Source: a virus. Taken from it: a stretch of 52,921 nucleotides of DNA. The position numbers and the translations under genes were made by a program. The number at the start of each line of letters is the position of its first letter. The stretch's first letter is position 1. The notes beneath the pieces were generated by a model. That model had not been told where the DNA came from. It worked only from the letters and a program-made list of their open reading frames with translations, and ran no database searches. The stretch lies in the IMG/VR virus record IMGVR_UViG_3300010263_000121, one strand, 5' to 3'. This document shows, piece after piece, positions 1-52,921 of the stretch.

Positions 1-123
1 AGGTCCCTTTCAATGCCGATGCCCTCAATCGTCTCGATGTGCTTTTTGAAGTACCACGGCCTAAATGCGGACCTGAGCACCGACCGCCCTTCAGGGTTGT
101 TTTTATAGCTTGTAGTACGGAAC
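1..123. repeat. Terminal direct repeat, exact copy of 52799..52921 (circular-assembly overlap or terminal redundancy)
   Basis: I aligned the first 123 nt (aggtccctttcaatgccgatg...gtagtacggaac) against the last 123 nt of the window and they are identical. An ORF reads continuously through the junction. Confidence 0.95.
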
Positions 124-671
124 AGCAGGGATTTTTCCATGGGGATTACCCTAAGCTTGTAGTCAGGTGGTGCCATCTGCACCATCCCAAGTATCCTACC
201 GTTCTCGTCAAACTGCCACTCCCAAAGAGAGCTCTGTGCCCTAATGGGAAAGCCCCTCCATCCGATCCGGCCGTCGCTGTAGCGTGAGTTATAGGCCGGA
301 TCACGGCTCTGGCCGTGGCGCACTTTGTAGAGAATCTCATGGTAGCTCCAACCGTAAACGAGCATGGAGAGGATTTCTGCAATAGTCTCTTCCCATGTCA
401 TCTCCATATCTTCAAGGCAGGTTTCAAGAAAATGCGCTGCCGCCATATCCTCAAGGCTCCTGCCTCCAGGTTCGACCCTCCATTCGACCTGCCGGATCAG
501 CATCTCGATCGCGTGGAGGACAGCCCCGATCACAGGGTCGTTGGAGCTCATCTCCTGGTAGACCTGCACCGCCCGCTGGCCCTGAAGCTCCTGCAGGAAC
601 TCCTCATAGACCCAGCCCCCGAAACGCTCAAGGCCCGTAAGCCCAAGCTCCCTTAAATCAAGCATAGGCAT
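1..671 (-). CDS. Portal protein, N-terminal ~223 codons. The ORF runs off the window start and continues at 52798 on the circle.
   Basis: Manual minus-strand translation from ATG 671..669 gives MPMLDLRELGLTGLERFGGWVYEEFLQELQGQRAVQVYQEMSSNDPVIGAVLHAIEMLIRQVEW..., which joins ...SVLRSAFRPWYFKKHIETIEG of ORF 52198..52878. The start lies 4 nt after the TerL stop. Position between TerL and the MuF-like gene is typical for a portal. Confidence 0.8.
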   Translation of the reverse strand, partial: MPMLDLRELGLTGLERFGGWVYEEFLQELQGQRAVQVYQEMSSNDPVIGAVLHAIEMLIRQVEWRVEPGGRSLEDMAAAHFLETCLEDMEMTWEETIAEILSMLVYGWSYHEILYKVRHGQSRDPAYNSRYSDGRIGWRGFPIRAQSSLWEWQFDENGRILGMVQMAPPDYKLRVIPMEKSLLFRTTSYKNNPEGRSVLRSAFRPWYFKKHIETIEGIGIERD

Positions 672-674
672 ATC

Positions 675-2138
675 TCACCGCCTCCATCTGCTCGCCGATG
701 TCAGATCCATCACAGGCCGCACGTTTATCTTCGGCCTCTCCTTTACCCCAGCATAAGCCATTGCAATAGCATCTCCCCAGTCAGGGGATTTAAGCCCTTT
801 CTTCCGCATCTCTTCTTTCGTCTCAAGCTTCATGCGCCCATCGGAGAGATAGCGGTACCGCCTGCTGGTCAGCTCCCGCATCACCCTTCTGTCTCCAAAG
901 AGCCTGCCGCCGATTTCCCCTGCCTGAAGCTTTTTAGCGAGGTTGTGCCACCACTCTGTGCCCGCATCGGCGTAAGCGGAAGCATCAACCGGCGTGCCCC
1001 CGGCGTTCATCTCAAGCACCGAGACATCTTTTAAGACCTCTTTCAGCCTATCGTAAACACCCGCCCCGATGCCGACAGCATCAACCTTCACGACCTTTGC
1101 ATTGTGCCGGCGCACGAAGTCAATAAGCCTTCCCGCCGTCTCCATCGTGGAGAGCTGCGTGTGCTCCTCTCCCGCGATAAGAAGAGGGCCCCGGCGCGCC
1201 ACAAAGACAGTGCTGTCAGAGCCGTACCGCGCAACGTCGCAGGCGACCTCGACAGGTCCTTCCGGCTCAAAGTCCTGGTTAGCCGCCGCCTCAACCCAGG
1301 AAAGCGAAATTAAGGTATCCTCAACCTTATCTGGAAAGATACCGAGGATTCTCGACTGCCAGAGAAAAGAGCCCTCTCCCCAGTCCTCTCTGGCATCTTC
1401 GATGTCCTGCTCGGTAATAAGCCCAGGTATCACGATGCCTTTCCCCTGGAGGTTTGGCGTCTCAAACGCGGATATGTGGGTAGTCCACCATCCCTTAGCT
1501 GTAAACGCGTTGTAGAAGGTGCCTGAGAGGTTCGTTGGGTTCCCGATCGCAAGGAGCTTTGCGTTCTGCCCTCTCACAACAGACATAACGCCTTCCCAGA
1601 TTGATTCAGAGATGCCTGCAGCCTCGTCCACGATAACCAGCACATTGTCCGAGTGGATGCCCTGGAAAGCATCCGGATCATAGTCCCTTGTCGCGAAGCC
1701 GAAGGCGAAGTGCTCTTCAGTAAACTCCCAGCTCTTTGTCAGGAGCTTCCCCCCAAGGTTGATGCCGTTTCTCTTCGCCCTGTTAAAGAGGCTGTGTATC
1801 TCTTTCCAGAGGATGCGCCGAACCTGCCTATCTGTTGGCGCAGTAGTAACCACGACGGCCGGATAGAAGTTGGCCAGAAACCACGCAGCTGCGCGAGCTG
1901 CAAGCCAGGATTTGCCCGCCGAGTTGCAGCTTGCGACCGCGACCCTTCTGTGGAGGGCTAGTGCCCTCAAAATCTCCGTCTGCTTTCTCCAGGGCTTCTC
2001 ACCCGTTACTTCGGCGATCCAGACATCAGGCATCGCCCGATAGTAGATCGCCCTCTTCTCGCGATTCGTAAGCCCTTTGAATTGCTTCAAGGAAATCTCT
2101 ATCCTTTGCGAGTTGTTCGGTAATACGAGAGGTATCAT
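675..2138 (-). CDS. terL: Terminase large subunit
   Basis: Walker A-like SCNSAGKS, Walker B VLVIVDEAAG, and a C-terminal nuclease-type motif VACDVARYGSDSTV. It sits directly upstream of the portal. The true start may be the internal Met at about 2033, which would remove most of the overlap with TerS. Confidence 0.9.
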   Translation of the reverse strand: MIPLVLPNNSQRIEISLKQFKGLTNREKRAIYYRAMPDVWIAEVTGEKPWRKQTEILRALALHRRVAVASCNSAGKSWLAARAAAWFLANFYPAVVVTTAPTDRQVRRILWKEIHSLFNRAKRNGINLGGKLLTKSWEFTEEHFAFGFATRDYDPDAFQGIHSDNVLVIVDEAAGISESIWEGVMSVVRGQNAKLLAIGNPTNLSGTFYNAFTAKGWWTTHISAFETPNLQGKGIVIPGLITEQDIEDAREDWGEGSFLWQSRILGIFPDKVEDTLISLSWVEAAANQDFEPEGPVEVACDVARYGSDSTVFVARRGPLLIAGEEHTQLSTMETAGRLIDFVRRHNAKVVKVDAVGIGAGVYDRLKEVLKDVSVLEMNAGGTPVDASAYADAGTEWWHNLAKKLQAGEIGGRLFGDRRVMRELTSRRYRYLSDGRMKLETKEEMRKKGLKSPDWGDAIAMAYAGVKERPKINVRPVMDLTSASRWRR

Positions 2139-2502
2139 GCCTCTGCATCACTTCCCCGCTGTGCTCAAGATCGATCTTGTCCTTCGAAGCCCACCTTTCA
2201 GGGAACCTCCTTGCCAAAAAGTCCCTAGCTGCCCTCCAGTCCTGCGGAATCTGCGCCTGCCACTGCGCGACCATCCGCGCTTCAGCTTCGGCCTCCGCGC
2301 GCGTGAGTTCTTCCCAAAACTCTCGAAATTCTCCCGAGCTAGCCCTAGCTCCGCGCTCCATCCAGCGGTAAAAAGTGGCCGGAGCGATACCCGCAAAGCG
2401 GCAAGCTGGCTCGATATAATTCCCCGCCTTTATGGCATCAATGAGCCTTTTTTTGACCTCCGGCGTAAGTTTTGAGGGCCTTCCTATGCGTTTTCTACTC
2501 AT
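2026..2502 (-). CDS. terS: Terminase small subunit candidate (N-terminal HTH)
   Basis: 158 aa with an HTH-like N-terminus (RPSKLTPEVKKRLIDAIKAGNYIEPACRFAGIAPATFYRWMERG). It lies immediately upstream of TerL. Confidence 0.6.
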   Translation of the reverse strand: MSRKRIGRPSKLTPEVKKRLIDAIKAGNYIEPACRFAGIAPATFYRWMERGARASSGEFREFWEELTRAEAEAEARMVAQWQAQIPQDWRAARDFLARRFPERWASKDKIDLEHSGEVMQRHDTSRITEQLAKDRDFLEAIQRAYESREEGDLLSGDA

Positions 2503-2515
2503 AAAATCACCCCTT

Positions 2516-3511
2516 TCAGCCCGTCTCTTTGAGCCTCAAAGGGATGAATATGGTATCCCGCACATGCTCTGCGATCGCCTTCATGAAAAGGGGAGGCACC
2601 GAATTACCGAGCCTCGCCCACTGCTCCCGAAACGTCCCCCGCAGGATGAAGTCATCAGGGAACGAGCAGAGCCTTTTAGCTTCCGCGATATTCAAGCTGC
2701 GCGGGTACTTCCAATGGTAGAGCCCTCCGCCTCCGCCTGAAGGCATCGAGGTTTTAGCTATCGTGGGAGCGACCTTCGTCGGATCGACTTTTTTCCCGTT
2801 AAACCAGTACCCTTTGGGATGCACCTTTGAAAACGACTGCCCGGGCTTGACCTTAAGCCAGTAGTAATAAGCCTGCTCTGTAAGCGTCCTCGATGGATCA
2901 TCAGGGAGCCCAGCAAGGGCCTCGCCGACCGTTACCGGCTTCGTTTTGGGCCTGGGGTGAGTTGGGCGAAGCCCTAAGTCGTGCCTGACGCCGATAAAGA
3001 TCATGCGCTGCCTCCGCTGGGGCACCCCGAAATACTGAGCATCTAGAACTCTCGCAGAAACGTTGTATCCGGCCGTTTTGAGGGCCTCCATGATTTCAGC
3101 AAAGACGAGCTTCATCTTCCCCCGAACCATCCCGGGCACGTTCTCCATAATGAGGACCTTGGGCTTAAGCCCCACAAGGAGCCTCACGTACTCCTTGAAT
3201 AGAGCATTACGCGGATCGTCAAGCTGCCTTTTGCCGGCTGCGGAGAAGCCCTGGCAAGGCGGCGAGCCGTCTAGGATGTCAAGCTCCCCAGGCTCTATAC
3301 CTGCCATTTTCATTGCATCTTCAGAGGTCAGCGTCTTGATGTCTTTAGGATAAACAGGCGTATCAGGGAAATTCTCGCGGTACGTCCTCACAGCGTGGCT
3401 GTCGAACTCAACCGCAAGGAGCACCTTCCCGCCTGCCATCTTATACCCGAGCGATGAGCCTCCACACCCTGAGAAGGTGCTTATCACGGTGAAGCTACTT
3501 TGGGAAGACAT
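2516..3511 (-). CDS. DNA (cytosine-5)-methyltransferase, orphan
   Basis: Canonical C5-MTase motifs: FSGCGGSSLG (I), SPPCQGFS (IV), ENVPGM (VI), QRRQR (VIII), GNSVPP (X). Confidence 0.9.
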   Translation of the reverse strand: MSSQSSFTVISTFSGCGGSSLGYKMAGGKVLLAVEFDSHAVRTYRENFPDTPVYPKDIKTLTSEDAMKMAGIEPGELDILDGSPPCQGFSAAGKRQLDDPRNALFKEYVRLLVGLKPKVLIMENVPGMVRGKMKLVFAEIMEALKTAGYNVSARVLDAQYFGVPQRRQRMIFIGVRHDLGLRPTHPRPKTKPVTVGEALAGLPDDPSRTLTEQAYYYWLKVKPGQSFSKVHPKGYWFNGKKVDPTKVAPTIAKTSMPSGGGGGLYHWKYPRSLNIAEAKRLCSFPDDFILRGTFREQWARLGNSVPPLFMKAIAEHVRDTIFIPLRLKETG

Positions 3512-4001
3512 AACCGCACACCTCGCAGGTTACCATCTCGACTTCTTCCTTCACCGATTCATCGTATTCAGGGAAGCTCACCGCATCAGGATGCCAGTCA
3601 ATGAGGCGCATCAGCTCTTCATCCGAAAAGCCTGTTAGAGAAAGGTCTGCCCCGGTATCCTTAAGCTCATTTAGGACACTGATTAAGACCTCATTGTCCC
3701 AGTCCCCCTCAAGGTTGTTTAGGGCTACATTAAGGGCCCGTTCATGGGCCTCGTCTAAATCAACAACAGAGACCGTTACTTCCTTTACCCCTTGAGCCTC
3801 AAGTATCTTAAGCCTTTGATGGCCGCCGACTAAGACACCAGTCCTCTCATTCCAGACAAGCGGCAGAAGAAAGCCGTAGCGTTCCATAACGCGCTTTAGG
3901 TTCTGATACTCCGGATCGGCCGAGGTTAAGTCCTTCCTGGGGTTGTACTTAGCCCGCTTGATCTTGCTGATCGGAATCGTCTCAATCCGCAAAGAGCTCA
4001 C
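3495..4001 (-). CDS. ParB-N (ParB-like nuclease) domain protein with C-terminal zinc ribbon
   Basis: KYNPRKDL ... VGGHQR motifs typical of the ParB/Srx fold. The C-terminus is CEVCGYVFPK. Confidence 0.7.
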   Translation of the reverse strand: MSSLRIETIPISKIKRAKYNPRKDLTSADPEYQNLKRVMERYGFLLPLVWNERTGVLVGGHQRLKILEAQGVKEVTVSVVDLDEAHERALNVALNNLEGDWDNEVLISVLNELKDTGADLSLTGFSDEELMRLIDWHPDAVSFPEYDESVKEEVEMVTCEVCGYVFPK

Positions 4002-4004
4002 CCC

Positions 4005-4478
4005 CTACGCCTCGAATTGATGCCCGCAGTTGGGACAGATAAGGAGCTTTTTCTTCTTCTCCGCGTCCTGCTCTTCCGGCCAGATAAGCACCTGGTCGAA
4101 GTTGACCGGATCAAAGCCCGTCAGGGTGACATCAGCCCCCATCTCTGCTATCTCTTTTAAGAGTGCCACGAGCTTCTCCCCATCCCACTCCCCGCGGACC
4201 CTATTGAGCGCAATGGAAAGCAGCTGCTCGTCCTTCTCATCAAGATCAACAACCGAGACCGTAACCTCTTTTGCGCCCTGTTCAAGGAGCACCTTGAAAC
4301 GCTGGTTGCCGCCGACAAGAAATCCTGTGCGCTCATTCCAGACGAGGGGCTCAACAAAGCCGAACGCCTCGATGGACCTTCTCAAGCGTTCGAAGTCAGC
4401 ATCTCCAGGCTGTAAATCCTTCCTGGGGTTTAAGGGATGGAGCTTCACCATCTCGACCGGGATAGTTTTGATAATCAT
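4005..4478 (-). CDS. ParB-N domain protein with C-terminal zinc ribbon (paralog of 3495..4001)
   Basis: LNPRKDL ... VGGNQR motifs. The C-terminus is CPNCGHQFEA. The sequence is collinear with the neighbouring paralog. Confidence 0.7.
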   Translation of the reverse strand: MIIKTIPVEMVKLHPLNPRKDLQPGDADFERLRRSIEAFGFVEPLVWNERTGFLVGGNQRFKVLLEQGAKEVTVSVVDLDEKDEQLLSIALNRVRGEWDGEKLVALLKEIAEMGADVTLTGFDPVNFDQVLIWPEEQDAEKKKKLLICPNCGHQFEA

Positions 4479-5764
4479 GCCCCACCGCCCCCTTTAATGA
4501 GAACGGCTTTTCTGCCTGTATAGAGCTCCCAGCGGCTCACAGCCGCATCAACATAGCGAGGCTGTATCTCAATGCCGAGCGCCTTCCTGCCGAGGCTCTC
4601 TGCTGCAATTATCACCGTACCGGAGCCCATGAACGGATCGAGCACGTAGTCCCCGGGGAGGCTCCAAAGGGTTAGAACGCGTACAGCGAGCTCCACAGGG
4701 AAAGGTGCGATATGCCCGAGCTTCTTCGCCTCATTCTCGGTGTGAATCTGCCAGATGGTGTAGCGGTTCCACTCCATCGCCTCCGAGTGCAGCACGCCCT
4801 TCTTATCCCGCGGCTTCCATGCGCCCTTGAAGAAGACGAGCAGGGCCTCATGGGTGTTGTTTGGGATAGTGGGCCTTCTGTATGCCCCCGGAAGAGGCAG
4901 GCTCTTTACGTCCTTGTCCCAGATAATCTCACCGCGGTATCTGAAGCCCGTCTCGATGGCCGTAAAGGTATCCCTGGCGATGTTTGGGACATAGCCCTCG
5001 TTACCTCTGGGGATGTCTGCGGTGTTCCAGACGAGCACGCCTCCAGTTAGGAGCGCATCGTAGGCGAGTTTCATGGTCTTGTTCCCGACCTCTACGAGCT
5101 TATCCCCTTCCGTCTCCCACATATCCGCGCCGGGGTAAGGAGGCGAGGTAAAGATAAGGCTGGGAGATCCGGCTAGGCTTTTAAGCTCACCCCAAACTGC
5201 GGGATCGGTTGCATCACCGCAGATTAAGATGTGCTCGCCTAATTGATAGACATCTCCCAGCTTAGCGATAGGAGGACTTTCTTCGGAAGAGACAAGGGCT
5301 TCTTCAGGCTCGCTTATTTCAGGAGGGGCCCAGGTCATGATGCGCTCAAGCTCCATTTCATCGAAGCCCGTGATCGTGAGATCGAACGAGCCCGTGTCAA
5401 GCTCTTCTAAGAGATCAGCGAGCGCATCGAAATCCCACTCCGATTCATCCCGCAGGCGGTTGTCGGCAAGATTGTATGCCTTCGCCGTCTCATCGTCAAA
5501 CTCAACGAACACGGCCGCGACTTCGGTCAGCCCAGCTGCCTTTGCCGCTTCCCACCTTTGGTGGCCGGAGATTATCATGTTCGTGCCCTTCTGCGCGATG
5601 ATGGGGCTTACGAAGCCGAAGCTCTCGACGCTTATCTGGAGCTTCTCAAGCCCCTTTGGGCTTATCTTCCTGGGATTCCCCGCAAAAGGCACAAGACTTC
5701 CAACAGGGACATAAGCGAACTCAACCCTCTCCACCTTGACCATGAGCCTCTCCCTCCTGGCCAT
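4475..5764 (-). CDS. ParB-N domain fused to an N4-cytosine/N6-adenine DNA methyltransferase (beta-class order)
   Basis: The N-terminus has GNPRK ... SGHQR. The MTase part has motif IV TSPPYP upstream of motif I DPFMGSGT. Confidence 0.8.
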   Translation of the reverse strand: MARRERLMVKVERVEFAYVPVGSLVPFAGNPRKISPKGLEKLQISVESFGFVSPIIAQKGTNMIISGHQRWEAAKAAGLTEVAAVFVEFDDETAKAYNLADNRLRDESEWDFDALADLLEELDTGSFDLTITGFDEMELERIMTWAPPEISEPEEALVSSEESPPIAKLGDVYQLGEHILICGDATDPAVWGELKSLAGSPSLIFTSPPYPGADMWETEGDKLVEVGNKTMKLAYDALLTGGVLVWNTADIPRGNEGYVPNIARDTFTAIETGFRYRGEIIWDKDVKSLPLPGAYRRPTIPNNTHEALLVFFKGAWKPRDKKGVLHSEAMEWNRYTIWQIHTENEAKKLGHIAPFPVELAVRVLTLWSLPGDYVLDPFMGSGTVIIAAESLGRKALGIEIQPRYVDAAVSRWELYTGRKAVLIKGGGGA

Positions 5765-5978
5765 CCTCGAACTGATGGCCGCACAGCATGCACAGCCACT
5801 TCTTTGAGCCGCCCATCACCGTGAGGTTCACTCTCGCATCATCTGGATGCAGGCAGATGCTGCCCGCCCGATCTATATCACCGGAGGCAGGTTCATCTCC
5901 ACACAGAATTAAGGCGGCCAGTTCAGCCGCAGACATCAGTATCCAGGCGGCGATGGTGCACCGTTCCTTATCCGTCAA
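5721..5978 (-). CDS. Small Cys-rich (zinc-ribbon-like) hypothetical protein
   Basis: Part of track ORF 5721..6020. A TTG at 5978 is preceded by GGAGG 8 nt upstream. It contains CMLCGHQFED, the same motif that ends the two ParB-N proteins. The start is uncertain. Confidence 0.35.
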   Translation of the reverse strand: MTDKERCTIAAWILMSAAELAALILCGDEPASGDIDRAGSICLHPDDARVNLTVMGGSKKWLCMLCGHQFEDGQEGEAHGQGGEG

Positions 5979-6016
5979 CCTTCCCGCCTCCGTTTCAAGG
6001 CATCTTGCGGGGAAAA

Positions 6017-6052
6017 GCAAAAAAGAGGTGCCTCGGTCAACACCTCTTTTTT
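6017..6052 (-). terminator. Rho-independent terminator downstream of the sigma-like gene
   Basis: A 10-bp perfect stem, aaaagaggtg (6021-6030) pairing with cacctctttt (6041-6050), flanked by A/T runs on both sides. Confidence 0.7.
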
Positions 6053-6146
6053 ACCCGTCTCCCCAATTCACCTATCTGCTGAACATAGGTACGCACATAC
6101 ATTTTACCATAGGTTTTTGTGCCACAAAATGACAAATTCGTTCAAT

Positions 6147-6566
6147 CTATGCCCTCATTTTACCGTTTTCGCCAAGCAGCTTAAATTCATAAGCGAGAAT
6201 CATAAGGATACCATCTCTAATCCTAAAGCATGCCCGATGCTCACAGCCAAGATTTTCTGCAATTTCATCCCAGCGAAGCCTTTCAATGTACCGCATTCGA
6301 ATCAGCTCTTTCTGCTCCCTACTCATACGTGAAACAGCCTCGTTGATAGTCTTAGTTTCCCATATCTCATATTGGTTCTTTAGGACCCATATTTCCTGCA
6401 GCGAATCTCTTTTGTTTTTTGGATCGATAGACGGTTCATCAAACGGCTTGCTTACAACAGGCCCAGGCATATCCTGCTGCCTTAAACCCCATGCATACAG
6501 TTTGCCCTCAATAATCGGGATCGCCGCCTTAAAATCCACATAATCACCTTCCTCGATGGAAAACAC
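6147..6566 (-). CDS. Late-gene transcriptional regulator, sigma-70 region-4-like (ArpU/RinA-like)
   Basis: 139 aa. The C-terminal segment SREQKELIRMRYIERLRWDEIAENLGCEHRACFRIRDGIL resembles a sigma-70 region 4 HTH. Its size and position just upstream of the packaging module fit phage late activators. Confidence 0.55.
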   Translation of the reverse strand: MFSIEEGDYVDFKAAIPIIEGKLYAWGLRQQDMPGPVVSKPFDEPSIDPKNKRDSLQEIWVLKNQYEIWETKTINEAVSRMSREQKELIRMRYIERLRWDEIAENLGCEHRACFRIRDGILMILAYEFKLLGENGKMRA

Positions 6567-6577
6567 AACCCGCCAAT

Positions 6578-6859
6578 CTAACCATCATCCGCTTCATCCT
6601 CTGGTTCATCCGAAGGCTCTGCCTCTACCTTTGCAAAAGCATCTTCAGGTTCCAAATCTTCTCTATCCGCAAGCTGAGCTTCAACTGGTGCGCCTTTATC
6701 TGGCATATCAATCTCATAAGCGAACATGCCTAAAATCTTCTCATAAACCCTTATAATCCTACCGCCTGGAAACTTTGTCTGAAGAATTTCCTCAGCCTGT
6801 TCCTTAGTATTGGCTCCGATCCAGCCCGTTTTTATAGCCACCTTCCTCTCCCCCTTCAT
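6578..6859 (-). CDS. Hypothetical protein with acidic C-terminus
   Basis: 93-aa ORF in the same orientation as its neighbours. No recognisable motif. Confidence 0.4.
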   Translation of the reverse strand: MKGERKVAIKTGWIGANTKEQAEEILQTKFPGGRIIRVYEKILGMFAYEIDMPDKGAPVEAQLADREDLEPEDAFAKVEAEPSDEPEDEADDG

Positions 6860-7151
6860 CAGCTAGAGCCTTAAGCGTATCCCTCGCCATCTTGGAAATA
6901 TTGGCTGCTAGCTTCTGCGATGTCATAAGCTCGTCTGAATCCAACATCACGATTTGATCTGAAAGCGACATGATGCGCCTAAACATTAACCTTGCAAGCT
7001 CCTTATCCCTAATATGTCTTGCCTTTGGAATAGTGTCCAAAGCCTTTTTTACATCCTCAAGGCACTCCACAAGCGGATTGATTTGGGAAATACACTCTTT
7101 GAGCTTATCGATAGCCGAATCCATGACCACAGCCTCATGCATCGACATCAA
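6804..7151 (-). CDS. Hypothetical protein
   Basis: 115-aa ORF packed tightly against RusA. No recognisable motif. Confidence 0.4.
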   Translation of the reverse strand: MMSMHEAVVMDSAIDKLKECISQINPLVECLEDVKKALDTIPKARHIRDKELARLMFRRIMSLSDQIVMLDSDELMTSQKLAANISKMARDTLKALADEGGEEGGYKNGLDRSQY

Positions 7152-7152
7152 A

Positions 7153-7566
7153 TCACCCCTCCTTGGTCAAGTCTTTAAGCCAAATCTCAACCCTAGGATT
7201 CTCCCTGTCAATCTTGACCATAATCTCTGGCAGGACTACCGTTTCAAGATCATCTTCTGGAATAACTCCCGCATATCTAAGACCATCCAGAAGAAATTTT
7301 CCTGCTGAACCCATCAGATTATCCTGATCTCTCCTGCGGGCTTTATCGTAGTAGAGCACAATCTGGACCTCAGTCTTATCGAATTTTGGCCTTCCGGCCC
7401 TGACTGCGGCCAATGCAACTTCCTGCTGCCAGAGCTCCTTGAGGCGCCGCCTAGTCCCCCAGTGCATGTTCTTAATCTGATTGAGAGTAGGCGGCGGCCG
7501 TCTGTTTATCACGAGCCTTGCATTGTAATCCAAAGAGATCACCACCTCGAAAGGCCGAAGACTCAC
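7153..7566 (-). CDS. rusA: RusA-family Holliday junction resolvase
   Basis: 137 aa. The segment RRRDQDNLMGSAGKFLLDGLRYAGVIPEDD matches the RusA catalytic Asp pattern (RxDxDN ... K..lD.L ... DD). Confidence 0.8.
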   Translation of the reverse strand: MSLRPFEVVISLDYNARLVINRRPPPTLNQIKNMHWGTRRRLKELWQQEVALAAVRAGRPKFDKTEVQIVLYYDKARRRDQDNLMGSAGKFLLDGLRYAGVIPEDDLETVVLPEIMVKIDRENPRVEIWLKDLTKEG

Positions 7567-7931
7567 ACACTTTTCTGCTTCACCATGCTAACACACATAG
7601 CCATATACTCCGCCTCGCTCATCTTGAGGTACTGCTCCTGACGGCGTGCGGCTTCGATGATCTTATCGTCGTGGGCTGCCTTTATCGGCGGCTTTTTCTC
7701 GTGATAGAACCTGGCCTTTTCCCGAGCTTTGTTCAAAAAGACACCGACAGGCGGAAAGCTCAGTTTCTCCCAGCTCAGGCGAAGCTCATGGCAGACCTCG
7801 ATAAAGACTCTCGCGTCAAGCCCCGATAGATCCTCGACATACTGGGCCAACCTGCTTTCCTGCAGCGGTACACCGATTGCCCTGCTCAACTTCTCAAGTT
7901 CCTGAAGGATTAGAGTACGATCCAAAGGCAC
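7563..7931 (-). CDS. Hypothetical protein (replication module)
   Basis: 122-aa ORF whose ends are coupled to those of the neighbouring genes. Confidence 0.4.
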   Translation of the reverse strand: MPLDRTLILQELEKLSRAIGVPLQESRLAQYVEDLSGLDARVFIEVCHELRLSWEKLSFPPVGVFLNKAREKARFYHEKKPPIKAAHDDKIIEAARRQEQYLKMSEAEYMAMCVSMVKQKSV

Positions 7932-7936
7932 CCCCC

Positions 7937-8818
7937 CTACTGACCCAGGATTCTCGCTCTAACTTCATCGGAAAAAGAGAATGGATCATAGCTTGCTGCC
8001 GCTTCTCTCTGCATGAAATCCTCTGTCCCGGGTAGGTATTCCGCAAGTGCGCTGTTCAACCACGTCTTACACAGCTTGATATGCCTCTTCTCCCGCCCTT
8101 CACGTTCCATCTGATTAGCATACCTTCGCGCCGCCTCAATTAGATCGTCGTGCTTAATCCCCAGTTTCCGGTCGGATACGATAGCTCTCCAGATTTCATA
8201 GGCTGCTGCTTTATCTTCTTTCCTGGGATAAGCATCCCAGAAGCGGTTGAACTCCTCCGGGTACTCCTTCTTCATCGCTCTCCTTAGGTTTGCTGTAGCC
8301 TTTCGCTCGCGTCCTGTTCGGATTGCACCTGCACTAGATACAGAATTATTGGTCTCATCTGGTAATGGTTGATCTGTAGTACTAGTTGTATCCGAAATTA
8401 CCGTATCCGGTAGAACCGTATCCGGTAATTTCGGACACGGAGCACGCTGGGCTTTTTCGCGTTCTTCCCTGCTTGGCGCAACTTCGATCTGCTCCTGAAT
8501 CACGTACACATTGCAGGAGAACTTCCCGTCTACCCGCTTCTGAATGACCTTGATGAAACCCCGTTCCTTGAGTTCTTCAAGATAGCTTGTGAAGGTGTCC
8601 TTGTTGATGTTCAGATCCCGGCATATCCTCGCCCGGCTCGGCCACGATGCCCTCCCTCCAAACTCCTCGTTGATACTAGCTCCGGCGATGCTGGAAAGAT
8701 AGCAGAACAGGCATTTTGCGCCGATGCTGATCTCGGGATTGCTCATCAGAAGAAACGGAGCCAGCCCATACCCCTTAGACAGCCACGACGTCTTACCAAA
8801 CTGAACACTCTCTCCCAC
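7937..8818 (-). CDS. Replication initiator / replisome-organizer-like protein (wHTH N-terminus, PDTV repeat linker)
   Basis: wHTH-like segment (ICRDLNINKDTFTSYLEELKERGFIKV), a PDTVLPDTVISDT linker typical of Firmicutes phage/plasmid Rep-organizer proteins, and a C-terminal FWDAYPRK segment. It shares this architecture with 10948..12216. Confidence 0.55.
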   Translation of the reverse strand: MGESVQFGKTSWLSKGYGLAPFLLMSNPEISIGAKCLFCYLSSIAGASINEEFGGRASWPSRARICRDLNINKDTFTSYLEELKERGFIKVIQKRVDGKFSCNVYVIQEQIEVAPSREEREKAQRAPCPKLPDTVLPDTVISDTTSTTDQPLPDETNNSVSSAGAIRTGRERKATANLRRAMKKEYPEEFNRFWDAYPRKEDKAAAYEIWRAIVSDRKLGIKHDDLIEAARRYANQMEREGREKRHIKLCKTWLNSALAEYLPGTEDFMQREAAASYDPFSFSDEVRARILGQ

Positions 8819-8883
8819 GTTCCCTTCCCTCCGGAAAATCGTCTAGGAAAGCAGGATATAAATCTCGTGCGATGAATAATAAA

Positions 8884-8915
8884 GTGATATCGTGGTACCG
8901 TGATATCATGGTATC
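8884..8915. promoter_or_regulatory. Two tandem 16-bp repeats (GTGATATCGTGGTACC / GTGATATCATGGTATC) upstream of the replication operon; candidate operator
   Basis: The direct repeat is seen in the sequence 66-97 nt upstream of start codon 8818. It contains GTGATA half-sites related to the motif at 24678. Confidence 0.4.
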
Positions 8916-9284
8916 ACTCAACAAATGGATGCGGCTGGTGCAAAAAGGCACCAGTTAGCATGCGCCTTAGATAGGCGCACTCTTAGGCACGAGAAAAATC
9001 ACCTATCTGTCTGCCCTCGGTCAAAGGCTGAACTGATGATTTTTCTCGTCCGGCACGTGCGGTCTTAAGCTGCCCCCAAAACAGACTTAAGACCGCATCC
9101 TCTTATATCCCGCTTTCCGTAAGCCGAAGATCATAAAAGGGGATCTCCCTGAAAGCAAAATCCCCTAGTCCCAGCCTATCGCAACCTGCTATTTGCTTGT
9201 ACGGAATATGGTTTGTTTCTCAGGAATCAATAGGGATGATTTCTCGTAACCGGTTGTTTTTTCCTGCCACTTTGTTCGGTTTAA

Positions 9285-9480
9285 TTCCTTGACATACTCC
9301 CCATGGTTAAAACCAGGGGATTCTGGTATCAAACAAAACCAGCCTACTTATATAGGTCTTACAGTTTCTATCCCAAGAGTTGATGCCCCAACTCTATGAA
9401 TATTAGTCGCTGCATTTAGGTCTCTATCGTGCAAGATGCCACAATTCGGACATGTCCATTTTCTATCCCCGAGTGTTAGC
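9285..9480 (-). ncRNA. Predicted omega (right-end) RNA scaffold of TnpB; extent is a guess
   Basis: Inferred by analogy with ISDra2-type elements, where the guide RNA overlaps the tnpB 3' end and the right-end hairpin. Only the hairpin at 9299-9319 is directly visible. Confidence 0.3.
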
Positions 9481-10463
9481 TCTTCGTAGACAAACTCACA
9501 GGCAGAGCATGTTTTGCTTGAAGGATAGAATCTGGGTATTTCAATAACGGTTGAACCTGTTTTCGAGCATTGGTATTTGAGGATATTGACAAAGCTGCTA
9601 TGGCTTAAATCAGATATTTTTCTGCCCCATAGTTTTTGCATAGCCTTAATATTCAAGTCTTCGATACAAATTGTTGCATATTCGCCAGCTAGTTTTAATG
9701 CTAACTTGAAGTGGAAATCCCGCCTTTTGTCAGCTAAGCGCTTGTGAGCCTTTGCCAATTGCCTCTTTGCTTGCTTATAGTGATTGGAACCCTTTTGTTT
9801 TTTGGAAAGTTCTCGATTTAGTTTCGCAATCTGCCTCTGACTCTGCTTAAAAAACTCAGGAGATACAATATTCTTGCCATCTGATGCCGTGAGAAACATT
9901 TTTAAACCAAAATCATACCCGACGCTTTTACCTGTTCGTGGTAGAATTTCGTTGTTTGATGTCTCACAAACGACATAGATATACAAGTCCCCTAATGAGT
10001 CTCGCTTGACTGTTACAGTTTTTACTTTCCCTTCAATTTCACGGGACTTGTGGTATTTATAGGTTCTACCTCCAATTTTAATTCGGTTGTCTGAATACAG
10101 CTTATACCCAGCTTGCTTAAGAGTGAAGGATTTATACTTCTTCACCTTCTTAAAGGACGGTGGTGATGATTTAATCCCATGCTCCCGATTACGGAAAAAC
10201 AATTTGTATCCCTTATCTATGCGTTGGGCAATATCTTGAATAGCTTGCGAGCCAAGGGAGTTCCAATCCGAGTATTTTGGGAGTTTCTTAAGTTTAGTCA
10301 AGTGCTTCATCAACGCATAAACATTAAGACTCTTACCGTATAGTCGATAATATCGCTTGTGCAAGGCAATGCAATGGTTGTAGATTATCCCAGCAATATT
10401 GATTTGTCGCTCTAAATATCTATTCCGCTTGTGCTGATATAACTTGAATTTGTAGGTCTTCAT
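9348..10463 (-). CDS. tnpB: TnpB RNA-guided endonuclease (IS605 OrfB family)
   Basis: 371 aa. RuvC triad contexts GYDFGLK, CIEDLNIK and HDRDLNAATNI, a zinc finger CSACEF...CPNCG, and the typical N-terminus MKTYKFKLY. Confidence 0.9.
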   Translation of the reverse strand: MKTYKFKLYQHKRNRYLERQINIAGIIYNHCIALHKRYYRLYGKSLNVYALMKHLTKLKKLPKYSDWNSLGSQAIQDIAQRIDKGYKLFFRNREHGIKSSPPSFKKVKKYKSFTLKQAGYKLYSDNRIKIGGRTYKYHKSREIEGKVKTVTVKRDSLGDLYIYVVCETSNNEILPRTGKSVGYDFGLKMFLTASDGKNIVSPEFFKQSQRQIAKLNRELSKKQKGSNHYKQAKRQLAKAHKRLADKRRDFHFKLALKLAGEYATICIEDLNIKAMQKLWGRKISDLSHSSFVNILKYQCSKTGSTVIEIPRFYPSSKTCSACEFVYEELTLGDRKWTCPNCGILHDRDLNAATNIHRVGASTLGIETVRPI

Positions 10464-10947
10464 TGCCCTGCACCTCCTTAAACGCCCTTTTGTTTTTCAA
10501 TATACTGCTTTATTGCTGACAACGGAGAACCGCCTACAGTTGAAACAAAATAACTATTTCACGAATAAACAATATCCTTATTGGTTTTATATTCCATGTC
10601 CGCATTATACAGGTTTAACCTACATAATATCAAGCAAATATTCGGCTTATATCCCCACGCCTAAAGTCGGGGGCTTTACGCCGATTTCGGGGTAAGCCCG
10701 TACTTCGACCGTTCTTCTTCTCCCATGCTGGCAAGATGATTGGCCAATATCTTTTCAAAAATCTCTTTCTGCTGCTCTGTTAGGTTTCCCACAAGTTTTC
10801 TCCGATCCATCTATAATCTGAATCTTTCGGTGCCGATTCGTTTAGGAGCCTCATACGGCTCTAATTTCCCCAAGACAGGTAAAATATCAGGTAGATACCT
10901 TTTCTCCTGTCCTGGCTTGTCCCTGGGCTTCTGGATGCAATTTAAGC

Positions 10948-12216
10948 CTAACCTTGCATCCTCTCCCATTTCTCCCATTGCTCAGTCAAGGTATGGCGAA
11001 GAAGAAGCTCATGCTCTTTGAGCATATCCCGTACTTCCTCATCACGATAAATTTTGATCTCCCGAATTTTTTCCTCATAAGCACGTAAACGTCTTTTGAG
11101 TTCTGAATCCACATCATCAAAGGGCTTTTCAACAACCTTCTCCGCTCGTACCATTTCAGTCTCTTGGCCAAATAAGCTGCTAAAGTTATGTCCTCTGTCC
11201 TCATAAGTGAAATCATCACGCGTAAACTTGCCTAAATCATTCCTGCTTGTCCAATTATCACGATTCAAAAAGTGCTCATAACCTTTACGCTCCAAGAATT
11301 CAACCAGACGATATTTGTGCTTAGCTCTATAGCTTTTGAATAAATCCGCATAGTTCAGGATTGCCATAAATAGATCTTCAGCAGAAAAATCAGTTAAAGC
11401 CTCATTCCAGGCATCGATGATCCTCTGCTTTGTCCTATCCCCTAAACGATAGTGAGGGTTAACCTCTTGATTATTCCAGAATGAAATCAGATCATCAGCC
11501 GTTAACTTCTTAGTTAGCAAAGCTGAATAATCACGCTTGGCTTTCTTTTCCTTCTCTCGCTTAAGTTGTTCTTGATAGGCCTTCATAGCAATAGATGCAA
11601 AATCATCCTCTGGTTCTTCTTCTGTCTTTAAATCAAAAGAGGATTCTCTCTCCACCAATTCGTCAGAATTGGTTTCTCTTTCTTCTTCACTTGTAGCTGC
11701 TATCTCTGAAATGGGTGAGAGATCATTATTGTTTTGATCATTATTACTAAGATCAATATTATTAGTGTCGGGTTTTCCAGATACGGGTTTACCAGTTACG
11801 GAAAACCCGTTTCTGGGTTCTAGCTGGGATTTCGTATTTTCCCCCCTCTTTTTATCCAGTAACGGATTTTCCGTTTCTGGCTTTACGCTGGCTTTTTGCA
11901 GAAGTCTCTCCTGCGGCACTTCATAGACGATTGTTTCCTGATGAGAAAATTGTCCAGTCTCGGGATCCCTGATTTTTATCCGTTCTATGTAACCCTTCTG
12001 CTCTAGTTCTTTCAGAATAGAGTTCACTGAATCACGACCATTGGTTGCTCGTTTGACCAAATCAGCCACAATTACGGTCCAGTTATCAGGCTTACTAAGC
12101 AGGTAGGCCAATAATCCTTTTGCCTGCCAACTTAGATTATCATCATTAAGTGGTCTGTGGTCTATCATCACAAACGGATTTTCACGCTTACTGGTTCTGA
12201 CTATATTTTTACTCAC
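10948..12216 (-). CDS. rep: Plasmid/phage-type replication initiator (wHTH N-terminus), AT-rich paralog of 7937..8818
   Basis: 422 aa with a GTG start and a GAAAGGGG RBS. wHTH segment NSILKELEQKGYIERIKIRD and a PET/KPD-rich linker (GKPVSGKPDTNN). It lies next to the iteron array. Confidence 0.6.
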   Translation of the reverse strand: MSKNIVRTSKRENPFVMIDHRPLNDDNLSWQAKGLLAYLLSKPDNWTVIVADLVKRATNGRDSVNSILKELEQKGYIERIKIRDPETGQFSHQETIVYEVPQERLLQKASVKPETENPLLDKKRGENTKSQLEPRNGFSVTGKPVSGKPDTNNIDLSNNDQNNNDLSPISEIAATSEEERETNSDELVERESSFDLKTEEEPEDDFASIAMKAYQEQLKREKEKKAKRDYSALLTKKLTADDLISFWNNQEVNPHYRLGDRTKQRIIDAWNEALTDFSAEDLFMAILNYADLFKSYRAKHKYRLVEFLERKGYEHFLNRDNWTSRNDLGKFTRDDFTYEDRGHNFSSLFGQETEMVRAEKVVEKPFDDVDSELKRRLRAYEEKIREIKIYRDEEVRDMLKEHELLLRHTLTEQWEKWERMQG

Positions 12217-12303
12217 AAAAAAAGCCCCTTTCTACCGAAAGAGACCTCCCACACGAATAGCAAGATAACCCAATATCTTCCTTGTCCTTAAGTGACATAA
12301 AGG

Positions 12304-12333
12304 TTGACATGATGCCCATCCTCATGCTACTAT
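12304..12333 (+). promoter_or_regulatory. Near-consensus sigma-70-type promoter facing away from rep
   Basis: TTGACA (12304-12309), an 18-nt spacer, then TGcTACTAT (extended -10, 12325-12333). Confidence 0.5.
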
Positions 12334-12339
12334 AAAGCA

Positions 12340-12446
12340 AGAAAGATACTTTTCGTGAGGGCCTTACCCGTGTGCCTGCAAGCAGTTGGGGGAGGCCTCT
12401 TTCTTTTTCACGTTTTACTGAAGGGCCGCGAGGCCCTTCTTTTTTT
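12340..12446 (+). ncRNA. Candidate ~105-nt small RNA (possible rep countertranscript)
   Basis: The segment is bounded by the promoter at 12304-12333 and a strong plus-strand terminator at 12420-12446. No credible ORF lies within it. Confidence 0.35.
12420..12446 (+). terminator. Rho-independent terminator (plus strand)
   Basis: Stem gaagggcc / ggcccttc with loop gcga, followed by 7 T. Confidence 0.75.
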
Positions 12447-12544
12447 GTCTGATCGACCATCAACTTCTTTCGACATTGGGCCGCCATTACCTTCTTGAGA
12501 GCGTGCAAAATCCGCATGGCAAGCGCATTTCATGATATCAGGAA

Positions 12545-12671
12545 ATCAAGAAATCAATTTTGACAGCAAGACATCAAGAAATCAAGATTACAAGCAAACA
12601 ATATTTCAAGAAAACAATATTTCAAGAAAACAAGATGGCAAGAAATCAAGAGATCAAGAAAACAATATTTC
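12545..12671. repeat. Iteron-like repeat array (candidate replication origin)
   Basis: ATCAAGAAATCAA(G) occurs at 12545 and 12573, with a related CAAGAAATCAAGAGATCAAGAAA at about 12638. ACAATATTTCAAGAAA occurs twice in tandem at 12598-12629, with a third partial copy at 12661-12671. The array is AT-rich and non-coding. Confidence 0.7.
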
Positions 12672-12715
12672 TGGATAGTGCCGAGATTCACAAACATGGC
12701 CCTAATATGGCGTAA

Positions 12716-12748
12716 AGAAAGCCCGCCTTTTAGAATCGGCGGGCTGCC
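12716..12748 (-). terminator. Rho-independent terminator after the KAP NTPase gene
   Basis: Stem agcccgcc / ggcgggct. On the minus strand it is followed by TTTCTTT. Confidence 0.6.
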
Positions 12749-12826
12749 CCTTGGGTCATTTCATCCTAGAAAAACATAGTCGTCTGAAGCTGTTCATGCA
12801 AGTAAGTGCTTTCAACTAGTCAGAAG

Positions 12827-14662
12827 TCAAGGGGAAGAGGTCTTGTCTGCAGCCCGATTTCCTATGTCGTTCAGGAGCCTGATCAAGTCTTCAAAACGTT
12901 GCTTTCTCATCCTGTCGAGTTCATCGGAAGAAGCCACGAACTCTCTAAGATGATCCGCAATAGCTTTCATCGCCTCTCCCTCTTGGCATGTAGCACAACC
13001 ATTGAGTTTTACCGTCAAAATATACTCCATCCTCCATATTGCTCGATTATTGAAGTCAAAGAGCTTGCGGAAGAGTTCGTGTTCCCGCAGAGTAGAGAAC
13101 AATTGGCGTAGGTTTACATGGCGGATGGCCGTCCAGAAGGCCTCTTCGTCATCGCTCATCATGGTTTCCAACAGATGCTCTATCTTAGCCACAGCATTGC
13201 GAACTTCAGCCTCTTGCTTTAGCTCTCTTATCTTCTCGACCAATTGGCTGTATCCATCATCTTCCGCTGAGTTAGCCGACAAGGCACCTTCATCTAGTTC
13301 GAGAATATTGCTTGTTCGCTCAGCAGCCGCATCAACGCCTCTTTCGATAGTACCAAAAAAGTCTTCCGGAAGATTATCGATATACCGGCGTTCAGCGATC
13401 TCTTTCATCACCTTATATATTGATGGGTATAACCTAAGCTCATACAATCCGGCTGAAGCATATTCCAATACTTGTGATACCGCAGTCTCTAGAGTGTGTT
13501 GCTCAAGTTCCTTAAACCGCCACAGTTTCTCGAGCGACGTAGCATACTCAGGAGGGGATTCACGCTGGCTTTCTTCCAGTTCCGAGAGAAACTTCTGTCT
13601 GTTGAAGAGACCCTTGACTATTGAGTCGAAGACGCTATTGCAGTAATACCTACCCCATGAACTATCTATACCGTACTTCTCGCAGATCTCAACAATACGT
13701 GACTTATGCGGTCGCTTGTTCGGCTTCGAAAGAGCGTTATGAACCGACCATTTAAGCCACGCGCCATATGGGTCTTTGATCTCGTTTTCGTCTTCGACAG
13801 TAAGGCCACCACCGGAAAACTCTATTGCCAGAACCAATGAAATAGCCAGCAAGTATCTTAGGCGTTCTCTATACCTTGACTCATTACCTATGCATTGAAA
13901 GATGTTTCGAAAACACTCCAGCGCCAGCCCGAGATACCTAAGATTCGTTTGGCCACTCTTTGTGTAGATTCCGACTAACATATCAATATGCTCTTGCACA
14001 AACGTCATTAGCTCAGGCTTGTTGCTGCAGTGATCCGAAACGATGCTCTCAACCACTTGCCTTAGATCTGGCGAGAAAGAGACTATCCTCCGAATGACTT
14101 TTTCACGCATGCGCAAATAATTCGTTTGCCACTTGCTTTGCACTTCTTCTTCGTTTGCGATAAACACGACCTTTGCCCCATCTGGGTCAATGAACAGAGA
14201 ATAGATGGTCCCAAGCAGTTCGTTAATGTCAACCGATTCTGGCATTCGTTCCAAGTCGTCCACAAACAACGCATTGCGCGACCAATTTAGCTCTTCCAGC
14301 GTCTTCTGCTTGAAGAATCCCCCTGCTCTACCAGCGGCTTTCAACATCTTCTCTGCGCGAGGAATAGCCCCGATAAGCTCGATGACTGGCTCAATGAACG
14401 CGGGGCCCAACCACTGCTGACCTGCGAAGAGCTTACTATACAAGATCTGCCTAGTCACAGTGTTAATATCCTGTATCCCGTACAAAGAGATGTAAATAGG
14501 GGTCAATCCAAGTTCTTTTGCTAGGGGAATCATTGAATTGCGAACAAAATAAGTCTTTCCAGAACCCCACCGTCCATTCAGCAAAACCGCATAATCAGTC
14601 TTTGGGGTTTCTAGATATTGCCTCAAGGTCTCTTCGCATATCATGCAAATCCACCTCGCCAT
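12827..14662 (-). CDS. KAP-family P-loop NTPase
   Basis: 611 aa. Walker A GRWGSGKT (the KAP-type GxWGxGK[ST] signature), Walker B LFVDDLER, and a long helical C-terminal region. Confidence 0.7.
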   Translation of the reverse strand: MARWICMICEETLRQYLETPKTDYAVLLNGRWGSGKTYFVRNSMIPLAKELGLTPIYISLYGIQDINTVTRQILYSKLFAGQQWLGPAFIEPVIELIGAIPRAEKMLKAAGRAGGFFKQKTLEELNWSRNALFVDDLERMPESVDINELLGTIYSLFIDPDGAKVVFIANEEEVQSKWQTNYLRMREKVIRRIVSFSPDLRQVVESIVSDHCSNKPELMTFVQEHIDMLVGIYTKSGQTNLRYLGLALECFRNIFQCIGNESRYRERLRYLLAISLVLAIEFSGGGLTVEDENEIKDPYGAWLKWSVHNALSKPNKRPHKSRIVEICEKYGIDSSWGRYYCNSVFDSIVKGLFNRQKFLSELEESQRESPPEYATSLEKLWRFKELEQHTLETAVSQVLEYASAGLYELRLYPSIYKVMKEIAERRYIDNLPEDFFGTIERGVDAAAERTSNILELDEGALSANSAEDDGYSQLVEKIRELKQEAEVRNAVAKIEHLLETMMSDDEEAFWTAIRHVNLRQLFSTLREHELFRKLFDFNNRAIWRMEYILTVKLNGCATCQEGEAMKAIADHLREFVASSDELDRMRKQRFEDLIRLLNDIGNRAADKTSSP

Positions 14663-14731
14663 CAGTTGGATAGAGTCTGAGTACTAGGTTCATCATCTTA
14701 ACCCCAGAAGATGGAGCCGGGAGGATGCTTT

Positions 14732-15415
14732 CTATCTCTTCCATCCGTCTATATCGAGATAAGCAAAAAGCATCGAACACAACCTAAGTAAGACTTCTGC
14801 TGATTCTGAGCTGTCTTTAAGGGCAGAAACCATCTCGGTGAAGGATTCTTCATCCCGAAATCGGCTGAACACTGCGTGGAAGAACCAAATGGCGACATTC
14901 CAAAACTCGCCTTCGCGAATTCTCTTGGCTCGGGAGACATCCTCGAGGTAGGACATCATTTCCCTCATAGCAAGATAGGTCCGCTCGGCCACTGTATGGG
15001 TAACCATACCGCGCGCGTAGTAACTCGAGAGTGTCTTGAGCTCCTGAACCATACTCCGGACATCTAGATCGGGGGAGGGAATCTCCCTTGATGAACCGGT
15101 CTTCCGCAGCTCTTCATTTTCTGCCTGAAGTGCCGCGAGCTGCTCACTCAACCTGTCGATATCAGCCCGGAAACCGCTGTTCTCCTGCTCAAGCTGCTCA
15201 AGCTGGGAAAGAAGCTCAGCCTTCTCTTTGGTTAGCTCCTGGATCTTCTGGTTTTTCTTCTCGATCTCCACCATAAGCACGGCCTTTCCGGCATCCACAG
15301 GTTCAGCGCTGGGCTGATTCTCTGGTATGAGCCCCAACTCACTCAATCCCTCGTTGATCTGCTGTGAGTCTTTAATCAAGCGGGCGGCCAGTCCTTCGCG
15401 CTTCGCTGCACTCAC
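14732..15415 (-). CDS. Coiled-coil protein translationally coupled to ParA (partition adaptor or system component)
   Basis: 227 aa. A heptad-rich central part (IQELTKEKAELLSQLEQLEQENSGFRADIDRLSEQLAALQAENEELRK). The GTG start directly abuts the ParA stop codon. Confidence 0.4.
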   Translation of the reverse strand: MSAAKREGLAARLIKDSQQINEGLSELGLIPENQPSAEPVDAGKAVLMVEIEKKNQKIQELTKEKAELLSQLEQLEQENSGFRADIDRLSEQLAALQAENEELRKTGSSREIPSPDLDVRSMVQELKTLSSYYARGMVTHTVAERTYLAMREMMSYLEDVSRAKRIREGEFWNVAIWFFHAVFSRFRDEESFTEMVSALKDSSESAEVLLRLCSMLFAYLDIDGWKR

Positions 15416-16402
15416 TTAGACCGCCTCCGTTTCAACCGCCAAACCGAGGAGCTCCTTGGCGAGATCCATGAACTGCTTTGCAGCCTCACTGTTGGGATCG
15501 TACGCGCCGATCGGCTTATCATCAAACTGCGCTTCGCTTACCGCATTGAGCTTCTTGATGACGGTCTTCGCGAACGGATACTGGATCACTTCTGGGATGG
15601 TATTTATGAACTCTTTCGTGGTATTGGTGCGGTAGTCGGCCATGGTTATCACGAAGCGGTTTATCGTCAGGCGCTTGTTGATCTGGCGTACTGAACCAAT
15701 AGTCTTGAGGAGCAGCTTAACTCCTTCCAGGGAGAACTTGCTGACCGCGATGGGGATGAGGCAGGAATCCGCCGCCACCAGAGCGTTGATCGTAAGTAGG
15801 CCAAGCGAAGGAGGGCAGTCGATGAAAATATAGTCGTACTTAGCGAGATGGTCCTGTGATGCGAGCAGCGAGTTAAAGAGCACAGACTCCCGGCTCATCC
15901 GCATGATGAGCTCCACCTCCGCTTCGCTAAGCGCAATCGTGGCCGGCACTACACCGAATCCGAATTTGCTGTCCACAATCGCTTCGTGGATAGGAAACCC
16001 ATCGATCAAGACTTCCGTCATGGTTGCCGTAGCGATGGCTTCGGCGTTGATGCCAACACCCGTGGATGAGTTCGACTGCGGATCCATATCTAGCAGCAGT
16101 ACTTTCTTGCCGAGCTTCCCAAGAGCTTCGCTTAAGTTGATAGATAGCGTTGACTTGCCGACGCCACCCTTCTGGTTCACGATCGCTATAATCTCCGGGA
16201 GCTTCGATCCCTCGGTCGATTCGTTGCTCAGGGTATGTAAGTAAGCGTTGGCATCTTCGACCCGCACCCGCCATTGAGCCCCTACCTTAGTCGCCGGTAT
16301 AGTTCCGTTCGTTATCAGCTTATGGGCCGTATTGTAGTGAACCCGCAGGTATTTCGCTAAGGCAGCAACGCCGATGAGGTACTCTTCGTTTCCCATGGCC
16401 AC
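15416..16402 (-). CDS. parA: ParA/Soj-family ATPase with N-terminal excisionase/MerR-type HTH (type-Ia-like)
   Basis: Deviant Walker A NQKGGVGKST. The N-terminal HTH is LAKYLRVHYNTAHKLITNGTIPATKVGAQWRV. A likelier start is ATG 16396, with GAGGTG 5 nt upstream. Confidence 0.85.
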   Translation of the reverse strand: MAMGNEEYLIGVAALAKYLRVHYNTAHKLITNGTIPATKVGAQWRVRVEDANAYLHTLSNESTEGSKLPEIIAIVNQKGGVGKSTLSINLSEALGKLGKKVLLLDMDPQSNSSTGVGINAEAIATATMTEVLIDGFPIHEAIVDSKFGFGVVPATIALSEAEVELIMRMSRESVLFNSLLASQDHLAKYDYIFIDCPPSLGLLTINALVAADSCLIPIAVSKFSLEGVKLLLKTIGSVRQINKRLTINRFVITMADYRTNTTKEFINTIPEVIQYPFAKTVIKKLNAVSEAQFDDKPIGAYDPNSEAAKQFMDLAKELLGLAVETEAV

Positions 16403-16404
16403 AC

Positions 16405-16440
16405 CTCACATTCACATTTCACATCCGTTCACACAATCAC
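16405..16440. promoter_or_regulatory. Cluster of (T/C)TCACA direct repeats immediately upstream of parA (operator or centromere-like candidate)
   Basis: CTCACA at 16405, and TTCACA at 16411, 16418 and 16428, plus AATCAC at 16435. On the minus strand these read as TGTGAA repeats. Confidence 0.4.
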
Positions 16441-16533
16441 TTCTAGACACAACTGGGAAGTCCTGCAAGCAAGAAGAAAAAAGATAGGAAGATGGCGATA
16501 GGTGAGTCGCAAATGTCGGCCTCAAGATCACAC

Positions 16534-18057
16534 TCATGATCTAAGGAGCTTTACCCTCTCTAACCAGACGTAATAGTCTTGGACAGCCAGGTTCATACAC
16601 TCTCTTCGATTCCTGGACGACGTCTGCTCAGCATATCTCTTGTTGTAATACAAAGTGAAACTGTGAACAGCGGCAGCCAAACCCGAGCAACATGTCTGTA
16701 ATTCATGAAGCTCCGGCGGAGCATACCCAAGTTCACCCTCTCTAGTGTACACCTCTTCGATCTTAGGTATTAGGCTGTCCATCTTGTCAAAAAGCTCACC
16801 TTCGCTGATATCCTCATTTTGGAACTGGTTATAGATGGAAATAGCCTCTTCGGCTAAGGAGATTAACTCTGCGATTATGTCTCGACTCTGCGCAGCAAAA
16901 ACCTCTGCGGGGACCGCATGATTGTTCCTCAAATCTCTCAACGTCTCATAGTATGGATAGAGGGTAAAATGCAGTCCTTTATCCACAAAATCGTGTTGGT
17001 AGCATCTGTACCACCAAGTTTTGTCTTGCTGTTCATCGACCCATGTAACACGGCACAAGAAATGACCATGTATCATGTCCTCTTCGTCTCGGCCATAGTA
17101 TATCCAGATAATGTTGGCGGGTTTACCCCTCCAGCGTCTCTCCGAAATCTCATTCTTATGAACCTCTTCATAAAGCAGTCTGTTCTTTATGTCAGTAGAT
17201 ATATCCCCAATCTCGGAAATCGAAAACGGTTCCTTAAGAATGACCTTTGCGGAATATCGTTTTGCGCTGCTAGAGTTTGTTGGTTCAACGTCATAGATAA
17301 TGTACCGTTCCGTTTCTTCGAAAATCCGATTGCGACAATAACGAGTGTATTCCTCCACATCGAAGTAGACTGTACCTACCATACTTCTTCGGAAAACAGG
17401 ATGCTGCTGCCTATCTGGATTCCGTTTATTCCACAGGTCAAGGTAAAGAGAAACTAATCTGCAGATATCGTTTAGCGACTTTTTTCCATGTCGCACTATA
17501 TGCTTGTCTTCCAGAGCATCACACAGAAAAGCAGTAAACAAACTCATTTCTTTGCCGGGGTGCCCCCACGATAATTGGTCTGCTTTACTTGACGCCAGAA
17601 CAGCATATCCTTTTCCTACAAGCTCTTCCACAGCGTGATGGATATCAAGTGAGACAGAACGATCCAAGCTAAAGTCACCGGCCATGCAGCAGTCGAGAAC
17701 GATAATTTTGGTCTTAGCTCGTATTCTTTCAAGAGAACATATGATATCTTGGGCACTAACAATAGTATCACTAAACTGGAGATAGTAGCAGGCTTGGCCG
17801 CTGCCACCATGTCCTGAAAAGTACAACATGAAGATATCATCTTCGGCCACACGAGAACCCAAGTCGACCAGTTCATCAGAAAACAGCTTTGCATTAACTG
17901 TTCCCGCTTCTCCCAAGGAAGCAATGTTTTCTGGTCGTACTCTCAGGCCACTCTCCAAGGCGCGTCTCATTGCAATGATATCATTGCGGCAGAATGGCAG
18001 ATTATAGTTCTTCGGCCAATAATTACTGACACCAACAAGAAAAGCCCATATTGCCAT
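16534..18057 (-). CDS. Caspase-like (peptidase C14 fold) protein with an uncharacterised C-terminal domain
   Basis: 507 aa. His/Cys dyad contexts YFSGHGG and VLDCCMAG lie in the N-terminal ~230 aa. The remaining ~270 aa have no motif I recognise. Confidence 0.65.
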   Translation of the reverse strand: MAIWAFLVGVSNYWPKNYNLPFCRNDIIAMRRALESGLRVRPENIASLGEAGTVNAKLFSDELVDLGSRVAEDDIFMLYFSGHGGSGQACYYLQFSDTIVSAQDIICSLERIRAKTKIIVLDCCMAGDFSLDRSVSLDIHHAVEELVGKGYAVLASSKADQLSWGHPGKEMSLFTAFLCDALEDKHIVRHGKKSLNDICRLVSLYLDLWNKRNPDRQQHPVFRRSMVGTVYFDVEEYTRYCRNRIFEETERYIIYDVEPTNSSSAKRYSAKVILKEPFSISEIGDISTDIKNRLLYEEVHKNEISERRWRGKPANIIWIYYGRDEEDMIHGHFLCRVTWVDEQQDKTWWYRCYQHDFVDKGLHFTLYPYYETLRDLRNNHAVPAEVFAAQSRDIIAELISLAEEAISIYNQFQNEDISEGELFDKMDSLIPKIEEVYTREGELGYAPPELHELQTCCSGLAAAVHSFTLYYNKRYAEQTSSRNRRECMNLAVQDYYVWLERVKLLRS

Positions 18058-18118
18058 CGATCGACCCTCACGATCTTCCTTTGATAACCTCTGGTTTAGA
18101 CCTGCGAAGGGTTCTACA

Positions 18119-18583
18119 TCAACTCGAATGGTTATCGCCTCTCGCCATCATCTCACCTCGATAAGCACGTGTATCAAGTTTTCGAAGAATCCGCTTGAGT
18201 TCTCTGGCCGGGTTCTCCTTTAGCCGACATTCCCATACGCGTATTACTGTCCAGCCAAGCCTTCTGAGCTGTGTAGATACACGCCGATCCCTCCGCTTAT
18301 TGCGCGCGATTTTACCAGACCAATACGCGCAATTCGACTTAGGAATATGCCCATCATGGCAGTGAGGACAGCCATGCCAAAAGCACCCATCGACAAAGAC
18401 AGCTACCTTAGCTTCTGGGAAGGAGAAATCTGGTCTGCCAGGAAGGCTCGGATCATGCTCTTGCCAATGGCTATATCCAGCCTCTTCAAGCATACTTCGC
18501 AATTTTAACTCGGTACTTTTTGCCCCGACACTCCTAATGCGAGACATGACAAGTGACCGCTTTTCCTTATCAAAGACGTCCAT
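18119..18583 (-). CDS. vsr: Very short patch repair endonuclease
   Basis: 154 aa with SRIRS..TELKLRS, GRPDF and FVDGCFWHGC motifs. It is adjacent to a C5-MTase and REase pair. Confidence 0.9.
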   Translation of the reverse strand: MDVFDKEKRSLVMSRIRSVGAKSTELKLRSMLEEAGYSHWQEHDPSLPGRPDFSFPEAKVAVFVDGCFWHGCPHCHDGHIPKSNCAYWSGKIARNKRRDRRVSTQLRRLGWTVIRVWECRLKENPARELKRILRKLDTRAYRGEMMARGDNHSS

Positions 18584-18585
18584 AG

Positions 18586-19446
18586 TTACACAGCCAAGTC
18601 GAAAGGCAGATCGCTGATATCTCTAAGCCGTCTGCCTTCAATTAGTGTTTGCAGCATCTCATGCTGGTCACGAACACCCGGATTTGCGTGGCTCAGTTCA
18701 TCAAGGGCTTCCTCAAGCTCATACAGAGCAAAATGATATACGCAGTCCAAATCGCCAGTTCCCAAGGCAAGAGATGCTATCCTCATTGGCAACGGTTCAG
18801 CCGTTACAGCAACAATATGAGGGCTGTTCCCTTTTCGATTCCGGATTAAATTCAGCGCTTCAGTTCTGGTGTTCTGTGCTCGATCAGAGCGCATCGTCCA
18901 TTTACAGGATATGCTTGCGTGTAAGATCGGCACGGGATCACCAGAACGATTGACGCGCCGTAACGGTGTATGCGTAGCAATAAACGGTGTATCTCCCTCA
19001 ACGCCAATATCCTCATCAGCTACGGGGATGCGGCACACCACGATGTCCGGCTTAATTATGTAGTCTGGACCCAGAGTGGCCATCAATTCTCTGCGGGTGT
19101 TGAGGATCTCGTTCAACTCGGCCAAATGCCGATACTGATCGAAATCCGATATCGAACGCTCAGTGCTAAATATCCACGGGCCTGGTCTTAGCCGGTTCAG
19201 CAACCTAAACGATCGCTCAAGATATTCCTTGGTTATGGTTCCAAAAAGGGCCCCAGCTGTTTGAGCAGATGGTGGCGTGGCGCAATGGGGGCCTCCAATC
19301 TTGCTTGCTAACCTTGCAGAGATCTGGCGGCTCGATTCACTAGACCGATCGGCTATATTGACGACACCGTCACGAACAGACAAAAGGCGTTGAGATATCT
19401 CTCTATGGTATTGCTGCCGCAAAGTGTTCATCTCGTTCAGAACCAT
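18586..19446 (-). CDS. Type II restriction endonuclease, NgoMIV/Cfr10I family (CCGG-core recognition predicted)
   Basis: IIKPDIVV (the PD element) and ISCKWTMRSDRAQN, which contains the S-x-K catalytic element and the R-S-D-R recognition motif described for NgoMIV-family enzymes. It sits between the MTase and Vsr. Confidence 0.7.
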   Translation of the reverse strand: MVLNEMNTLRQQYHREISQRLLSVRDGVVNIADRSSESSRQISARLASKIGGPHCATPPSAQTAGALFGTITKEYLERSFRLLNRLRPGPWIFSTERSISDFDQYRHLAELNEILNTRRELMATLGPDYIIKPDIVVCRIPVADEDIGVEGDTPFIATHTPLRRVNRSGDPVPILHASISCKWTMRSDRAQNTRTEALNLIRNRKGNSPHIVAVTAEPLPMRIASLALGTGDLDCVYHFALYELEEALDELSHANPGVRDQHEMLQTLIEGRRLRDISDLPFDLAV

Positions 19447-20524
19447 TTCCTATATTCTCCTTTCGCTCCTGGTTAAGCGCCTGCATAATGGACTTTGCCA
19501 GAGCATTGGCAACCACAGGACACACTGCTTCCGACACCTGACGGACCTGCGCAGAGATATTCCCCTTGAGGACGTAGTCCTTAGGAAATGCCTGAAGAAG
19601 CATTGCTTCATATATGCTCAACCGCCGGTGTCCGTTTGGGTGCACATGCACTTCCCGGTGGCCGTATGCAACCGTGTACGAAGGCCGATCCCAATCGAGG
19701 ATCTTAAATGACTTTCCTCCCATGCGCTTACTCAAACCATTGCTGAACTTAGGCGACCGCGGCACCAAGCACCAGTGATTAGGATGGACAGGAAATGTAT
19801 CAGGATTAAGCCCTTTTGCATTGTAGACTGGTTCAGGTAGACCCCATATGACATCTCTTACCGTTTTGCGCGGCACTAATGGATCTGGAACAGGAAACCT
19901 GAACTCGATATCAGGGTACTTCTCCTTGTTAAAACCCACAACAAACACTCTTGGCCTTATCTGAGCTACTCCGAAGTCTTGTGCATCGAGTGAACCCTGA
20001 AACAGTCGAAAGCCAGCTTCTTCGAACATTGCCTCAAACTTCTTGAACTTAGCAATATGCGAAGCTGACATCAGGCCAGGAACATTCTCAAACAGAAAAA
20101 AGTCAAGCCCGACTCTTTCCCGAAGCCCAGCAACGATTCTGGCATAATGCTCTGGCAATTTATGCCTTGGATCTTCGTCAGTAGAGTATACATTAGCGTA
20201 ACTAAACGATTGACAAGGAGGCCCCCCGATTACGCCGACAACATCGTATGGGCCAGCAGGCAGCGCTTCCGCAAGAATCGACTCTACACTAACCACGCTC
20301 AAATCCCGAATGCGTGCTACCGGGTTTTCGGGTCGATTGTAGTTATATGTCTCTACACAAACTGGATCGATGTCAGCTGCATAGAGGATGCTAGCGCCAA
20401 CCATCTCAAACCCGAGGTCCAGCCCACCAGGCCCAGAAAACAAGCTATAGCAGCCCATCTGAATAGAATCATATCCAAGTTCATAGGTACAGCGCTTTCT
20501 GTTGCGGTGATACATCTCTAACAC
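19403..20524 (-). CDS. DNA (cytosine-5)-methyltransferase, cognate to the adjacent REase
   Basis: FSGPGGLDLGF (I), GGPPCQSFS (IV), ENVPGL (VI), QIRPRVF (VIII). Confidence 0.9.
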   Translation of the reverse strand: MLEMYHRNRKRCTYELGYDSIQMGCYSLFSGPGGLDLGFEMVGASILYAADIDPVCVETYNYNRPENPVARIRDLSVVSVESILAEALPAGPYDVVGVIGGPPCQSFSYANVYSTDEDPRHKLPEHYARIVAGLRERVGLDFFLFENVPGLMSASHIAKFKKFEAMFEEAGFRLFQGSLDAQDFGVAQIRPRVFVVGFNKEKYPDIEFRFPVPDPLVPRKTVRDVIWGLPEPVYNAKGLNPDTFPVHPNHWCLVPRSPKFSNGLSKRMGGKSFKILDWDRPSYTVAYGHREVHVHPNGHRRLSIYEAMLLQAFPKDYVLKGNISAQVRQVSEAVCPVVANALAKSIMQALNQERKENIGNGSERDEHFAAAIP

Positions 20525-20834
20525 CTCAATTCCCTATTCGATTCATAGCCTTTCCGACCCCTTCTGGCAAGGCAGATGGTTGCTCTGTTGTAGCCATGCA
20601 CGAAAGTCGCATAGACGATGTAATCGAAGACTAGTTAAGCTACGCAACCAGCCAGTTATGCTGCATACCCATCTGAATTTATTCGGGCTTAGACTGATCA
20701 CCTTCAACGCGTGACTCTTTCCGTGACAACAACCACTCTATAACCCTAACGAGCGGCATCAGATCGCCGTCCTCGTTGAAGACAACTGTGACTCTCACCT
20801 ATCTCTCCTCCACATTGTTCGTTTCTCGCCCCTG

Positions 20835-21701
20835 TTAAATAGGCAGATAGCGACTTGACGTGTCATCTGGTCTAACGTGAACATACTTCGAAGTCGTGGC
20901 CAGGGAAGCGTGTCCGAGCTGCGCCTGCACAAGATGGATGGGTGCACCGCGATCCAATGCGTGCGTCGCGTGACTATGGCGCATGAAGTGCGGGCTGACG
21001 TCTTTCTTGATTCCCGCTCGCTTCGCTGCCTCTTTGACAATAGCCCACATCCTGCACGTAGAGAGCGGATTTCCTTTCTGAGAGACCCAAACAGGATCAT
21101 CAGGCTGCCAGTCTTCTGGCCTGATGTCCTCTAAAAGCTCAAGTGTCTCCTTGGTGAGCTTGATAAACCGATTCTTGCCGCCTTTACCGTGCACAGTTAG
21201 GACCCCATTATTTATGTCTTTCCAGCACATTTTATGGGCCTCTTCGACCCTGACTGCGGTGGAGTAGAGGAATCTAATCAACACCTTGTCTCGAAGCTTA
21301 GGGGTATATTCAATGAGCTTAAAGACCTCTGTCTCGGTCAGGATGCGGTTTGACAGCTCATTGGGGATCTTAACGCTTTCCAGAGCGGCACCCACGTTCG
21401 CCACAGTAAACCCGGCCCTGTATGCAAACGCGAGCAGCGACTTGACTGCAGCGAGCTTCCGCGCCTGAGTTGCCTTTGCCAACCCCTGCAGGCTGTTCAG
21501 ATACTCGACCAGATCAGGAAGCGTAATCTCTTTGAGATGTTTGCCGCCGATGAAGGCCAAGAATTGCTGAATGTCATAGCGGTAGACCCTCTGCGTCTGT
21601 CTGGATTTCCGAGACAACCACAGTTCGATTATCCTGTCGTTGGATGCATTCAGCCTCGGCTGAAGATACATCGCGATACCCTGCTGGAGTTCGATTGCCA
21701 C
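20835..21701 (-). CDS. int: Tyrosine recombinase (phage integrase / XerC-D-like)
   Basis: 288 aa with an N-terminal SAM-like core-binding domain. Catalytic contexts are VRVEEA (R), HFMRHSHAT (HxxR) and GHASLATTSKYVH (H..Y). The start is GTG with a GGAGG RBS. Confidence 0.9.
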   Translation of the reverse strand: MAIELQQGIAMYLQPRLNASNDRIIELWLSRKSRQTQRVYRYDIQQFLAFIGGKHLKEITLPDLVEYLNSLQGLAKATQARKLAAVKSLLAFAYRAGFTVANVGAALESVKIPNELSNRILTETEVFKLIEYTPKLRDKVLIRFLYSTAVRVEEAHKMCWKDINNGVLTVHGKGGKNRFIKLTKETLELLEDIRPEDWQPDDPVWVSQKGNPLSTCRMWAIVKEAAKRAGIKKDVSPHFMRHSHATHALDRGAPIHLVQAQLGHASLATTSKYVHVRPDDTSSRYLPI

Positions 21702-21720
21702 GATTATCGCCTCCGATAAA

Positions 21721-21754
21721 ACGAAAGAAAACTGTTGTTATCTTTCGTTTTTTT
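21721..21754. terminator. Hairpin with flanking T/A runs between the 142-aa gene and the integrase (bidirectional terminator candidate)
   Basis: Stem acgaaaga / tctttcgt, followed by TTTTTT on the plus strand and TTTTAT on the minus strand. Confidence 0.5.
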
Positions 21755-21795
21755 CCTCCAAATCCCTGCCACAATATGGCACTTTATGCAAGTCC

Positions 21796-22224
21796 TCATA
21801 GACCGGTTGAGCTTAAAATTTGATCCAAGCTGAAAGAATACTCCCGCCCAACAGCTAACCGATACAGTTCTATGAAGTGTTCCCGCCCCATCGCTGGAGA
21901 CCAATTACCTTCCCAATCATATTCCACACTCTCAGTCTCCCAAGGCCGTTCCTGATTCTCATTTAAATATGCGCCCGTGTAGAAATACACATTGATCAGG
22001 CCAATACTAGAATGGGAAAAATCCGGGTAAAACGAGCCATGCAGCTCGCCTTCCGGATCAACCCAATCTTTCTGCATCCATATATTTATTGCTCCACCAT
22101 AGGGACAATCATAGTCCCCTCCGCGCATGACATCACGGACACTGCAATATTTCCTAATTGCTTCCCAATCATCTATATCAACGATTGCAATAGGTGTGAA
22201 GCCCTTCTTTCCTTTCAACGCCAT
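21796..22224 (-). CDS. Hypothetical protein (lysogeny-module moron candidate)
   Basis: 142-aa ORF between the XRE regulator and the integrase. No motif recognised. Confidence 0.45.
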   Translation of the reverse strand: MALKGKKGFTPIAIVDIDDWEAIRKYCSVRDVMRGGDYDCPYGGAINIWMQKDWVDPEGELHGSFYPDFSHSSIGLINVYFYTGAYLNENQERPWETESVEYDWEGNWSPAMGREHFIELYRLAVGREYSFSLDQILSSTGL

Positions 22225-22265
22225 TGAAAATCCTCCAGATATGGGAATGGGTGATAATACTCTTA

Positions 22266-22511
22266 CTATTCTAGCGTAAGCTGATGCTTTTTGCTAAGCC
22301 ATTCCTTCCATTCCTGCTCGATGTCTCTGCCCATCACATTGGCCAATGCCTGAAAGTGCTCTGGCTTGGGCGTATTAGCACCACACTCCCAGCTCTGCAC
22401 GGCGCTCACTGAGACTCCCACAAGCGATGCAAAGACCATTCTAGACAAGCCCTGGTTCTTTCTGAACACCAGCAGCGGATTTTCCTCGATCCATTGTTTG
22501 ACATTCTTCAC
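22266..22511 (-). CDS. XRE-family HTH regulator (Cro/CI-type)
   Basis: HTH segment QGLSRMVFASLVGVSVSAVQSWECG. I place the start at GTG 22511, with AAGGAG 9 nt upstream, rather than at the track start 22565. Confidence 0.7.
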   Translation of the reverse strand: MKNVKQWIEENPLLVFRKNQGLSRMVFASLVGVSVSAVQSWECGANTPKPEHFQALANVMGRDIEQEWKEWLSKKHQLTLE

Positions 22512-22614
22512 GGTACAATTCTCCTTTCCGACACTTTCACTAGTAATACTACCACTAATCGTCATTCCTTACCAGCCCATATCTGCATTACCAGCACTGT
22601 CATTACATGGCATC

Positions 22615-22639
22615 AAAAAAAGCGGCTCTTTCGAGCCGC
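22615..22639 (-). terminator. Rho-independent terminator after the ATPase gene
   Basis: On the minus strand: GCGGCTC GAAA GAGCCGC followed by TTTTTTT. Confidence 0.8.
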
Positions 22640-22645
22640 CAGCTC

Positions 22646-23788
22646 CTACTTCTCAACACCTAGGTATTCCGTCGCGATGATGTCTATGTTCTTCTGCCAT
22701 TCCTGAAGCTCCCCGACCGTCATTCCCTCAGTCAGCCTGTCGTGATCCTGCACTTCATCGCCTCGAATGTCGTAGAGCAGCATCTTGAGGGTAGCGTTAT
22801 CTAGGCCCAGTTTCAACCCGTACTTGTAGACCTCCATGATATCCTCTCTGGCGGCAAGCTTGTTCAAATTGACTTCACCAGAAGCCGCAGGAGCCTCGTT
22901 TTCGAGAGGGGTAAGGTGATTACCCTCTGAATTTGGAACAGCGTCATATTGGGCTTCTAAATCGCTCTCGCGAGGTTCGGCCTTCTCTTTGACCTCTCTA
23001 GCTGGGCTTTTCCCCGTCGGTTTCTTCTCTTCCTTAGGCTTCACTTCCTCAAGCTCCACCTGAGGGAGAACTATCTCCCCCGGGGCCCCCATGACAAGTT
23101 TGGCGATGATCTCGGTGAACGAGGGCCTCTCAAGCACCTTCACCTGATCGATGGGTTCATTCCGGAAGCCGTTCTTGTAGACTTCGGCGGTGAAGTTTGG
23201 CAGAAGCCGGAGGTGGATGTCTACGCGGTAGGGGAGCTTCTTATACCCCTCCAGGACGTAATCTCCCGTCCTCTTACCGTCCTCTGTGTACTCGTCCTTA
23301 ATCCGGCCCGTTACCACACAGTAGTAACCCTTCTCCCGGATGAGCTTGAGCATATTGTCGATCTTCTCCCAAACACGGGCCCAAATGTAGGTTGGGTAAA
23401 TCTTCTCCACCTTCGCTTCCTCTAAGTACTCAAGCTCGGCCAGGGCCTGGAGGTCGGAACCGGAATCGATCACGATGGTTCCCCCGTTGTGTTCTGGGAA
23501 GACCTTCTGAATGAGAATCTGGCGGATGTCATTGAAGGTCGTGATCTTCTTCCGATAGACCTTCTTCGTGCCGGCGAACTTCGCGGCCACGACATCAGCC
23601 CTGTTTTCTGTGTCCAGGATGAAAATGGGCTCTGGAAAAGTCATGGAAAAGTGGGTTTTGCCCACTCCCTGCATACCCTCAACGAGCACCGTGAAAGGCA
23701 TCTGCCTCGGATCGGATGGTATCTCGTCCCAGTCGATCGGCACCGCCTGTTTCATCCTGACAGCCTGCTTTTGATTGGTATTGGTCAT
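22646..23788 (-). CDS. AAA_24 / Sak4-like phage NTP-binding (RecA-fold) protein with a long C-terminal extension
   Basis: Walker A GMQGVGKT near the N-terminus, Walker B-like TIVIDSGSD, then a Lys/Glu/Pro-rich linker and an extra C-terminal domain. Confidence 0.55.
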   Translation of the reverse strand: MTNTNQKQAVRMKQAVPIDWDEIPSDPRQMPFTVLVEGMQGVGKTHFSMTFPEPIFILDTENRADVVAAKFAGTKKVYRKKITTFNDIRQILIQKVFPEHNGGTIVIDSGSDLQALAELEYLEEAKVEKIYPTYIWARVWEKIDNMLKLIREKGYYCVVTGRIKDEYTEDGKRTGDYVLEGYKKLPYRVDIHLRLLPNFTAEVYKNGFRNEPIDQVKVLERPSFTEIIAKLVMGAPGEIVLPQVELEEVKPKEEKKPTGKSPAREVKEKAEPRESDLEAQYDAVPNSEGNHLTPLENEAPAASGEVNLNKLAAREDIMEVYKYGLKLGLDNATLKMLLYDIRGDEVQDHDRLTEGMTVGELQEWQKNIDIIATEYLGVEK

Positions 23789-23830
23789 TGAAATCCCCTT
23801 TCATATCCAGCCCTCGGTCAAGGCTACACG

Positions 23831-24301
23831 CTAGAATGGAATGTCCGTAATCTCGGCAAGATCAAGTTCATCTGCAGCTTGAGTTTCCCCAGAGGTGATC
23901 CACTCCACATTAAGCGTCCAAGTGTCCGCGTAGATTGCTTCCACCTTCTGCCGCCAGTCGTCTCCCAGTTTGGCCAACTCATTAAGGCCCGATTTCAGAG
24001 GCCGGAGATCCATCTGGAAGCACTTAGATTTAAGCTCCGGCGGGCATATCTTATAGAGGGCCTCAACAAGCTTCCGATCCCGAATCTTAGACTGTTTCCT
24101 GAGCCTGATTTTGGCAAAGGGCGTAAGTTTCAAGGTAGCACTCTCGGCCTCCATCCGGCTTATCAAAACAGCCCGCGCTGTATCGCGGGCCATACGAGCC
24201 ATCTCAAACACTTCTTCCAAGTCCTTAAGCTGCGCCACGATTTCCTCATCAGACATCGCTGCGAAATCCAGGGCTTCCCCTGTTTTCAGGTTGACTATCA
24301 T
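23831..24301 (-). CDS. Hypothetical early protein
   Basis: 156-aa ORF upstream of the ATPase. Only a weak resemblance to Gp157-type proteins. Confidence 0.35.
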   Translation of the reverse strand: MIVNLKTGEALDFAAMSDEEIVAQLKDLEEVFEMARMARDTARAVLISRMEAESATLKLTPFAKIRLRKQSKIRDRKLVEALYKICPPELKSKCFQMDLRPLKSGLNELAKLGDDWRQKVEAIYADTWTLNVEWITSGETQAADELDLAEITDIPF

Positions 24302-24343
24302 CTCTATTCTCCTTTCAAGGTTCGATCACTTAGCAACGACGGC

Positions 24344-24661
24344 CTAAAGGGCTTCCCGGATGGCTTTGGCTATCTTCTTTGCCTGCCACTTCCAGATGCG
24401 GGAGAACTCAAGCTCTGGAATACCGCCGCCCGATGTCTCGATGATGATCTTCCCGGTGAGGATACCGCGCTTAACCCGTACAGATGCGATCCTCTCCAAG
24501 CGAATTTCGTCCTCATCTGTTTTGAGGCCGAACCAGGCACGGCGAGTGATATGCACCTTCCCATCCTTGATTTCGAGCTTGTCCGGAAGAATTGTCCTAG
24601 TAACCGACCTAGCTAAAAGCCTTGAGCCTCTGAATGTCATAGCCACAGCCATCTCGTTCAT
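24344..24661 (-). CDS. Bacterial PH-domain (bPH_2-like) protein
   Basis: 105 aa. The segment ILPDKLEI..GKVHITRR......IRLERIASVRVKRGILTGKIIIETSGGG follows the bPH pattern. Confidence 0.5.
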   Translation of the reverse strand: MNEMAVAMTFRGSRLLARSVTRTILPDKLEIKDGKVHITRRAWFGLKTDEDEIRLERIASVRVKRGILTGKIIIETSGGGIPELEFSRIWKWQAKKIAKAIREAL

Positions 24662-24677
24662 CCTTTCATATTGGTAT

Positions 24678-24697
24678 TGGTAGTAGTATCACTACCA
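24678..24697. promoter_or_regulatory. Operator-like inverted repeat TGGTAGT-N6-ACTACCA at the head of the early operon
   Basis: A 7-bp perfect inverted repeat separated by AGTATC. A 19-bp core (GTAGTAGTATCACTACCAC) recurs exactly at 32008-32026, and a related site lies at 22538-22557. Confidence 0.5.
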
Positions 24698-24808
24698 CTA
24701 CCAACATACTACCGTCAAAAGCAACTCTTGTCTGCGTCCAAATTCATCCAAATGCCGATAGGAAGCGCATTTTCACGATCTACCCCCTTTCATTTTTTCC
24801 CACCTAAC

Positions 24809-24835
24809 AAAAAAGGCAGGACGTTTCATCCTGCC
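24809..24835 (-). terminator. Rho-independent terminator after the GGCT gene
   Basis: On the minus strand: GGCAGGA tgaaacg TCCTGCC followed by TTTTTT. Confidence 0.75.
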
Positions 24836-24872
24836 GTAAACCCTCGACTCGTATTAAGGCACGACGGCCCTG

Positions 24873-25286
24873 TTATCCAGCTTTCCTTGCGCTCTTCAGA
24901 TAAGCCCTGAAAAGCCCCTGAGGATCGATCTTGAAGTCCATACACCCCTGAAGGCAGACATCCAAGTAGCCCTTCGAAGGCTCCGCTTCCTTCCCTTTGG
25001 TCAAGATATAGGTCATGGCCGTAAGACCATCAGGGAAGGTGATGAAGTGCTTTTCGTACCATCCCGGATATCCCTCATAGCGGTCTAGCATCTTCTCGTC
25101 AAAATCCGAGATAAGCCAGAGCCCGCCTCTTACGACCCCTTTCGGATTCCTCACTATCGTTAAGACCCGTCTGAACTGAAGCTCCCAGCCCGGAAGATCG
25201 CGCGCTCCCAAAGGCACCGCATCAGGGCACCGGTTAGACATCTGTTCCATATTAAGGTTCGATCCATAGGCAAAGTAGTATTTCAC
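24873..25286 (-). CDS. Gamma-glutamylcyclotransferase-like (AIG2/GGCT fold) protein
   Basis: The N-terminus YFAYGSNLNMEQMSNRCP is the GGCT-family signature. 137 aa. Confidence 0.75.
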   Translation of the reverse strand: MKYYFAYGSNLNMEQMSNRCPDAVPLGARDLPGWELQFRRVLTIVRNPKGVVRGGLWLISDFDEKMLDRYEGYPGWYEKHFITFPDGLTAMTYILTKGKEAEPSKGYLDVCLQGCMDFKIDPQGLFRAYLKSARKAG

Positions 25287-25288
25287 TG

Positions 25289-25549
25289 TTATTCCCCTTC
25301 CAAGATGATGATAAAGCCGTTCTCTTCCAAGTCATTGATGAAATTCTCGCAGGAATCCGCCCTGATCACCGCGCCGTTCCACTCTTTAAGGCGCCTTGAG
25401 ACGTTTTTCATGTAAGTCCAGACATCTTCATCGACACGAAGGCGCGCCGACAAGCGGAGCATATCAACGACATCGGCAAACGTCTGGCCGGAGAAGGTTT
25501 CCCCGTCCCCGATCCACTTAATCCTGATCACAATATTCCCCCATCCCAA
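25289..25549 (-). CDS. Small hypothetical protein between the amidoligase and GGCT genes
   Basis: 86-aa ORF tightly packed between the two enzyme genes. Confidence 0.45.
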   Translation of the reverse strand: MGWGNIVIRIKWIGDGETFSGQTFADVVDMLRLSARLRVDEDVWTYMKNVSRRLKEWNGAVIRADSCENFINDLEENGFIIILEGE

Positions 25550-25559
25550 GAGAGGCAGG

Positions 25560-26348
25560 CTAAGCTACCTCTCTTCTTGATTCCTGTCCCCGGAAGTGGG
25601 TAATCCGTCCGGCAATAAACTCGATAGCACCTTTGACGAGAGAATCCATCTCGTCTCCCTTGTTATGTAAGGCGAACTCCACGGCCACAAGCCTCCAGGG
25701 ATTGGTCCTCTTGTACCTCTGATCGTCGAAGGTTACTTTGAGCTTCCGAGGGGATTCTGCCCTGTTTACGATCATCTGGGTGAAGACGATCCAGTTGACG
25801 ATCTTCTTCGCATTAAGTGTCCCCGAGTGCTGGCGGAACTCAACCGTTCCGTGGCGGCTCCAGCTCATAATATTCACCTTAAAGTACCTTGAATTCCAGA
25901 AATCCATGAGGCCCTCAATGGTGGTGATTCTCTCGAACTGATCAAGCCTTCTTTCTAGCACGGAGCGGTTGCTCATACAGTAAGGGTTCCCAGACCCCCT
26001 CCGGCTCTTAGGAAGCGACTCGTCGATTGTAAGCTCCATCCTGGCATAGAGGCGGTAAACGTTCTTCCATTCATTTACCGTCCATGTCCCGGCATCGTGG
26101 TGGACATGAAGCCCACAGGTTTCATCAACCGTAGCCCCATTCTCCTTCAGGATTTTAACGGCCTTCTCGATAAGCTCAAGGCCCTGGATACCCTTCAGAG
26201 GAGGGCTCACAAGCTCCCATCCGCAGCGGTGCTTCGTGTTCCTCACGGAAGCATCGTAGACGATCTTCCAGGTGGACCTGCGCTGGTGGTTATACCCTTC
26301 ATAGGCCGTTACGAGGCCCGCATCGGTAAGTTTCCTTGCGAGCATCAT
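25560..26348 (-). CDS. Putative amidoligase (Amidoligase_2, glutamine-synthetase-like fold)
   Basis: GWELVSPPLKG ... ETCGLHVHHD matches the E-x-VSP and CGxHVH signatures of the phage/plasmid amidoligase family. Confidence 0.7.
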   Translation of the reverse strand: MMLARKLTDAGLVTAYEGYNHQRRSTWKIVYDASVRNTKHRCGWELVSPPLKGIQGLELIEKAVKILKENGATVDETCGLHVHHDAGTWTVNEWKNVYRLYARMELTIDESLPKSRRGSGNPYCMSNRSVLERRLDQFERITTIEGLMDFWNSRYFKVNIMSWSRHGTVEFRQHSGTLNAKKIVNWIVFTQMIVNRAESPRKLKVTFDDQRYKRTNPWRLVAVEFALHNKGDEMDSLVKGAIEFIAGRITHFRGQESRREVA

Positions 26349-26427
26349 GATGTCTCGTTCGCTTAGGTTCGAGAACTCAATCTCTACCCCGAAAAGTCTG
26401 GGAAGTCAACACTTTTCCGGACATTCC

Positions 26428-27306
26428 TTAAGCGACACCAACTAAAGATAGCTCTTGGTACTGGTTCAACCATTCTAACGGGCTAAGATAACCTAAGCGT
26501 TTTTGGACGCGGCGAGTGTTGTAAAAACCCTCGATGTACGCAAATATCGCTTGCCTGGCTTCTGCTCGAGTCTGGAAGTGGCGCCAGTGGACGGCTTCTT
26601 TCTTCAGATTTGCGAAGAAACTCTCACTCCAGGGGTTGTCCCCAGGTTTGCCGACTCTGGAAAAGCTTTGCTGGATTCCGTGCTTCTGGAGCAGTTTGGC
26701 GACAGACTCCGCTGTAAATTGGCTTCCACGGTCACTATGATGGATACAGCCGGCCAACAGCGGCCAGCGATGAAAGGCTTTTGTGAGAGTCCGTTCAACT
26801 AGATCTACCTTCATGTTGTCAGCCATTGTGTGGGCGAGAACAAGACCCGTTACCACGTCTTTGACCGTGCAGAGATACTCAAAGCCCTCAGCAGTCCGTA
26901 TGTAGCTAATATCACTGCTGATAACCTGGAATGGCTTGGTGATATCTAGATTTTGAACTAGATTTGGATACCCCGGCCCCCGAGCTTTCCGGCTATCGGT
27001 TAGAGAGCGCTGTCGGCGCCGGCGGTGTAGTGATACAAGACCCAACTCATCCATCATCTTCTTTACACGCTTGTAGGATGCGGTGTAGCCTTCTTTTCTT
27101 AGGCATCCGCAGATGCGGTCCACACCGTAGGTCTTGCCGCTTTTATCGAAAATCCTTTTGATGGCTTCGGTATACTTCTCTTGCCGCTCATCCCGTTCAT
27201 CCTTATTGGCCAACCAGTCATAATACGCACTGGTCGACACATCGAGACAGGCGGCCCACTTTGTCACAGGATACTCGGGATGAGTACGAATGAGTTCATA
27301 CTTCAC
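26428..27306 (-). CDS. IS3-family transposase OrfB (DDE/rve integrase core)
   Basis: HSDRGSQFT and the rest of the rve-domain pattern. It lies in the -1 frame relative to OrfA. Confidence 0.9.
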   Translation of the reverse strand: MKYELIRTHPEYPVTKWAACLDVSTSAYYDWLANKDERDERQEKYTEAIKRIFDKSGKTYGVDRICGCLRKEGYTASYKRVKKMMDELGLVSLHRRRRQRSLTDSRKARGPGYPNLVQNLDITKPFQVISSDISYIRTAEGFEYLCTVKDVVTGLVLAHTMADNMKVDLVERTLTKAFHRWPLLAGCIHHSDRGSQFTAESVAKLLQKHGIQQSFSRVGKPGDNPWSESFFANLKKEAVHWRHFQTRAEARQAIFAYIEGFYNTRRVQKRLGYLSPLEWLNQYQELSLVGVA

Positions 27307-27584
27307 TTCAGATTTTTCGCAAAGTAGGCCGCGGCTTTTTTTAGCATTTCGTTCTCCATCTTCAATTCAGCGAGTTCTAGCTGCAGCTTTCGAAGCTGGT
27401 CCTGTTGCTCAGCTACCTTGGTCTTTTCACCGCTTTCGGTATAGATTTTCCGCCAACGATATATCATGCTGTGGTGAATACCAAGATCTGCGCAGAACTC
27501 CTTAATGGGCTTTGTAGTGACGTAACTGAGTTTGACTGCGTTCTTGCGGAACTCATCGTCATAGCGCTGTCGGATTTTGGACAT
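27303..27584 (-). CDS. IS3-family transposase OrfA (HTH)
   Basis: 93 aa, starting MSKIRQRYDDEFRKNAVKL, with a leucine-zipper-like C-terminus. An A7 slippery run (plus-strand T7 at 27336-27342) sits before the stop. I translated the -1 frame from there into OrfB and it is open (..KKSRGLLCEKSEVKYELIRT..). Confidence 0.9.
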   Translation of the reverse strand: MSKIRQRYDDEFRKNAVKLSYVTTKPIKEFCADLGIHHSMIYRWRKIYTESGEKTKVAEQQDQLRKLQLELAELKMENEMLKKAAAYFAKNLK

Positions 27585-27652
27585 GATCAGTCTCCTTTGC
27601 TCTCATAGTACTATCTTATCATCATGTCCGGAATTGTAACATAGACCCTACC

Positions 27653-28579
27653 TTGGTAGTATTCGTTGAGAAGTATTCGTCTAACACAGTCGCTGATCTC
27701 CAAAACATCTATGATGGTGCCATTGCCAAGATGGCTGTTGATGGACTCTTCCATGAAGATGATGACGGAGAACTCAAGTTGGATGAAGACATAGATCAAG
27801 ATGACATTGACGGTGTAGCCAAACTCGTAGCCGAACTTGGAATTCCAGCCCTCAAGACCGAGTTGCAAGCGAAACTTGACAAGGCACAAGGTTTTTGGGA
27901 GGATATAGTTTTGGCTGGTGTAGAAGAGACGATACGTGGGCTATTCCTGATAAAAGGTGAGGATAACGATCTAGGACCTATCCCAACCGAGGCGGATCTG
28001 GCCAAGTTGGACCACAAAAAACTGACCTTGGGTGATGAAGTTAACCTCGAAGAAGTGGAGAATGCAGAAAAAGAATTAGACAAGTACGAGGGTAGCAAAG
28101 ACGTAGCCCATCTCTATGAGTTAATTGCTCTCGCCGAGGAACTAGCATGGGTGAATAAGATTAACAATGATATTATGGATGTTGACAGTTTTGTGACGTT
28201 GGTTGTAACCGATCTGCGGATTGAAGATTACATTGCACTTACCGGTGCTCAAAGGACTGAGCTTGCTGGTCGGTTGGTCGAAGCCTGGATTGATGACGAC
28301 TTTGAAGGTTTCGAGTCCAAGGCAGAGTTCATTGAAGCAGTAGTGGCTGAAGTTGCAGATTATCTTGACCTCATTGGCGCTGTAAATGCCGCAATCCAGG
28401 CGAAAGACAAGAGGGACTTGGTTGCTGCGTTGGAAGATCTAGATGAGGATTATGCTGAGTGGAAGTTCCATAAACAGCTACCTGTGGCAGAGTCTATGAT
28501 ATCTGATGCACCCACTCCGTTTGTGCCATTCGAGACAATTAATGATATTCTTGTTGATGCCGGATTAAAGGCAATCTAA
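27653..28579 (+). CDS. Highly acidic hypothetical protein, possibly 5'-truncated by the IS3 insertion
   Basis: The ORF is open from 5 nt after the IS3 end. The first in-frame ATG (27731) has no obvious RBS. It is D/E-rich and helical, and resembles repeat modules of Firmicutes surface proteins. Confidence 0.4.
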   Translation: MVVFVEKYSSNTVADLQNIYDGAIAKMAVDGLFHEDDDGELKLDEDIDQDDIDGVAKLVAELGIPALKTELQAKLDKAQGFWEDIVLAGVEETIRGLFLIKGEDNDLGPIPTEADLAKLDHKKLTLGDEVNLEEVENAEKELDKYEGSKDVAHLYELIALAEELAWVNKINNDIMDVDSFVTLVVTDLRIEDYIALTGAQRTELAGRLVEAWIDDDFEGFESKAEFIEAVVAEVADYLDLIGAVNAAIQAKDKRDLVAALEDLDEDYAEWKFHKQLPVAESMISDAPTPFVPFETINDILVDAGLKAI

Positions 28580-28805
28580 TAGTAATTTGAACTGATGGGT
28601 AGGCCCCGCAGTAGAATACTGCGGGGCCTCTCTTGTGCGCCACGAATCTGACCATGAGAGTTCGATATTGGCTGGAAGTTGCCACTCTTTAAGCATAATG
28701 GTGTCTAACGCGAGATGGAGTCCGAAGGAAGCGCTATGGGACAACCCCCTGGCCCGAAGAATGGTCCATAAAGATGTGTCGTAGCTGATAGGAGGCAAAG
28801 CTAGA

Positions 28806-29183
28806 GTGTTTGACTTTTTCCTGTTATGCCTGATACTCTTGATACCACTTTCCTTAATCTGTATGGGTCTTCTATTTGTTAGGCGACCGCCCGAAAACAT
28901 TAATTGGCTCTTTGGTTATAGAACCCCCTTGTCCATGAAAAACAAGGACACCTGGGATTTCGCCCACCGCTATTTCGGCCGTCTAGCCACTAAAACCGGC
29001 TGGAGCATGCTGGTGGTCACTATCCCTGTGATCGCCTTGCTGTGGGGACGGAACTCAGATATCATTGGCTGGGCAAGTGCCATCGTCTGCCTGCTGCAAT
29101 GCATAATTCTCCTCGCGCTCATCTACCCCACAGAAAGGGCACTTAAAAGGACTTTCGACGCGGATGGCAAACGTAGGAATTGA
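28806..29183 (+). CDS. SdpI/YhfL-family membrane protein
   Basis: 125 aa. The segment NWLFGYRTPLSMKNKDTWDFAHRYFGR lies between hydrophobic helices, as in SdpI-family immunity proteins. Confidence 0.55.
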   Translation: MFDFFLLCLILLIPLSLICMGLLFVRRPPENINWLFGYRTPLSMKNKDTWDFAHRYFGRLATKTGWSMLVVTIPVIALLWGRNSDIIGWASAIVCLLQCIILLALIYPTERALKRTFDADGKRRN

Positions 29184-29271
29184 TGTATGTTTTCATTCGC
29201 AGGATCCTGCGACGGTTGGGCATCAGACTTCGGAGTTGTGTTAGTGTTGAGTGGGGGAGGATTGGGACTGC

Positions 29272-29832
29272 ATGAAGATCGAGACACTGAGGCACGAACA
29301 TGAAAAACACATCCACCAAGCAGCTCAGCTTCTTGTGGAGGGCTTTAAGGACAATTGGCCTGATTCCTGGCCAGATTTGCCCTCTGCTGTGGATGAGGTT
29401 AGAGAGTGTTTGGGGGCAGATAGAATCTGCCGTATTGCTGTTGATGACAGCGATAACGTTGTGGGCTGGACTGGGGCAATCAGTCACTATAAAGGTCGAG
29501 TGTGGGAGCTCCATCCCCTGGTTGTTGATATCAGATACAGAAACCAGGGAATCGGAACGCTTCTGGTCAGAGACTTGGAAGAACAGGTTCGCTTGCGCGG
29601 TGGGATTACGCTCTACGTAGGCAGCGATGATGAGAATTACATGACTTCTCTCTCCGGCGTTGACCTCTACGACAATCTTTGGACCAGAATAAGCGGGATA
29701 GAAAATTTGAAAGGCCATCCTTATGAGTTTTACCTGAAGCTGGGCTTTCAGATTATCGGCGTCATCCCCGATGCCAATGGCTTAGGCAAACCGGATATTA
29801 TCCTCGGCAAGCGGGTCATCCCGTGGGCATAG
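29272..29832 (+). CDS. GNAT acetyltransferase, AAC(6')-I-type (AAC(6')-Ii-like)
   Basis: WELHPLVV, RNQGIGTLLV, GGITLYVGSDDEN and HPYEFYLKLGFQIIGVIPDANGLGKPDIILGKRV parallel, from memory, the enterococcal AAC(6')-Ii sequence. I chose ATG 29272, with a GGGGGAGG RBS, over the track start 29251. Confidence 0.65.
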   Translation: MKIETLRHEHEKHIHQAAQLLVEGFKDNWPDSWPDLPSAVDEVRECLGADRICRIAVDDSDNVVGWTGAISHYKGRVWELHPLVVDIRYRNQGIGTLLVRDLEEQVRLRGGITLYVGSDDENYMTSLSGVDLYDNLWTRISGIENLKGHPYEFYLKLGFQIIGVIPDANGLGKPDIILGKRVIPWA

Positions 29833-29943
29833 AGCTCAAAGTCCTAAGTCACCCTTCACCGGACCCGGGAAAACTCCGGCTCGAGTAACGGAGCGGGTAA
29901 CTGCGGTGTGTTTCATTTTCGTGTGGTAAGAGGATCCTGCCCC

Positions 29944-30198
29944 CTATTCATCTTGTGAAGTAGGGGACAGGATAAATTGGTGGCCGCACTCGGTGCAGGT
30001 GAGCTGCAGTTCTTTTTCAGGCAGATGCATATCTTCACTGCTGCCGCAGTTGGGGCATACAACCTGCGTGGGGGGCAGCGGTTTGGCGCGCAGAATGACA
30101 GCAGTGAACTGCTTCCCGCAGTCACAGGTAATCAAGTAACGACCGTGGAGATCCAGCTGTTCTCTTTTCCCGCAGCCCGGGCAGGTGAGAAGGGCCAT
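29944..30198 (-). CDS. Zinc-ribbon protein with four CxxC pairs
   Basis: CPGCG, CDCG, CPNCG and CTECG in 84 aa. RBS GAAAGGGGA. Confidence 0.55.
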   Translation of the reverse strand: MALLTCPGCGKREQLDLHGRYLITCDCGKQFTAVILRAKPLPPTQVVCPNCGSSEDMHLPEKELQLTCTECGHQFILSPTSQDE

Positions 30199-30212
30199 GA
30201 TAATTCCCCTTT

Positions 30213-30359
30213 CTAAAGCTCAGCAGAAAGTACCAGCAGTGCTAATATGAACAGCAGTAATAAGGCCGCTAGAAGGATAAATGGAAGGGGCTGCACTGGT
30301 GGCTGGATCTGTCCTATTTGAACATAATTACCCCTATTCACCGCTTGAGCAGTAAGCAT
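30213..30359 (-). CDS. Small tail-anchored membrane protein
   Basis: I place the start at the internal Met (MLTAQAVNRG...), which has a GGAAAGGGGA RBS. The C-terminal hydrophobic helix is LPFILLAALLLLFILALLVL. Confidence 0.4.
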   Translation of the reverse strand: MLTAQAVNRGNYVQIGQIQPPVQPLPFILLAALLLLFILALLVLSAEL

Positions 30360-30422
30360 TTTGATCCCCTTTCCATAGGAACTTAGGTAAAGGTGGTTGA
30401 CGGGGTCAACCACCTTTTTGGT

Positions 30423-30875
30423 TTAAGCCTCGACCGCGACAAACACTAGGTCAAAGTCGATGCTCATCCCTTGGATCAGGTCAGTAGCATTTGCATCCGG
30501 GAGACTTAACTCAAATTCCACATCCTCATCGGTAGCGGTTGCTAGGCTCCGACCGGCAGGTGGCTGCTGGATCAGACCTGCTAGACTGCCGGTGTAAAGT
30601 ACTGCTGGAGTGCCAGTAGGATCCGCTGTTACCGTGATCTCCAGCCTTTCAGCTAGCAAGCGGGCATCCTGAGGATTTGCACCTGACCAGTCAGCAGAAA
30701 CAAAATAAACTACGTCAACCGGACTGGTGTTTTCCACATTAATGTTTTGGGTGTCGGTGGAACCGCCAACCCAGTTGGTTTCGGTAAAAATCGCCGTAAT
30801 CGGATCCAATACTAAGTCAACCTGGGCAATTCCCACACTGTTGTTCTCATTCAACTGCTGAACAGTAAAAGGCAT
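30423..30875 (-). CDS. TasA/camelysin-like fold protein lacking an obvious signal peptide
   Basis: ATG 30875 is preceded by AAGGAGGTG. The C-terminal ...QGMSIDFDLVFVAVEA resembles the conserved C-terminal strand of the TasA/CalY family. This is a weak call. Confidence 0.3.
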   Translation of the reverse strand: MPFTVQQLNENNSVGIAQVDLVLDPITAIFTETNWVGGSTDTQNINVENTSPVDVVYFVSADWSGANPQDARLLAERLEITVTADPTGTPAVLYTGSLAGLIQQPPAGRSLATATDEDVEFELSLPDANATDLIQGMSIDFDLVFVAVEA

Positions 30876-31135
30876 GTTCTTCACCTCCTTTGGGATCATT
30901 TTATTCGGGACAGCTGTGCTTGTTCTAGGAACTGCACTCAAATGAAACGTGGGTCCTAGGGTGTTTTCAAGACTCATTCCCGAAAAGAAGGGAAATTATT
31001 GCAGGAAGCCGAATACAGTGTAGGTTTGATTTCTCGCATTCCCCTTGAAGAGTAAGTGAAAGTGTTCACAGCCACAGGCGAACTCAAAGTTCAGCAAAAC
31101 GGATGGAAATACGAGGAGTGATCTGGTTGAAACGG

Positions 31136-31624
31136 ATGTCCCTGCGCTGGAGGGTGCTCATTCCAGTGGTGGCAGCGATTTTTCTGCTGGCGGGAGCTAT
31201 TTTCCTGGTTTCCCAATACCTGATTGTGGATCAGGCGGAAACCATGGCCCTCAACAAGGTCCGTTCGGACCTTGCTTTAATGTACGAACTCATAGACAGC
31301 AGACTGCCCGGCCCCTGGCGCGGTGAGGGAGAGGGCCTCTATAAGGGCACTGAGCTGCTCAATAATAATAAGGAACTGGTGGACTGGTTAGCAGGCCTCA
31401 CTGGAAACACGGTAACAGTGTTCCGCGGCGGAACTAGAATTGCCACCACCGTGGTTTCCCAAGGCCAGCGGGCGGTTGGAACAGAAGCGGCTCAAAACGT
31501 GATTGACCAGGTTTTAAGGGATAAGAAGCCCTACTACGGCAAGGCCGACGTGGCGGGCAATCTCTACCAGACCGCCTATCGGCCCCTGTTGGATGAACAG
31601 GGGGAGGCGGTTGGAATGCTTTAG
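31136..31624 (+). pseudogene. Truncated sensor fragment (TM helix + single Cache-like domain; no transmitter)
   Basis: MSLRWRVLIPVVAAIFLLAG, then a Cache-like periplasmic domain, ends abruptly at ...EAVGML. The second TM helix and any HAMP, kinase or MCP module are missing. Confidence 0.5.
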
Positions 31625-31661
31625 GGAAGTTAAGGCCTGGCAGGACTAGGCACAAGGAGAA

Positions 31662-31940
31662 TTGGTGCTTCTGGATCGGAAGGAGCTGTACTCCTCAGAT
31701 GGCGCTTTCGACCCGGAAAAAATGATCGTAACGCTTAAAACCATGGCCCAGAAGGCGCTGCAGGACGGTTTTTCTAAACTGGCAGTAACTGGTGAGCTGA
31801 GCTGGCTGTTGGATTATGAGGATGCGGCAGATTTGATCCTGGAGTACGAGTGGACGCTGAACGAACACGTTTTTAAAAAGTATCCCATCTCCGCCCTCTG
31901 CCGCTACAATTTGGACAGGTTTTCACCCCATCTGATTAAC
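31662..31940 (+). pseudogene. MEDS-domain gene fragment
   Basis: AVTGELSWLL...EYEWTLNEHVFKKYPISALCRYNLDRF matches the C-terminal half of MEDS domains. It has no proper N-terminus or start, and the ORF degenerates after about 31940. Confidence 0.45.
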
Positions 31941-32213
31941 ATTCCGGCCTGTTTTTTATCCATCTCATATACCCGCATCTTCATTTCCCCCTGTTGGTTT
32001 AGTTGTTGTAGTAGTATCACTACCACCTGTACTAATCATACTGCGCCAGGACCAGGAAGTCAGTAGTCCATTTCTTGCCAAAGTGGCTTGTAGTGGGGAT
32101 TTCCAGAGTTTATACAGCCGAAGAATATTATCTAAAAAATCCAACAACAAAAGGACTAAATCTGCCGGATGTAGAAAGGAGAATTAGACCTTTGACCGAG
32201 GAGGCAAATTAAG

Positions 32214-32687
32214 ATGGATATTTTCGACCTTGTTGAAGGCCCTGAGACGGCCCGCATGGTCCACTTCGTTATGGAGATAGTGAAAGACACCGAGGACATC
32301 TCCAACTTAACTCTTGAGGATTTCCCGCTGCCTATCATTCTTCCCATGCTCAAACCTGATTTCGAGTACATCTGGAAGTTCACGCATGCCGTTATGATCT
32401 CACATACCGAAGCTCTTTTCCCGACGCTGATGGAATTTGAGCTCGACAACCGCGACATGGAAAAAGTCGGCCAAGCCATTTTTCAGGAATCCTTCGAGGT
32501 CATCAAAAAACACGTTTTCACAGACTCTTCTCCATACCAAAAATACATGGGTCAGGCTCTTGCTGAATGGTCTAAAGCCCATCAAACCAAAATTAAAGCG
32601 CGGCTAGAAAAGCAAAAAGATGAAAAGGAAGGCAATCCTTCAACTGGTTTACTTCTCATCTTTGAAAAAAGACGACGTGACGACTAA
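32214..32687 (+). CDS. Hypothetical protein
   Basis: 157 aa. The ATG is preceded by a GAGGAGG RBS. No motif recognised. Confidence 0.5.
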   Translation: MDIFDLVEGPETARMVHFVMEIVKDTEDISNLTLEDFPLPIILPMLKPDFEYIWKFTHAVMISHTEALFPTLMEFELDNRDMEKVGQAIFQESFEVIKKHVFTDSSPYQKYMGQALAEWSKAHQTKIKARLEKQKDEKEGNPSTGLLLIFEKRRRDD

Positions 32688-32864
32688 AGGAATGGGTTCT
32701 TGTTCCTTTCCCGTGTCCCTGGTACACAAAAGGCGATTTCCCCGGTCTTAAGAATGTCGGAAAGGGTTCTTTTCAGCTCAGGATGCCGCAGACTTGCTGC
32801 GGGGGCCCATGAGTGTCAGTTGTTGAACAGCAAAAGATGCAAACGCGTGGGGAGGTGGAAGAGT

Positions 32865-33446
32865 GTGGAAATCCTGATTACTTCTGGCATTCCAGCGGTT
32901 GTATCAATTATAGGTTTTGTCTTAACCTATTTCCTGAACAAACGCAACTTCCAGGAAGAGGTTACAAAGCAACGACTAAACGTCCAGCTGGAAAAAACAT
33001 CCCGACTGCCTTATCACATTCAAGAATTGCTTGTGCAACTGGTTGAGGCTGGGAACTCTCAGAAACATATAGTAAAACACACAGACTCCATGAGGGACCT
33101 GCTAGCGACAGTGTTCGCCTATGGCTCGCGAGATGCTATACTTTTAGCAACGAACATGCAAGAGCAGATCTATGCGATGCAGCGCAATCCGGATTCTGTA
33201 TCCCCGTATTCACTAATTGCTTACTACATTTTGCTGCTGTGTCAGGTGAAATATGACCTGACGGGTGTTGAGATCAACCCAGAGTTCTGGTATAGAATGC
33301 GGCTTACGGACTATTCTGCACTAAAGGATGAGCTGGACAGGATCACCAATGAAATCGTTGAGAGACTCAATTTGCAGCCGTTTCTGAGGATTGGACAACT
33401 AGAAAAAGGTGTCTGGCTCACCTCTCTAGTGGCAAGATCTCGGTGA
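32865..33446 (+). CDS. Hypothetical protein with an N-terminal TM anchor
   Basis: GTG 32865 has GGAGGTGG 6 nt upstream. The N-terminal helix is ILITSGIPAVVSIIGFVLTYFL. The track ORF begins at 32700, but that upstream part looks non-coding. Confidence 0.45.
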   Translation: MEILITSGIPAVVSIIGFVLTYFLNKRNFQEEVTKQRLNVQLEKTSRLPYHIQELLVQLVEAGNSQKHIVKHTDSMRDLLATVFAYGSRDAILLATNMQEQIYAMQRNPDSVSPYSLIAYYILLLCQVKYDLTGVEINPEFWYRMRLTDYSALKDELDRITNEIVERLNLQPFLRIGQLEKGVWLTSLVARSR

Positions 33447-33583
33447 TAGATGCGCTGAACGACGGAGTTTAGTGGGTCAATCTCTTTGACGCCGGGGAAT
33501 CCCGCTTGGCCAATGTCTTTTGATGATCCTTGCTCGTTGTACACTCAAAGCCTACGACAGTCTGAAGGCCGGTTCACCCGGCC

Positions 33584-34027
33584 TTATCCTTTTCTCTCTG
33601 GCGCTCCATTCACGCCAGCGTAAAACTTGAATCTGGAATCCCAACTGACGTTAATTGCGATTCCTGGTTCTCCCCACTCTTTCGGATAATGGACGCCTGT
33701 TAAATGGTAATGAGTTGGAATTGGCATCCTTTTTCCGAATAGCTGCGTTGCGTCCTCATCGGTAAGGTGATTCACTATATATTCCGCTACAGACCAGCAG
33801 GCTAAAAGCCGCCTGTGGTCCTCTGAATAGGCTCGATTTAGGATTTCTTGCCTCTCTTCTTCCCAGCAGGTAAACTGCCCAGGACAAAGGCAGACAGATT
33901 CCCAAGAATTGCCCCACCATCCCGGCCTGAGCACCCTCTCGCGGATAACAGCCCCCACCGCCAGGCGGTCAAGCACGCCAAAGTCTCTTGCTTCACCGTA
34001 GATAGTCTTTGCCACGATTTCAACCAA
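33584..34027 (-). CDS. Cell-wall hydrolase, SleB-like (endolysin candidate)
   Basis: IYGEARD...AVGAVIRERV...PGQFTCW matches the SleB/Hydrolase_2 signature. It is the last gene of the tail operon. Confidence 0.7.
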   Translation of the reverse strand: MVEIVAKTIYGEARDFGVLDRLAVGAVIRERVLRPGWWGNSWESVCLCPGQFTCWEEERQEILNRAYSEDHRRLLACWSVAEYIVNHLTDEDATQLFGKRMPIPTHYHLTGVHYPKEWGEPGIAINVSWDSRFKFYAGVNGAPERKG

Positions 34028-34047
34028 GCCTTCTACCCCCCCTTCTA

Positions 34048-37000
34048 TCAGCTTCCCGGTGCTGTTGCCCCAGCTATTGCATAGCCGAACTGCCGGATAT
34101 AGAGCTCTCCAGTTGTAACGCCCTTCCCTATGCCGATCCTTGCTCCCGTCATATGGTTACCCGTAAGCTCTGAAGCCGTCAAAGTCCAAGAACCAGGTTC
34201 AGGGTCGGTGCTCTCCCATATCTTTGCGAAGAAGTCCTGCCCTTCTGCGCGAAAACGCACCTTATACCACGTATTCGCAGCGATAAGAGCCGCTTGCGAC
34301 GCTAGAGTAGCGTAAGCCGTGAAGTTTCTCCTTTTGAGGGCAAAGGTCGTACCGTCAGCGGCCACGAAGATGCCGCCGAGACGCTCGTCATTCCAGCCCG
34401 AAACGCGCATCCAGAGCCCAAATGGGTTCGTATTGCCCGCACTCGTAGCCGTAATTTTGAATTCGCAGAAAAGCTCTATATTCCTCGCAGCAGGCGCATT
34501 GACGGGGCCCCATATCCTCCAGAGCGTGTCTGATGTCATGTCGAAAAAGAGCGCAGGTGCACCATCCTCGATCACCGTATACGCCTGCACGAAGTAGTCC
34601 TGGTGATGCCATCCGAACCAGTCGTAAGGCGTCTCACCGAGCGGATAGTCGGAGAAGTCGGTGTAATACGTCGGCACGACCTGTATCCCCGTCCCCGGCC
34701 TGTTCCCTGCCGAAGTAATCGTCCTTATCCCTTCGTCAAAGAACAGTATTTGATCCGCAGCATCTAAAAGGTCATTGTTCGTGACGAAGTTATCCTCACA
34801 AAACGGCTGGATATGGATGCCGTAGGCCGGATAAGTGGGCCCAGGCCCTTTTCTAAGCGTATTGTTCTGGATGTTGTTCCTGTGACTTGCCAAGAGGCCG
34901 ATCTGATCCCATTCAGTTAAAGGCGGGTCCTCGGTGCCGTTCGCGATAAGCGTATTGCCATTGATGATGTTATCATCTGCAGCCTGAAGCGAAATTCCCC
35001 CCCTCAAACAGCCGGACACCGTATTGCCGATCACAGAGCAAGACGATGCGAGAGCCAACAAAATTCCCTGCCACTCCGAGTTAGAAACGGTATTCCCCGT
35101 GACGGTGCAGTCTCTGCAGTCAGAGATAAGCACGATGCCGTTTAAGTTATCATCAGAGGTATTACCTGTAACAGCTGCGGAAATTACCCCAATAAACTCT
35201 ATTCCCCCAGGCGTACCACCAACCAGAGGATCAGGGCGGTTGCTCTTTGCCTCACAGTTGGAAACGATGAGATTACTCCCCTCAAAAAACGACAAGCCGC
35301 CGTTATTGCACTCAAGAGCCCGGTTGTTCAAGACCTTTGCACCGCTGCACTGCATAAGGTCAAGCCCTATTCCAGTACAGTAGCGGAAAGTGCATCCCGA
35401 CACCTCAAGATTCGTAACGTTAATAAACTGAAGCCCATTCTGCCACTCAAACGGGTCCTGGTTCGCCTTGTTGCCGTCGATCACCATATCCCGCACGATA
35501 ATGTTCGTATCTCCCCCGACATGATCCTCATTCGTAATGATGCCGTCCGTCAGATCATCGCCGAAGTTGTCTTTGAGCTTAATTACCGTGAGGTTCCCCT
35601 GGCCGATAAGCGTCCTGAAGGATGGAATCACGATGGAATCAGATACCTCAAAGTCGCCCTCTAGAAGCACCACTGTTCCGTTCTGCCCGACAGCCTGCAG
35701 GGCCCTGTTGATGTCCCTCTGGTCGTCGTAGCCCTGGCACTGTATATCTGCCCTTCTCTTCCCCTCGTCAGGGGTATTGTAGGCGGCAATAGTGAGGACC
35801 GTGTTTGGGCGCACCGGCCAGACAGCATCCGGCGGATCGGAATCCGAGCCCTTCCTCGCCTGCATCTGAAGCCACCTTTGGTGCGCTCCCACGACGCGGC
35901 CAGCTGCCACCACTTCCGTCTGGAAGGAGCCGCCGTCGAAGTCCAGGGTATGGCGCACGCTCTCCACGCCGTAGAACTCGGTGATGGAGGAAATCCTCGG
36001 ATCGTCAACCGTGATGCCGTCGAAGAGGTCAATCCGCGGGATGAAGGGCAGAGTGAGCGAATTCGTCGCCCTCTGCTCTGATAGGTCAGCCAGAGCGAAG
36101 TTGGCAAGCTGCAGGGCCTGAGCAGCATCCTTAATCAGCTGGGTATCCGTCTCGTCTATCTGCATCGGCTTTAAGCCGTATTCAGAGATAGATGCGGCAT
36201 CCTGCACCATCACCTGCTGCCTTTTACCCGCAAGGTCGCGGTAGACCACCACGATGCGGTTCCTGATGTCCCTATCTGTTATGTCTAGGTCCTGCACGTA
36301 GATGTCATCTTCCCAGTCGAAGTGCCAGTCCGCGTTCACGGCCGTTTTATCTCTCGGAGGCTCCATCAGAGTAAGCCTAAACTCCTTATCCGGCGCATAG
36401 TAGCGGTAGCCCACGAACCAGCCGAACTCTTTCGCGATGTCCTGCAGTGCATCCCACACCGAGACGAATTCAAGCGTAAAGGGAGGGCATGCAAAAGGCG
36501 GTATATCCGGCACGTAGAGGTTTATCACCCCCGGCCCAAACTCGTCATCGAGTATCTGCTGCATCACGATGTCAGCACGCACACCGCCGTCGTCTATCGG
36601 CGCACCGTAGGTCCTGGGTGTTGTAATGATCCTCTCCTGGAGCCTCTTAGCAAGGTCCCTGCACTCAATCTCAACGATGTCCCCCTCTGTCCTGATCGAA
36701 TCTCCCAGGTAGCCGTGGAAGATGAGCTCCCAGTCGTCAGGGTCAGGAGGCGTGCCGTAGGGCATGGCCGCCGTCCATATCTTGATTTCCCTGTTCGGCT
36801 TTAAGAGAGGGTCGAAGGTCATGCCGTCGTAATTCCAGGGACTCGTGGCATCAAGCGGTGAAAAGCGGTTATTTTCATCCTGCAGGATGGTTACGACCGC
36901 CTGCCGGACAACGCCGTCGCCGCCGCTTGAGCCCGTGCCGACCGCCGAGACGTTGCCTAAGTTGACCTCAACCCTAGACGTAAACGCGGCCAGATCGATC

Positions 37001-37056
37001 TCATTTGCGCCCCGAAGGAATAGCACTCTGGTATAAAGCTGCCTGTTTGCGACCAT
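34048..37056 (-). CDS. Tail tip / host-recognition protein with a right-handed beta-helix and a C-terminal lectin-like domain
   Basis: 1002 aa. The N-terminal ~400 aa are tail-tip-like. The centre carries PbH1-type repeats (..VSNCEAKSN.., ..VTGNTVSNS.., ..VIGNTVSGC.., ..INGNTLIANG..). The C-terminus looks like a jelly-roll (WYKVRFRAEGQDFFAKIW). Confidence 0.75.
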   Translation of the reverse strand: MVANRQLYTRVLFLRGANEIDLAAFTSRVEVNLGNVSAVGTGSSGGDGVVRQAVVTILQDENNRFSPLDATSPWNYDGMTFDPLLKPNREIKIWTAAMPYGTPPDPDDWELIFHGYLGDSIRTEGDIVEIECRDLAKRLQERIITTPRTYGAPIDDGGVRADIVMQQILDDEFGPGVINLYVPDIPPFACPPFTLEFVSVWDALQDIAKEFGWFVGYRYYAPDKEFRLTLMEPPRDKTAVNADWHFDWEDDIYVQDLDITDRDIRNRIVVVYRDLAGKRQQVMVQDAASISEYGLKPMQIDETDTQLIKDAAQALQLANFALADLSEQRATNSLTLPFIPRIDLFDGITVDDPRISSITEFYGVESVRHTLDFDGGSFQTEVVAAGRVVGAHQRWLQMQARKGSDSDPPDAVWPVRPNTVLTIAAYNTPDEGKRRADIQCQGYDDQRDINRALQAVGQNGTVVLLEGDFEVSDSIVIPSFRTLIGQGNLTVIKLKDNFGDDLTDGIITNEDHVGGDTNIIVRDMVIDGNKANQDPFEWQNGLQFINVTNLEVSGCTFRYCTGIGLDLMQCSGAKVLNNRALECNNGGLSFFEGSNLIVSNCEAKSNRPDPLVGGTPGGIEFIGVISAAVTGNTSDDNLNGIVLISDCRDCTVTGNTVSNSEWQGILLALASSCSVIGNTVSGCLRGGISLQAADDNIINGNTLIANGTEDPPLTEWDQIGLLASHRNNIQNNTLRKGPGPTYPAYGIHIQPFCEDNFVTNNDLLDAADQILFFDEGIRTITSAGNRPGTGIQVVPTYYTDFSDYPLGETPYDWFGWHHQDYFVQAYTVIEDGAPALFFDMTSDTLWRIWGPVNAPAARNIELFCEFKITATSAGNTNPFGLWMRVSGWNDERLGGIFVAADGTTFALKRRNFTAYATLASQAALIAANTWYKVRFRAEGQDFFAKIWESTDPEPGSWTLTASELTGNHMTGARIGIGKGVTTGELYIRQFGYAIAGATAPGS

Positions 37057-37067
37057 TCATCTCCCTC

Positions 37068-37412
37068 CTACTTCTCAATGACCAGAAGCTCAAGGCTTCT
37101 CCTATCAGGTGCCTCAAGGGCCCTTGTAACGCGGGTAACCCGCATGAAGGCTTCAATCGTAACTCCAGCGCCGAACTCGTCCAGATGGAAATCCCCTGCC
37201 TCGAACTTGTTTGCCTCCAGGTGATTGATTAAAGCATCCGCATCAGCCTTCTCCATCGGTCTTGTGGTCAACGTCCACTGCCTCTTCATTGCGATCACGT
37301 CCTGGCGCATCTTTCCCCCAGCTGTGCGCCTTCTATCGCCTATAACCTGCCTTTCAAGCTCGATGGCGTAGATGAGCGGTATGTCGATGCCGTCAAACTG
37401 AGCAGCTGCCAT
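37068..37412 (-). CDS. Small tail protein, paralog A
   Basis: 114 aa, collinear with 37472..37810 (IDxPLxY....E......RTAxGxM.......KRxWxLxTRPMxKADxDALIxxLE). Confidence 0.5.
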   Translation of the reverse strand: MAAAQFDGIDIPLIYAIELERQVIGDRRRTAGGKMRQDVIAMKRQWTLTTRPMEKADADALINHLEANKFEAGDFHLDEFGAGVTIEAFMRVTRVTRALEAPDRRSLELLVIEK

Positions 37413-37471
37413 CTTTACTCCCCCCTAAAAGACAAAAAAACGCCCGGACAGAACCGTCCAGGCGTCAAATG

Positions 37472-37810
37472 TTATTCTTCCTCTGCTGTGATTGTCAGGC
37501 TGTACCTAGTGGGCAGGCTCAAATCCCTTGATTCCGAGATCGTTATAAACGCCTTTACTGTGTCCATGCCGAACTCTTCAAGCCAGAAGTCCACAGGACC
37601 GTAAAAAACGCTCTCAAGGTAGCCTATGAGAGCATCCCTATCTGCTTTGAGCATCGGCCTTGTCTGAAGTACCCAAGTTCGTTTAACTGCATCAACGTGT
37701 AAAAGCATCTCACCCGTCGCGGTTCTGCCTTCGTTAGACACGAGGTCATATTCCATCTCCTGCGAGTACACAAGAGGGACATCAATAAGGCCTATCCTCG
37801 CCGAGCTCAT
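37472..37810 (-). CDS. Small tail protein, paralog B
   Basis: 112 aa, collinear with 37068..37412. It overlaps the tape-measure stop. Confidence 0.5.
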   Translation of the reverse strand: MSSARIGLIDVPLVYSQEMEYDLVSNEGRTATGEMLLHVDAVKRTWVLQTRPMLKADRDALIGYLESVFYGPVDFWLEEFGMDTVKAFITISESRDLSLPTRYSLTITAEEE

Positions 37811-40800
37811 AAGAACTTCACCACCGTGCCGTATTCAGCAAGCCCGGCAGAGCGCATCGCCCTGCTTATGGCTTCTTCTATCACACGCTGGAGGTCGTTC
37901 ACGCCGAAGATCGGCCCGTTGACGTTGACCTCAACAGAAATTCCCCTTCCGCCGATTGCTGTGCTGTCAAGCGGTATCACAGCTTCAGGCCCTGCTTCGC
38001 CAAGAAGCCCCAAAATCGGCCTTTTCACGATACCACCCACCTGCAGGGGCACGATAGATGCAGCAGAGATCACTTCACCCGTCGCCTGGGCCCTGCGGAG
38101 AGCAATGCGGAACACGCTCGGCACATTCGACAACGCCTTCGTTGATTCCTCAATCGCCTTCGTGTTCTCTGCCCTCGCCCTTGCCTCTTCCCATGTCAGG
38201 TTCATGAGCTGCTCGGTCGCAGAATTCAAGCTGTCGATGTTGATCTTATACTTCCGAAGATCAACGAAGGGTAAGAGCGAAACGAGGTCCAGGATTGCGT
38301 TCCAAGCCGATGCCACGACCTTTGCGACCTGCAGGAACACAATACCCAGCCCCTTCACAATTGGGAAGAGGAGCTGGAACACAGGCACAAGGAGGCTCCC
38401 TACTATCTCACCCAGCGCGGTAAGGACAGGCAAAAGCGCATCGGAGATAACCTGCACGATAGGTAGAAGCGGCGCAAGGAGCTGCCCTAAAGCGTTTACC
38501 ACGGCCTCAAGGAGAGGGTTCACAAGCTCCAAGAGGCGGGCAAAAGTCTCGCTCTGCAGCACAAGGTCAAGCCCTACAAAGGAGAGAGCCTCAAGGGGTG
38601 TCATAGCATCCCTTATCACGAGGCCCAGCTCGTCCATCACAGGCTTCACAGATGCCTGGAAGAGCTCTATTGACCGCTTGAGTATAGGCAGGTTCTCCCT
38701 CACCGCCGCCCATCCGTGGGAGAGCATCTCGGAAAAGAGGTTGAGATTCCTTGTCACCTTCGTAACTACATTCGTTACCGTTTCCACGCTGTCAGCGACC
38801 TCTTCAGCCGCCTGTTCCACTTCATCTTCAAAGAAGCCCAAGGTGCCGAAGAAACGCTTAAGCTCGCCCTGCCAGCCTCTAAGGGTTCCCGTAAGCCGTT
38901 CAGCCTCTTCTTCACCGAGCACAGTTGTTGCGAGCTTCCCGATCACAGAGATAAGCCCATCAAAGACCGTGAAGAGCCCTCCGATCAGCATCTGCGGCAG
39001 GTTGCTAATGACATTCCCCATCGCATTCACGATGCCGCCCTGCTCGGCTACAGCCTGAGAGAGCTGCGGGAAGAGGTTCCCAAGGAACCCGCCGCCGTCT
39101 CCACCGCCGAAGAGGTTCCCGAGGATTCCGCCTTCCTGGAATCCAGGAACTCCGAGCTCCCTAAACCACTCGGCCACAGCTGCAAGCCCTCTTCTCCAGA
39201 CATCAGAGGGGATGATCGCTTCCCCCGGCGCAAGGAGGGCAGGAATCTTATCCGGCCCTCCAATCCCTGGGAGGATTCCGCCCCTCTGTAATCCCAAAAA
39301 GCCCATGAACTTCTGCCAGCCAGATTTGACTATATCAAGCCCTTTCTGCCCGAACTCGATAGTTGTCTCGACCGTGCCGCCGATCCAGTCTGCACCCTTT
39401 TCAATCCACTCCCACAGCTTCCCGAGTGCCTTAAAAGTCCAGGTCCAGGTTGTCTCTGCGGTGCCGTCGATCCACTTCCACGCCGAGACTAGAAAGTCCC
39501 AGGCTTTGCCGAGCGCATCGAAGGCCCAGTTCCAGGTTGTGGTTGCCGTGTCATCAAGCCACGGCCACGCGACCTCTTTCAGCCACCTGAAGAAATCCCC
39601 GATGATGTCGAAAGTCCAATTCCAGAGAGTACCCGCGGTATCGTAGAGCCAGGGCCATGCGACATCTTTGAGCCACTCCCAGAAGGTCCCCAGAATGCGG
39701 ATACTCCAATTCCACGCGGTGCTCCCCGCTTTGTAGAGCCACGGCCATGCTGTGTCTTTGAGCCATGCGAAGAAGTCGCCCAAGATGTCTATCGTCCATT
39801 CCCAGGCCGTGCTTCCGGCCTTATACAGCCACGGCCAAGCCACATCCTTAAGCCAAGCGAAGAAATCCCCCAGGACATCTACCGTCCACTCCCAGGCTGT
39901 GCTCCCTGCCTTGTAGAGCCAGGGCCAAGCTACATCCTTAAGCCAGGTGAAGAAATCCCCGAGGACATCTATCGTCCAGGCCCAGGCAGTTTCCCCTGCT
40001 TTGTAGAGCCAGGGCCATGCGACATCTTTGAGCCACTCCCAGAAGGTCCCCAGAGCCTCGATGGACCAATTCCAGACGGTCTCAAGGGTCTCTTTGCCCC
40101 ACTTCAGCACAACGTCAATGATCGGCTTGATGTACTTCTCCCAGACATCCGTCACGACGTCTCTGATACCGAACCAGTTGTTCTTCCATGCAAGGTAAAG
40201 CCCGACAACGCCTGCTACCAGGAGCCCTATCCCGAGAAGGGTTGCCGCCGAAAAACCGCCGAAGAAAGCAGCAACAGCACCGATGATGCCCTTAATCCCA
40301 AGGAATACGCTTCCGACTGTCTTAAAGACCGCGATAATGCCTGCTCCCGCCTTCGCAAGCAGCCCGATAACTGCCACAAGCCCCAGGATAGTACCTGCAA
40401 GCGCAGTCCACCGCTTTATGTTGTCCCTCTGTTCATCAGAGAGGTTCCTAAACCACGAGATTCCCCGGTTTACCCAGTCTAAGACTACGCGAAAGGCAGG
40501 AAGGAACTGAGCAAGGATTTCCCGCCCTGCAGCGGTAGCCCTTGCCCCAACCATCTGCACTTCGCGGTGAAAGTTGGCCAAGTCGCGCGTAGCTGTATCT
40601 CCCATCACGAAGCCCAAATCCCGGGCTTCACGGCGCATCCTGTTAATCTCGTCCTGCCCTGCCTCAAGGAGAGGTATGAGGCTCTTTCCCTGCTCGCCGA
40701 ATATCTTCACGGCGAGAGCATTGCGCTCAACCGCGTTGTCAAGGCGGGAGAGGCTCATTATCGTTTCATCGAAGAGGTCCGACATGCTGCGGAGGTTGCC

Positions 40801-41238
40801 CTGGCTGTCCCGGACAGAGATGCCAAGCCGCTTAAAGACGGCTGCCGCCTGCCCGCCGGAAGCCCCTGCTTCAAGCACCTTCTGCGAAAGGGAGGTAGTC
40901 ATCTGCGAGAGGCTTCCGAACTCGAAGCCTACCAGCTTCGAAACGTACTCCATCTCCTGCAGGGCCTGGGCTGTAAGCCCCGTCTGCGCCGAAAGCTGGG
41001 TAATCTGCGTACCGTACTCGGCAGCGTTTTTGACCCCGATCGTAATCGCCCCAGCTAAGCCAGCAAGGGCGAGCCCTGCTTTTTGCCCCAGCTTAGAGAC
41101 GTTGTTTAAGCCCTTCTGGATGCTCTCCATCCGCTTGTTGAACGCCTCAACTGCCTTCTGCGCCTGAGCGATATTCCGTGTAAATGTCGTTGTCTGCGCC
41201 ACTAGGTTAGCGGTTAAAGTGCCGACATTGGCAGCCAT
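37807..41238 (-). CDS. Tail tape measure protein
   Basis: 1143 aa with helical N- and C-terminal regions, a hydrophobic glycine-rich segment and a W-rich repeat block. It lies downstream of the G/GT chaperones. Confidence 0.9.
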   Translation of the reverse strand: MAANVGTLTANLVAQTTTFTRNIAQAQKAVEAFNKRMESIQKGLNNVSKLGQKAGLALAGLAGAITIGVKNAAEYGTQITQLSAQTGLTAQALQEMEYVSKLVGFEFGSLSQMTTSLSQKVLEAGASGGQAAAVFKRLGISVRDSQGNLRSMSDLFDETIMSLSRLDNAVERNALAVKIFGEQGKSLIPLLEAGQDEINRMRREARDLGFVMGDTATRDLANFHREVQMVGARATAAGREILAQFLPAFRVVLDWVNRGISWFRNLSDEQRDNIKRWTALAGTILGLVAVIGLLAKAGAGIIAVFKTVGSVFLGIKGIIGAVAAFFGGFSAATLLGIGLLVAGVVGLYLAWKNNWFGIRDVVTDVWEKYIKPIIDVVLKWGKETLETVWNWSIEALGTFWEWLKDVAWPWLYKAGETAWAWTIDVLGDFFTWLKDVAWPWLYKAGSTAWEWTVDVLGDFFAWLKDVAWPWLYKAGSTAWEWTIDILGDFFAWLKDTAWPWLYKAGSTAWNWSIRILGTFWEWLKDVAWPWLYDTAGTLWNWTFDIIGDFFRWLKEVAWPWLDDTATTTWNWAFDALGKAWDFLVSAWKWIDGTAETTWTWTFKALGKLWEWIEKGADWIGGTVETTIEFGQKGLDIVKSGWQKFMGFLGLQRGGILPGIGGPDKIPALLAPGEAIIPSDVWRRGLAAVAEWFRELGVPGFQEGGILGNLFGGGDGGGFLGNLFPQLSQAVAEQGGIVNAMGNVISNLPQMLIGGLFTVFDGLISVIGKLATTVLGEEEAERLTGTLRGWQGELKRFFGTLGFFEDEVEQAAEEVADSVETVTNVVTKVTRNLNLFSEMLSHGWAAVRENLPILKRSIELFQASVKPVMDELGLVIRDAMTPLEALSFVGLDLVLQSETFARLLELVNPLLEAVVNALGQLLAPLLPIVQVISDALLPVLTALGEIVGSLLVPVFQLLFPIVKGLGIVFLQVAKVVASAWNAILDLVSLLPFVDLRKYKINIDSLNSATEQLMNLTWEEARARAENTKAIEESTKALSNVPSVFRIALRRAQATGEVISAASIVPLQVGGIVKRPILGLLGEAGPEAVIPLDSTAIGGRGISVEVNVNGPIFGVNDLQRVIEEAISRAMRSAGLAEYGTVVKFL
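39330..40110. repeat. About nine tandem 90-nt (30-aa) repeats inside the tape measure gene
   Basis: The protein repeat is WxWxIxxLGxFFxWLKDVAWPWLYKAGSTA. A 51-nt block (tagagccagggccatgcgacatctttgagccactcccagaaggtccccaga) occurs identically at 39644 and 40004, which is four units apart. Confidence 0.85.
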
Positions 41239-41439
41239 CTAAAACCCCCCTCTCCCGCCGAATACCCTGCCGGAACCTTTGGCACGGGCTTTAGCTTTTG
41301 CGATAGCTTCCTGCTTTGCCCTCTCCCTCTCCTTGAAAAGAAAATAGCCGGCCCATCCTGTGAATTCAGATGCCGGCATAGCTTCTATTTCCCCGATTGT
41401 CTTTCCCAAGACCTCTCCAAGCTGGTATTTGAAGAGCAT
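41239..41439 (-). CDS. Tail assembly chaperone T segment (expressed as a G-T fusion by -1 frameshift)
   Basis: This ORF is in the -1 frame relative to 41454..41846. That frame is open for about 17 codons upstream of the G stop. Confidence 0.6.
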   Translation of the reverse strand: MLFKYQLGEVLGKTIGEIEAMPASEFTGWAGYFLFKERERAKQEAIAKAKARAKGSGRVFGGRGGF

Positions 41440-41453
41440 CTCGGGATTCTCCG

Positions 41454-41846
41454 TCAGTTTCCCGCAACTTCCTCCGGATTTTCGCCCAGCATAGCCATTG
41501 CAGGCTTAGCCAAGAGATCAAAGACGCTCGTCGGCAGAGACAGGAGCACATCATGGTGCGCCGGCTCAAAGAGAGCTTCCCCTGTCTGTGCATCGTAGGC
41601 GCAGAAGATCACAGCCCACACCTGCAGCTCTGCGTGGTCAATCTCAGCATCGCCGGACTTCTTGATCTTCGTCGCAGCCTTGAAGATTTCGCCCCGCTGC
41701 CTCGCGTTTGGCTCTTTGATTAAGACCTTTAAGGCTTTACCGTCCTGGTTTATCTCCACCACTTCCTGTTTGAAGCGGTTAAGGCCCGTCAGAAAGAAGT
41801 CTCTCGCCTGCGAGCCCTTCTGTTCGACCTTTTTCTCATCAGACAT
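41454..41846 (-). CDS. Tail assembly chaperone G
   Basis: 130 aa, located between the tube genes and the tape measure. It ends ...GCG GGA AAC TGA, which contains the slip heptamer. Confidence 0.65.
   Translation of the reverse strand: MSDEKKVEQKGSQARDFFLTGLNRFKQEVVEINQDGKALKVLIKEPNARQRGEIFKAATKIKKSGDAEIDHAELQVWAVIFCAYDAQTGEALFEPAHHDVLLSLPTSVFDLLAKPAMAMLGENPEEVAGN
41457..41463 (-). promoter_or_regulatory. Programmed -1 ribosomal frameshift heptamer G_GGA_AAC
   Basis: The minus-strand sequence GGGAAAC is in the X_XXY_YYZ register of the G frame, directly before its stop. The lambda G/GT site is GGGAAAG. Confidence 0.6.
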
Positions 41847-41878
41847 AAGTCTCCCCCTCTACATGCTCGGTTTTGCCT

Positions 41879-42508
41879 TTAAGGTGTTACTTCCTGCTCG
41901 ATCAAGAGCTCGCCGTCGCTCTGCCAGCCGACACTAGTTTCGACAGCACCCTCGACCGCAGCCGAGAGCTCCTGGGATTCAAGCACCGCATAGACAGCAA
42001 AGAACTCTGGATCGTCTTTGCTCGTCCAGAACTCCAAAACCAGCGGCTTCTGCTGCAGGAGCCTTTCCGTGAAGAGGTTATTGATGTTGTAGAAGCCTGA
42101 AATAGTGCCAGTTACACCGCCGATGCCGGAGAGCCTATCCCGCCAGCCGTCCGATTCAAAGACCGTGACGTCAACCATCTCACGCCCGATGGAGATAGTA
42201 AACTCACGGCACTCTGCGGCCACTACAACAGAGACGAACGCGCCTGAGACGGTGATTTCGTCCTCTTCTTCCTGCGGCTCGTAGAAGTGAATCCTGCCGC
42301 CTGCATACTGCACGCGGTACTCATTCGCTGGGACAGGTGTTCCGTTTCGTTCCACCACAACAGGCGTATCCCTATCCCAGTACCGCATTGTGCGGTCGTC
42401 TATCGTGTAGATGGTGAAAGTGGCATCAGGGGTAGTGGCCTCATCGGTGAACGGCGTGCTGGTCGTAGACATGATCATCACCCGCGCGTGCTTGCCGGGT
42501 TTTGCCAT
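41879..42508 (-). CDS. Major tail (tube) protein paralog with insertion
   Basis: 209 aa. It starts MAKPGKHARV and shares ..ESDGWRDRLSGIGGVTGTISGFY.. and ..AAVEGAVETSV.. with the 132-aa protein. Confidence 0.6.
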   Translation of the reverse strand: MAKPGKHARVMIMSTTSTPFTDEATTPDATFTIYTIDDRTMRYWDRDTPVVVERNGTPVPANEYRVQYAGGRIHFYEPQEEEDEITVSGAFVSVVVAAECREFTISIGREMVDVTVFESDGWRDRLSGIGGVTGTISGFYNINNLFTERLLQQKPLVLEFWTSKDDPEFFAVYAVLESQELSAAVEGAVETSVGWQSDGELLIEQEVTP

Positions 42509-42541
42509 GCGCTATCCCCCCTTTCATGGGCCCGAAGATCA

Positions 42542-42940
42542 TCAGCTCGACACCGCGATTGGGCCGCTGGATTGGAGGGTAATTGAGACCGTTACGGCTC
42601 CCTCGACCGCCGCATTGATTTCAAACGTCTCGACATAGGCATCGCAGATGAAGCCAGAAGTGGCCACGTTGACATCTGCGAGCACTTTAACGTCCTCGAC
42701 AAGAGCCTGCGTTAAGATGGCCGTCCGAAGAGCCACCTGGCCGTCTGTATCCCCATCGGCATAGAAGCCGGAGATGGAGATCGTCGCATCACGGAGGTTT
42801 AAAAGCCTCTCGCGCCAGCCCCCGCTGTCAAAGGAGCTAATATCTACAATCTCGCCGTTGATGGTGAAAGTCGCATCATTGATTTCCGCCACGAGATTGT
42901 TGTCTATGAACACCCCGGCGTGCTTGCCCGGATATGCCAT
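42542..42940 (-). CDS. Major tail (tube) protein
   Basis: 132 aa. It starts MAYPGKHAGV and contains ..SFDSGGWRERLLNLRDATISISGFY.. and ..AAVEGAVTVSI.. Its size and position are typical of siphovirus tube proteins. Confidence 0.65.
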   Translation of the reverse strand: MAYPGKHAGVFIDNNLVAEINDATFTINGEIVDISSFDSGGWRERLLNLRDATISISGFYADGDTDGQVALRTAILTQALVEDVKVLADVNVATSGFICDAYVETFEINAAVEGAVTVSITLQSSGPIAVSS

Positions 42941-43067
42941 TCTTTCTCTCCCCTTTCTTAAGCTCTTGATACTCCCTCAAAGCCTTTATAGACTGCCTAG
43001 TCTCCCTCTGAAGCTTTTTGAGCACCGAAATAACGTCCTCAATCTGCTTAACGTCCTGCACAGGCAT
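42876..43067 (-). CDS. Small hypothetical protein (ATGA-coupled to the upstream gene)
   Basis: In-frame Met 13 of track ORF 42876..43103 overlaps the stop of 43067..43462 as ATGA. It also overlaps the tube gene start by 65 nt, so the call is uncertain. Confidence 0.25.
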   Translation of the reverse strand: MPVQDVKQIEDVISVLKKLQRETRQSIKALREYQELKKGERKNGISGQARRGVHRQQSRGGNQ

Positions 43068-43462
43068 CACTCCTGGTAAAACAGATCGAAGTTTAGCGAC
43101 CATCCGTGATGGGCGTTGTTGTCCTGCCCAAGATAGATCGGTTCAGACTGCCTGCAGGACACATCTTTTATCCCCGGAGGCCGTGAGCTCTGCACGGCAT
43201 CGTAGACCTTCCTTGCGAGCTCATACCCTGAGTTGTAGTCAGGGGAGCGTATCCTAATCATGATCGTCGGATGCCTCACTTCATCCTGCTGGGCAAAGAA
43301 GCGGTCAGGAGGAAGCCCATCTGTACCCATCACAAACACCGCTTCAGCCGGAACGGTGCTGCTCACAGGGCGCACAAGCCCCACCCAAAGGCTCTTCCCC
43401 AGCTCCGCGATGCCCAGCGAATGAACCAGCTCGGCTATCTGCACCGCAGGATTGAACTGCAT
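43067..43462 (-). CDS. Tail completion / terminator-like protein
   Basis: 131 aa, positioned between the HK97 gp10-like gene and the tube genes. Confidence 0.45.
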   Translation of the reverse strand: MQFNPAVQIAELVHSLGIAELGKSLWVGLVRPVSSTVPAEAVFVMGTDGLPPDRFFAQQDEVRHPTIMIRIRSPDYNSGYELARKVYDAVQSSRPPGIKDVSCRQSEPIYLGQDNNAHHGWSLNFDLFYQE

Positions 43463-43479
43463 CAGGACACCTCCATCAT

Positions 43480-43860
43480 TTAAGACCTCCGCCTCACTTC
43501 CGCTGCAAGCCTTTCAGCAAAACCCCTCGCCGCATCGTTTAAGGGCTTCTCAAGGTACTTCGCCTGCCCGACCGTGTGATGCACGTTGAGGTTCTCATGC
43601 ACGAACACAGCATAGGGCGCAGCAGGCCCACCGAAGCCCAAAGTAACCTCAATCGAGCCCCGCCTTATTACAGGCTTTTGAACGTGGCCCGTACTTCTCA
43701 AAGTCCCGGTATCAACAGGGCAGAGCCTCTTCGCCTCTGCCATAATGCGCTCGCCTTCAGCATAAAGGGCAGCTGCCAAACTCTTTTCAGCACGCTGCCC
43801 CTGCGCTTTCAAAGCCTTTTTAAGCTCCCTAAAGCCGCTAACCTTAAGCCTAATCTTCAT
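43480..43860 (-). CDS. HK97 gp10-family neck/tail component
   Basis: CPVDTGTLRSTG motif and typical size (126 aa). Confidence 0.7.
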   Translation of the reverse strand: MKIRLKVSGFRELKKALKAQGQRAEKSLAAALYAEGERIMAEAKRLCPVDTGTLRSTGHVQKPVIRRGSIEVTLGFGGPAAPYAVFVHENLNVHHTVGQAKYLEKPLNDAARGFAERLAAEVRRRS

Positions 43861-44207
43861 GCGAAGTCCACCCGCACATGGTGCATCCCCTTTTCATCAG
43901 GGAAATGCGCGATATTTAGGATAAACGGCCTTCTCCCATCAGGGAGGATGATCCTATCGTCCGTTGTGATGTCAGGTGCCCCGAAGAACCACGCGGTTGT
44001 TGTAGCCACGCGCTCCTGGCCGTTGGCATCAACTACGAGCCTCTGCTTATCTACTACACGCCCGCGGTAGGCAACAGGCGGCCCGAAGATCGGATCGCCG
44101 CCGATGGGGTTCCTGCCGATCATCTTCTCCACGATGATCGTCTGGTGCATGAGCTCAAGGAAATCCCTCTCAATGGTTGCCATCAGTACCAGCACCCCCT
44201 GCGCCAA
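43857..44207 (-). CDS. Head-tail joining / head closure protein candidate
   Basis: 116 aa. The call rests on position in the neck module. Confidence 0.4.
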   Translation of the reverse strand: MAQGVLVLMATIERDFLELMHQTIIVEKMIGRNPIGGDPIFGPPVAYRGRVVDKQRLVVDANGQERVATTTAWFFGAPDITTDDRIILPDGRRPFILNIAHFPDEKGMHHVRVDFA

Positions 44208-44635
44208 GTATCCTCCTGCACCGAGGGCGCGCGCTTGTTCCGCATCATACCGCGCTTAAAGGCAGGCCGCACGCGGTCTGTATCCTCTTCCTGGGTTTTC
44301 TTATCGCTCTTTGAGATACCGCCAGCATAAGGCACAGCCCTCTTCCCTGCCTCTGTCTGAAGCCTCTTTGCGAGCTCCCAGTAGTGCTGTGCCTGCTGGG
44401 AGAATGAAAGCCTAAGGTCCCCGACAGCCTTATCTGCACGCCTCGAATACTTGCCAGCAAGGGCCCTCGCGCCGTCTGCTGCGGCCAGGAGAACGTTGCC
44501 GTTGAACTTCTTCAGGAGATAGAGAACCTCTTGATCGTAAAACTGGGGATCATCCGGATCGGTGTCTCCTAAGTAAAACCTCACCGCATCTTTTGGATTG
44601 GCATCAGGATCGCCCGAATAAGTCCAGGCAGGCAT
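44183..44635 (-). CDS. Head-tail connector candidate
   Basis: 150 aa. The call rests on position in the neck module. Confidence 0.35.
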   Translation of the reverse strand: MPAWTYSGDPDANPKDAVRFYLGDTDPDDPQFYDQEVLYLLKKFNGNVLLAAADGARALAGKYSRRADKAVGDLRLSFSQQAQHYWELAKRLQTEAGKRAVPYAGGISKSDKKTQEEDTDRVRPAFKRGMMRNKRAPSVQEDTWRRGCWY

Positions 44636-44648
44636 ATCATCACCGCCT

Positions 44649-44999
44649 TTAGTTGACGCTGGGATTTAAGGTAACACGGCCGACAGTAATCACGCTCACC
44701 GCACCGTCGGCTTCTATCAGCTGGGCCTCGTGGTAGTAGTATCCGGCGGGCATCGCCTCCGTGTCCTCTGGATCGATCTGAATACGGATTAAGCCCCGTA
44801 GCGGATCAGGGATGGTGATGCCGTTCCCCGTCTCCTTTACAAGCGTGGGCTCCGGCCCGTTAAAGACCTGCATCTTCATTTTCCACTTCACCTGGGCCCC
44901 GGTGATGTCGTAGTAGTTATCTTCCGGATCGTAGACACGGATAAAGACCTCTTTCGTATCGCCCTGCCACATCTCGAAATTCTGGTTTATCCTAGCCAT
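44649..44999 (-). CDS. Small beta-rich structural protein (Ig-like candidate)
   Basis: 116 aa. The W.GDT..V.I.V......YDITGA.V.W pattern is common in phage Ig-like accessory proteins. Confidence 0.35.
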   Translation of the reverse strand: MARINQNFEMWQGDTKEVFIRVYDPEDNYYDITGAQVKWKMKMQVFNGPEPTLVKETGNGITIPDPLRGLIRIQIDPEDTEAMPAGYYYHEAQLIEADGAVSVITVGRVTLNPSVN

Positions 45000-46356
45000 C
45001 TAAGTCCACCTCGCCCTCCAGATAGATGCGCCTCACCACCGACCCCGTGAGTTTCGCAGCGAAGAGCCCCCGAACACGGATGAAAGCACTTAGAGAGCTT
45101 ACCGCCGGCACAGAGCCTATCAAGGTGAACCGTCCCGAGAGCGCAGCCGAAAGATGGGATAAAGCGTACACGTCTCCAACGATAACGAACTTGAGGACAA
45201 GCGGCGAAGTTAAGTCCGAGAGCGCATCAACCTGCCCCGACAGCATAAGGCCCTTAGAAAGAGCCGCATCAAGCTCCGATAAAGCCGCCACGGTGCCGTC
45301 TATGAAGGCGTGCCGCCCGAGCCTTGCCCCGACAGTAGAAAGCCCTGGAAGAGATGCGGTTAAGCCTACCTCGCGCCTTAATCCGCCCTCAAGCGCAGAG
45401 CTGCCCGCAACCGCACCTGTGAGCCCTACGGTTCTCCTTAAATCAGCCTCGACAGTTGACTCGCCTTCTATGCTCACAGAAAGCCCGATCTTCCGTCTTA
45501 AATCAGCCTCTAGAGTGCTTTCAGCAGAAATAGTGCCCCAGATTTCGGAGACGTAAGATAGATCGGCCCCGACCGTTAATTCTGCCTCTACACTGCCTGA
45601 AAGCTTAATATGCCTGGATAATACCCCTTGAACGTCGCTCTCGCCGGAGATAGTCCCGGATAACTGCACATAGAAATACTTGCGGTAGAGGTATGCCTCG
45701 ACAACCTCGATTTCGGTGTCGGTCAGCATCCGGTCATAGAAGATGAGTTCTGCGAGCTCTGCATTTGCGGGGTTAGAGGCAAGGTTGTAGTGCGCCCCGA
45801 TGGTGAACCGCGTTGTGCCCTGGTTTCCAGCTGGGCCTGTCTGCACTACCTGCCCATCTTCGCGGATTGCCGAGTTTGGCCCGTTGAAGATGCCTGTGTG
45901 GATGAAAAAGCGAGGCATCACAATTTCCCTGGTATAGCCAAGGAAAGTACCCGCGAAGATACGCACCTGCGTTGTAGACGTCTCCACGATATGCCGTGAA
46001 GCATCGTTCTCGCCGTCTAGGATGCGGCCATTTGCCCTAGTACGCCAGACAATGAAAATCACATTCGGCTGGGCTCTGCTTGCAAAGGTGTTCGTCCGAA
46101 GGACCCTGGTCGGCACGAAGTCCACCGCAGGAAGCCCTGAAGATGTCCTGTCTACATGGAATGTGGGGGCACTTGCCGTGGCAAGGGCAGCATCGAGGCC
46201 GTTCGGCCCTCTATCCGGCCACACCGTCACCGGATCGCCGTCGGAGAGGTTCAGATCGTCAGCTGCATACCATGCAAACGGCGTAGGTATCAGAAGAGCA
46301 CCGAGTGTTGATTTCGCCTTTACCGACCCTTTCACGGCAGACACCCCCCTTCTCAC
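44992..46356 (-). CDS. LamG-like (concanavalin-type lectin) domain protein with a C-terminal 20-residue tandem repeat array
   Basis: The N-terminal ~230 aa look LamG-like (..NVIFIVWR..RFTIGAHYN..AELAELIFYDRMLTDTEIEVVEAYLYRKY). The C-terminal ~220 aa carry about 11 repeats of the L-x-G-x-V-x-A-x-S-x-L-x-A-x-L-x-R-x-x-G type. Confidence 0.6.
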   Translation of the reverse strand: MRRGVSAVKGSVKAKSTLGALLIPTPFAWYAADDLNLSDGDPVTVWPDRGPNGLDAALATASAPTFHVDRTSSGLPAVDFVPTRVLRTNTFASRAQPNVIFIVWRTRANGRILDGENDASRHIVETSTTQVRIFAGTFLGYTREIVMPRFFIHTGIFNGPNSAIREDGQVVQTGPAGNQGTTRFTIGAHYNLASNPANAELAELIFYDRMLTDTEIEVVEAYLYRKYFYVQLSGTISGESDVQGVLSRHIKLSGSVEAELTVGADLSYVSEIWGTISAESTLEADLRRKIGLSVSIEGESTVEADLRRTVGLTGAVAGSSALEGGLRREVGLTASLPGLSTVGARLGRHAFIDGTVAALSELDAALSKGLMLSGQVDALSDLTSPLVLKFVIVGDVYALSHLSAALSGRFTLIGSVPAVSSLSAFIRVRGLFAAKLTGSVVRRIYLEGEVDLDG

Positions 46357-46385
46357 CGAAAAAGGCCCCTAAAGGGCCCAAAGCA

Positions 46386-46808
46386 TCAGTCAAGCGTGAT
46401 CGTGATTGCACCAGCGGCGAAACTGGCCGTGTCGTTCTCTTCAATCGTCCGGGGCACATCGAGCGCACCGAAAGCGATGATGTCCTCTGGATCAGTCGAG
46501 GTCGGATCGGTTGAGAAGAAGAAGTGCGTAACGGTGCCCCAGCTGCCCGTTGCCGTTGGGAAGGACAGCTCATTCGCGTTCTGTTTGACAGACGGCCCGC
46601 CCGCGGTTGCGTTCGGCCACTCAGTGGCATCGTTCGTAACCTCAACCCTGGCGTAAGCGTCCAAAGGATCAGGCTCTGTGATGCCCGTGCCGTCGTTGTT
46701 GATGGCCGTTGTCGAAAGCCCGATATAAAGGTTCGCTGCAGCAGAGTATGCGCTGCCGCCCCATACAAGGTCAAGCAGAGCCTTTTCAAGTACCTCCGTG
46801 AAGCTCAT
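46386..46808 (-). CDS. Hypothetical structural protein
   Basis: 140-aa ORF in the head module. Confidence 0.45.
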   Translation of the reverse strand: MSFTEVLEKALLDLVWGGSAYSAAANLYIGLSTTAINNDGTGITEPDPLDAYARVEVTNDATEWPNATAGGPSVKQNANELSFPTATGSWGTVTHFFFSTDPTSTDPEDIIAFGALDVPRTIEENDTASFAAGAITITLD

Positions 46809-46910
46809 TTATTTCCCCCCTTGCCTTTCTCTTCAGCCTTTTTAACCGTCAGATCGCCCTTAACCTTGATTTTCGAGTACACCTTTGGGCTGCGGCCACT
46901 CTTTCCCTTA

Positions 46911-47282
46911 TCAGTCGATGCCTGCATCGCCGATTACCTCCGCTTCGCCCTCGACCGTGCCTTCAAACTGCATGGAAAGCCCCGCAGCAGCAGAAATCCC
47001 CGCTTGGTTCTCCACAGAGCTTCCAAAGGCCATATCAAGAGCCAGGCTTGCGCTCACAATAGATTCTCCGTCAACGAAGCTGCCGAAGAAAGGCGGCTCG
47101 TACTTCTTAAACCTAGAGCCGTGGGTATAGCCCTCGCGCTCGGTTAAATCAGCCGTCCTAATCTTCCCAGCAGCACGAAGGGCAGCCACGTTCTTTCCTA
47201 CCACATGGAAAGGAATCGGCTGCCCCAACTGATACGTCTTTCCGCCGAACCTAAGTGTCGGCTTATTGCAGAGTAGAACCAT
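46911..47282 (-). CDS. Hypothetical structural protein
   Basis: 123-aa ORF in the head module. Confidence 0.4.
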   Translation of the reverse strand: MVLLCNKPTLRFGGKTYQLGQPIPFHVVGKNVAALRAAGKIRTADLTEREGYTHGSRFKKYEPPFFGSFVDGESIVSASLALDMAFGSSVENQAGISAAAGLSMQFEGTVEGEAEVIGDAGID

Positions 47283-47296
47283 CAGATCAGCCCCTT

Positions 47297-47692
47297 CTAA
47301 GGCTCACCTACCTTATCATCATCCTCTTCTTCCTGAGCAGGCTCCTTTTTGGCTTCCGGCTCAACCTCACCTAGAAAAAATCCAAAAGCCTCCATCGCCT
47401 TGAAGGCTTTTTCTTTTCCCTTGACCCGCCGTCCAGTAGGTAGCTCATAGACACCGCCTCCAACGTGTTTTGGCTGCATCTTTTCGAGATACTGAGAAAG
47501 TTTTTCGTGCTGGTCAGGATTAAGCTCATCGAGGCCCTTTAAGATGACATGCCCTGTGTTTAGAAGCACCCTCTTCTGCCGTTCGGTAAAAAGAGCCACC
47601 TCCGGCACAGGGTCCCCAGGGAACCTGAGATCATCACCTATCTTGAGCCTTCTGCCTGCTACAAAAACCTTCTCCATGAGTATCCCCTCCAA
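47297..47692 (-). CDS. Hypothetical protein with acidic C-terminus
   Basis: 131-aa ORF directly downstream of the capsid gene. Confidence 0.4.
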   Translation of the reverse strand: MEGILMEKVFVAGRRLKIGDDLRFPGDPVPEVALFTERQKRVLLNTGHVILKGLDELNPDQHEKLSQYLEKMQPKHVGGGVYELPTGRRVKGKEKAFKAMEAFGFFLGEVEPEAKKEPAQEEEDDDKVGEP

Positions 47693-47712
47693 GTTAGGGC
47701 TAAGCCCTGTTA

Positions 47713-48696
47713 TCAGGCAACAGCATTTGCGAAGAACACGCCAAGGTCAGGCGCAACAAGCTTCGCGTCGAAAGCGATCTCACCCTCTATCCGGTCGGCA
47801 CCGATCTGCTCAATGCGGAACCGCTTAATCCGGTTCCCAGCAGGCCCTGCGCCGAGGTAGCCGGTCCAGGAGAAGATATACCCGCCAGACGGCTGCAGGA
47901 TAGAAGGTGTTGGGTTAGCGTAGACAAGGAGAGCGTGGTTGCCGAAGATGAAGTCGAAATCAGCATCCCCGGGCACGCCTTCAGGTGCTGGGTTGATTAC
48001 GCCCCAAGGCACGAGCACCCGCTCGACATCAAAAAGCCCAGCGAGAATCTCGGTGGTAACTACCCCTCGCTGGGTGTATTTGATGCGGTCGAGCACATCT
48101 GGATGGTTCCTGATAGCGTTGTAGACCGTAGGCGAGAGCACAAGCACGTTCGGCCTGAAGCCGGTCTTTTGAGCGATCAGGACAGCTGCACCCGTAATGT
48201 CCTCAATGGGTGTCGAGCTTGCTTGGTCCCACTGCAGGAACTGCCCTGCGCCAGGGGCGGCAGGCACGCCCTGCAGGTCGGTATCCCAAACGGTTGTTCT
48301 GAAGTAGTTCTGGGCCCATACCTGCTCCCTCTTTAAGAGCAGCTGCTGGGTTACCCAAAGGGTTGCGTCCCGGTCCATGTCGATGGGCTCGTCGGAATTG
48401 GCTCTCGTGAAATCGTCTACGTCCTTGTGGACTGCAAAGACCGTTGCATAATACGTAGGCGTGTTGTCAATGCGCCAGCCGGAGCCCGCCGATTCGGTTG
48501 CCGGAGCACGCTCTTTCGCTTCAGAACGGAACCAATCTTCCTTCAGGTACTTAAAGTACCTGTCCGACTGCTTCTGCACAGGCACCGTTGGGAAGACCTT
48601 ATCTGCGATAAACGCGGTTGCTTCCTGGATATACGCGATAGAGATGTTAGTTAACGGTCGATTAACATGGACATCCCCTGGAGTTGGGATTGGCAT
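47713..48696 (-). CDS. Major capsid protein
   Basis: 327 aa, located after the scaffold and DUF2190-like genes. Its N-terminal pattern (NRPLTNISIAYIQ...FIADKVFP.VPV) is typical of gpE-like major capsid proteins. Confidence 0.8.
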   Translation of the reverse strand: MPIPTPGDVHVNRPLTNISIAYIQEATAFIADKVFPTVPVQKQSDRYFKYLKEDWFRSEAKERAPATESAGSGWRIDNTPTYYATVFAVHKDVDDFTRANSDEPIDMDRDATLWVTQQLLLKREQVWAQNYFRTTVWDTDLQGVPAAPGAGQFLQWDQASSTPIEDITGAAVLIAQKTGFRPNVLVLSPTVYNAIRNHPDVLDRIKYTQRGVVTTEILAGLFDVERVLVPWGVINPAPEGVPGDADFDFIFGNHALLVYANPTPSILQPSGGYIFSWTGYLGAGPAGNRIKRFRIEQIGADRIEGEIAFDAKLVAPDLGVFFANAVA

Positions 48697-48727
48697 CCTT
48701 TTAACCCCCCTTTAGCTTAAAAACTCG

Positions 48728-49120
48728 TTAGGCCAGCTCCGGCCCGTGATAGAGCGCAATGGAGATGATCTCGTCCTCGTTCGCAGCAGCAGTTAAGGCA
48801 ACCCCCAGCACTCGATCGCCGGAACCAGCGACCTTCGCCTTGCCGTCAGCGTCCGATGCGACCTCTTCGCCCGGATCGATTGCCTCGGCAGCTACGACCT
48901 TAGACACGCCGTAGATGCGGATAGAGGCTGCCTCACCGCCTGCACCGGTTGCTTCACCCGGCTTATTCTGGAGGACCCCGAGAGCCGCTTCACCGTCTCC
49001 AGCGAGCTCCACTTCGCCGTCAGAGTTGACCTTAACGAAGAAATACTGGAAGTCCTGGAGATCGTCAGCCGCCACGAGGCTTATATCTAGTACAGGAATC
49101 TCCCATGCCATCATCATCAC
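48728..49120 (-). CDS. DUF2190-like head decoration protein
   Basis: 130 aa, Gly/Ala-rich, with ..ALGVLQNKP....G..A.I...GVSKV.A......G..V.....GK...A pattern. Confidence 0.6.
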   Translation of the reverse strand: MMMMAWEIPVLDISLVAADDLQDFQYFFVKVNSDGEVELAGDGEAALGVLQNKPGEATGAGGEAASIRIYGVSKVVAAEAIDPGEEVASDADGKAKVAGSGDRVLGVALTAAANEDEIISIALYHGPELA

Positions 49121-49141
49121 CCTGCCTTTCTTTTTAGGGTT

Positions 49142-50035
49142 TTACTTCTTCCTCTGCTGCTCGGCCAGGTATTCAGCGTAAAGCTGTGGATTGGCCTCAA
49201 GCACGATGGAGATCGCCTTTTCTTTGGTGAGGTTGGCATCCTTCTGAATGAGCCCTTGCGCGAGCTTCTCGATCTTCGTCCATGCACCGCCGGAACTGCC
49301 ATTATAGGAGGAGCCGAACTCTTTTAGAATCTCGCTCTGCCCGAGTGCTTCGTTTACAGCACGCAGGAGGCGTTCAATCTTATCGTATTCTTCTTTGGCC
49401 TTCTCATGGAAAGCCTGGAGGATGCGCCCCAGCTCTTCAGCAGAGATGGGCAGATTGTCAAACTGTTTAGCCCGTTCCTCGAATTCCTTGCGGATGCGGA
49501 GCTCCTTTTCCTCACGGAGCTCTTTTGCAAGCTGATCGGCACGCTCTGCCTGTTTCCAGAGTGCCTCAACGATAGCCCGCTGCTCCTTGGGCACACCCGA
49601 AAGATCATAGCTGCCGTCAGCCTTCTTGATCGGCCTTGGGAAACCAGCCATGATCTCGATCTTCTCTTCCTCTTCGGCCCTAGGCTTCTGGTCTACGATG
49701 CGCTCCGGCAGCTTTAGCTCCGCGAGCTCTGCAATGACCTCCAAAATATCCTCCGGCAGATCAGCCTTGTAAGCCCTAAGGACCTTCACAACCTCTTTGA
49801 CGATCTCTCTGCACTCTTCTGTGAACCCTTCCTGGCCCTCGATAAGCTCCAGCTTTTCCTCAAGCTCAAGCGGAGCTTCGCTGGTGATCAGCTCAATCAG
49901 TTTCTCCTTCAGATCAGGCACTCTCTCTTCGCCCCCTTCATCAAGTTGTTTGAACAGCAAAAAGGCCCGCTTGTTAGCAGGCTTTTTCACAAGAGATACT
50001 TCTGCGACATCGAGATCGGTTAGGACATTAGGCAT
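49142..50035 (-). CDS. Head scaffolding protein
   Basis: 297 aa, highly charged and coiled-coil-rich, located between the protease-like gene and the capsid gene. Confidence 0.65.
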   Translation of the reverse strand: MPNVLTDLDVAEVSLVKKPANKRAFLLFKQLDEGGEERVPDLKEKLIELITSEAPLELEEKLELIEGQEGFTEECREIVKEVVKVLRAYKADLPEDILEVIAELAELKLPERIVDQKPRAEEEEKIEIMAGFPRPIKKADGSYDLSGVPKEQRAIVEALWKQAERADQLAKELREEKELRIRKEFEERAKQFDNLPISAEELGRILQAFHEKAKEEYDKIERLLRAVNEALGQSEILKEFGSSYNGSSGGAWTKIEKLAQGLIQKDANLTKEKAISIVLEANPQLYAEYLAEQQRKK

Positions 50036-50048
50036 CTAATCCCCCCTT

Positions 50049-50726
50049 TCAGATAGACTGCCTTATGCCAACAGCTCCGATGGAAAAGCCCGTAACCTCG
50101 CCAGCTTTAATCTGCTCCCAAAGATCAGGATCGTGCACCTTAACGCTCATCACCCAGCTGCCCTTTTTGACCGTCTGGTCGTTGATAGTGAAATCCTGGG
50201 GCGCAATGTAGCTTTCCACGACATCAGCTTTAGCCACTTCCGAGTGGAACTTCCCGACCACGCGGGATTTGACCAAAAAGCCGTGCGCCGCCTTTTCGAT
50301 CTCTTCAGCCGAGATGATATCGCCCTGAGCATCTTCGGTATCAGGCTCAAGCACGATGCCACTTACAATCTGCTTTTCCTGATCGACTTTAAAGATGCCG
50401 GTTATGAGCTGTTTGGTAACCGTCTCCCCTTTAGGTTTTGGGCTTTCCCTTTGTTTGGAGAGCCTTGCGGCTTTGGAGACGAGCTCCATCAGCCAGTTAA
50501 AAAAGCTCTCCGCTTCCTTTGCCGCCTTCACCTTTACCCAGGTGCCGTTCGGCCCTTTCTCCCATCCTGCACGCTTAACTGCGCTCCAGGCGATTCTAGC
50601 TGCGGATTCTTCACTGTTTCCGGCTTTTTCTGCAGAGTTGAAGGCAGCCCTCCAGACTTCAGCAGCTTCCCTGGGCAAAACATTCTTCACCGGCTCCGGC
50701 AGATCGCTTATCCTGTCATAAGGCAT
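50049..50726 (-). CDS. ChaB-domain / XkdF-like (putative prohead protease) fusion protein
   Basis: The N-terminal LPEPVKNVLPREAAEVWRAAFNSA...AARIAWSAVKRAGW matches the ChaB signature. The C-terminal ~120 aa are XkdF-like (KQIVSGIVLEPDTEDAQGDIISAEEIEKAAHGF). Confidence 0.6.
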   Translation of the reverse strand: MPYDRISDLPEPVKNVLPREAAEVWRAAFNSAEKAGNSEESAARIAWSAVKRAGWEKGPNGTWVKVKAAKEAESFFNWLMELVSKAARLSKQRESPKPKGETVTKQLITGIFKVDQEKQIVSGIVLEPDTEDAQGDIISAEEIEKAAHGFLVKSRVVGKFHSEVAKADVVESYIAPQDFTINDQTVKKGSWVMSVKVHDPDLWEQIKAGEVTGFSIGAVGIRQSI

Positions 50727-50738
50727 CTTATCCCCCCT

Positions 50739-51626
50739 TTACTCGTCGAACTCAAGAGCAACAGCGCACCGACAGTTGGGATGCACAGGAGGCGCATAGA
50801 CGGCACCAAGTGCGCTCTGGAAGCTTTCTTGAATCCTCACCCTCTGGCCGTGCATCTGCTCACAGATGGGGCACAAGCGATCATCAGGTGTCGTAATCCA
50901 GACCCGCCATGTGCGCGACGGCTGGATAAGGCCCTCGGCCACACCTTCCTGCCAGAGTATGGACTGCCCAGCGCTTGCTGCACGGATAGTCTCGGTTCTC
51001 GCGATAGTCTCTGCCCTTCTCCTGTGAAGCCTCTCGGCATAGCGCTGGGCTCTTTCAAGTGCCTTCCCCTCCGGCACGCCCTGGGCAAGTAAGCCCCGGC
51101 GGAAGTTATCCACAGCCAGGGCCTGGGTTTCAGTTAAGCCCACGACATCACGGATGAGCCGTGCGGCCTTATAGGGGTGCATCCCTTCTTCAAAGGCGCG
51201 CTGGATGATCTTCTGCACGCCTTCCCTCGATGCGTCCGTGATCTCCCGGATGAGGTCGAAGCGGTACTGCCGGATGAACTCAACAGATCGCGGGTTTAGG
51301 AGGTCAAAGCGCACCCTCATCTGCACCGCTTCCGGCAGGTACTTCTCCGATGCCCTTGCCCCGTCGCGCACGATGGTAATGAGCTCTTCGGCCATGTCCT
51401 CAAGATATGGAGGCAGCTCGTCCCAGGGGATGGCATCTTCCACTTTCTTTGGATCGCCTGACTCAATCGCCCTTTCAAGCTCGGCCAGGGTGATGTTGGA
51501 AGAGAACTCCCTCATGCCCTCAAGGAACGTCCGGCGCAGGATTTCCCTTTTACTGTCTGCCACCCCATGGAGCGTCCTCCACTCCGGATTTCGAGGCTTC
51601 GGCACGGTATCACCACCCCCGATCAA
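50739..51626 (-). CDS. Head morphogenesis protein, SPP1 gp7 / Mu F family
   Basis: ARTETIRAASAGQ, CPICEQMHGQ and PPVHPNCRCA motifs. Confidence 0.8.
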   Translation of the reverse strand: MIGGGDTVPKPRNPEWRTLHGVADSKREILRRTFLEGMREFSSNITLAELERAIESGDPKKVEDAIPWDELPPYLEDMAEELITIVRDGARASEKYLPEAVQMRVRFDLLNPRSVEFIRQYRFDLIREITDASREGVQKIIQRAFEEGMHPYKAARLIRDVVGLTETQALAVDNFRRGLLAQGVPEGKALERAQRYAERLHRRRAETIARTETIRAASAGQSILWQEGVAEGLIQPSRTWRVWITTPDDRLCPICEQMHGQRVRIQESFQSALGAVYAPPVHPNCRCAVALEFDE

Positions 51627-52197
51627 TCCTGAGCGTCCAGGCGGCTTAGAAACTAGACGCTTAGGAAACTAGAAGACTGGAAGACTAGACGTCTAGACGC
51701 TTGATACAGATTTATCCGAATATTACTGGTATAGAGCAATTTAAGCCCCCTATTTTTTGACCCTAAGTAAAAGTACCTTAAAGCGTAATAAGCCTCTCCT
51801 GGGCTTTCTTTTAAGCCCAGGGAGGCATCTATGGTGAAAGCCCAGGATAACTCCCAGGCTCTGTGCCGATGGTGCATCTTTCTAAAACGAAATACGGGGC
51901 GATTTAAGCCTTCTTTTTCGCGAGGGTATATTGGACTACCCTAACCGCCAAAAAACTCAACCTGGAAGCTCCTGTGCGTTCAGAGAGGCATCCTAGAAAG
52001 AAAGCCAGGCTCCAGGCTCTCCCTTCACATTTTACCGCTGCCGAACAACCATCCGCCTTAAAACCTCGCCGCCCAGACGGTTAAACGCCCAAATGCTTAG
52101 ACGCCTAAACACTTAGAAGGCTTGACGCTTAGGAGCCCAGACATTTAGGAAACCAGACTCTTAGGCGGCTAGACGCTTGATGCACTCTAAAACCGTC
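51627..52197. repeat. 571-bp non-coding region with two related clusters of TTAG[A/G]-type short repeats flanking a structured core
   Basis: CTAGACGCTTGAT occurs at 51693 and at 52169. GACGCTTAGGA occurs at 51656 and at 52124. A 13-bp stem with one bulge lies at 51793-51828. No convincing ORF. Confidence 0.6.
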
Positions 52198-52921
52198 CTA
52201 GACGGCATAATCGGGCTTCGGCAGGTTCGCGACTTTACGCAGGTAATCCTCCAGCTTTTCATCAGGGAAGAGGTCCATACCGGCTCCGGCGAGTTTTGTG
52301 ATGTAGTCTCCGAGCTCTGTCAGGTTCGGCACTTCGATGTCTCCAGGCACGAGCTTAGGCAGCTTCTCAAGCCGGAAGCTGTTTAGAGCAAAGAGCCTCG
52401 GAATAGCTATCCGGTTGAACTGCGCTGCGATCACATTGAGCCAGGTGCCGAGAGCCACCGAGAAGAGGTGCGTCTTTGACGAAGCCAGAGAGAAGCTCCC
52501 GACCTGCTCATGCCCAAGGAGGATGAAGTCCGCAAGCACGGTCATTGCGATCCGCTGGTCATAGCGGGCGATCACCGCGTCCGTATTGAACTGCCGCGTG
52601 CCGCCTGTTGAAAGAAGCCCAAAGTCAAAGACCTTATTGCCGTTCTCGTCATAGACCAGGGGGAACACAATTCCTTCCTGCTCGTCACGCCGGACATTGG
52701 TTACGATGCGTTTAATTGATTCTAAGACCTGCCTATCTTCAGGCGATGCGTTAGGAGATAAAAGCTCCGGCGGCACCCAAGCGATAGGAAGGCCCGCAAG
52801 GTCCCTTTCAATGCCGATGCCCTCAATCGTCTCGATGTGCTTTTTGAAGTACCACGGCCTAAATGCGGACCTGAGCACCGACCGCCCTTCAGGGTTGTTT
52901 TTATAGCTTGTAGTACGGAAC
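52198..52921 (-). CDS. Portal protein, C-terminal part (open to the window end; the last 123 nt duplicate 1..123)
   Basis: Track ORF 52198..52878 is an internal-Met artefact. The frame continues through the terminal repeat into 1..671. Confidence 0.8.
   Translation of the reverse strand, partial: FRTTSYKNNPEGRSVLRSAFRPWYFKKHIETIEGIGIERDLAGLPIAWVPPELLSPNASPEDRQVLESIKRIVTNVRRDEQEGIVFPLVYDENGNKVFDFGLLSTGGTRQFNTDAVIARYDQRIAMTVLADFILLGHEQVGSFSLASSKTHLFSVALGTWLNVIAAQFNRIAIPRLFALNSFRLEKLPKLVPGDIEVPNLTELGDYITKLAGAGMDLFPDEKLEDYLRKVANLPKPDYAV
52799..52921. repeat. Terminal direct repeat, exact copy of 1..123
   Basis: Identical to the window start. See the feature at 1..123. Confidence 0.95.

Follow-up and report, generated by a model that had tools for sequence, protein, structure and literature searches.

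We analysed a window of viral DNA (the whole stretch, 52,921 nt) that belongs to a tailed phage, as a terminase, a major head protein and a tape measure were found in it. In this phage, a tnpB gene lies between two replication genes on the same strand, and the segment that carries it (9289–10691, minus strand) is very probably a non-autonomous IS608-type element of the IS200/IS605 family, derived from a parent with both tnpA and tnpB and keeping TnpB, an omega RNA scaffold and both transposon ends. Both flanking genes match phage replication-initiator or DnaD-like PHROGs, which agrees with the phage replication setting and rep-like neighbours proposed by a first-pass annotation of this DNA; the paralogy it had seen between the two neighbours is weak, with 23% identity over the N-terminal winged helix (E value 4e-4). 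The left end of the element has the high coordinate and its right end the low one. The features are as follows, with their basis in brackets.

9289–10691, minus strand: whole IS608-like non-autonomous element, about 1,403 nt (blastn, junction alignments and the IS-free relative L022).
10676–10810, minus strand: 44-aa open reading frame (ORF) truncated by insertion and deletion (comparison with L022 and L111).
10692–10695, minus strand: TTAC, the left cleavage and target tetranucleotide in the phage backbone and predicted TnpB TAM (junctions of independent copies).
10653–10677, minus strand: left guide tetranucleotide AAAG (10677–10674) and left imperfect palindrome IP_L (10673–10653) with a bulged T (sequence, DNA fold and relatives).
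10604–10633, minus strand: sigma-70-like promoter TTGATA-18-TATAAT, 11 of 12 matches, within the left end (consensus scan only).
10475–10597, minus strand: tnpA remnant, with codons 1–12 followed by a junction-created TGA (10597–10559) and then the last 28 codons (10558–10475) (alignment, blastn and tblastn).
9348–10463, minus strand: tnpB, 371 aa, predicted RNA-guided RuvC nuclease, with the upstream ribosome-binding site AAGGAGGTG (Pfam, structure-database match and residue conservation).
9289–9422, minus strand: predicted omega RNA scaffold, which takes in the right end and the final ~75 nt of tnpB (covariation).
9289–9323, minus strand: right end core, with guide GAAT (9323–9320), right imperfect palindrome IP_R (9319–9299) and a 10-nt tail, AGTATGTCAA, whose last four bases are the TCAA cleavage site (9292–9289) (independent flanks and relatives).
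9269–9288, minus strand: predicted guide of the omega RNA together with its templating flank, GGAATTAAACCGAACAAAGT, of which 16–20 nt would be used (position directly 3' of the right end).

The first-pass annotation had read the locus as an IS200/IS605 tnpB element with two hairpins as its ends, and the evidence supports this on every part that could be checked. Homology to independent copies (blastn) is confined to 10690–9288. The proposed extent of 9285–10700 was nearly right, and alignment with related loci refines it to 9289, directly after TCAA, and to 10691, directly after the TTAC at 10695–10692 (±2 nt, with the left boundary uncertain by 1–2 nt owing to a variable C-run). The right end, which reads GAAT, hairpin and AGTATGTCAA up to 9289, is fixed by three independent genomic contexts whose flanks diverge immediately past TCAA. 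At the left end, TTAC abuts the element on its 5' side in four independent contexts (the window, the L001 group, L026 and L027), and also in about 12 distant relatives. The sequences on the two sides of the element do not repeat one another, so there is no target-site duplication, with insertion 3' of TTAC.

Both hairpins had been placed exactly (9299–9319 and 10653–10673) and are subterminal imperfect palindromes on the same (top) strand, without terminal inverted repeats, which is the arrangement that characterizes the family. They also have the shared design described for them (CCCC-bulge-2bp-loop-GGGG), in that each runs from CCCC through a bulged T to GGGG on the top (minus) strand: IP_L reads CCCC-CG-ACTTTAGG-CG-T-GGGG from 10673 to 10653, and IP_R reads CCCC-TGG-TTTTAA-CCA-T-GGGG from 9319 to 9299. 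Their folding energies alone are only modestly unusual (z of -2.6 and -2.0). IP_R covaries across 39 distinct relatives, the AAAG-hairpin design of the left end recurs in distant relatives, the right-end pattern GAGT[AG][TC]GTCAA is found in 56 of 80 relatives, and the grammar of both ends is common to relatives from many phyla. The element is, as had been noted, AT-richer than the backbone (39.5% GC compared to 51.4% for the window), but the adjoining Rep-side flank is almost as AT-rich (41.4%).

Relatives of the element's clade were found in at least 49 IMG/VR contigs. The exact left-end pattern matched only two metagenome contigs, both with full-length copies, and no genome contigs; the exact right-end pattern had no matches in viral contigs, and a megablast search of 8800–11000 against phage and plasmid collections returned nothing. 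Contigs from other samples carry the same insertion at 100% and 99.9% identity, and by these matches the insertion is fixed in the lineage. The basic finding is little new, as the element is an ordinary representative of a well-known transposon family, and IS605/TnpB elements have been seen earlier in phages.

The ORF matches the Pfam families OrfB_IS605 (E value 1.3e-23) and Cas12f1-like_TNB (E value 2.7e-22), and residues 3–366 align to the ISDra2 TnpB structures 8bf8, 8exa and 8h1j (E value 6.6e-51), a full-length match to solved structures that settles the fold. The RuvC triad and zinc finger, described earlier as complete, are indeed so: D184, E268 and D348 are present together with C319, C322, C338 and C341, which form the CxxC...CxxC finger within the OrfB_IS605 and TNB architecture of a TnpB, and all are invariant or nearly so among relatives. 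In ISDra2 TnpB, the proven catalytic residues are D191 and E278 (PMC8612924). Alignment with relatives, by which inactivating changes were sought, revealed none, and a 320-aa gene call in L113 that suggested a truncated tnpB is an artefact, as the L113 DNA encodes an identical 371-aa protein. The dN/dS of tnpB is 0.11–0.14 against L001, L011 and L028, indicating purifying selection at the level of the IS family, though not necessarily on the window copy. By these residues and alignments, TnpB looks catalytically intact.

These results bear on a different reading of the locus, in which the phage has recruited TnpB as an RNA-guided, TldR-like DNA-binding regulator, or to a different task without nuclease activity, and in which the hairpins serve regulation and are not transposon ends. 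Nuclease-dead TnpB repressors, some of them prophage-linked, are documented (bioRxiv 10.1101/2023.11.30.569447), and the neighbours of the gene, replication genes on the same strand, would suit such a role. The triad and zinc finger are nevertheless intact here, and none of the hallmarks of TldRs (loss of RuvC catalytic residues or C-terminal truncation, and loss of the transposon ends) is seen. Moreover, the entire LE-tnpB-RE unit occurs at 95–98% identity in unrelated contexts, with flanks that diverge exactly after TTAC on one side and TCAA on the other, while the element is absent from related phages and the guide is no more than the flank of the insertion. This evidence of independent insertion already effectively refutes domestication, which we find scarcely credible, and favours a transposon with its ends in place.

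An omega RNA had been expected over the 3' end of tnpB and the right end, and covariation points to a scaffold there. Between about 9394 and 9289 there is support for five covarying helices, with a possible long-range GAC/GUC pairing that begins at about 9422. From an alignment of 40 sequences, RNAalifold predicted 31 pairs, of which 18 show compensatory changes. Pairing reaches 95.3% compared to 76% in shuffles and covariation 0.564 compared to 0.188, with none of 500 shuffles attaining the observed value and controls with slid partners giving 0.06–0.14. The window sequence is compatible with every consensus helix, which supports a structured scaffold that is, at the DNA level, conserved and ends at the transposon boundary. 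No family matched in an Rfam 15 scan of 8500–11500 at a permissive E value, so no curated model fits the predicted omega RNA.

The first-pass annotation had the guide read from the flank just below about 9285, which fits the flank found here, starting at 9288. We took the guide length of 16–20 nt by analogy from ISDra2 (PMC8612924). The predicted guide occurs once in the window, and is found exactly at 2300–2319 of L022, where TTAC precedes it.

That the element lacks tnpA, as first described, is correct for a functional gene, with no intact copy anywhere in the 52,921-nt window, but not for the gene as a whole, which is internally deleted and leaves a 12-codon stub and its last 28 codons. We found these remnants by alignment to L027, by blastn and by tblastn with the intact L027 TnpA. 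Two 98% identical relatives, L026 and L027, share the left end and encode after it an intact 131-aa Y1 TnpA with its HUH motif and catalytic tyrosine. Compared to L027, the window has lost 267 nt (89 codons, HUH motif included), which correspond to L027 207–473. In the L001 group, tnpA was lost through a different deletion and tnpB was retained. The element evidently arose recently from a tnpA+tnpB element by internal deletion and is not ancestrally tnpB-only, and such a non-autonomous derivative is a recognized state of the IS200/IS605 family. Its left end has a TTAC-to-hairpin spacing of 18 nt, compared to 16–17 nt in sibling copies, and contains the sigma-70-like site, which is likely the former tnpA promoter and now that of tnpB and the omega RNA.

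With tnpA destroyed and no second copy in the window, the element could be an inert passenger without effect on the phage, a stranded and decaying IS copy whose TnpB and omega RNA are unexpressed or inactive in the host. Across samples the insertion is identical and fixed, with no sign of movement now at the site, and the H. pylori TnpB of IS608 (HpyTnpB) was reported to be inactive in a heterologous interference assay in E. coli (bioRxiv 10.1101/2023.03.14.532601), so intact motifs are no guarantee of activity. Against inertness, TnpB has no inactivating change and is under the family-level constraint described above, and the promoter-like site, the two ends and every omega RNA helix are likewise intact. 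The separate loss of tnpA in the L001 group, with tnpB kept, is also what one would expect if TnpB function is what maintains tnpB-only elements. We therefore regard an inert passenger as quite improbable.

A search of related phages for the uninterrupted site, as suggested by the first-pass annotation, succeeded with L022, whose Rep module is 98% identical to that of the window and whose homology is lost exactly at 10691 and regained at 9288, so that the breaks coincide with the IS ends. The L022 empty site reads TTAC followed by GGAATTAAACCGAACAAAGT, that is, the predicted TAM and a perfect 20-nt guide match. L012 and L013 are IS-free as well, yet the sequence left of their insertion point is unrelated, and we rejected them as exact empty sites. 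G001, the nearest genome, shares phage DNA with the window and has no copy of the element. The IS lies 17–48 nt from a conserved junction where related genomes switch modules.

Relative to L022, 170 bp of backbone with a TTAC at either boundary is also missing from the window, and by this comparison the insertion is coupled to the deletion. Together they truncated an ORF with an intact counterpart of 64–70 aa in L022 and L111, leaving 44 aa of which the final four codons (PKSA) and the stop come from the IS left end. A simple deletion between two TTACC repeats predicts three Cs at the junction with the closest (L027-type) left end, whereas the window has four, and precise TnpA joining at TTAC leaves the same one-base mismatch unless the left end had CCC; neither was accepted. 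A random breakpoint is unlikely because only four TTACs occur in the 1 kb surrounding the L022 site. The TTAC-to-TTAC deletion could have arisen when TnpA acted on a pair of target sites, or when two transient copies of the IS recombined.

From these parts we infer transcription of the element, RNA processing, cleavage and, in consequence, homing or retention. A transcript from the left-end promoter would yield TnpB and, from its 3' part, the omega RNA, with the scaffold from about 9422 to 9289 and the guide from the adjoining flank, 9288 to about 9269. The TnpB–omega RNA complex would recognize 5'-TTAC followed by a sequence that begins with GGAATTAAACCGAACA, and cut such DNA, be it the donor joint after excision (predicted as GGGCTTAC joined to GGAATT) or an IS-free homologous allele. 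Recombinational repair off the IS-bearing copy would then restore or spread the element. TnpB is known to cut the TAM-flanked donor joint and to favour retention (PMC8612924; bioRxiv 10.1101/2023.03.14.532601). Alone, the element would be immobile, and for excision or insertion it would depend on a Y1 TnpA provided in trans by siblings of full length, which are present at 98% identity in similar samples. Without excision, retention has nothing to act on, and the homing or competition variant alone would apply.

The proposed roles in retention or in competition between mobile elements gain concrete support from L022, as a natural IS-free relative carries the TAM and the perfect 20-nt guide match. 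More specifically, the phage TnpB–omega RNA may work as a nuclease for homing or competition among related phages or phage-plasmids, and not merely as a retention device, an idea that we put forward as unlikely. Guide and TTAC TAM would target the IS-free allele of L022, a natural relative that shares the Rep module; during co-infection, the rival would be cut and either excluded or converted by copying in the IS and the linked 170-bp deletion. TnpB-induced breaks near the module-switch junction could also promote module exchange. If true, the logic known from homing endonucleases in phage marker exclusion would apply to RNA-guided transposon nucleases as well. The locus is an unusually well-documented natural case, with ends, TTAC TAM, guide, autonomous parent and uninterrupted target all defined by sequence, and these parts are enough to design an assay of plasmid interference or phage competition directly. 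The compact 371-aa TnpB of this clade and its strongly covarying scaffold of ~110–135 nt may also be of interest to the mining of editors with a TTAC TAM.

Among known systems, IS608 of Helicobacter pylori (IS605 group, with tnpA and tnpB) shares the single-strand 'peel and paste' architecture, in which the subterminal imperfect palindromes carry an extrahelical T, and terminal inverted repeats and target duplication are both absent. The same tetranucleotides occupy the same relative positions: TTAC as C_L and target (PMC3201880), and AAAG as G_L at the 5' foot of IP_L, GAAT as G_R at the 5' foot of IP_R and TCAA as C_R closing a 10-nt tail after IP_R (PMC3201880, PMC5934647). The two differ in tnpA, which IS608 carries and which is internally deleted here, in TTAC-to-hairpin distance (19 nt in IS608, compared to 18 nt here and 16–17 nt in sibling copies) and in context, the carrier here being a phage of Bacillota type, uncultured and from anaerobic digesters. 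By sequence, a search that covered PDB entries placed the window TnpB nearer to ISDra2 TnpB.

The TnpB–omega RNA (reRNA) system of ISDra2, from Deinococcus radiodurans, matches the window TnpB over its full length with the same catalytic and zinc residues, and likewise has a scaffold from the tnpB 3' end and right end, a flank-read guide and a TAM that equals the transposon target site (PMC8612924). It differs in its TAM (TTGAT, compared to the predicted TTAC) and in length (408 aa compared to 371 aa). SfaTnpB resembles the window TnpB in the 5'-TTAC TAM only, which is experimentally supported for SfaTnpB (PMC12781874) and predicted from four insertion junctions for the window. In organization, the element is closely paralleled by the non-autonomous tnpB-only ISGst families of Geobacillus stearothermophilus (Meers et al.), which likewise hold tnpB and omega RNA between intact left and right ends, take TnpA from elsewhere and have a donor joint or empty site with TAM and guide match; tnpB-only is the commonest state of tnpB genes (bioRxiv 10.1101/2023.03.14.532601). 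Whereas the ISGst-type carrier is a chromosome, the carrier here is a phage, and the causative deletion is still visible in its 12-codon tnpA stub, with an independent deletion in a sister lineage.

We establish the identity, ends, target-adjacent motif (TAM), RNA structure and target of the insertion at window 9289-10691 (minus strand, left end at the high coordinate), which is best supported as a non-autonomous IS608-type element. Its ORF matches the Pfam families OrfB_IS605 (E 1.3e-23) and Cas12f1-like_TNB (E 2.7e-22) and aligns over nearly its full length with the solved ISDra2 TnpB structures 8bf8, 8exa and 8h1j (E 6.6e-51).

9348..10463, minus strand: tnpB, 371-aa ORF

The complete RuvC triad and zinc finger described in the first-pass annotation hold up in an alignment of 12 TnpB sequences (relatives at 63-86% identity), where D184, E268, C319, C322, C338 and C341 are invariant and D348 is near-invariant. 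The conserved acidic residues align with RuvC residues of ISDra2 TnpB, whose activity is abolished by D191A and by E278A (PMC8612924). With a dN/dS of 0.11-0.14 against its homologues on contigs L001, L011 and L028, tnpB is under purifying selection. A domesticated, nuclease-dead role is rejected, since no catalytic residue is lost and the complete unit occurs elsewhere as independent insertions.

Aligning related tnpB loci, a check proposed in the first-pass annotation, fixed the ends and the predicted TAM. A protein search retrieved 97-98% identical homologues on short metagenome contigs, whose DNA matches the window over 10690..9288 only. The right end, ...GAAT-CCCCTGGTTTTAACCATGGGG-AGTATGTCAA, is common to three unrelated contexts (the window, the L001 group of a sister tnpB-only lineage, and L011), and because these diverge directly after it, it lies at 9289. 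TTAC stands directly 5' of the shared left-end sequence in all four unrelated contexts available, which vary there only in a run of one to three C's.

Left junctions (the slash marks the element boundary)
Window: GCTTAC/CCCGAAATC
L027, a relative with intact tnpA: GATTAC/CCGAAATC
L001 group: AATTAC/CGAAATC
L026, a second relative with intact tnpA: CTTTAC/CGAAATC

Two hairpins had been placed at 9299-9319 and 10653-10673, and were found at exactly those coordinates. Among 80 further relatives, more distant (53-74% protein identity) and drawn from many phyla, 56 carry GAGT[AG][TC]GTCAA after a GAAT-preceded hairpin, and recognisable left ends read TTAC, then 12-14 nt, then an AAAG-hairpin. The left guide and hairpin are enclosed by an outer stem (window 10640-10685, minus strand: CGGC-GTAAAG-hairpin-ATATAA-GCCG) whose arms seem to covary among relatives (TGTC/GACA, GAGC/GCTC and GTGCC/GGCAC; left ends of L039, L046, L047, L059 and L063); this stem may be an additional structure of the left end, in DNA or RNA.

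An omega RNA had been expected over the tnpB 3' end and the right end, and covariation predicts a scaffold there.

About 9394-9289, possibly from 9422, minus strand: predicted omega RNA scaffold, overlapping the last ~75 nt of tnpB

From the last 170 nt of the element in 40 sequences (37 from distant relatives, the others from the window and its siblings), RNAalifold predicted 31 pairs in six helices, with compensatory changes in 18. On this structure 95.3% of cells are paired, compared to 76.0% in shuffles, and the covariation score of 0.564 (0.188 in shuffles) was reached by none of 500 shuffles; with partners slid by 1-3 columns it was 0.06-0.14. Five of the six helices covary, the right-end hairpin among them, and the sixth, a long-range GAC/GUC pairing, is uninformative on covariation because it is invariant. 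All predicted helices fit the window's own sequence, and an Rfam search of the element region (8500-11500) returned no matching family. On the model of ISDra2 (PMC8612924), the adjacent flank from 9288 to about 9269, GGAATTAAACCGAACAAAGT, is predicted to serve as guide; it is unique within the window and agrees with the earlier expectation of a guide read from just below about 9285.

Comparison with relatives shows that tnpA, reported as missing in the first-pass annotation, was deleted rather than simply absent. L027 and L026 share the window's left end; behind it they encode an intact Y1 transposase of 131 aa (HUH motif HVHLL, catalytic-tyrosine region NSYF) and then a TnpB gene 98% identical to the window's. 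L011 covers the 3' end of tnpA together with tnpB and the right end. Compared with L027, the window is missing 267 nt or 89 codons (L027 207-473); at the junction a TGA arises directly behind codon 12, and the last 28 codons are kept. No other tnpA was found in the window. A sigma-70-like site (TTGATA-18-TATAAT) is predicted in the left end, upstream of this stub. The sister lineage (L001:2037-2300 and L028:305-570 versus L027:60-620; 95% identical) lost tnpA by an internal deletion with a different breakpoint, and more than 10 contigs, drawn from several samples, have its element at a single conserved site. Thus, tnpB-only derivatives arose at least twice in this family, and tnpA loss with tnpB retention is recurrent. 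The main rival explanation, an inert passenger copy, could draw on the reported inactivity of IS608's own TnpB in E. coli (bioRxiv 10.1101/2023.03.14.532601), but is less attractive given that protein, RNA structure, ends and putative promoter are all intact and that the sister lineage independently kept tnpB.

The uninterrupted site sought in relatives is present in L022, an anaerobic-digester metagenome contig whose Rep gene is 98% identical to the window's. L022 is 97-98% identical to window 12626..10691 and 9288..9241, homology stopping and resuming exactly at the IS ends, and reads ...CACACTTTAC/GGAATTAAACCGAACAAAGT..., where a canonical TTAC target precedes a sequence that matches the predicted guide perfectly. 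The IS is also absent from the related phages L012 and L013 and from the nearest genome, G001. Under a retention/homing model (PMC8612924; bioRxiv 10.1101/2023.03.14.532601), the L022 site is the predicted substrate of TnpB. We infer transcription, processing, cleavage and homing for the TnpB–omega RNA system, which would cut TTAC-flanked copies of the element's own insertion flank. Two kinds of target would qualify: the donor joint that TnpA supplied in trans leaves behind, and a homologous allele without the IS in a co-resident relative. If the break were then repaired from a template that carries the IS, the element would be brought back or spread further.

The window also lacks 170 nt of backbone present in L022 (2130-2299), between a first TTAC (L022 2125-2128, abutting the window's left end) and a second (2296-2299). 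With this segment the C-terminal 30 residues of an ORF of 64-70 aa are lost; L022 and L111, the latter from a second sample, keep the ORF whole.

10810..10676, minus strand: truncated ORF, 44 aa, last codons read from the IS

As the surrounding 1 kb holds just four TTACs and the far breakpoint falls exactly at one, a route that depends on the target site is indicated. There are three candidates: the IS may have entered both TTACs and its two copies then recombined, TnpA may have acted on a pair of targets, or the deletion may have been repeat-mediated; the four C's at the window junction do not discriminate among them. Contigs from other samples carry the IS together with the deletion at 100% and 99.9% identity, and the truncated ORF occurs on 8-9 contigs (protein index), so the arrangement is fixed in this phage lineage.

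By gene content the window is that of a tailed phage, with PHROG matches to terminase large subunit, major head protein, tape measure and tail proteins. The genes on either side of it match replication-initiator/DnaD-like PHROGs, in line with the two rep-like genes first described as paralogous; their similarity to each other is weak (E 4e-4). The element is AT-richer than the window as a whole (39.5% versus 51.4% GC), but the Rep-side flank is AT-rich too (41.4%). A KAP-family P-loop NTPase (Pfam E 2.5e-9; window 12827-14662) and the AT-rich Rep module (10948-16440) adjoin the IS. Beyond the right end, at a distance of 17-48 nt, a short conserved block, GGCAGGA.AAAAC...TTGCGAGAA, marks a mosaic junction.

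Window 9241-9271, minus strand (L022:2317-2347; L012:5188-5220): mosaic-junction block, from sequence comparison

On the Rep side the window resembles L022 as far as 9241 (98%); from 9271 onward it resembles L012 (88%) and similarity to L022 drops to 71%, which puts the IS right at a module-exchange boundary.

Three features go beyond routine annotation: a natural TAM-plus-guide target in a sibling replicon, a TTAC-bounded deletion, and an insertion point just 17-48 nt away from the conserved junction at which modules change between related genomes. Together they motivate a competition/homing reading of the TnpB–omega RNA, which we nevertheless consider rather unlikely. Other aspects have precedents: tnpB-only is the majority state of tnpB (bioRxiv 10.1101/2023.03.14.532601), a TnpB with a TTAC TAM has been characterised (PMC12781874), and IS605/TnpB elements in phages and prophages have been reported. 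Relatives of this TnpB clade (45-74% identity) are encoded on 49 IMG/VR contigs (L114-L162), some with two clade copies (for example, IMGVR_UViG_3300031998_000006). Judged by its sequence, the element is an IS200/IS605 family member with IS608 end grammar, carrying a TnpB homologous to that of ISDra2. IS608 has TTAC as left cleavage site and target, the guide tetranucleotides AAAG (left) and GAAT (right), and the right cleavage site TCAA 10 nt from the right imperfect palindrome (PMC3201880, PMC5934647); all four are the same in the element and recur among its relatives, whereas the spacing from TTAC to the hairpin is 16-18 nt here compared to 19 nt in IS608.

Follow-up and report, generated by a model that had tools for sequence, protein, structure and literature searches.

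The 52,921-nucleotide stretch of viral DNA analyzed here (IMGVR_UViG_3300010263_000121, hereafter the window) is a complete tailed-phage genome that is circular, 52.8 kb long, and equipped with genes for terminase, capsid, and tail. The combination of this complete phage with a conserved plasmid-style module (ParA, partner, centromere-like array, and initiator) makes it a credible candidate for a plasmid prophage and a candidate new phage-plasmid family. On sequence grounds, and with a probability of roughly 0.55, we favor a temperate phage of siphovirus-like type whose host is an uncultured member of the Bacillota from anaerobic digesters and which is most likely carried as a low-copy circular plasmid in lysogens. 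The original prediction of a phage-plasmid had drawn on a plasmid-type replication and partition set in a complete tailed phage. That set is present, the individual sequence features were all recovered in place or a few bases off, and the proposal was strengthened by a conserved int/par/array/rep order, an antisense-like leader, and plasmids with the same gene set, whereas the role of the array, the class of the ParA, and the continuity of the genes had to be revised. The features concerned are the following.

675-2138, tailed-phage gene, TerL
7937-8818, minus strand, second initiator-like gene, 293 aa (phrog_270 replication initiation protein, 1.9e-30; HTH_36)
9289-10690, minus strand, TnpB-only insertion sequence (OrfB_IS605 and Cas12f1-like TNB domain), just downstream of the Rep module
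10948-12216, minus strand, Rep-like initiator, 422 aa (PHROG replication-initiation and DnaD-like families)
11720-11896, iteron-like repeats and AT-rich stretch within the rep linker (TRF and repeat pair)
12217-12410, minus strand, rep mRNA leader (inverted repeat I1; fold z-score -5.1)
about 12217-12250, leader terminator/SD-sequestering hairpin with U-run, directly before the GTG start of rep
12237-12253, leader arm B
12304-12447, plus strand, predicted counter-transcript of ~105 nt (promoter and terminator prediction)
12387-12403, leader arm A
12511-12694, repeat array with conserved flanks, array proper at 12537-12671
12827-14662, minus strand, KAP-family P-loop NTPase (PADLOC PDC-S49, 2e-59; Pfam KAP_NTPase)
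14732-15415, minus strand, partner protein, 227 aa, start abutting the ParA stop
15416-16402, minus strand, ParA-family ATPase with N-terminal excisionase-type HTH (Pfam AAA_31, 1e-54; HTH_17, 1.6e-9)
16403-16483, minus strand, parA promoter/operator region with TGTGAA repeats (TRF and conservation)
20835-21701, minus strand, Xer-like tyrosine recombinase, 288 aa (Pfam Phage_integrase, 2e-36; Phage_int_SAM_1, 1.5e-10)
34048-37056, tail protein
37807-41238, tape measure
47713-48696, major head protein
50739-51626, head-morphogenesis protein

Because its first and last 123 bp are identical, the window closes into a circle of 52,798 bp unique length, a form of assembly also expected from virion DNA or from excised circles. 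The minus strand carries the Xer-like recombinase, the HTH-ParA, the abutting partner gene, the repeat array, and the Rep-like initiator. As had been noticed for the Rep and array segment, this part is AT-richer than the structural genes, with a GC content of 0.40-0.43 across 9-13 kb versus 0.53-0.58 in the structural region. The low-GC island at 9-21 kb is rich in cargo, including an R-M system, Vsr, a caspase-like protease, the KAP NTPase (PDC-S49), and TnpB. Among deposited phages, a single 77-bp nucleotide match to the window was found and nothing further, and their ParA proteins reached at most 45% protein identity to that of the window, in the ATPase domain only.

The comparison with relatives revealed a family-wide order of recombinase, variable cargo, HTH-ParA, partner, optional cargo, 8-bp array, structured leader, and Rep, and this maintenance block is retained across more than 10 distinct relatives in which cargo alone varies, with cargo hot spots on either side of the par genes. 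The position of the KAP gene is empty in L101, L105, and L116-118, where the array begins directly past the partner stop, and is taken by a serine protease-like gene in L023 and by a PEGA protein in L003. By this comparison, the KAP NTPase gene, located between the partner gene and the array, represents an insertion of defense-type cargo that does not belong to the maintenance set; as for gene continuity, this unrelated gene separates Rep from ParA. Judging by gene content, bona fide plasmids carry the same set as the window module: a 13-kb Brevibacillus plasmid has a tyrosine recombinase, a homolog of the Rep N-domain (51% identity), a ParA, and a small overlapping gene, and a 55-kb Chlorohelix plasmid has an HTH-ParA, an overlapping gene, and an HTH protein.

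The true start of ParA is probably the ATG at 16396, which matches the relatives. The protein exhibits a deviant Walker A motif (KGGVGKS), and among solved structures ParA/Soj proteins come closest (2e-46 to 1e-33), the type-Ia ParA chain 3ez9 reaching just 2e-7; these signatures read as those of a bona fide, Soj-like ParA-family ATPase. The N-terminal HTH is nearly invariant between types and exceeds the cut-off of TIGR01764 (excise; 39.3 vs 28.8). Of the type-Ia ParA with an N-terminal HTH (as in P1, F, and N15) that had been predicted, the HTH stood, whereas the class was rejected in view of the Soj-like ATPase, the excisionase type of the HTH, and the SopA model, which scored 43.5 bits where its cut-off is 725. 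The PrgP model gave 53 bits against a cut-off of 400.

The partner gene starts with a GTG placed immediately after the stop codon of ParA, and the two genes stay paired in every relative, as expected of the translationally coupled partner that had been proposed. In its product, a conserved KREGLAARLI helix at the N-terminus is followed by a long coiled coil and then by a C-domain that is helical; its homologs amount to only 6 clusters among 5.8 billion proteins. Searches of the partner against Pfam and NCBIfam returned nothing except coiled-coil matches; no ParB signature was detected, ParB_N and HTH domains being absent, and no DNA-binding fold could be recognized, the AF2 model being poor (all-helical, low confidence, pLDDT 64.7). 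Upstream of parA, where short direct repeats had been pointed out, TRF indeed reports a 7-bp repeat (TCACATT, 2.9 copies) at 16406-16424, and a TGTGAA cluster at 16411-16433 is unique within the window and conserved in all relatives. The operator region as a whole (16403-16483) is kept in every relative, even at a ParA identity of only 75%, and its TTTGTGAA motif also marks one array flank.

The predicted initiator-type Rep was confirmed by matches to PHROG replication-initiation and DnaD-like families (phrog_4707 at 2e-26, also phrog_428 and phrog_186), with Pfam HTH_36 and MarR_2 scoring slightly under the cut-off. The RepA_N Pfam domain was not detected in Rep, and in the comparison with pSK41-type replicons a sequence search against solved structures gave no match. 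In the protein, a low-complexity linker joins a wHTH N-domain, which varies, to a C-domain, which is conserved; homologs of the N-domain (35-51% identical) occur on small plasmids, and the C-domain (about aa 236-420) is common to Rep types with unrelated N-domains. Since the Rep block at 10912-12408 is 99% identical in other elements whose ParA DNA (~79%) and integrase DNA (~76%) are much less so, the suggested capture of the replicon by recombination is well supported. The stretch at 11720-11896 in the linker, which contains TRF repeats (11720-11761 and 11769-11801) and a 41-nt repeat pair (11792-11832 and 11856-11896), is a candidate origin. Other Rep types each have their own in-gene repeats, spaced 22-23 bp in two of them: the L101 gene holds a 19-bp unit four times, three of them 22-23 bp apart, and the L015 gene an 18-bp unit three times at the same spacing. 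As a separate observation, many temperate phages of Firmicutes have this Rep family (wHTH/DnaD-like, with the origin inside the gene) as their standard lytic initiator as well.

The rep leader exhibits two alternative helices, both of which are retained with compensatory changes in five divergent leader types, these falling into two covariation groups. The duplex of arms A and B reaches -21 to -29 kcal/mol, compared with ~-8 when arm B is shuffled, and none of 500 shuffles attains the native energy; the terminator/SD hairpin, with its U-run immediately 5' of the start codon, reaches -13 to -19 kcal/mol. On the antisense side, a promoter (TTGACA-18-TACTAT) at 12304-12333 and a terminator at 12420-12447 are the top-ranked promoter- and terminator-like sites within 10800-12900, and in all five leader types the antisense strand has, at the same position, an exact TTGACA that is separated by 17-18 nt from a TAnnAT -10 element. 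The counter-transcript RNA folds as two hairpins, and an Rfam search with leader and counter-transcript, ctRNA families included, gave no match. These predictions describe a switch between an anti-terminator and a terminator/SD hairpin that resembles pSK41/pT181 copy control, and the Rep initiator appears to be under antisense-RNA control; because the hairpin also carries a U-run, transcriptional attenuation (pT181/pIP501 type) is equally possible.

The array proper was recovered by TRF at 12537-12671 with periods of 8, 16, 32, and 48 bp. On the minus strand it comprises 13+3 nnnnnTTG units in a strict 8-bp register, and a search for five in-register CAA(N5) units gave 9 matches, found only at 12567-12665, versus 0 in 100 shuffles; the flanks TTTGTGAAnnnnGGCACT and ATCATGAAATGCGCTnnCCATGCGG are kept in most relatives. 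An AT-rich iteron array beside Rep had been predicted, and the array is there, but its tie to Rep fails: across the relatives compared it co-varies with the ParA/partner type, without link to the Rep type, and iteron-like repeats particular to each Rep type lie within the rep gene itself. The window-type array co-occurs with three different Rep N-domains (window, L023, and L101/L107), and 97-99% identical Rep co-occurs with three array types (window, L003, and L114). Because of its strict 8-bp register and because it follows the ParA/partner type rather than the Rep type, the array is more likely a centromere-like site than a set of Rep iterons. Since analogous 8-bp repeats of pBMB165 were reported necessary for replication, which their deletion abolished (PMC1626470), it is perhaps not purely a centromere, and we regard it as a candidate centromere and/or rep promoter region. 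That there is no centromere, the array being the Rep origin with its iterons or simply the rep promoter with an AT-rich unwinding region, seems doubtful to us. Such a role would suit the pBMB165 precedent, the location between par operon and rep (~320 bp upstream of the rep start), the weak promoter-like sites on the rep strand within the array, and the weak blastn similarity (73% over ~110 bp) that part of the region shows to many Klebsiella plasmids, in a stretch that carries no annotation and lies close to the start of their records. It is at odds with the uncoupling of array type and Rep N-domain in both directions, with the type-specific in-gene repeats, and with the mobile 99% identical Rep block, which ends at 12408 and leaves the array outside. 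Moreover, L017-type elements have two arrays around one cargo gene, the first immediately past the partner stop, and a period of 8 bp would not be typical of initiator iterons, their usual length being 17-22 bp.

The XerC/D-like tyrosine recombinase of the original prediction is present, with SAM-like and catalytic domains and no arm-binding domain. Its best NCBIfam matches are XerA, XerD, and XerC, all under equivalog cut-offs, and its best tblastn matches in public collections are plasmids of 18-93 kb (42-47% identity). It lies mid-genome in the orientation of the early genes, and in every phage contig, the window, L002, L003, L007, L008, and L107 among them, it is bordered left and right by element DNA; no lox/dif-like site was identified. 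Phage-plasmids may retain recombinases for dimer resolution (PMC7969092). Being intact, the enzyme could also be an integrase, and the window an ordinary integrative temperate phage with Rep and/or the 293-aa protein as its own initiator and ParA/partner as accessory cargo among the defense genes, for example, a remnant or a pair with a function other than partition. We consider this unlikely, even though an intact recombinase is kept in all relatives, the 9-21 kb region is a low-GC cargo island, and the PHROG families of Rep are phage initiators. A par-rep module (Rep block 99% identical to that of the window) is joined to a chromosomal mscS/ABC-transporter locus in L125 and L126, a matching empty site exists (L142), with orthologous loci on contigs of up to 243 kb, and host-like genes lie past the partner or Rep gene in L004, L005, and L012. 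However, the L125 and L126 junctions are 70 bp apart and interrupt the element either just ahead of the second initiator gene or just past it, with no late phage genes beyond, so this copy looks more like a decayed or rearranged element than a clean integration, and most other host adjacencies involve N-joined scaffolds or a junction that contains an IS. An attP/attB core was looked for and not found, no tRNA or tRNA fragment is present, and the recombinase never sits at a phage-host boundary in phage contigs. ParA, partner, array, and Rep, in turn, form a syntenic family core in which only the intervening genes vary, and negative-feedback antisense control of the initiator would be unexpected for a purely lytic replication module. 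More improbable still is a dual lifestyle, that is, a plasmid through rep/par that also integrates reversibly or occasionally through the recombinase, IS elements, or homologous recombination. Both gene sets are intact and conserved, close relatives include circular or episome-type contigs as well as a chromosomal copy, IS elements cluster at the rep-distal border, and some phage-plasmids alternate between integrative and plasmid states (PMC7969092); against this, a clean att junction pair was not found, an active, unrepressed plasmid origin is usually disfavored in a chromosome, and the integration evidence comes from a single host locus.

For the preferred plasmid prophage, we propose that Rep would bind the iteron-like repeats in its own gene (11720-11896), as in lambda O and pSK41/pAD1-type replicons, and that its conserved C-domain would recruit host replisome loaders. 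The ~105-nt counter-transcript from the conserved antisense promoter would limit Rep synthesis: its pairing with arm A would free arm B for a 13-14 bp hairpin holding the Shine-Dalgarno, followed by the U-run right before the start codon, and attenuation and/or occlusion of the ribosome site would provide negative feedback on copy number. The partner may bind the 8-bp array as a centromere and stimulate the Soj-like ParA through its N-terminal basic helix, ParA segregating the copies over the nucleoid, and the invariant ParA HTH may bind the TGTGAA operator and autoregulate the operon. The Xer-like recombinase would resolve multimers, and the second initiator (7937-8818) would drive lytic replication.

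P1 has separate plasmid and lytic replicons, an arrangement that the two initiator genes of the window recall and that we count toward plasmid-style maintenance, and its copy control is by iteron handcuffing, whereas that of the window appears RNA-based. As in the type-Ia systems (P1 ParA, F SopA, and N15 SopA), an N-terminal DNA-binding extension plausibly autoregulates at repeats upstream of parA, and the second gene is followed downstream by a centromere-like site; unlike there, the ATPase is Soj-like, the HTH is of excisionase/MerR type and ~55 aa (the type-Ia N-domain measures roughly 100 aa), and the partner is without ParB_N and HTH. Cluster A mycobacteriophages with parABS, also temperate siphoviruses, maintain their prophages extrachromosomally by a ParA-based system; there, parABS replaces the integrase, whereas the window has both a ParA system and a recombinase, and its partner is not a ParB. 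With phage-plasmids (P1, N15, SSU5, and the plasmid prophages of Bacillus and Clostridium/Clostridioides) the window shares a temperate tailed phage with initiator and ParA genes, defense or accessory cargo, and a tyrosine recombinase with a possible part in dimer resolution, the task of Cre in P1 (PMC7969092), but its ParA is not type Ia, its partner is not ParB, and its own phage-plasmid status is that of a candidate.

In the staphylococcal theta replicon pSK41 (RepA_N, RNAI), the ori lies inside rep, the N-domain is variable and the C-domain conserved, and the ribosome site is sequestered by RNAI; in pPR9 the N-domain has been exchanged for a phage-like one, Pfam HTH_36 (PMC5703833). The window shares with them a three-part Rep with a dispensable-looking linker whose DNA carries repeats, a predicted antisense RNA complementary to the leader ~100 nt upstream of the start that would trigger an SD-containing stem-loop, and a swappable N-domain and ori beside a kept leader and C-domain (PMC5703833). 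It differs in having no RepA_N Pfam domain, solved-structure match, or Rfam ctRNA match, and its hairpin adds a U-run. The stability modules of pAD1/pCF10 and pXO2/pAW63/pBMB165 consist of a ParA-like gene (RepB) and a small gene overlapping it, with 8-bp repeats on their flanks. They resemble the window in a ParA-family gene followed by an overlapping partner of no known family, in 8-bp direct-repeat arrays beside this pair and adjoining rep, and in an iteron/stability region that varies more than any other part and serves as a node for recombination (PMC1626470, PMC9743546). Unlike the window ParA, theirs are without an N-terminal HTH; their repeats (TAGTARRR and ATAGTGTAA) are unrelated to nnnnnTTG, the PrgP score of the window falls far below the cut-off, as given above, and its partner is a 227-aa coiled-coil protein.

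Just past the Rep module, relatives are colinear over 10691|9288, that is, without the TnpB insertion sequence. The second initiator gene is kept in phage relatives, adjoins RusA-like and late genes, and has its own 15-bp TRF repeats at 8388-8424, and we regard its product as a candidate initiator of the lytic cycle.

The terminal 123 bp are identical at both ends of the window, which gives a circular assembly of 52,798 bp. Its virion and packaging set is complete (TerL, major head, head-morphogenesis, tape measure, major tail and tail proteins), and nearly every gene within 0.7-27.6 kb lies on the minus strand. GC content is 0.40-0.43 over 9-13 kb, compared with 0.53-0.58 in the structural genes. 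The sequence observations of the original prediction were thus all borne out. The main features are:

675-2138, large terminase (TerL)
7566-675, minus strand, RusA-like, sigma-like and ParB_N/methylase genes, then the terminase
8818-7937, minus strand, second initiator-like gene
10690-9289, minus strand, TnpB insertion sequence
12216-10948, minus strand, Rep-like gene
12671-12537, repeat array
14662-12827, minus strand, KAP-family NTPase (PADLOC candidate PDC-S49)
15415-14732, minus strand, 227-aa partner of ParA
16402-15416, minus strand, HTH-ParA
18057-16534, minus strand, caspase-like protease
20524-18119, minus strand, Dcm methylase, NgoMIV-type endonuclease and Vsr
21701-20835, minus strand, Xer-like tyrosine recombinase
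22565-21796, minus strand, small HTH protein and 142-aa ORF
23788-22646, minus strand, Sak4-like ATPase
37807-41238, tape measure
47713-48696, major head protein
50739-51626, head-morphogenesis protein

Virion/packaging genes and plasmid-type partition/replication genes, which the operational phage-plasmid definition of Pfeifer et al. 2021 asks for among other things, are both present, and the window is a genuine, now better-defined candidate for this kind of element, which accounts for 5-7% of RefSeq phages and plasmids (PMC7969092).

Many metagenome contigs from digesters and bioreactors, some of them labelled as Saccharofermentanales or Bacillota MAGs, encode homologues of the ParA with the same HTH, at 73-98% identity. 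These relatives share one order, in which the recombinase is followed by variable cargo, HTH-ParA with its partner, optional cargo, the 8-bp array with a structured leader, Rep, the second initiator and the late genes. The cargo between recombinase and ParA comprises R-M systems, ApeA/HEPN, AbiJ, TIR and caspase genes in the relatives, and the slot after the partner, occupied by KAP in the window, holds in them a PEGA protein, a serine-protease-like gene or a 152-aa ORF, or is empty. The related contig L107 is colinear with the window for 20 kb, from the early genes to the methylase/terminase region; the maintenance block is therefore core to the phage lineage, with cargo in two hot spots flanking the par genes. 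The partner profile matched a single contig (25.7 kb, from a Bacillota MAG) among GTDB species representatives, a search for isolate relatives via TerL in IMG/VR found none, and deposited phages yielded neither a nucleotide match to the region longer than 77 bp nor a full-length HTH-ParA. In a nucleotide search against plasmids, part of the array region weakly matched unannotated DNA on Klebsiella plasmids, a match that we discounted as low-complexity resemblance. With respect to the cargo itself, the KAP-family P-loop NTPase matched the candidate defence system PDC-S49 at 2e-59, and the defence-type block at 16534-20524 combines the caspase-like C14 protease (507 aa) with Vsr, the NgoMIV-type endonuclease and the Dcm methylase. 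The TnpB-only element (IS200/IS605-type OrfB) lies directly downstream of the Rep module; three relatives (L125, L126 and L002) are colinear over 10691|9288 without it, and an IS3-family element takes its position in others. Since different insertions occupy this site in different relatives, we consider it an IS hot spot, which also breaks assemblies.

Comparable layouts occur on plasmids. In Brevibacillus, a 13-kb plasmid has genes for a tyrosine recombinase, for a protein homologous to the Rep N-domain (51% identity) and for a ParA, besides a small overlapping gene. In Chlorohelix, the order is kept on a plasmid of 55 kb, where an HTH-ParA of full length (35% identity) is followed by an overlapping gene and then by an HTH protein. 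In the pXO2/pAW63/pBMB165 and pAD1 replicons, a ParA-like gene and an overlapping gene are flanked by 8-bp repeats beside rep (PMC1626470, PMC9743546), which is the same layout as that of par, array and rep in the window family.

The window ParA matched AAA_31 at 1e-54 and phrog_164 at 4e-60. Its ATPase domain is Soj-like: it matched chain 8ray ('ParA family protein') at 2e-46 and chains of Soj and segregation proteins at 7e-35 to 1e-33, whereas the type-Ia ParA structure 3ez9 was matched at only 2.4e-7 and none of the NCBIfam partition equivalogs was reached (SopA 43.5 bits vs a cut-off of 725). Together with a partner devoid of the ParB_N and HTH domains that characterize the cognate ParB of type Ia, these values speak against the original assignment of the protein to type Ia (P1/F/N15). 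The N-terminal HTH (HTH_17, residues 12-55) is of the excisionase type (TIGR01764, 39.3 vs a cut-off of 28.8) and nearly invariant over the family. A TGTGAA-repeat region upstream of parA is likewise conserved, with the same motif at the array border, which fits autoregulation of the operon by the HTH through a candidate TGTGAA operator. In this proposed autoregulation the window-family ParA would work like P1 ParA, F SopA and N15 SopA, although it falls outside their type. Type Ib partition systems combine a small ParA, a small centromere-binding protein and short repeats. The family shares with them the short direct repeats adjoining the operon, here a candidate centromere that covaries with the partner; type Ib ParA, in contrast, has no N-terminal DNA-binding domain.

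The partner belongs to a tiny family (six clusters) and is variable between types (39-55%), as are the arrays. Its N-terminal helix, KREGLAARLI, is conserved and resembles the ParA-stimulating N-termini of ParB proteins; the protein also contains a long coiled coil and a helical C-domain. Searches against Pfam, NCBIfam and PDB profiles returned coiled-coil matches only and no recognizable DNA-binding fold, and the AF2 model was weak (pLDDT 64.7, pTM 0.29). From the covariation of partner and array alone, we infer that the partner may bind the candidate centromere.

On the minus strand, the array is composed of nnnnnTTG units in a strict 8-bp register, 13 in succession and three more after a 4-nt shift, a pattern found once in the genome and never in shuffled sequence. 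It is bordered by TTTGTGAAnnnnGGCACT and ATCATGAAATGCGCTnnCCATGCGG, and most relatives keep these flanks. In cargo-free relatives (L101, L105 and L116-118) the array begins no more than ~100 bp from the partner stop, hence an ancestral order of ParA, partner and array into which KAP was inserted. The original prediction had read these repeats as iterons of Rep, and the comparison of relatives spoke against that reading in both directions. In L023, L101 and L107, the partner is 92-95% identical to that of the window (ParA 99% in L023 and L107) and the array is of the window type (79-86% identical), while the Rep N-domains, taken together with that of the window, are of three unrelated types. 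In L003 and L114, conversely, the Rep protein is 97-98% identical to that of the window, and the ParA is at ~84-86%, the partner at only 45-47% and the array built of other unit types (ATATTG- or TTATTG-rich); L010 combines par genes and array as in L003 with a different Rep. Moreover, the Rep block shared among backbones at 99% identity (10912-12408) ends before the array. This double dissociation between partner/array type and Rep N-domain is decisive in assigning the putative site to par and not to Rep, and the external array reads as a centromere-like site. It possibly also houses the promoter of rep, as it contains weak promoter-like sites on the rep strand, and the analogous 8-bp repeats of pBMB165, reported as required for replication (PMC1626470), call for caution on the centromere reading.

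The probable origin is placed inside rep. Against Pfam, Rep produced only sub-threshold matches (HTH_36, MarR_2, TrmB) and RepA_N (PF06970) was not found, nor was there any match in PDB; small plasmids encode homologues of its N-domain, whose annotations are those of replication or HTH proteins. All five Rep types carry in-gene repeats, each type its own. In the window these are CCAGTWACGG...CCGTTTCTGG at 11792-11896 followed by AT-rich (AATAATGATC)x3 at 11720-11761. L101 has four copies of a 19-bp unit containing a palindrome, three of them spaced 22-23 bp; L015 has three copies of an 18-bp unit at a spacing of 22-23 bp, L023 tandem pairs of 16 and 18 bp, and L017 two copies of 21 bp. The repeats lie in the part of the gene that encodes a low-complexity linker, which joins the variable wHTH N-domain to a C-domain shared by the types at 28-50% identity. 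It is because the in-gene repeats and this domain layout follow the design of lambda-O, pAD1 and pSK41, with repeats within the initiator gene, that an origin inside rep seems probable; class F theta plasmids are treated in PMC9743546. In pSK41, the N-domain binds Rep boxes within rep and is linked to a conserved C-domain by a central part that is dispensable (PMC5703833). The window Rep shares with such RepA_N replicons the repeats in the middle of rep (with a predicted origin role), the variable N-domain and the conserved C-domain, but differs in having no RepA_N domain, in which it resembles pPR9, a natural hybrid with a phage-like HTH_36 N-domain that kept the leader and C-domain (PMC5703833).

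In the 320 bp that separate the array from rep, the best sigma-70-like site lies on the strand opposite rep (TTGACA-18-TACTAT with a TG extension, 12304-12333) and the best intrinsic terminator on the same plus strand (12420-12447); a plus-strand RNA of ~105 nt is therefore predicted, which folds as two hairpins. The leader RNA is unusually structured (z-score -5.1), with only chance-level matches in Rfam and none at the gathering score. Among the relatives, the leaders fall into five divergent types, and RNAalifold pairing on a MAFFT alignment was rejected as spurious. As arm B is out of register between types in that alignment, duplexes and hairpins were instead folded type by type, with shuffled controls and a matrix of pairings across types. 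In 5/5 types, a predicted antisense promoter with a perfect TTGACA, a spacer of 17-18 nt and a -10 of the form TAnnAT occupies the same position, the plus-strand terminator is kept, and the 5' arm A (AAAGAGGCC... or AAAGGAGCC...; 12387-12403 in the window) can pair with arm B (12237-12253). Alternatively, again in all five, arm B pairs within a hairpin of 13-14 bp in which the Shine-Dalgarno sequence forms the 3' arm; a U-run comes next and ends at the start codon. The arm A:arm B duplex reaches -21 to -29 kcal/mol compared with ~-8 when arm B is shuffled, and 0/500 shuffles attained the observed value. The types form two groups, A/B/C and D/E, cross-group pairing being mostly weaker than pairing within groups; the loop-proximal hairpin pairs covary (CC/GG, CUUC/GAAG, CUGAU/AUCAG), and in two types a short leader ORF is coupled to rep. 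Judged from these predictions, the leader of rep resembles a counter-transcript control element, whose topology would match the antisense control of rep in Gram-positive plasmids. The predicted counter-transcript could act in the manner of pSK41, by sequestering the Shine-Dalgarno sequence, or in that of pT181/pIP501, by attenuation (PMC5703833); with the RNAI control of pSK41 it would share an antisense RNA that acts on the leader and induces an SD-containing stem-loop, predicted in the window and in the four other leader types. Such negative feedback on initiator synthesis is needed by a stably kept plasmid and not by a purely lytic module.

The Xer-like recombinase scored below the curated cut-offs (XerA 192 vs 220, XerD 180 vs 330, XerC 169 vs 335), and its two-domain architecture fits the XerC/XerD/XerA or Cre type. 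It has no arm-binding domain, lies mid-genome and stands at no phage-host border in phage contigs; its best matches in public collections came from plasmids of 18-93 kb (42-47% identity), and the closest phage homologue, in phiKM1, is also embedded mid-genome. The search for a dif/lox-like site in the element gave no clear core; all that it turned up, upstream of the gene, was a terminator-like hairpin, within which the 99% identity between the window and L003 breaks off; we rejected it as a lox/dif-like core, an intrinsic terminator being the simpler reading. Regarding a tRNA-based attP, ARAGORN found no tRNA in the window, and the attB search against the available host-like flanks recovered no shared core and no att junction for the window.

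A junction with host DNA was nevertheless observed in a relative, L125, a SPAdes contig whose Rep block is 99% identical to that of the window and whose par-rep module is joined to an mscS/iron-ABC-transporter locus with no shared k-mer at the junction (L125:5800-5870). The matching empty site was found at 99% identity in a contig from another sample (L142:1-360), and the orthologous locus of a related species in L137-L141 (contigs up to 243 kb). L126, also from another sample, enters the same mscS by a 55-bp terminal overlap (L126:5800-9015). The two junctions are 70 bp apart and cut the element just before or after the second initiator, with no late phage genes beyond. The L125 junction is a real phage-host junction, and the chromosomal copy of L125/L126 has the appearance of one that has decayed or been rearranged, not of a clean site-specific integration. 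Most other host adjacencies did not withstand inspection. L001 and L123 were rejected as long-contig evidence, given that the records of GCA_900198705.1 are N100-joined and the phage-like piece is one 5,062-bp contig; these records are binned metagenome contigs with 100-N spacers, one of 23 Mb, so that adjacency over gaps is meaningless. In L004, L011 and L012, where host-like genes follow the partner or Rep, IS elements occupy the junctions or contig ends, and these cases were not taken as integration; in L005, there is no IS at the junction. Apparent host adjacencies other than that of L125/L126 were discounted, lying mostly at IS elements clustered just downstream of rep or on N100-joined scaffolds. 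An inverted repeat upstream of the second initiator (8930-8960; CTGGTGC-CTTTTT-GCACCAG, with a T-rich 6-nt spacer) has a compensatory counterpart in L125/L126:5815-5838, TTGGTACA-TTTTTT-TGTACCAA, ~25 bp past which L125 turns into host DNA. Possible roles are those of a terminator, an origin element and a recombination site.

How the element is kept in its host has to be weighed on these grounds, the circular assembly not being diagnostic of an episome. The cassette itself, the predicted copy-control leader, the two initiators, the mid-genome recombinase and the failure to detect a tRNA or att core are all in favour of an episome, and we estimate at roughly 55% the probability that plasmid-type lysogeny is its main mode. 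Ordinary integrative lysogeny with accessory par genes could appeal to the junction in L125 and its empty site in L142, yet it sits poorly with the same leader, recombinase and att searches, and we regard it as unlikely. A dual lifestyle, plasmid plus integration, appears quite improbable.

Should the element indeed be kept as a plasmid, it would represent a phage-plasmid lineage in uncultured anaerobic-digester Bacillota, a group barely represented among known phage-plasmids. Phage-plasmids as a kind are known, and no concept is overturned by this candidate; the new details are the lineage, the pairing of an HTH-Soj-type ParA with a coiled-coil protein, and the exchange of Rep/origin units as modules. 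The analysis also delimits compact parts, namely the candidate origin in rep, the predicted ~105-nt counter-transcript, the 8-bp centromere-like array and the uncharacterized ParA partner. According to the comparative data, Rep N-domain/putative origin units, par/centromere-like units and defence cargo are shuffled independently among elements, which bears on the evolution of incompatibility and defence repertoires in phage-plasmids. More tentatively, recombinase, HTH-ParA, coiled-coil partner, 8-bp array and ctRNA-controlled Rep might form an exchangeable 'maintenance cassette' of phages, plasmids and chromosomal islands in digester Bacillota. If so, the cassette would be a possible new partition variant in which ParA reads an invariant operator and a non-ParB coiled-coil adaptor reads fast-diverging 8-bp arrays, with the Rep N-domain plus in-gene origin, and defence cargo at two hot spots, swapped between backbones at 99% identity; by such recent swaps of sub-modules, incompatibility would be reset and phages could alternate between lysogeny as episomes and lysogeny in the integrated state.

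Several further observations concern the remainder of the genome. Three successive ParB_N-domain genes, including a fusion to an N6/N4 DNA methylase, lie beside the terminase (3495-5764); such genes are typical of phage packaging regions and probably have nothing to do with partition. An IS3-family element (HTH_Tnp_1 ORF and rve transposase ORF) is located at the early-region edge (26428-27584), and the tape-measure gene contains a 90-bp tandem repeat in 5.3 copies (39557-40036). Three clusters of 16-bp direct repeats, with consensus units such as GCTTAGGAAACTAGAC, are placed at 51644-52165, after the head-morphogenesis gene and before an ORF at 52198-52878, and might constitute a packaging or regulatory site. 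Finally, the sole plus-strand block (27653-33446) encodes a Cry1Aa domain-IV-like protein, an SdpI-family membrane protein and a GNAT acetyltransferase, likely as lysogenic-conversion cargo.

What the first reader, a model, noticed from the sequence alone, without database searches (positions are those of the whole stretch)
12827..18057. KAP NTPase, coiled-coil protein, HTH-ParA ATPase and caspase-like protease cluster: candidate uncharacterised conflict system
Four same-strand genes lie between the R-M system and the replicon:
- A caspase-fold protein (His/Cys dyad SGHG and DCCMAG) with a ~270-aa C-terminal domain I cannot assign.
- An HTH-ParA ATPase.
- A 227-aa coiled-coil protein whose start abuts the parA stop.
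- A 611-aa KAP-type P-loop NTPase (GRWGSGKT).

KAP/STAND-like NTPases and caspase-like proteases are recurrent parts of NTP-dependent bacterial conflict systems, and the location beside an R-M system in a mobile element fits a defence island. I know of no named defence system with this composition. The conservative alternative is that parA plus the coiled-coil gene is simply the partition cassette, and that the KAP NTPase and the caspase are independent single-gene morons.
Basis: partly seen in the sequence, partly recalled or inferred. Interest (0 to 1): 0.75.

Follow-up and report, generated by a model that had tools for sequence, protein, structure and literature searches.

The report
Partition cassette flanked by two defence genes
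The four genes are real but do not form one system: two are the plasmid-partition cassette of a phage-plasmid, and the KAP ATPase and the caspase-like protease are two unrelated stand-alone cargo genes, probably anti-phage; the protease carries an unmodelled C-terminal domain that other bacteria fuse to TIR or nuclease domains instead.

Summary
All four minus-strand ORFs and their motifs are present as described. Comparative data do not support a four-gene system.

- **Partition backbone.** In sister elements (Rep 98% identical), HTH-ParA, the coiled-coil gene, an 8-bp phased repeat array and Rep are conserved in that order. The slot upstream of parA instead holds R-M systems, ApeA-HEPN, AbiJ or a helicase. 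The slot after the coiled-coil gene is empty or holds a 152-aa ORF.
- **No co-localisation.** None of 62 genomic loci of the caspase family has a relative of this KAP, ParA or coiled-coil protein within 10 kb. None of 80 viral loci of KAP relatives has a caspase, ParA or coiled-coil gene.
- **KAP.** It matches PADLOC PDC-S49, an untested single-gene defence candidate, over its full length (E 2e-59).
- **Caspase protein.** It belongs to a widespread ~510-aa Bacillota family with no conserved neighbour.
- **C-terminal module.** The 270-aa C-terminal module folds confidently (pLDDT 94). It has no Pfam or PDB match. Elsewhere it is fused to TIR, DUF4365, Mrr-like or LmuA-N-like domains. This effector swapping suggests a self-contained effector-sensor immune protein.

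The caspase C-terminal module is the only moderately novel element.

The parts
16534..18057 (-). Caspase-CTD protein (507 aa). Residues 1-232 are the caspase (Peptidase_C14) domain with H83/C124. Residues 236-507 (nt 16537-17352) are a conserved unmodelled C-terminal module: an alpha/beta subdomain followed by a helical bundle.
   Evidence: Pfam. Invariant dyad. AF2 model pLDDT 87.6 with caspase/MALT1 fold matches at E 1e-10. CTD alone pLDDT 93.8 with no PDB match. Family and effector swapping.
16397..16468 (-). parA promoter/operator region conserved in sister elements, with TGTGAAn repeats at 16406-16424. It marks the left edge of the backbone; sequence upstream of it, including the caspase gene, is not shared.
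   Evidence: Comparison of sequence upstream of ParA in the window and in L164, L165 and L168, all of which carry the TGTGAAATGTGA repeats; L170 and L172 share only its start (GGA[CA]TTCCCAAATGTGGAT) within the 200 nt examined, because their parA is called about 45 nt further upstream. Tandem repeat row.
15416..16402 (-). HTH_17-ParA ATPase (328 aa as listed; probably 326 aa from the ATG at 16396). Carries the KGGVGKS deviant Walker A.
   Evidence: Pfam AAA_31 1e-54 and HTH_17 1.6e-9. phrog_164 ParA-like partition protein 4e-60. 76-84% identical in sister elements.
14732..15415 (-). 227-aa coiled-coil partner of ParA. It has an invariant basic N-terminal peptide (MSxxKREGLAA), a central coiled coil and a helical C-terminal domain. 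Its start abuts the parA stop.
   Evidence: In L164-L168 and L170-L172 it lies directly after an intact HTH-ParA gene (in L169 that gene is called in two pieces), and a Rep gene lies downstream in all nine.
12827..14662 (-). KAP-type P-loop NTPase (611 aa as listed; probably 605 aa from the ATG at 14644). Matches PADLOC PDC-S49 and phrog_4740. It lies on a roughly 2-kb cargo segment (about 12696-14731) absent from sister elements.
   Evidence: PADLOC PDLC05031 at E 2.3e-59 over residues 10-589. phrog_4740 at 7e-49. Walker A/B invariant. Absent between the coiled-coil gene and Rep in L164-L172.
12712..12745 (-). Terminator-like hairpin after the KAP gene: 8-bp stem AGCCCGCC/GGCGGGCT, 10-nt loop, T-rich tail.
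   Evidence: Read directly from the sequence. Missed by the scan because the loop exceeds 8 nt.
12537..12680 (.). Array of 8-bp phased repeats: 10 TCTTG and 3 TATTG cores in one register on the gene strand. Candidate centromere-like site of the ParA/coiled-coil module.
   Evidence: A homologous array lies at the same place in L164-L172 with mainly TATTG cores.
12225..12410 (-). Conserved leader upstream of rep that folds into a long hairpin.
   Evidence: MFE -72.1 kcal/mol, z -5.6. Nearly identical in L168-L172. No Rfam family.
10948..12216 (-). Replication initiator (winged-helix N-terminus). This is the downstream end of the backbone module.
   Evidence: phrog_4707 and phrog_428 replication initiation protein. 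98% identical in L168-L172.
18119..20524 (-). Context: Vsr, NgoMIV-type REase and C5 MTase. This is other cargo in the same integrase-to-parA hotspot.
20835..21701 (-). Context: tyrosine recombinase that bounds the cargo hotspot on the far side. The same 288-aa gene bounds it in L164 and L165.

Best explanation
The interval holds three independent units on a circular phage-plasmid of about 52.8 kb.

(1) Partition module (backbone). It consists of HTH-ParA, a translationally coupled coiled-coil partner and a phased 8-bp repeat array, and it sits next to the Rep gene. By inference, the partner's invariant basic N-terminal peptide stimulates the ParA ATPase. The partner, and/or the ParA HTH, is inferred to bind the repeat array as a centromere.

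(2) Caspase-CTD protein. This is a self-contained cargo gene in the integrase-to-parA defence hotspot. By inference, its conserved C-terminal module senses an infection cue and releases or oligomerises the N-terminal His/Cys protease. That would cleave host or phage proteins and abort infection.

(3) KAP NTPase. This is a separate single-gene cargo (PADLOC PDC-S49) inserted between the coiled-coil gene and the repeat array. By inference it is an NTP-dependent anti-phage protein whose C-terminal half is the functional module.

Shown here: gene content, synteny, independence of the three units, and domain modularity. Inferred: every biochemical activity and any defence phenotype.
For: **Element type.** The window has a 123-nt terminal direct repeat, which indicates a circular assembly. 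It encodes terminase, major head protein, tape measure and tail proteins, plus Rep and ParA.

**Backbone.**
- The coiled-coil homologs P0142 and P0143 lie directly after an HTH_17-ParA gene (called in two pieces in L169), with a Rep gene downstream, in all nine loci L164-L172.
- Identity to the window is 98% for Rep, 81-84% for ParA and 50% for the coiled-coil protein in L168-L172.
- The parA upstream region, with TGTGAAn repeats, is conserved from about 75 nt before the start. Sequence beyond that diverges.

**Variable slots.**
- Upstream of parA, the sister elements carry ApeA-HEPN with R-M genes, AbiJ with a HinfI R-M, HaeII, an AlwI R-M, or a DEAD helicase.
- After the coiled-coil gene they carry a 152-aa ORF or nothing, never a KAP.

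**No linkage.**
- Across 79 caspase loci (62 full-length), tblastn and HMM searches find no relative of this KAP, ParA or coiled-coil protein within 10 kb.
- The caspase family has no conserved neighbour; the best neighbour cluster occurs in 14 of 62 loci and is a generic ABC ATPase.
- Across 80 viral KAP loci there is no caspase, ParA or coiled-coil gene. By my count, the KAP gene directly follows an integrase in 16 of them.
- hhalign finds no shared domain between KAP and caspase or between the coiled-coil protein and caspase.

**KAP.**
- It is a full-length PDC-S49 match.
- PDC systems are untested candidates predicted by guilt-by-embedding (10.1101/2024.01.29.577857).
- KAP NTPases fused to unknown C-terminal regions gave phage protection in E. 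faecalis (PMC13552941).
- The closest KAP relative, P0124, follows a type I R-M operon.

**Caspase-CTD.**
- A profile of the CTD finds 523 cluster representatives.
- Of the top 150, 91 are caspase fusions and 20 carry other N-termini. These are TIR_2 (1e-20), DUF4365 (3e-37), Mrr_cat-like, an LmuA-N-like group and two singletons.
- Twelve loci with a CTD gene, four of them TIR fusions and one a DUF4365 fusion, have no recurrent neighbour.
Against: - No function was measured for any gene.
- Two of about 48 caspase-family loci examined (L050, L017) do have a KAP-type NTPase within two genes. These are PifA-like proteins that share only the P-loop with the window KAP.
- The coiled-coil protein has no recognisable DNA-binding domain, so its centromere-binding role is only inferred.
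- The repeat cores differ by a single base between the window and its relatives (TCTTG against TATTG). The argument that the array tracks ParA/coiled-coil rather than Rep is therefore weak.
- ParA scores below the NCBIfam ParA_partition equivalog cut-off (109.8 against 180).
- Neighbours of the caspase family are only modestly rich in recognisable defence genes.
- Only nine sister loci were available, and several are near-identical to each other.
Confidence: 0.8

Rival explanations
1. All four genes form one NTP-dependent conflict system. In this reading the KAP NTPase is the sensor or switch, the caspase is the effector, and ParA and the coiled-coil protein are accessory parts.
For: The genes share a strand and are close together, next to an R-M system on a mobile element. 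NTPase-plus-caspase pairings are a known theme in conflict systems (background knowledge). ParA gives a weak partial hit to PADLOC PDC-M28B at E 3e-7, confined to the P-loop region.
Against: There is no co-localisation in 79 caspase loci or 80 KAP loci. Sister elements keep ParA and the coiled-coil gene without either KAP or caspase. parA has its own conserved promoter region and the KAP gene has its own terminator-like hairpin. No adaptor domain is shared.
Confidence: 0.03
2. KAP and the caspase-CTD protein are a two-component NTPase-effector pair that happens to be split by the partition cassette.
For: Two caspase-family loci (L050, L017) have a KAP-type NTPase within two genes.
Against: Those KAPs are PifA-like and unrelated to the window KAP beyond the P-loop (blastp E 0.025 over 23 residues). 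In L050 the two genes are divergently oriented. Neighbours of the caspase family include other defence genes at the same frequency: Gabija 2, GmrSD 2 and NsnA 2, which is what defence-island co-location would give. None of 80 KAP loci has a caspase. The NCBIfam caspase_w_EACC1 score is 79.5, below the cut-off of 140.
Confidence: 0.05
3. The caspase-CTD protein is not an immune protein. It would instead be a regulated housekeeping or developmental protease (orthocaspase-like), or a phage life-cycle factor carried as a passenger.
For: Most family members sit in chromosomes without an obvious mobile-element context. Recognisable defence genes are a minority of its neighbours. PADLOC has no full-length model for it.
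Against: The constant CTD is joined to interchangeable caspase, TIR and PD-(D/E)xK-type nuclease N-termini. That is the pattern of conflict systems rather than housekeeping enzymes. In this element family the slot it occupies otherwise holds R-M, ApeA-HEPN and AbiJ genes. Its distribution is patchy and its neighbourhoods are variable.
Confidence: 0.2
4. The ParA/coiled-coil pair is not a DNA-partition system. It would be a positioning or regulatory module for something else, and the repeat array would be Rep iterons or origin DNA.
For: The coiled-coil protein lacks any ParB, RHH or other DNA-binding signature. The array lies just upstream of the rep leader. ParA is below the NCBIfam equivalog cut-off.
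Against: The order ParA, coiled-coil gene, array, Rep is conserved even where Rep is replaced by an unrelated initiator (L164; 29% identity over 105 residues). The array core differs between the window and L168-L172 although Rep is 98% identical. phrog_164 ParA-like partition protein matches at 4e-60. Gene coupling and a conserved basic N-terminal peptide are typical of ParA partners (the significance of this peptide rests on background knowledge).
Confidence: 0.12

Closest known systems
PADLOC PDC-S49 (single-gene phage defence candidate) / phrog_4740
   Same: The KAP protein matches over its full length: E 2.3e-59, residues 10-589 against model positions 10-603 of 624, plus two further PDC-S49 models. 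It also matches phrog_4740 over its full length. It stands alone, often next to integrases or R-M systems.
   Different: It is at most about 32% identical (best local alignment) to any other protein found apart from near-identical copies of itself. PDC-S49 itself has never been tested experimentally, and no paper in the searchable library mentions it.
KAP P-loop NTPase anti-phage proteins (PifA of the F plasmid; EF_KAP and gut-metagenome KAP fusions, PMC13552941)
   Same: An N-terminal KAP-type P-loop with intact Walker A/B, followed by a long C-terminal region with no assigned domain. It is a single gene carried on mobile elements.
   Different: There is no PifA match. No sequence comparison with the tested proteins was possible, because no supplement was held. 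Only one borderline hydrophobic segment (residues 271-289) was found, rather than the transmembrane helices described for EF_KAP.
Type I (ParA Walker-type) plasmid and phage-plasmid partition cassettes, including ParAs with an N-terminal HTH (P1 ParA, F SopA) and centromeres built of short contiguous repeats (pSM19035 omega heptads, parC of R1); comparison from background knowledge
   Same: A deviant Walker A ParA with an N-terminal HTH, a small translationally coupled partner with a basic N-terminal peptide, and an adjacent array of short phased repeats next to the replicon.
   Different: The partner is a coiled-coil protein with no ParB, RHH or other known centromere-binding fold. Only four homolog clusters were found in 5.8 billion proteins. 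The 8-bp repeat unit has not been described, as far as I could check.
Caspase-like effectors of bacterial immunity (type IV Thoeris caspase-like protease, gasdermin-activating proteases, CHAT/Craspase, EACC1-associated caspases)
   Same: A caspase fold with a His/Cys dyad and a location in a defence hotspot.
   Different: No TIR, gasdermin, CRISPR or NTPase partner is conserved next to it. The caspase_w_EACC1 score is below its cut-off. The PADLOC 'caspase' model matches only residues 1-159 at E 9e-11. The regulatory module is a different, unmodelled 270-aa domain.
Short-pAgo partner proteins (effector-APAZ: TIR, SIR2, DUF4365/DREN, Mrr)
   Same: A similar menu of N-terminal effectors (TIR, DUF4365, Mrr-like) is joined to one constant C-terminal module. 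The DUF4365 N-terminus of P0240 matches the PADLOC model Aga_REase-PNTD1-PNTD2 over model positions 4-115.
   Different: The match stops at the nuclease domain. No Argonaute-like or other partner gene recurs. Foldseek against the PDB gives nothing below E 0.02 for the CTD. The caspase is the dominant effector here.

Membership tests
Multi-gene NTP-dependent conflict system (NTPase plus caspase effector) | Conserved genomic linkage of the NTPase and the effector across lineages | tested here: not met
   None of 79 caspase loci has a relative of this KAP, and none of 80 KAP loci has a caspase. Two loci carry unrelated PifA-like KAPs.
Multi-gene NTP-dependent conflict system (NTPase plus caspase effector) | Shared effector-associated adaptor domain (EAD/EACC-type) between the components | tested here: not met
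   hhalign of KAP against caspase gives probability 0.1%, and coiled-coil protein against caspase gives 0.2%. NCBIfam caspase_w_EACC1 scores 79.5 bits, below the cut-off of 140.
Multi-gene NTP-dependent conflict system (NTPase plus caspase effector) | Components organised as one operon | tested here: not met
   The caspase and KAP genes are separated by the ParA/coiled-coil cassette, which has its own conserved promoter region. A terminator-like hairpin follows the KAP gene. Transcription itself was not measured.
PADLOC PDC-S49 | Full-length match to the PDC-S49 HMMs | tested here: met
   PDLC05031 at E 2.3e-59 (residues 10-589 against 10-603 of 624), PDLC05029 at 3e-50 and PDLC05030 at 7e-39.
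PADLOC PDC-S49 | Single gene with no obligatory partner | tested here: met
   None of the window's other three proteins recurs near KAP relatives in 80 viral loci, 16 of which lie directly after an integrase by my count; a general search for some other recurrent neighbour was not made. P0124 sits beside a type I R-M system.
PADLOC PDC-S49 | Demonstrated anti-phage activity | not testable with these tools
   PDC systems are described as untested candidates (10.1101/2024.01.29.577857).
KAP family P-loop NTPase (Pfam PF07693) | Pfam gathering score reached, with Walker A and B intact | tested here: met
   37.2 bits against a cut-off of 20, aligned only over residues 11-42. G30, G33, G35, K36, T37, D135 and D136 are invariant.
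KAP family P-loop NTPase (Pfam PF07693) | Transmembrane helices associated with the NTPase domain | tested here: inconclusive
   One hydrophobic 19-mer at residues 271-289 (Kyte-Doolittle 1.88) and none between Walker A and B. No dedicated TM predictor was available.
Type I ParA partition system | Deviant Walker A ParA/MinD-type ATPase | tested here: met
   KGGVGKS is present. AAA_31 1e-54 and CbiA 2e-22; phrog_164 4e-60. The NCBIfam ParA_partition equivalog scores 109.8, below its cut-off of 180.
Type I ParA partition system | Adjacent, coupled partner gene conserved with parA | tested here: met
   Stop and start codons abut. The same pairing occurs in all nine sister loci.
Type I ParA partition system | Partner is a recognisable centromere-binding protein (ParB HTH or RHH) | tested here: not met
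   Only generic coiled-coil hits were found in Pfam, NCBIfam, PHROGs and PADLOC.
Type I ParA partition system | Cis-acting centromere of repeats next to the operon | tested here: inconclusive
   A phased 8-bp array at 12537-12680 is conserved in position in the relatives. Binding was not tested.
Caspase/metacaspase fold (Peptidase_C14) | Pfam gathering score, His-Cys dyad and caspase fold | tested here: met
   57.7 bits against a cut-off of 21.4. H83 and C124 are invariant. Foldseek matches MALT1, caspase-9 and metacaspase at E 1e-10 to 1e-7.
Type IV Thoeris (TIR protein plus caspase-like effector) | Adjacent TIR-domain gene | tested here: not met
   The window neighbours are Vsr and ParA. No conserved neighbour exists in 62 loci.
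Short pAgo effector-APAZ partner | Adjacent short Argonaute gene and an APAZ-fold C-terminal domain | tested here: not met
   No recurrent neighbour was found. The CTD model has no PDB match below E 0.02. The PADLOC Aga_REase model aligns only to the nuclease part of P0240.

The most novel reading that the evidence does not exclude
The caspase-CTD protein is the commonest form of an undescribed family of single-polypeptide immune proteins. In this family a structurally novel C-terminal module of about 270 aa (an alpha/beta subdomain plus a helical bundle, with no Pfam or PDB match) acts as the infection sensor. It is coupled to interchangeable effectors: a caspase protease, a TIR domain, DUF4365 or Mrr-like nucleases, or an LmuA-N-like domain.
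Probability: 0.45. Interest if true: 0.6.

Novelty: new variant of a known kind. Interest (0 to 1): 0.35.

Why it matters
As posed, the finding would have added a new multi-gene immune system. The evidence shows it is gene adjacency in a cargo hotspot around a partition cassette. That is ordinary, and it is a useful caution against reading systems from proximity on mobile elements.

Three things remain of value:
- **A defence hotspot.** The phage-plasmid lineage has a clearly delimited hotspot between the integrase and parA, plus a second insertion slot between the partition operon and its repeat array.
- **A testable PDC-S49 exemplar.** The KAP gene is a natural, phage-borne example of the untested PDC-S49 candidate.
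- **A candidate effector-sensor family.** The caspase family has hundreds of members. Its constant C-terminal module is joined to swappable caspase, TIR and nuclease domains, and it is absent from the Pfam, NCBIfam, PADLOC and PDB libraries searched here. If this is confirmed, it would add a new sensor domain and a caspase-based single-gene defence to the bacterial immune repertoire.

Tried and rejected
- **Megablast against PLSDB.** Searching 12.5-18.2 kb found no match, so no cultured plasmid relative is known.
- **ParA tblastn against phages and plasmids.** It gave only generic 35-45% ParA/Soj hits and no close module.
- **Rfam on the whole window.** No family matched.
- **Literature search for 'PDC-S49'.** No papers were found.
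- **Supplements of the KAP paper.** None are held, so the window KAP could not be compared with the tested KAP proteins.
- **Full-length caspase model against the PDB.** It returned only the caspase domain. I therefore modelled the CTD alone, and it has no significant match.
- **CTD against Pfam at E<=1 and against PDB sequences.** Only noise was returned.
- **APAZ-like reading of the CTD.** The effector menu prompted it. I rejected it for lack of a pAgo neighbour and of any structural or HMM match.
- **EACC1/EAD adaptor reading.** Rejected.
- **The 102-aa ORF at 12209-12517.** I consider it spurious. It overlaps the conserved rep leader hairpin and a GC-rich hairpin with a T-run.
- **The consensus promoter/terminator scan.** It was uninformative: 11 promoter-like sites against 7.9 expected from shuffles.

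Full report
**1. Observation**

- KAP NTPase, 12827-14662 (611 aa).
- Coiled-coil protein, 14732-15415 (227 aa).
- HTH-ParA, 15416-16402 (328 aa).
- Caspase protein, 16534-18057 (507 aa).

Pfam confirms the domains: KAP_NTPase, HTH_17 plus AAA_31/CbiA/ParA, and Peptidase_C14. The 227-aa protein gives only generic coiled-coil hits.

The quoted motifs exist and are conserved. Walker A G30-T37 and Walker B D135/D136 are invariant in the KAP alignment. H83 of SGHG and C124 of DCCMAG are invariant in the caspase alignment.

Public gene calls suggest slightly shorter versions of two genes. The KAP would start at the ATG at 14644 (605 aa), behind a GAGGTGG ribosome-binding site. ParA would start at the ATG at 16396 (326 aa).

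The flanks are as stated. On one side lie Vsr, an NgoMIV-type REase and a C5 MTase. On the other lies a replication initiator.

**2. What the element is**

- The window carries a 123-nt terminal direct repeat, the signature of a circular assembly.
- The same contig of about 52.85 kb occurs in many metagenome samples.
- It encodes terminase, major head protein, tape measure and tail proteins.
- It also encodes Rep, ParA and a tyrosine recombinase.

I read it as a tailed phage that is maintained as a plasmid, that is, a phage-plasmid. The protein relatives point to a Bacillota host. No cultured plasmid or phage is close.

**3. The ParA/coiled-coil pair is backbone**

The coiled-coil protein has only four homolog clusters in the large protein database. 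Nine loci encode P0142 or P0143 (L164-L172). In all nine the gene lies directly after an HTH_17-ParA gene (called in two pieces in L169), with start and stop abutting or overlapping. Further downstream lies a Rep gene.

Identity to the window in L168-L172 is 98% for Rep, 81-84% for ParA and 50% for the coiled-coil protein.

The partner's N-terminal peptide MSxxKREGLAA+LI is invariant, while the coiled coil varies. From background knowledge, a conserved basic N-terminal peptide is typical of proteins that stimulate a ParA ATPase.

An array of 8-bp phased repeats lies between the pair and the rep leader.
- In the window it spans 12537-12680, with 10 TCTTG and 3 TATTG cores in a single register.
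- A homologous array lies at the same place in the relatives, dominated by TATTG.
- Rep is 98% identical while the core differs, and the array persists in L164, where Rep is an unrelated initiator.
- I therefore favour a centromere-like site for ParA/coiled-coil over Rep iterons. This is an inference from a one-base difference and is not strong.

The region about 75 nt upstream of parA contains TGTGAAn repeats and is shared by the window and by L164, L165 and L168; L170 and L172 share its start within the 200 nt examined. Sequence further upstream is unrelated. In four of the sister elements it ends in a terminator-like hairpin that belongs to the cargo.

**4. The caspase and KAP genes occupy two different variable slots**

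The slot upstream of parA holds different cargo in each sister element:
- L164: ApeA-HEPN with two R-M gene sets.
- L165: AbiJ with a HinfI R-M.
- L170 and L171: a HaeII REase.
- L172: an AlwI R-M.
- L169: a DEAD/ResIII helicase.

In the window this slot holds the NgoMIV-type R-M, Vsr and the caspase gene. It is a defence hotspot, bounded by the tyrosine recombinase and the parA promoter.

The slot between the coiled-coil gene and the array is about 130 nt of spacer in L168-L172. In L164-L167 it holds a 152-aa ORF with a duplicated array. Only the window lineage has a roughly 2-kb segment there (about 12696-14731) carrying the KAP gene and its own terminator-like hairpin.

**5. Direct tests of co-localisation**

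Caspase side:
- A genome-wide scan returned 79 loci. Of these, 62 carry full-length caspase-family genes, in Clostridia, Bacilli and others.
- Neither tblastn nor a profile built from the KAP alignment found a relative of the window KAP within 10 kb of any of them. tblastn also found no ParA or coiled-coil gene there.
- Clustering all neighbours gave no conserved partner. The best cluster occurs in 14 of 62 loci and is a generic ABC ATPase, followed by serine recombinases and response regulators.

KAP side:
- 80 viral contigs encode KAP relatives. None has a caspase, ParA or coiled-coil gene.
- By my count, the KAP gene directly follows a tyrosine integrase in 16 of them, which is a typical prophage moron position.

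Profile-profile comparison finds no shared adaptor domain between KAP and caspase, or between the coiled-coil protein and caspase.

One caveat remains. Among 138 close neighbours of caspase-family genes, two are KAP-type NTPases, in L050 and L017. They are PifA-like and share only the P-loop with the window KAP. In L050 the gene is divergently oriented. Gabija, GmrSD and NsnA occur at the same frequency. I read this as co-location in defence islands.

**6. The KAP protein**

- It is a full-length match to three PADLOC PDC-S49 models, the best at E 2.3e-59, and to phrog_4740.
- PDC systems are 145 untested candidates predicted because they are embedded in BREX, DISARM or type I R-M loci (10.1101/2024.01.29.577857).
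- In keeping with that, the closest relative P0124 lies just after a type I R-M operon.
- A 2026 study showed that several KAP NTPases fused to unknown C-terminal regions protect E. faecalis from phages. Protection depended on Walker B and on the C-terminal region (PMC13552941).
- The window protein has this layout. It could not be compared with the tested proteins.

**7. The caspase protein**

- It belongs to a well-conserved ~510-aa family, 37-54% identical across Bacillota.
- The AF2 model is confident (pLDDT 87.6). Its N-terminal half matches MALT1, caspase-9 and metacaspases.
- The C-terminal 272 residues modelled alone give pLDDT 93.8. They form an alpha/beta subdomain followed by a bundle of long helices.
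- This CTD has no significant structural match in the PDB (best E 0.024), no Pfam family and no PDB sequence relative.

A profile of the CTD searched against 1.84 billion representatives found 523 proteins. Of the 150 listed:
- 91 are caspase fusions.
- 39 are fragments.
- 20 have other N-termini, in at least five groups.

The five groups are TIR_2 (E 1e-20), DUF4365 (E 3e-37), Mrr_cat-like (weak), a group that includes an LmuA-N-like domain (E 4.5e-18), and singletons. The CTD is matched over its whole length in these proteins. It keeps the family's invariant residues, including the KR motif, the TxW motif and the C-terminal NR.

Twelve metagenome loci with a CTD gene, four of them TIR fusions and one a DUF4365 fusion, again show no recurrent neighbour. 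They do contain scattered R-M and toxin-antitoxin genes.

A constant module joined to interchangeable toxic effectors is the usual signature of a self-contained effector-sensor immune protein. That conclusion is an inference, and no activity was measured. The effector menu resembles that of APAZ partners of short Argonautes. However, there is no Argonaute neighbour and no structural or profile match to support homology.

**8. Verdict**

The interval is a partition cassette flanked by two independent cargo genes:
- The KAP is a new member of a known but untested candidate family.
- The partition module is a variant of a known kind with an unusual coiled-coil partner.
- The caspase-CTD family is the most interesting part. 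It appears to be an unmodelled single-protein effector-sensor family with a structurally novel constant domain.

Overall interest is modest at 0.35. The novel reading for the caspase-CTD family has a probability of about 0.45.

Noticed in passing
window 12225-12410 (minus strand): The roughly 190 nt directly upstream of the rep start fold into one long imperfect hairpin (-72 kcal/mol, z -5.6). They are almost identical in L168-L172. No Rfam family matches. This could be a rep leader, an antisense-RNA target or origin DNA. The 102-aa ORF listed at 12209-12517 overlaps it and is probably spurious.
   Followed up: partly
window 12537-12680; L164 8750-8860 and 9670-9815: An array of strictly 8-bp phased T-rich repeats (TCTTG/TATTG cores). 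In L164-L167 the array is duplicated on both sides of an inserted 152-aa ORF. This suggests the array itself is a recombination or insertion site for cargo.
   Followed up: partly
window 9348-10463 (minus strand): A TnpB/IS605 OrfB gene (OrfB_IS605 plus the Cas12f1-like TNB domain) lies between Rep and the DnaD-like replication gene (7937-8818). It is absent at that position in L168 and L171, so it is a recent insertion. No omega-RNA search was done.
   Followed up: no
window 1-123 and 52799-52921: A 123-nt exact terminal direct repeat, indicating a circular assembly of about 52.8 kb.
   Followed up: yes
window 24873-26348 (minus strand): Adjacent Amidoligase_2 (25560-26348) and GGACT/AIG2-like (24873-25286) genes. 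This pairing is known from phage-borne peptide-ligase/cyclotransferase systems. An IS3-type transposase (26428-27306) lies next to them.
   Followed up: no
window 27653-28579 (plus strand): A 308-aa protein with a delta-endotoxin C-terminal (Endotoxin_C2) domain, according to the precomputed Pfam annotation of the identical contig. This is unusual on a phage. It may be a carbohydrate-binding or receptor-binding protein.
   Followed up: no
window 39557-40036: A 90-nt tandem repeat (5.3 copies, 75% matches) inside the tape-measure gene (37807-41238).
   Followed up: no
window 4475-5764 (minus strand): A ParB_N domain fused to an N6/N4 DNA methyltransferase (phrog_498, phrog_620). It is a ParB-like protein unrelated to the ParA/coiled-coil cassette. 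The same fusion is present in the sister elements L164-L167.
   Followed up: no
L229-L283 (metagenome loci): The TIR domain plus helical linker of the TIR-CTD proteins (query residues 1-177) also occurs with other, unrelated C-terminal regions in many metagenome contigs. Both halves of these proteins are therefore shuffled.
   Followed up: no
L095, L117, L132, L133, L135, L137, L140, L146, L148-L151, L161 and others (IMG/VR): By my count, in 16 of the 80 viral loci fetched, a KAP NTPase gene lies within about 100 nt downstream of a tyrosine integrase on the same strand. This is a recurrent integrase-KAP arrangement at prophage ends.
   Followed up: partly

Follow-up and report, generated by a model that had tools for sequence, protein, structure and literature searches.

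Three genes carried on the minus strand of a 52,921-nt stretch of viral DNA (IMG/VR record IMGVR_UViG_3300010263_000121; the whole stretch is hereafter called the window) appear from their sequences to belong to a predicted kind of phage system, built around an amidoligase of the glutamine synthetase (GS) fold. Comparison of many loci shows that this amidoligase clade is almost always accompanied by a specific 80-aa protein, the ligase's near-constant, and so far uncatalogued, partner in phages of many phyla, with a γ-glutamyl cyclotransferase (GGCT) as an optional third member. In this particular genome the module seems to have been inactivated by an insertion sequence (IS)-mediated rearrangement, since the amidoligase gene has lost its 5′ end to an IS3-family element.

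Layout of the locus and family assignments

Three open reading frames, all co-directional on the minus strand, make up the locus (26348..25560, 25549..25289 and 25286..24873), and the features assigned to them and to the adjoining DNA are collected in Table 1. The middle protein, described earlier as 86 aa in length, is in fact 80 aa, with a start at GTG 25531 that is shared by all of its close homologues and preceded by a GGGGGAA Shine-Dalgarno sequence. The GGCT gene likewise begins with GTG, 2 nt past the stop codon of the 80-aa gene, and both of these genes are intact in the window. The amidoligase and 80-aa genes are separated by 28 nt, and the unit is closed by a terminator with a 9-bp stem followed by TTTTTTGTT (minus strand, 24835-24815), identical to the element that ends the unit in the intact relative L001. 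The preliminary description of a tight operon with its own terminator therefore holds for the gene layout, the 28- and 2-nt gaps and the terminator, but not for the front of the unit, where its own promoter, Shine-Dalgarno sequence, start codon and nine codons are gone.

Table 1. Coordinates of the features assigned to the amidoligase locus and its upstream neighbourhood in the window.
Feature	Position	Strand	Basis
Intrinsic terminator ending the unit	24805..24835	-	GGCAGGATGAAACGTCCTGCC then TTTTTTGTTA
GGCT gene (AIG2/GGCT fold), 137 aa	24873..25286	-	Pfam GGACT and AIG2_2, PHROG 2520, alignment to human GGCT
80-aa partner protein gene	25289..25531	-	GTG start; homologue lengths, family linkage
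Amidoligase_2 gene remnant (codons 10-288 and stop codon)	25560..26398	-	Pfam, upstream frame, orthologue alignment, blastn breakpoint
IS3-family insertion sequence	26399..27650	-	Pfam rve and HTH_Tnp_1, NCBIfam transpos_IS3, inverted repeats
IS3 orfB	27306..26428	-	Transposase ORF of the IS3-family element
IS3 orfA	27584..27303	-	Transposase ORF of the IS3-family element
Foreign segment	27651..31935	+ (mostly)	Host-like genes and gene fragments; blastn synteny gap relative to L001, L002 and L003

The flanks of the window are collinear with, and ~90–94% identical in nucleotide sequence to, phage contigs that encode a tape-measure gene, a beta-helix tail protein, a lysin, Sak4 and an integrase, which bears out the phage context assumed for the locus. 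In the intact relatives, the order of elements is terminator, promoter-like site, operator-like palindrome, Shine-Dalgarno sequence, amidoligase (288 aa), small protein (80 aa), GGCT and terminator. Situated between the lysis genes on one side and the recombination/early genes on the other, the unit is read as a probable “moron”, an accessory transcription unit of the phage. Of the features typical of a moron, the downstream terminator is present in the window, while L001 has a promoter-like site and an upstream terminator-like hairpin, each identified solely by its resemblance to a consensus; blastn comparison with the relatives shows that the window has lost the promoter region.

Profile searches proposed in the preliminary description have since been run, and they support both of its family assignments. 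The motifs on which those assignments were based (WELVSPPLKG and CGLHVHH in the ligase, YFAYGSNL and NRCP in the GGCT) are all seen in the translations. The amidoligase ORF matches Pfam Amidoligase_2 (PF12224) at 134.9 bits against a cut-off of 22 (E 5.5e-39), the match of the ATG-started ORF covering profile positions 29-244 of 245, and it also matches PHROG 2443, “amidoligase” (E 6e-42). Its AlphaFold2 (AF2) model is of high quality (pLDDT 95, pTM 0.92), and the best Foldseek matches in the PDB are glutamine synthetases, Dop, PafA and gamma-GCS, with probabilities of 0.9-1.0; the match to the GS fold is nevertheless distant (E 6e-3 to 6e-2, TM ~0.42), and no sequence-level match to any solved GS or other PDB entry was found. 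Across 66 homologues there is no variation at G3, E5 or E7, nor in the H-x-H and E-F-R motifs. The G-x-E-x-E strand, G-x-H-x-H and E-x-R are GS-type motifs, the first of them being the counterpart of the GS metal-binding strand. The sole NCBIfam match, TIGR02050 (YbdK family), scores 19.4 bits, far under its cut-off of 176.4, and the protein is not an orthologue of GshA or YbdK.

For the GGCT protein, Pfam reports GGACT (PF06094; 38.6 bits against 22.8) and AIG2_2 (PF13772; 28.2 against 27), and PHROG 2520, “gamma-glutamyl cyclotransferase”, is matched at E 7e-27. Its YFAYGSNL is identical to residues 19-26 of human GGCT, and its Glu71 is aligned, by count, with Glu98 of the human enzyme (2PN7; alignment E 4e-4). 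In the human enzyme Glu98 is the catalytic residue, and Glu71 is its predicted equivalent.

Truncation of the ligase gene by an IS3-family element

The 262-aa “amidoligase” of the window is merely the part of a 5′-truncated gene that follows its first ATG, and annotating it as such would be misleading. Intact orthologues are 285-288 aa long and start with MSVTAFDRERLFGVEIEF, while the in-frame sequence 5′ of the first ATG in the window reads stop-LPRLFGVEIEFSNLSERDI-MM. Nucleotide-level homology to the intact relatives ends exactly at 26399, corresponding to codon 10, as determined by blastn and by alignment of the junction, and it is at this same position that a terminal inverted repeat of the IS3-family element begins. 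The first usable start is the ATG at 26348, or codon 27 of the intact protein. As a result, the FGVEIEF strand (26393-26373) is in frame but untranslatable, lying 5′ of the first ATG, GTG or TTG and immediately behind a stop codon contributed by the end of the IS. The product retains H-x-H and E-F-R, but the complete invariant set (G-x-E-x-E, C-G-L-H-x-H and T-x-E-F-R) is not, as the G-x-E-x-E is missing. Because this invariant strand lies upstream of any start codon, the ligase of the window is predicted, with near certainty, to be inactive. The attaching and trimming module envisaged in the preliminary description is accordingly not one that can be expected to work here, its attaching half being very probably non-functional.

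The element responsible has several hallmarks of the IS3 family, namely an orfA/orfB pair set for a -1 frameshift at an A7G slippery run (27342-27335, in the overlap of the two frames), an rve catalytic domain (E 4e-20), an HTH_Tnp_1 domain (E 2.5e-14), a transpos_IS3 match of 286 bits against a cut-off of 160, a length of ~1.25 kb and TG...CA-type ends on the side facing the amidoligase. Its terminal inverted repeats are imperfect and ~26 nt long, with TTCCGGACAT common to both. In contrast to typical members of the family, it is flanked by GTC on one side and CCT on the other, without the usual target-site duplication of 3-4 bp, and it sits between two truncated genes, one of which is the amidoligase, adjoined at codon 10. 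The lack of a duplication, together with the two truncated neighbours, fits a junction formed by deletion or recombination better than one formed by insertion alone. A second copy of the IS was sought in a phage collection, where there was no nucleotide match, and in a plasmid collection, where the only hit was a 69-nt transposase fragment.

Beyond the element lies a segment of foreign DNA with Pfam matches to an Endotoxin_C2 fragment, SdpI, GNAT, a partial sCache_3_3 and a partial MEDS. Together with the IS, this segment of ~4.3 kb stands in place of 359 bp that in the relatives comprise a 67-aa gene, a terminator, a promoter, the operator-like palindrome and the amidoligase start. By this comparison, the IS3-family element and the foreign DNA have replaced everything 5′ of amidoligase codon 10, and the IS itself has taken the place of the promoter, the ribosome-binding site and the first nine codons. 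In principle, the junction between the IS and the amidoligase might have arisen during assembly.

Whether the truncated gene is decaying was considered, and decay was rejected. The gene contains no stops or frameshifts, and the changes specific to the window (26 synonymous and 17 non-synonymous) give no sign of relaxed selection. The allele is instead a mosaic, with an amidoligase 93% identical in nucleotides to L009 and two downstream genes at 98-99.8%.

A small protein as the constant partner of the ligase

Amidoligase_2 genes were located by tblastn in 75 deposited phage genomes, and scans of sequence collections added several hundred further matching stretches in viral contigs and bacterial genomes; the best relative in the genome collection is 46% identical. 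For counting purposes, lineages were defined as 75 non-redundant amidoligase clusters at 70% identity. The 80-aa family follows the amidoligase in 68 of the 75, and an AIG2-type gene occurs near it, within the fetched flanks, in 19, from which it follows that the conserved core consists of the ligase and the small protein, and that the cyclotransferase is optional and its predicted erasing activity dispensable. Conservation of the small ORF in such operons, which the preliminary description had singled out for checking, is therefore high, and the protein is not an incidental neighbour but the ligase's most faithful one. Members of the family lie downstream of the amidoligase and on the same strand at 75 of 78 bacterial-genome loci (72 of them immediately adjacent) and at 66 of 79 viral loci. 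The reciprocal look-up gave the same picture, with Amidoligase_2 upstream at all six of the six loci found through the small protein alone, and several of these loci show an overlap of stop and start codons. Other lineages have a glutamine-amidotransferase-type protein as the alternative neighbour of Amidoligase_2, and DNA methyltransferases are recurrent neighbours (ParB-MTase-like in 13/75 lineages and D12-type in 6/75).

The family is a large one, of ~1,810 clusters at 50% identity, and the close homologues of the window's protein have the same length of 80 aa. Profile searches with Pfam, PHROGs, NCBIfam, PADLOC and the PDB returned no match, Foldseek found no related fold in the PDB (best E-value 0.8), and a search of BFVD yielded uncharacterised phage proteins only. 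The AF2 model (pLDDT 83.6) is globular, with a beta-beta-alpha-alpha-alpha-beta topology. Longer members of 146-206 aa possess C-terminal extensions without a Pfam match, one of them a tandem duplication; none of the long members is fused to a ligase or GGCT, and Rosetta-stone fusions were thus rejected as a source of evidence.

It has been proposed that the small middle protein could be the substrate of the ligase, and a corresponding mechanism can be formulated in which the 80-aa protein itself receives a γ-glutamyl or other acyl group from the ligase and is subsequently deprotected by the GGCT. Acceptor proteins of this type have precedents, in that LysX acts on LysW and BtrJ on BtrI, and the BtrI/BtrJ/BtrG set combines a small carrier, an ATP-dependent γ-glutamyl ligase and an AIG2-type cyclotransferase. 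The tight, translationally coupled linkage of the ligase and small genes would be in keeping with such a role, as would an enrichment of acidic residues at the small protein's C-terminus (Glu in 17 of 64 clusters and Asp in 6). Against it, no column of the family has a lysine conserved in more than 28% of sequences, no serine or cysteine is conserved, and the only (near-)invariant residue is an arginine, Arg47. The C-terminal tail varies from 1 to 65 residues in length and also in sequence, ending in ...ILEGE in the window and in ...ILEGDK in a 68%-identical lineage, and the predicted fold resembles neither an ACP nor LysW. With neither a conserved lysine nor a conserved C-terminus, the protein resembles a subunit or adaptor rather than a tag, and the proposal that it is the substrate finds little support in these features; as a complete account of the locus, the acceptor or carrier mechanism is judged improbable. 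Two specific candidates were also rejected: a Pup/LysW-type tag, prompted by the ...ILEGE end, as the C-terminus is unconserved, unlike the C-terminal Glu of LysW, and the protein is predicted to be folded and its model is not a zinc-ribbon of the LysW kind, and an ACP-like carrier, prompted by the “DS” in RADSCENF, as that serine is unconserved and the fold is not the four-helix one of ACPs. If a functional partnership with the ligase is granted, the role of subunit or adaptor, providing specificity, activation or scaffolding, would be a slightly better than even prospect, and that of acceptor an unlikely one.

Predicted activity, alternatives and related systems

The mechanism that is modestly favoured for the intact module is one in which the ligase and its small partner make a γ-glutamyl amide, with the GGCT as an optional eraser. 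The GS-fold ligase is predicted to activate a carboxylate as an acyl phosphate at the expense of ATP, most likely the γ-carboxylate of free L-glutamate, as in GS, GshA and PuuA, and would then join it to a target amine, either a small amine or an amino group of a protein or the cell wall. Glutamate as the acyl donor is suggested by just two things, the fold and the kind of neighbouring enzymes, and this γ-glutamyl-amide chemistry stands about an even chance of being correct. The 80-aa protein would act as a stoichiometric, translationally coupled partner of the ligase, their physical interaction being predicted purely from linkage. Where present, the GGCT, whose connection to the ligase product is likewise a prediction, would release the amine and 5-oxoproline from the γ-glutamyl amide, much as BtrG strips the γ-glutamyl protecting group in butirosin synthesis. 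The outcome would be a transient or self-limiting modification; ligase and eraser, if co-expressed, would run a futile cycle unless they were separate in time or target. The role served is, at a guess, probably host takeover, superinfection exclusion or counter-defence, and a PADLOC search with all three proteins gave no meaningful match to a defence system.

Phage Amidoligase_2 genes are common and are routinely labelled “auxiliary metabolic genes”, and it is conceivable that phage replication benefits from changes which the amidoligase and GGCT bring about in the glutamate, glutathione or nitrogen metabolism of the host (the γ-glutamyl cycle). This is the reading given in genome papers, without enzymology, and several observations speak against it, namely the TIGR02050 score noted above, the tie to a phage-specific small partner that has no cellular counterpart in the libraries searched, the moron position of the unit in the relatives, with its own promoter (a consensus match) and terminator, and the occurrence of the unit in phages of very different hosts. 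A metabolic role of this kind is accordingly a poor prospect.

Alternatively, the target of the ligase might be a precursor of peptidoglycan or of the cell surface, which would gain an amino acid or amine and so bring about superinfection exclusion, or it might be a modified DNA base. Two papers credit Iyer et al. 2009 with the prediction that the phiEco32 amidoligase modifies the cell wall and blocks superinfection, and the methyltransferase neighbours described above could be taken to favour a nucleic-acid target. However, none of the three proteins has a Pfam match to a signal-peptide, membrane or cell-wall family, no base-hypermodification genes (hydroxymethylase, DNA kinase and the like) occur in the left arm of the window or near the module, and the methylase linkage is a minority pattern that is typical of phage early regions generally. 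Modification of the envelope or of nucleic acids is thus given little credence.

Pup is disordered, with a conserved C-terminal GGQ/GGE, and GGCT and GGACT require a γ-glutamyl group with a free α-amine, a glutamate whose α-amine is in a peptide bond being beyond cyclisation by GGCT. A role for the small protein as a ubiquitin- or Pup-like tag, which a PafA-like ligase would attach by its C-terminal Glu to proteins of the host or the phage, can draw on PafA and Dop among the fold matches and on the ...GE end of the window's protein, but it is very hard to credit given the folded prediction, the unconserved C-terminus and an established enzymology by which the GGCT could not be the de-tagging enzyme.

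Apart from these alternatives, the preferred reading of a γ-glutamyl-amide-forming ligase with a small partner and optional eraser can be set beside several known systems. With GS, GshA and PuuA the amidoligase shares the GS fold, as judged by Foldseek, and three GS-type motifs, and the predicted pairing of a γ-glutamyl ligase with an enzyme that cleaves γ-glutamyl amides recalls PuuA/PuuD. Unlike GS, it is much smaller (288 aa) and has no sequence-level match to a solved GS; it starts directly at the first catalytic strand, so that the N-terminal domain of GS is missing. The separate small partner protein also sets the phage ligase apart from GS, GshA and PuuA. The butirosin enzymes BtrI, BtrJ and BtrG offer an analogy only, in which a γ-glutamyl group is attached and then removed as 5-oxoproline by cyclotransfer, in a three-part layout that includes a protein of ~80 aa. 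BtrJ, however, is an ATP-grasp enzyme rather than a GS-fold one, and BtrI is an ACP with a conserved phosphopantetheinyl serine, whereas the 80-aa protein lacks a conserved serine and has a different predicted fold. Pupylation (PafA, Dop and Pup) is comparable in its GS-like ligase fold and in having a small protein gene beside the ligase, but differs in the C-terminal motif and disorder of Pup, in its eraser, which is a Dop-like hydrolase and not a cyclotransferase, and in its proteasome context, of which there is none here.

The closest counterparts are the PF12224 neighbourhoods that Iyer, Abhiman, Burroughs and Aravind reportedly described in 2009 (Mol Biosyst 5:1636), in which phages and mobile elements carry GS-like amidoligases together with either an AIG2-type cyclotransferase or a peptidase resembling glutamine amidotransferases. 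The likeness extends to the ligase family, the AIG2/GGCT neighbour, the phage context and a function that is predicted only, while the differences are the truncation of the window's ligase gene by an IS3 element and, in its clade, a constant partner that is an 80-aa protein, absent from all the libraries searched, and not the cyclotransferase. The preliminary description had remarked that the amidoligase/GGCT combination lacks tests, and the literature searched indeed contains no experimental study of it and no published assay of any Amidoligase_2 protein; what it offers is mentions at the level of annotation and papers that cite Iyer et al. 2009.

The linkage to the 80-aa partner changes how such ligases would be tested, in that it calls for co-expression of ligase and small protein, with the cyclotransferase as an accessory. 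Tractable models for this purpose include Bacillus subtilis phage 031MP004, the B. cereus phages PBC5 and vB_BceS-M2, and Porphyromonas gingivalis phages. It is tempting to suggest, though with somewhat less than even confidence, that phages of Bacillota, Bacteroidota, Desulfovibrionales, Spirochaetes and Cyanobacteria share an amidoligase system of two proteins, in which the small one is an indispensable second component. There it may act in trans as a specificity or activating subunit whose single invariant arginine reaches into the active site of the ligase, or it may be an acceptor protein of a novel type. If this is true, the functional unit would be the ligase together with the small protein, and the cyclotransferase and amidotransferase-like partners of 2009 would be optional erasers.

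A truncated amidoligase gene beside an IS3-family element

The preliminary description had described a compact operon of an amidoligase, an 86-aa protein and a gamma-glutamyl cyclotransferase (GGCT), and much of it stands: three co-directional genes lie on the minus strand, every motif quoted is found in the sequence, and both family assignments are upheld by profile matches above the cut-offs. ORF 1 matches Pfam Amidoligase_2 (E 5.5e-39; 134.9 bits, cut-off 22) and PHROG 2443 "amidoligase" (E 6e-42), and ORF 3 matches Pfam GGACT (38.6 bits, cut-off 22.8), AIG2_2 (28.2 bits, cut-off 27) and PHROG 2520 "gamma-glutamyl cyclotransferase" (E 7e-27). Gaps of 28 nt and 2 nt lie between the genes, each of which has a purine-rich Shine-Dalgarno sequence. 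What did not stand is the completeness of the ligase gene, the 5' end of which is lost at an IS3-family element, and the length of the middle protein, now revised to 80 aa. In this genome the module is almost certainly an IS-inactivated remnant.

Coordinates of the module, its flanks and other features of the window
Feature	Position	Strand	Remarks
ORF 1 (amidoligase)	26348..25560	minus	262 aa counted from first ATG
ORF 2 (small protein)	25549..25289	minus	as first called; start revised to GTG 25531
ORF 3 (GGCT)	25286..24873	minus	137 aa
Terminator hairpin	24835-24815	minus	9-bp, G+C-rich, then TTTTTTGTT
IS3-family element	26399 to about 27650		orfA (HTH_Tnp_1) and orfB (rve); seemingly intact
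Slippery A7G run	27342-27335		for orfA/orfB frameshift
Foreign segment	27651-31935	plus (genes)	~4.3 kb; host-like genes and fragments, missing from related phages
105-aa protein gene	24344-24661		directly downstream of module terminator; weak bacterial PH-domain matches (bPH_3 and bPH_2), both just below cut-offs
Palindrome	24679-24702		single copy, upstream of next gene
Restriction-modification pair	18586-20524		type II, complete
KAP NTPase and caspase-like genes	12827-14662 and 16534-18057
TnpB/IS605 OrfB-type, ParA-type and XerC-like genes	9348-10463, 15416-16402, 20835-21701

The Amidoligase_2 match of the ATG-started ORF begins only at profile position 29. Upstream of this ATG the same frame reads stop-LPRLFGVEIEFSNLSERDI-MM... 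and encodes the first strand of the amidoligase, with no ATG, GTG or TTG ahead of that strand. The nearest database orthologue (P0010; 93% identity, 288 aa) has the N-terminus MSVTAFDRERLFGVEIEF, as do nine more orthologues of 283-298 aa. Nucleotide alignment to intact relatives extends from the downstream genes to window 26399 (codon 10) and ends there, with 96.6% identity across 3.7 kb to L009 and 94% to L001, two loci that carry the intact unit. Residues invariant in 66 amidoligase homologues include G3, E5 and E7 of the first strand, C-G-L-H-x-H and T-x-E-F-R. In an AF2 model of the window amidoligase that included the 16 untranslatable residues (pLDDT 95, pTM 0.92), the first strand, with its invariant residues, occupies residues 2-9, and the best PDB fold matches were glutamine synthetases (GS), then Dop, PafA and gamma-glutamylcysteine synthetase (probability 0.9-1.0, E 6e-3 to 6e-2, TM ~0.42). 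We take FGVEIEF to be the counterpart of the GS strand FGPEPEF, the two glutamates of which bind catalytic metals. Since a product from Met27 would be without this first catalytic strand, the ligase is very probably inactive in this genome. The window carries no other amidoligase gene.

No stop or frameshift occurs across the 279 remaining amidoligase codons, and the 43 window-specific codon changes comprise 26 synonymous and 17 non-synonymous; decay is thus not detectable, and the truncation was probably recent. The allele is also mosaic: window 25560-26398 shares 93% nucleotide identity with L009, as against 98.4% for the small gene and 99.8% for the GGCT gene (24873-25531), which implies that a recombination breakpoint lies close to the end of the ligase gene, around its stop codon.

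The IS3 element has an orfB matching NCBIfam transpos_IS3 (286 bits, cut-off 160) and imperfect terminal repeats that have TTCCGGACAT in common. No target-site duplication was found at the element, its flanks being GTC on one side and CCT on the other, and the gene beyond its far end also begins abruptly at the IS boundary, leaving the IS between two truncated genes. The foreign segment contains an Endotoxin_C2 fragment (Cry-toxin domain-IV-like), SdpI, a GNAT acetyltransferase, a partial sCache and a partial MEDS. Together, the IS and the foreign DNA take the place of a 359-bp stretch that precedes codon 10 in relatives and carries a 67-aa gene, a hairpin resembling a terminator, a promoter-like site (CTGACA-17-TATATT), a palindrome, and the ATG preceded by a GGAGA Shine-Dalgarno. 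The lack of a target-site duplication, the truncated far-side gene and the replaced 359 bp indicate that the junction probably reflects IS-associated deletion or recombination, not simple insertion. The element and its flanks look like the product of an IS-mediated event in a phage genome, either a deletion or the capture of host DNA.

The small partner protein

Close homologues of the small protein are all 80 aa long and start at the position matching GTG 25531. With the amidoligase as anchor, 80 viral-contig and 80 bacterial-genome loci were surveyed, and their ORFs were searched with an iterated small-protein profile. The small protein was found at 66 of 79 viral loci (immediately adjacent at 59; an AIG2/GGCT-type gene at 28) and at 75 of 78 bacterial loci (72 and 6, respectively), the latter spread over Bacteroidota, Desulfovibrionales, Spirochaetes, Cyanobacteria, Clostridia and others; in all counted cases it lay downstream of the amidoligase on the same strand. 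At the level of amidoligase clusters (70% identity; adjacency not counted), 68 of 75 had the small protein, 19 an AIG2/GGCT-type gene and 17 both. Reciprocally, Amidoligase_2 was encoded upstream, and on the same strand, for all six proteins found solely via the small-protein profile; in five cases the two genes are adjacent, and in three of these the stop and start codons overlap. The constant companion of the amidoligase thus appears to be the small-partner family, not the cyclotransferase.

This family appears to be uncatalogued, with no match in Pfam (26 diverse members), PHROGs, PDB sequences, NCBIfam or PADLOC. A full-library profile search gave some 1,810 representative clusters with E <= 1e-3 (372 with 1e-10), nearly all of them stand-alone proteins of 73-110 aa. 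The AF2 model (pLDDT 83.6, pTM 0.70) has the topology beta-beta-alpha-alpha-alpha-beta; a fold search of the PDB yielded no match (lowest E-value 0.8), and its BFVD matches are uncharacterised phage proteins only. Variants also occur: among the homologues P0200, P0195, P0214 and P0308, one is a 155-aa tandem duplication of the domain and several carry C-terminal extensions of 70-130 aa without a Pfam match, and members of one subgroup (about 100-110 aa) are extended by ~27 aa at the N-terminus.

The suggestion that the small protein is the substrate is little borne out. Across 64 clusters, lysine makes up at most 28% of any column, the protein ends in Glu in 17 clusters and in Asp in 6 (enriched, not conserved), and the tail beyond the last strand ranges from 1 to 65 residues; in a lineage 68% identical in the ligase, the C-terminus is ...ILEGDK as against ...ILEGE. 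Conservation is highest at glycines and at hydrophobic residues of the core, with a single conserved arginine (Arg47 in the window protein; 86% over the 64 clusters, invariant in a 34-sequence alignment) and one position that is Asp or Glu in 88%. This pattern speaks against a tag or carrier of the Pup or LysW type and mildly favours a non-covalent partner, conceivably a specificity, activating or scaffolding subunit. Overlapping stop/start codons in many loci would fit stoichiometric co-production of the ligase and small protein, and we infer that the two interact physically.

Apart from these genes, only DNA methyltransferases recur as neighbours, and in a minority of lineages (ParB-MTase-like in 13/75, D12-type in 6/75). 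The pair adjoins them in several unrelated phages (L177 3587-4541; L089, L092 and L178), and in one methylase-linked case a D12 methylase comes after a Com-like zinc-ribbon gene.

Phage setting and neighbouring cargo

To judge from its sequence, the window is phage or prophage. Over 33600-39192 it shares 90% identity with contigs that have genes for a PhageMin_Tail tape-measure protein, a beta-helix tail protein and a lysin, and over 22441-26399 it shares 94% with the relatives' block from amidoligase to Sak4. In relatives, the module sits between lysis genes and early/recombination genes, with a terminator-like hairpin on one side, a terminator on the other and its own promoter-like site, which is the predicted anatomy of a moron. 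The 105-aa gene holds the same position in the related loci L001-L005. Moreover, a palindrome, GGTAGTGGTAGT-N3-ACTACTACC, stands ahead of three successive L001 units, including the amidoligase unit (5703-5726, 7059-7082 and 8830-8853), each time between the promoter-like site and the Shine-Dalgarno; shuffled sequence held zero copies. This suggests a putative operator for a shared phage regulator, and the amidoligase-unit copy was lost in the IS event.

Other cargo is present in the window. The phage-borne restriction-modification pair couples a C5 cytosine methyltransferase (E 1e-50) with a restriction enzyme of the NgoMIV family (E 5e-95). A KAP-family P-loop NTPase matching the PADLOC candidate defence gene PDC-S49 (E 2e-59) and a nearby caspase-like Peptidase_C14 protein (PADLOC "caspase", E 9e-11) may be defence cargo. 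The TnpB/IS605 OrfB-type gene has a Cas12f-like TNB domain; the ParA-type partition ATPase, with an N-terminal HTH, and the 288-aa XerC-like tyrosine recombinase hint at a plasmid-like prophage lifestyle.

The cyclotransferase, proposed chemistry and earlier predictions

The GGCT aligns to human GGCT (2PN7; E 4e-4), with YFAYGSNL identical, and its Glu71 (counted from that alignment) lies opposite human Glu98, the catalytic residue. Enzymes of the GGCT/GGACT type convert a gamma-glutamyl group with a free alpha-amine into 5-oxoproline and the released amine. The ligase would use free glutamate, ATP and an amine to form a gamma-glutamyl amide, a product that fits both its GS fold and an AIG2-type neighbour cleaving such amides. 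Apparently dispensable in three quarters of lineages, the GGCT may be best seen as an optional eraser of the ligase product, much as BtrG of the butirosin pathway takes off a gamma-glutamyl protecting group, a likeness by analogy only. Other phage lineages instead have a protein of the glutamine-amidotransferase type beside Amidoligase_2.

Cultured phages also share this layout. For example, Bacillus subtilis phage 031MP004 encodes an amidoligase (gp40), a 74-aa protein (gp41) with weak, collinear similarity to the small-protein family (hhalign E 4e-4) and a GGCT (gp44). Porphyromonas gingivalis phages encode an amidoligase and a clear 79-aa family member (E 2e-19), and in Arthrobacter phage Laroye the amidoligase occurs with an AIG2-like protein and a GATase but without the small protein.

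The Amidoligase_2/AIG2 neighbourhood is also given in the Pfam family description, and Iyer and colleagues reportedly predicted it in phages in 2009. Two papers citing Iyer et al. (2009) credit that work with a predicted cell-wall-modifying, superinfection-blocking role, and other papers label these genes plainly as auxiliary metabolic genes. Full-text searching of the literature turned up neither enzymology nor genetics on any family member. Given that earlier prediction and the outcome of these searches, the module is a predicted system of an already known kind, here broken. At the family level the problem is testable, and it is now better defined through the ligase and its 80-aa partner as a pair.
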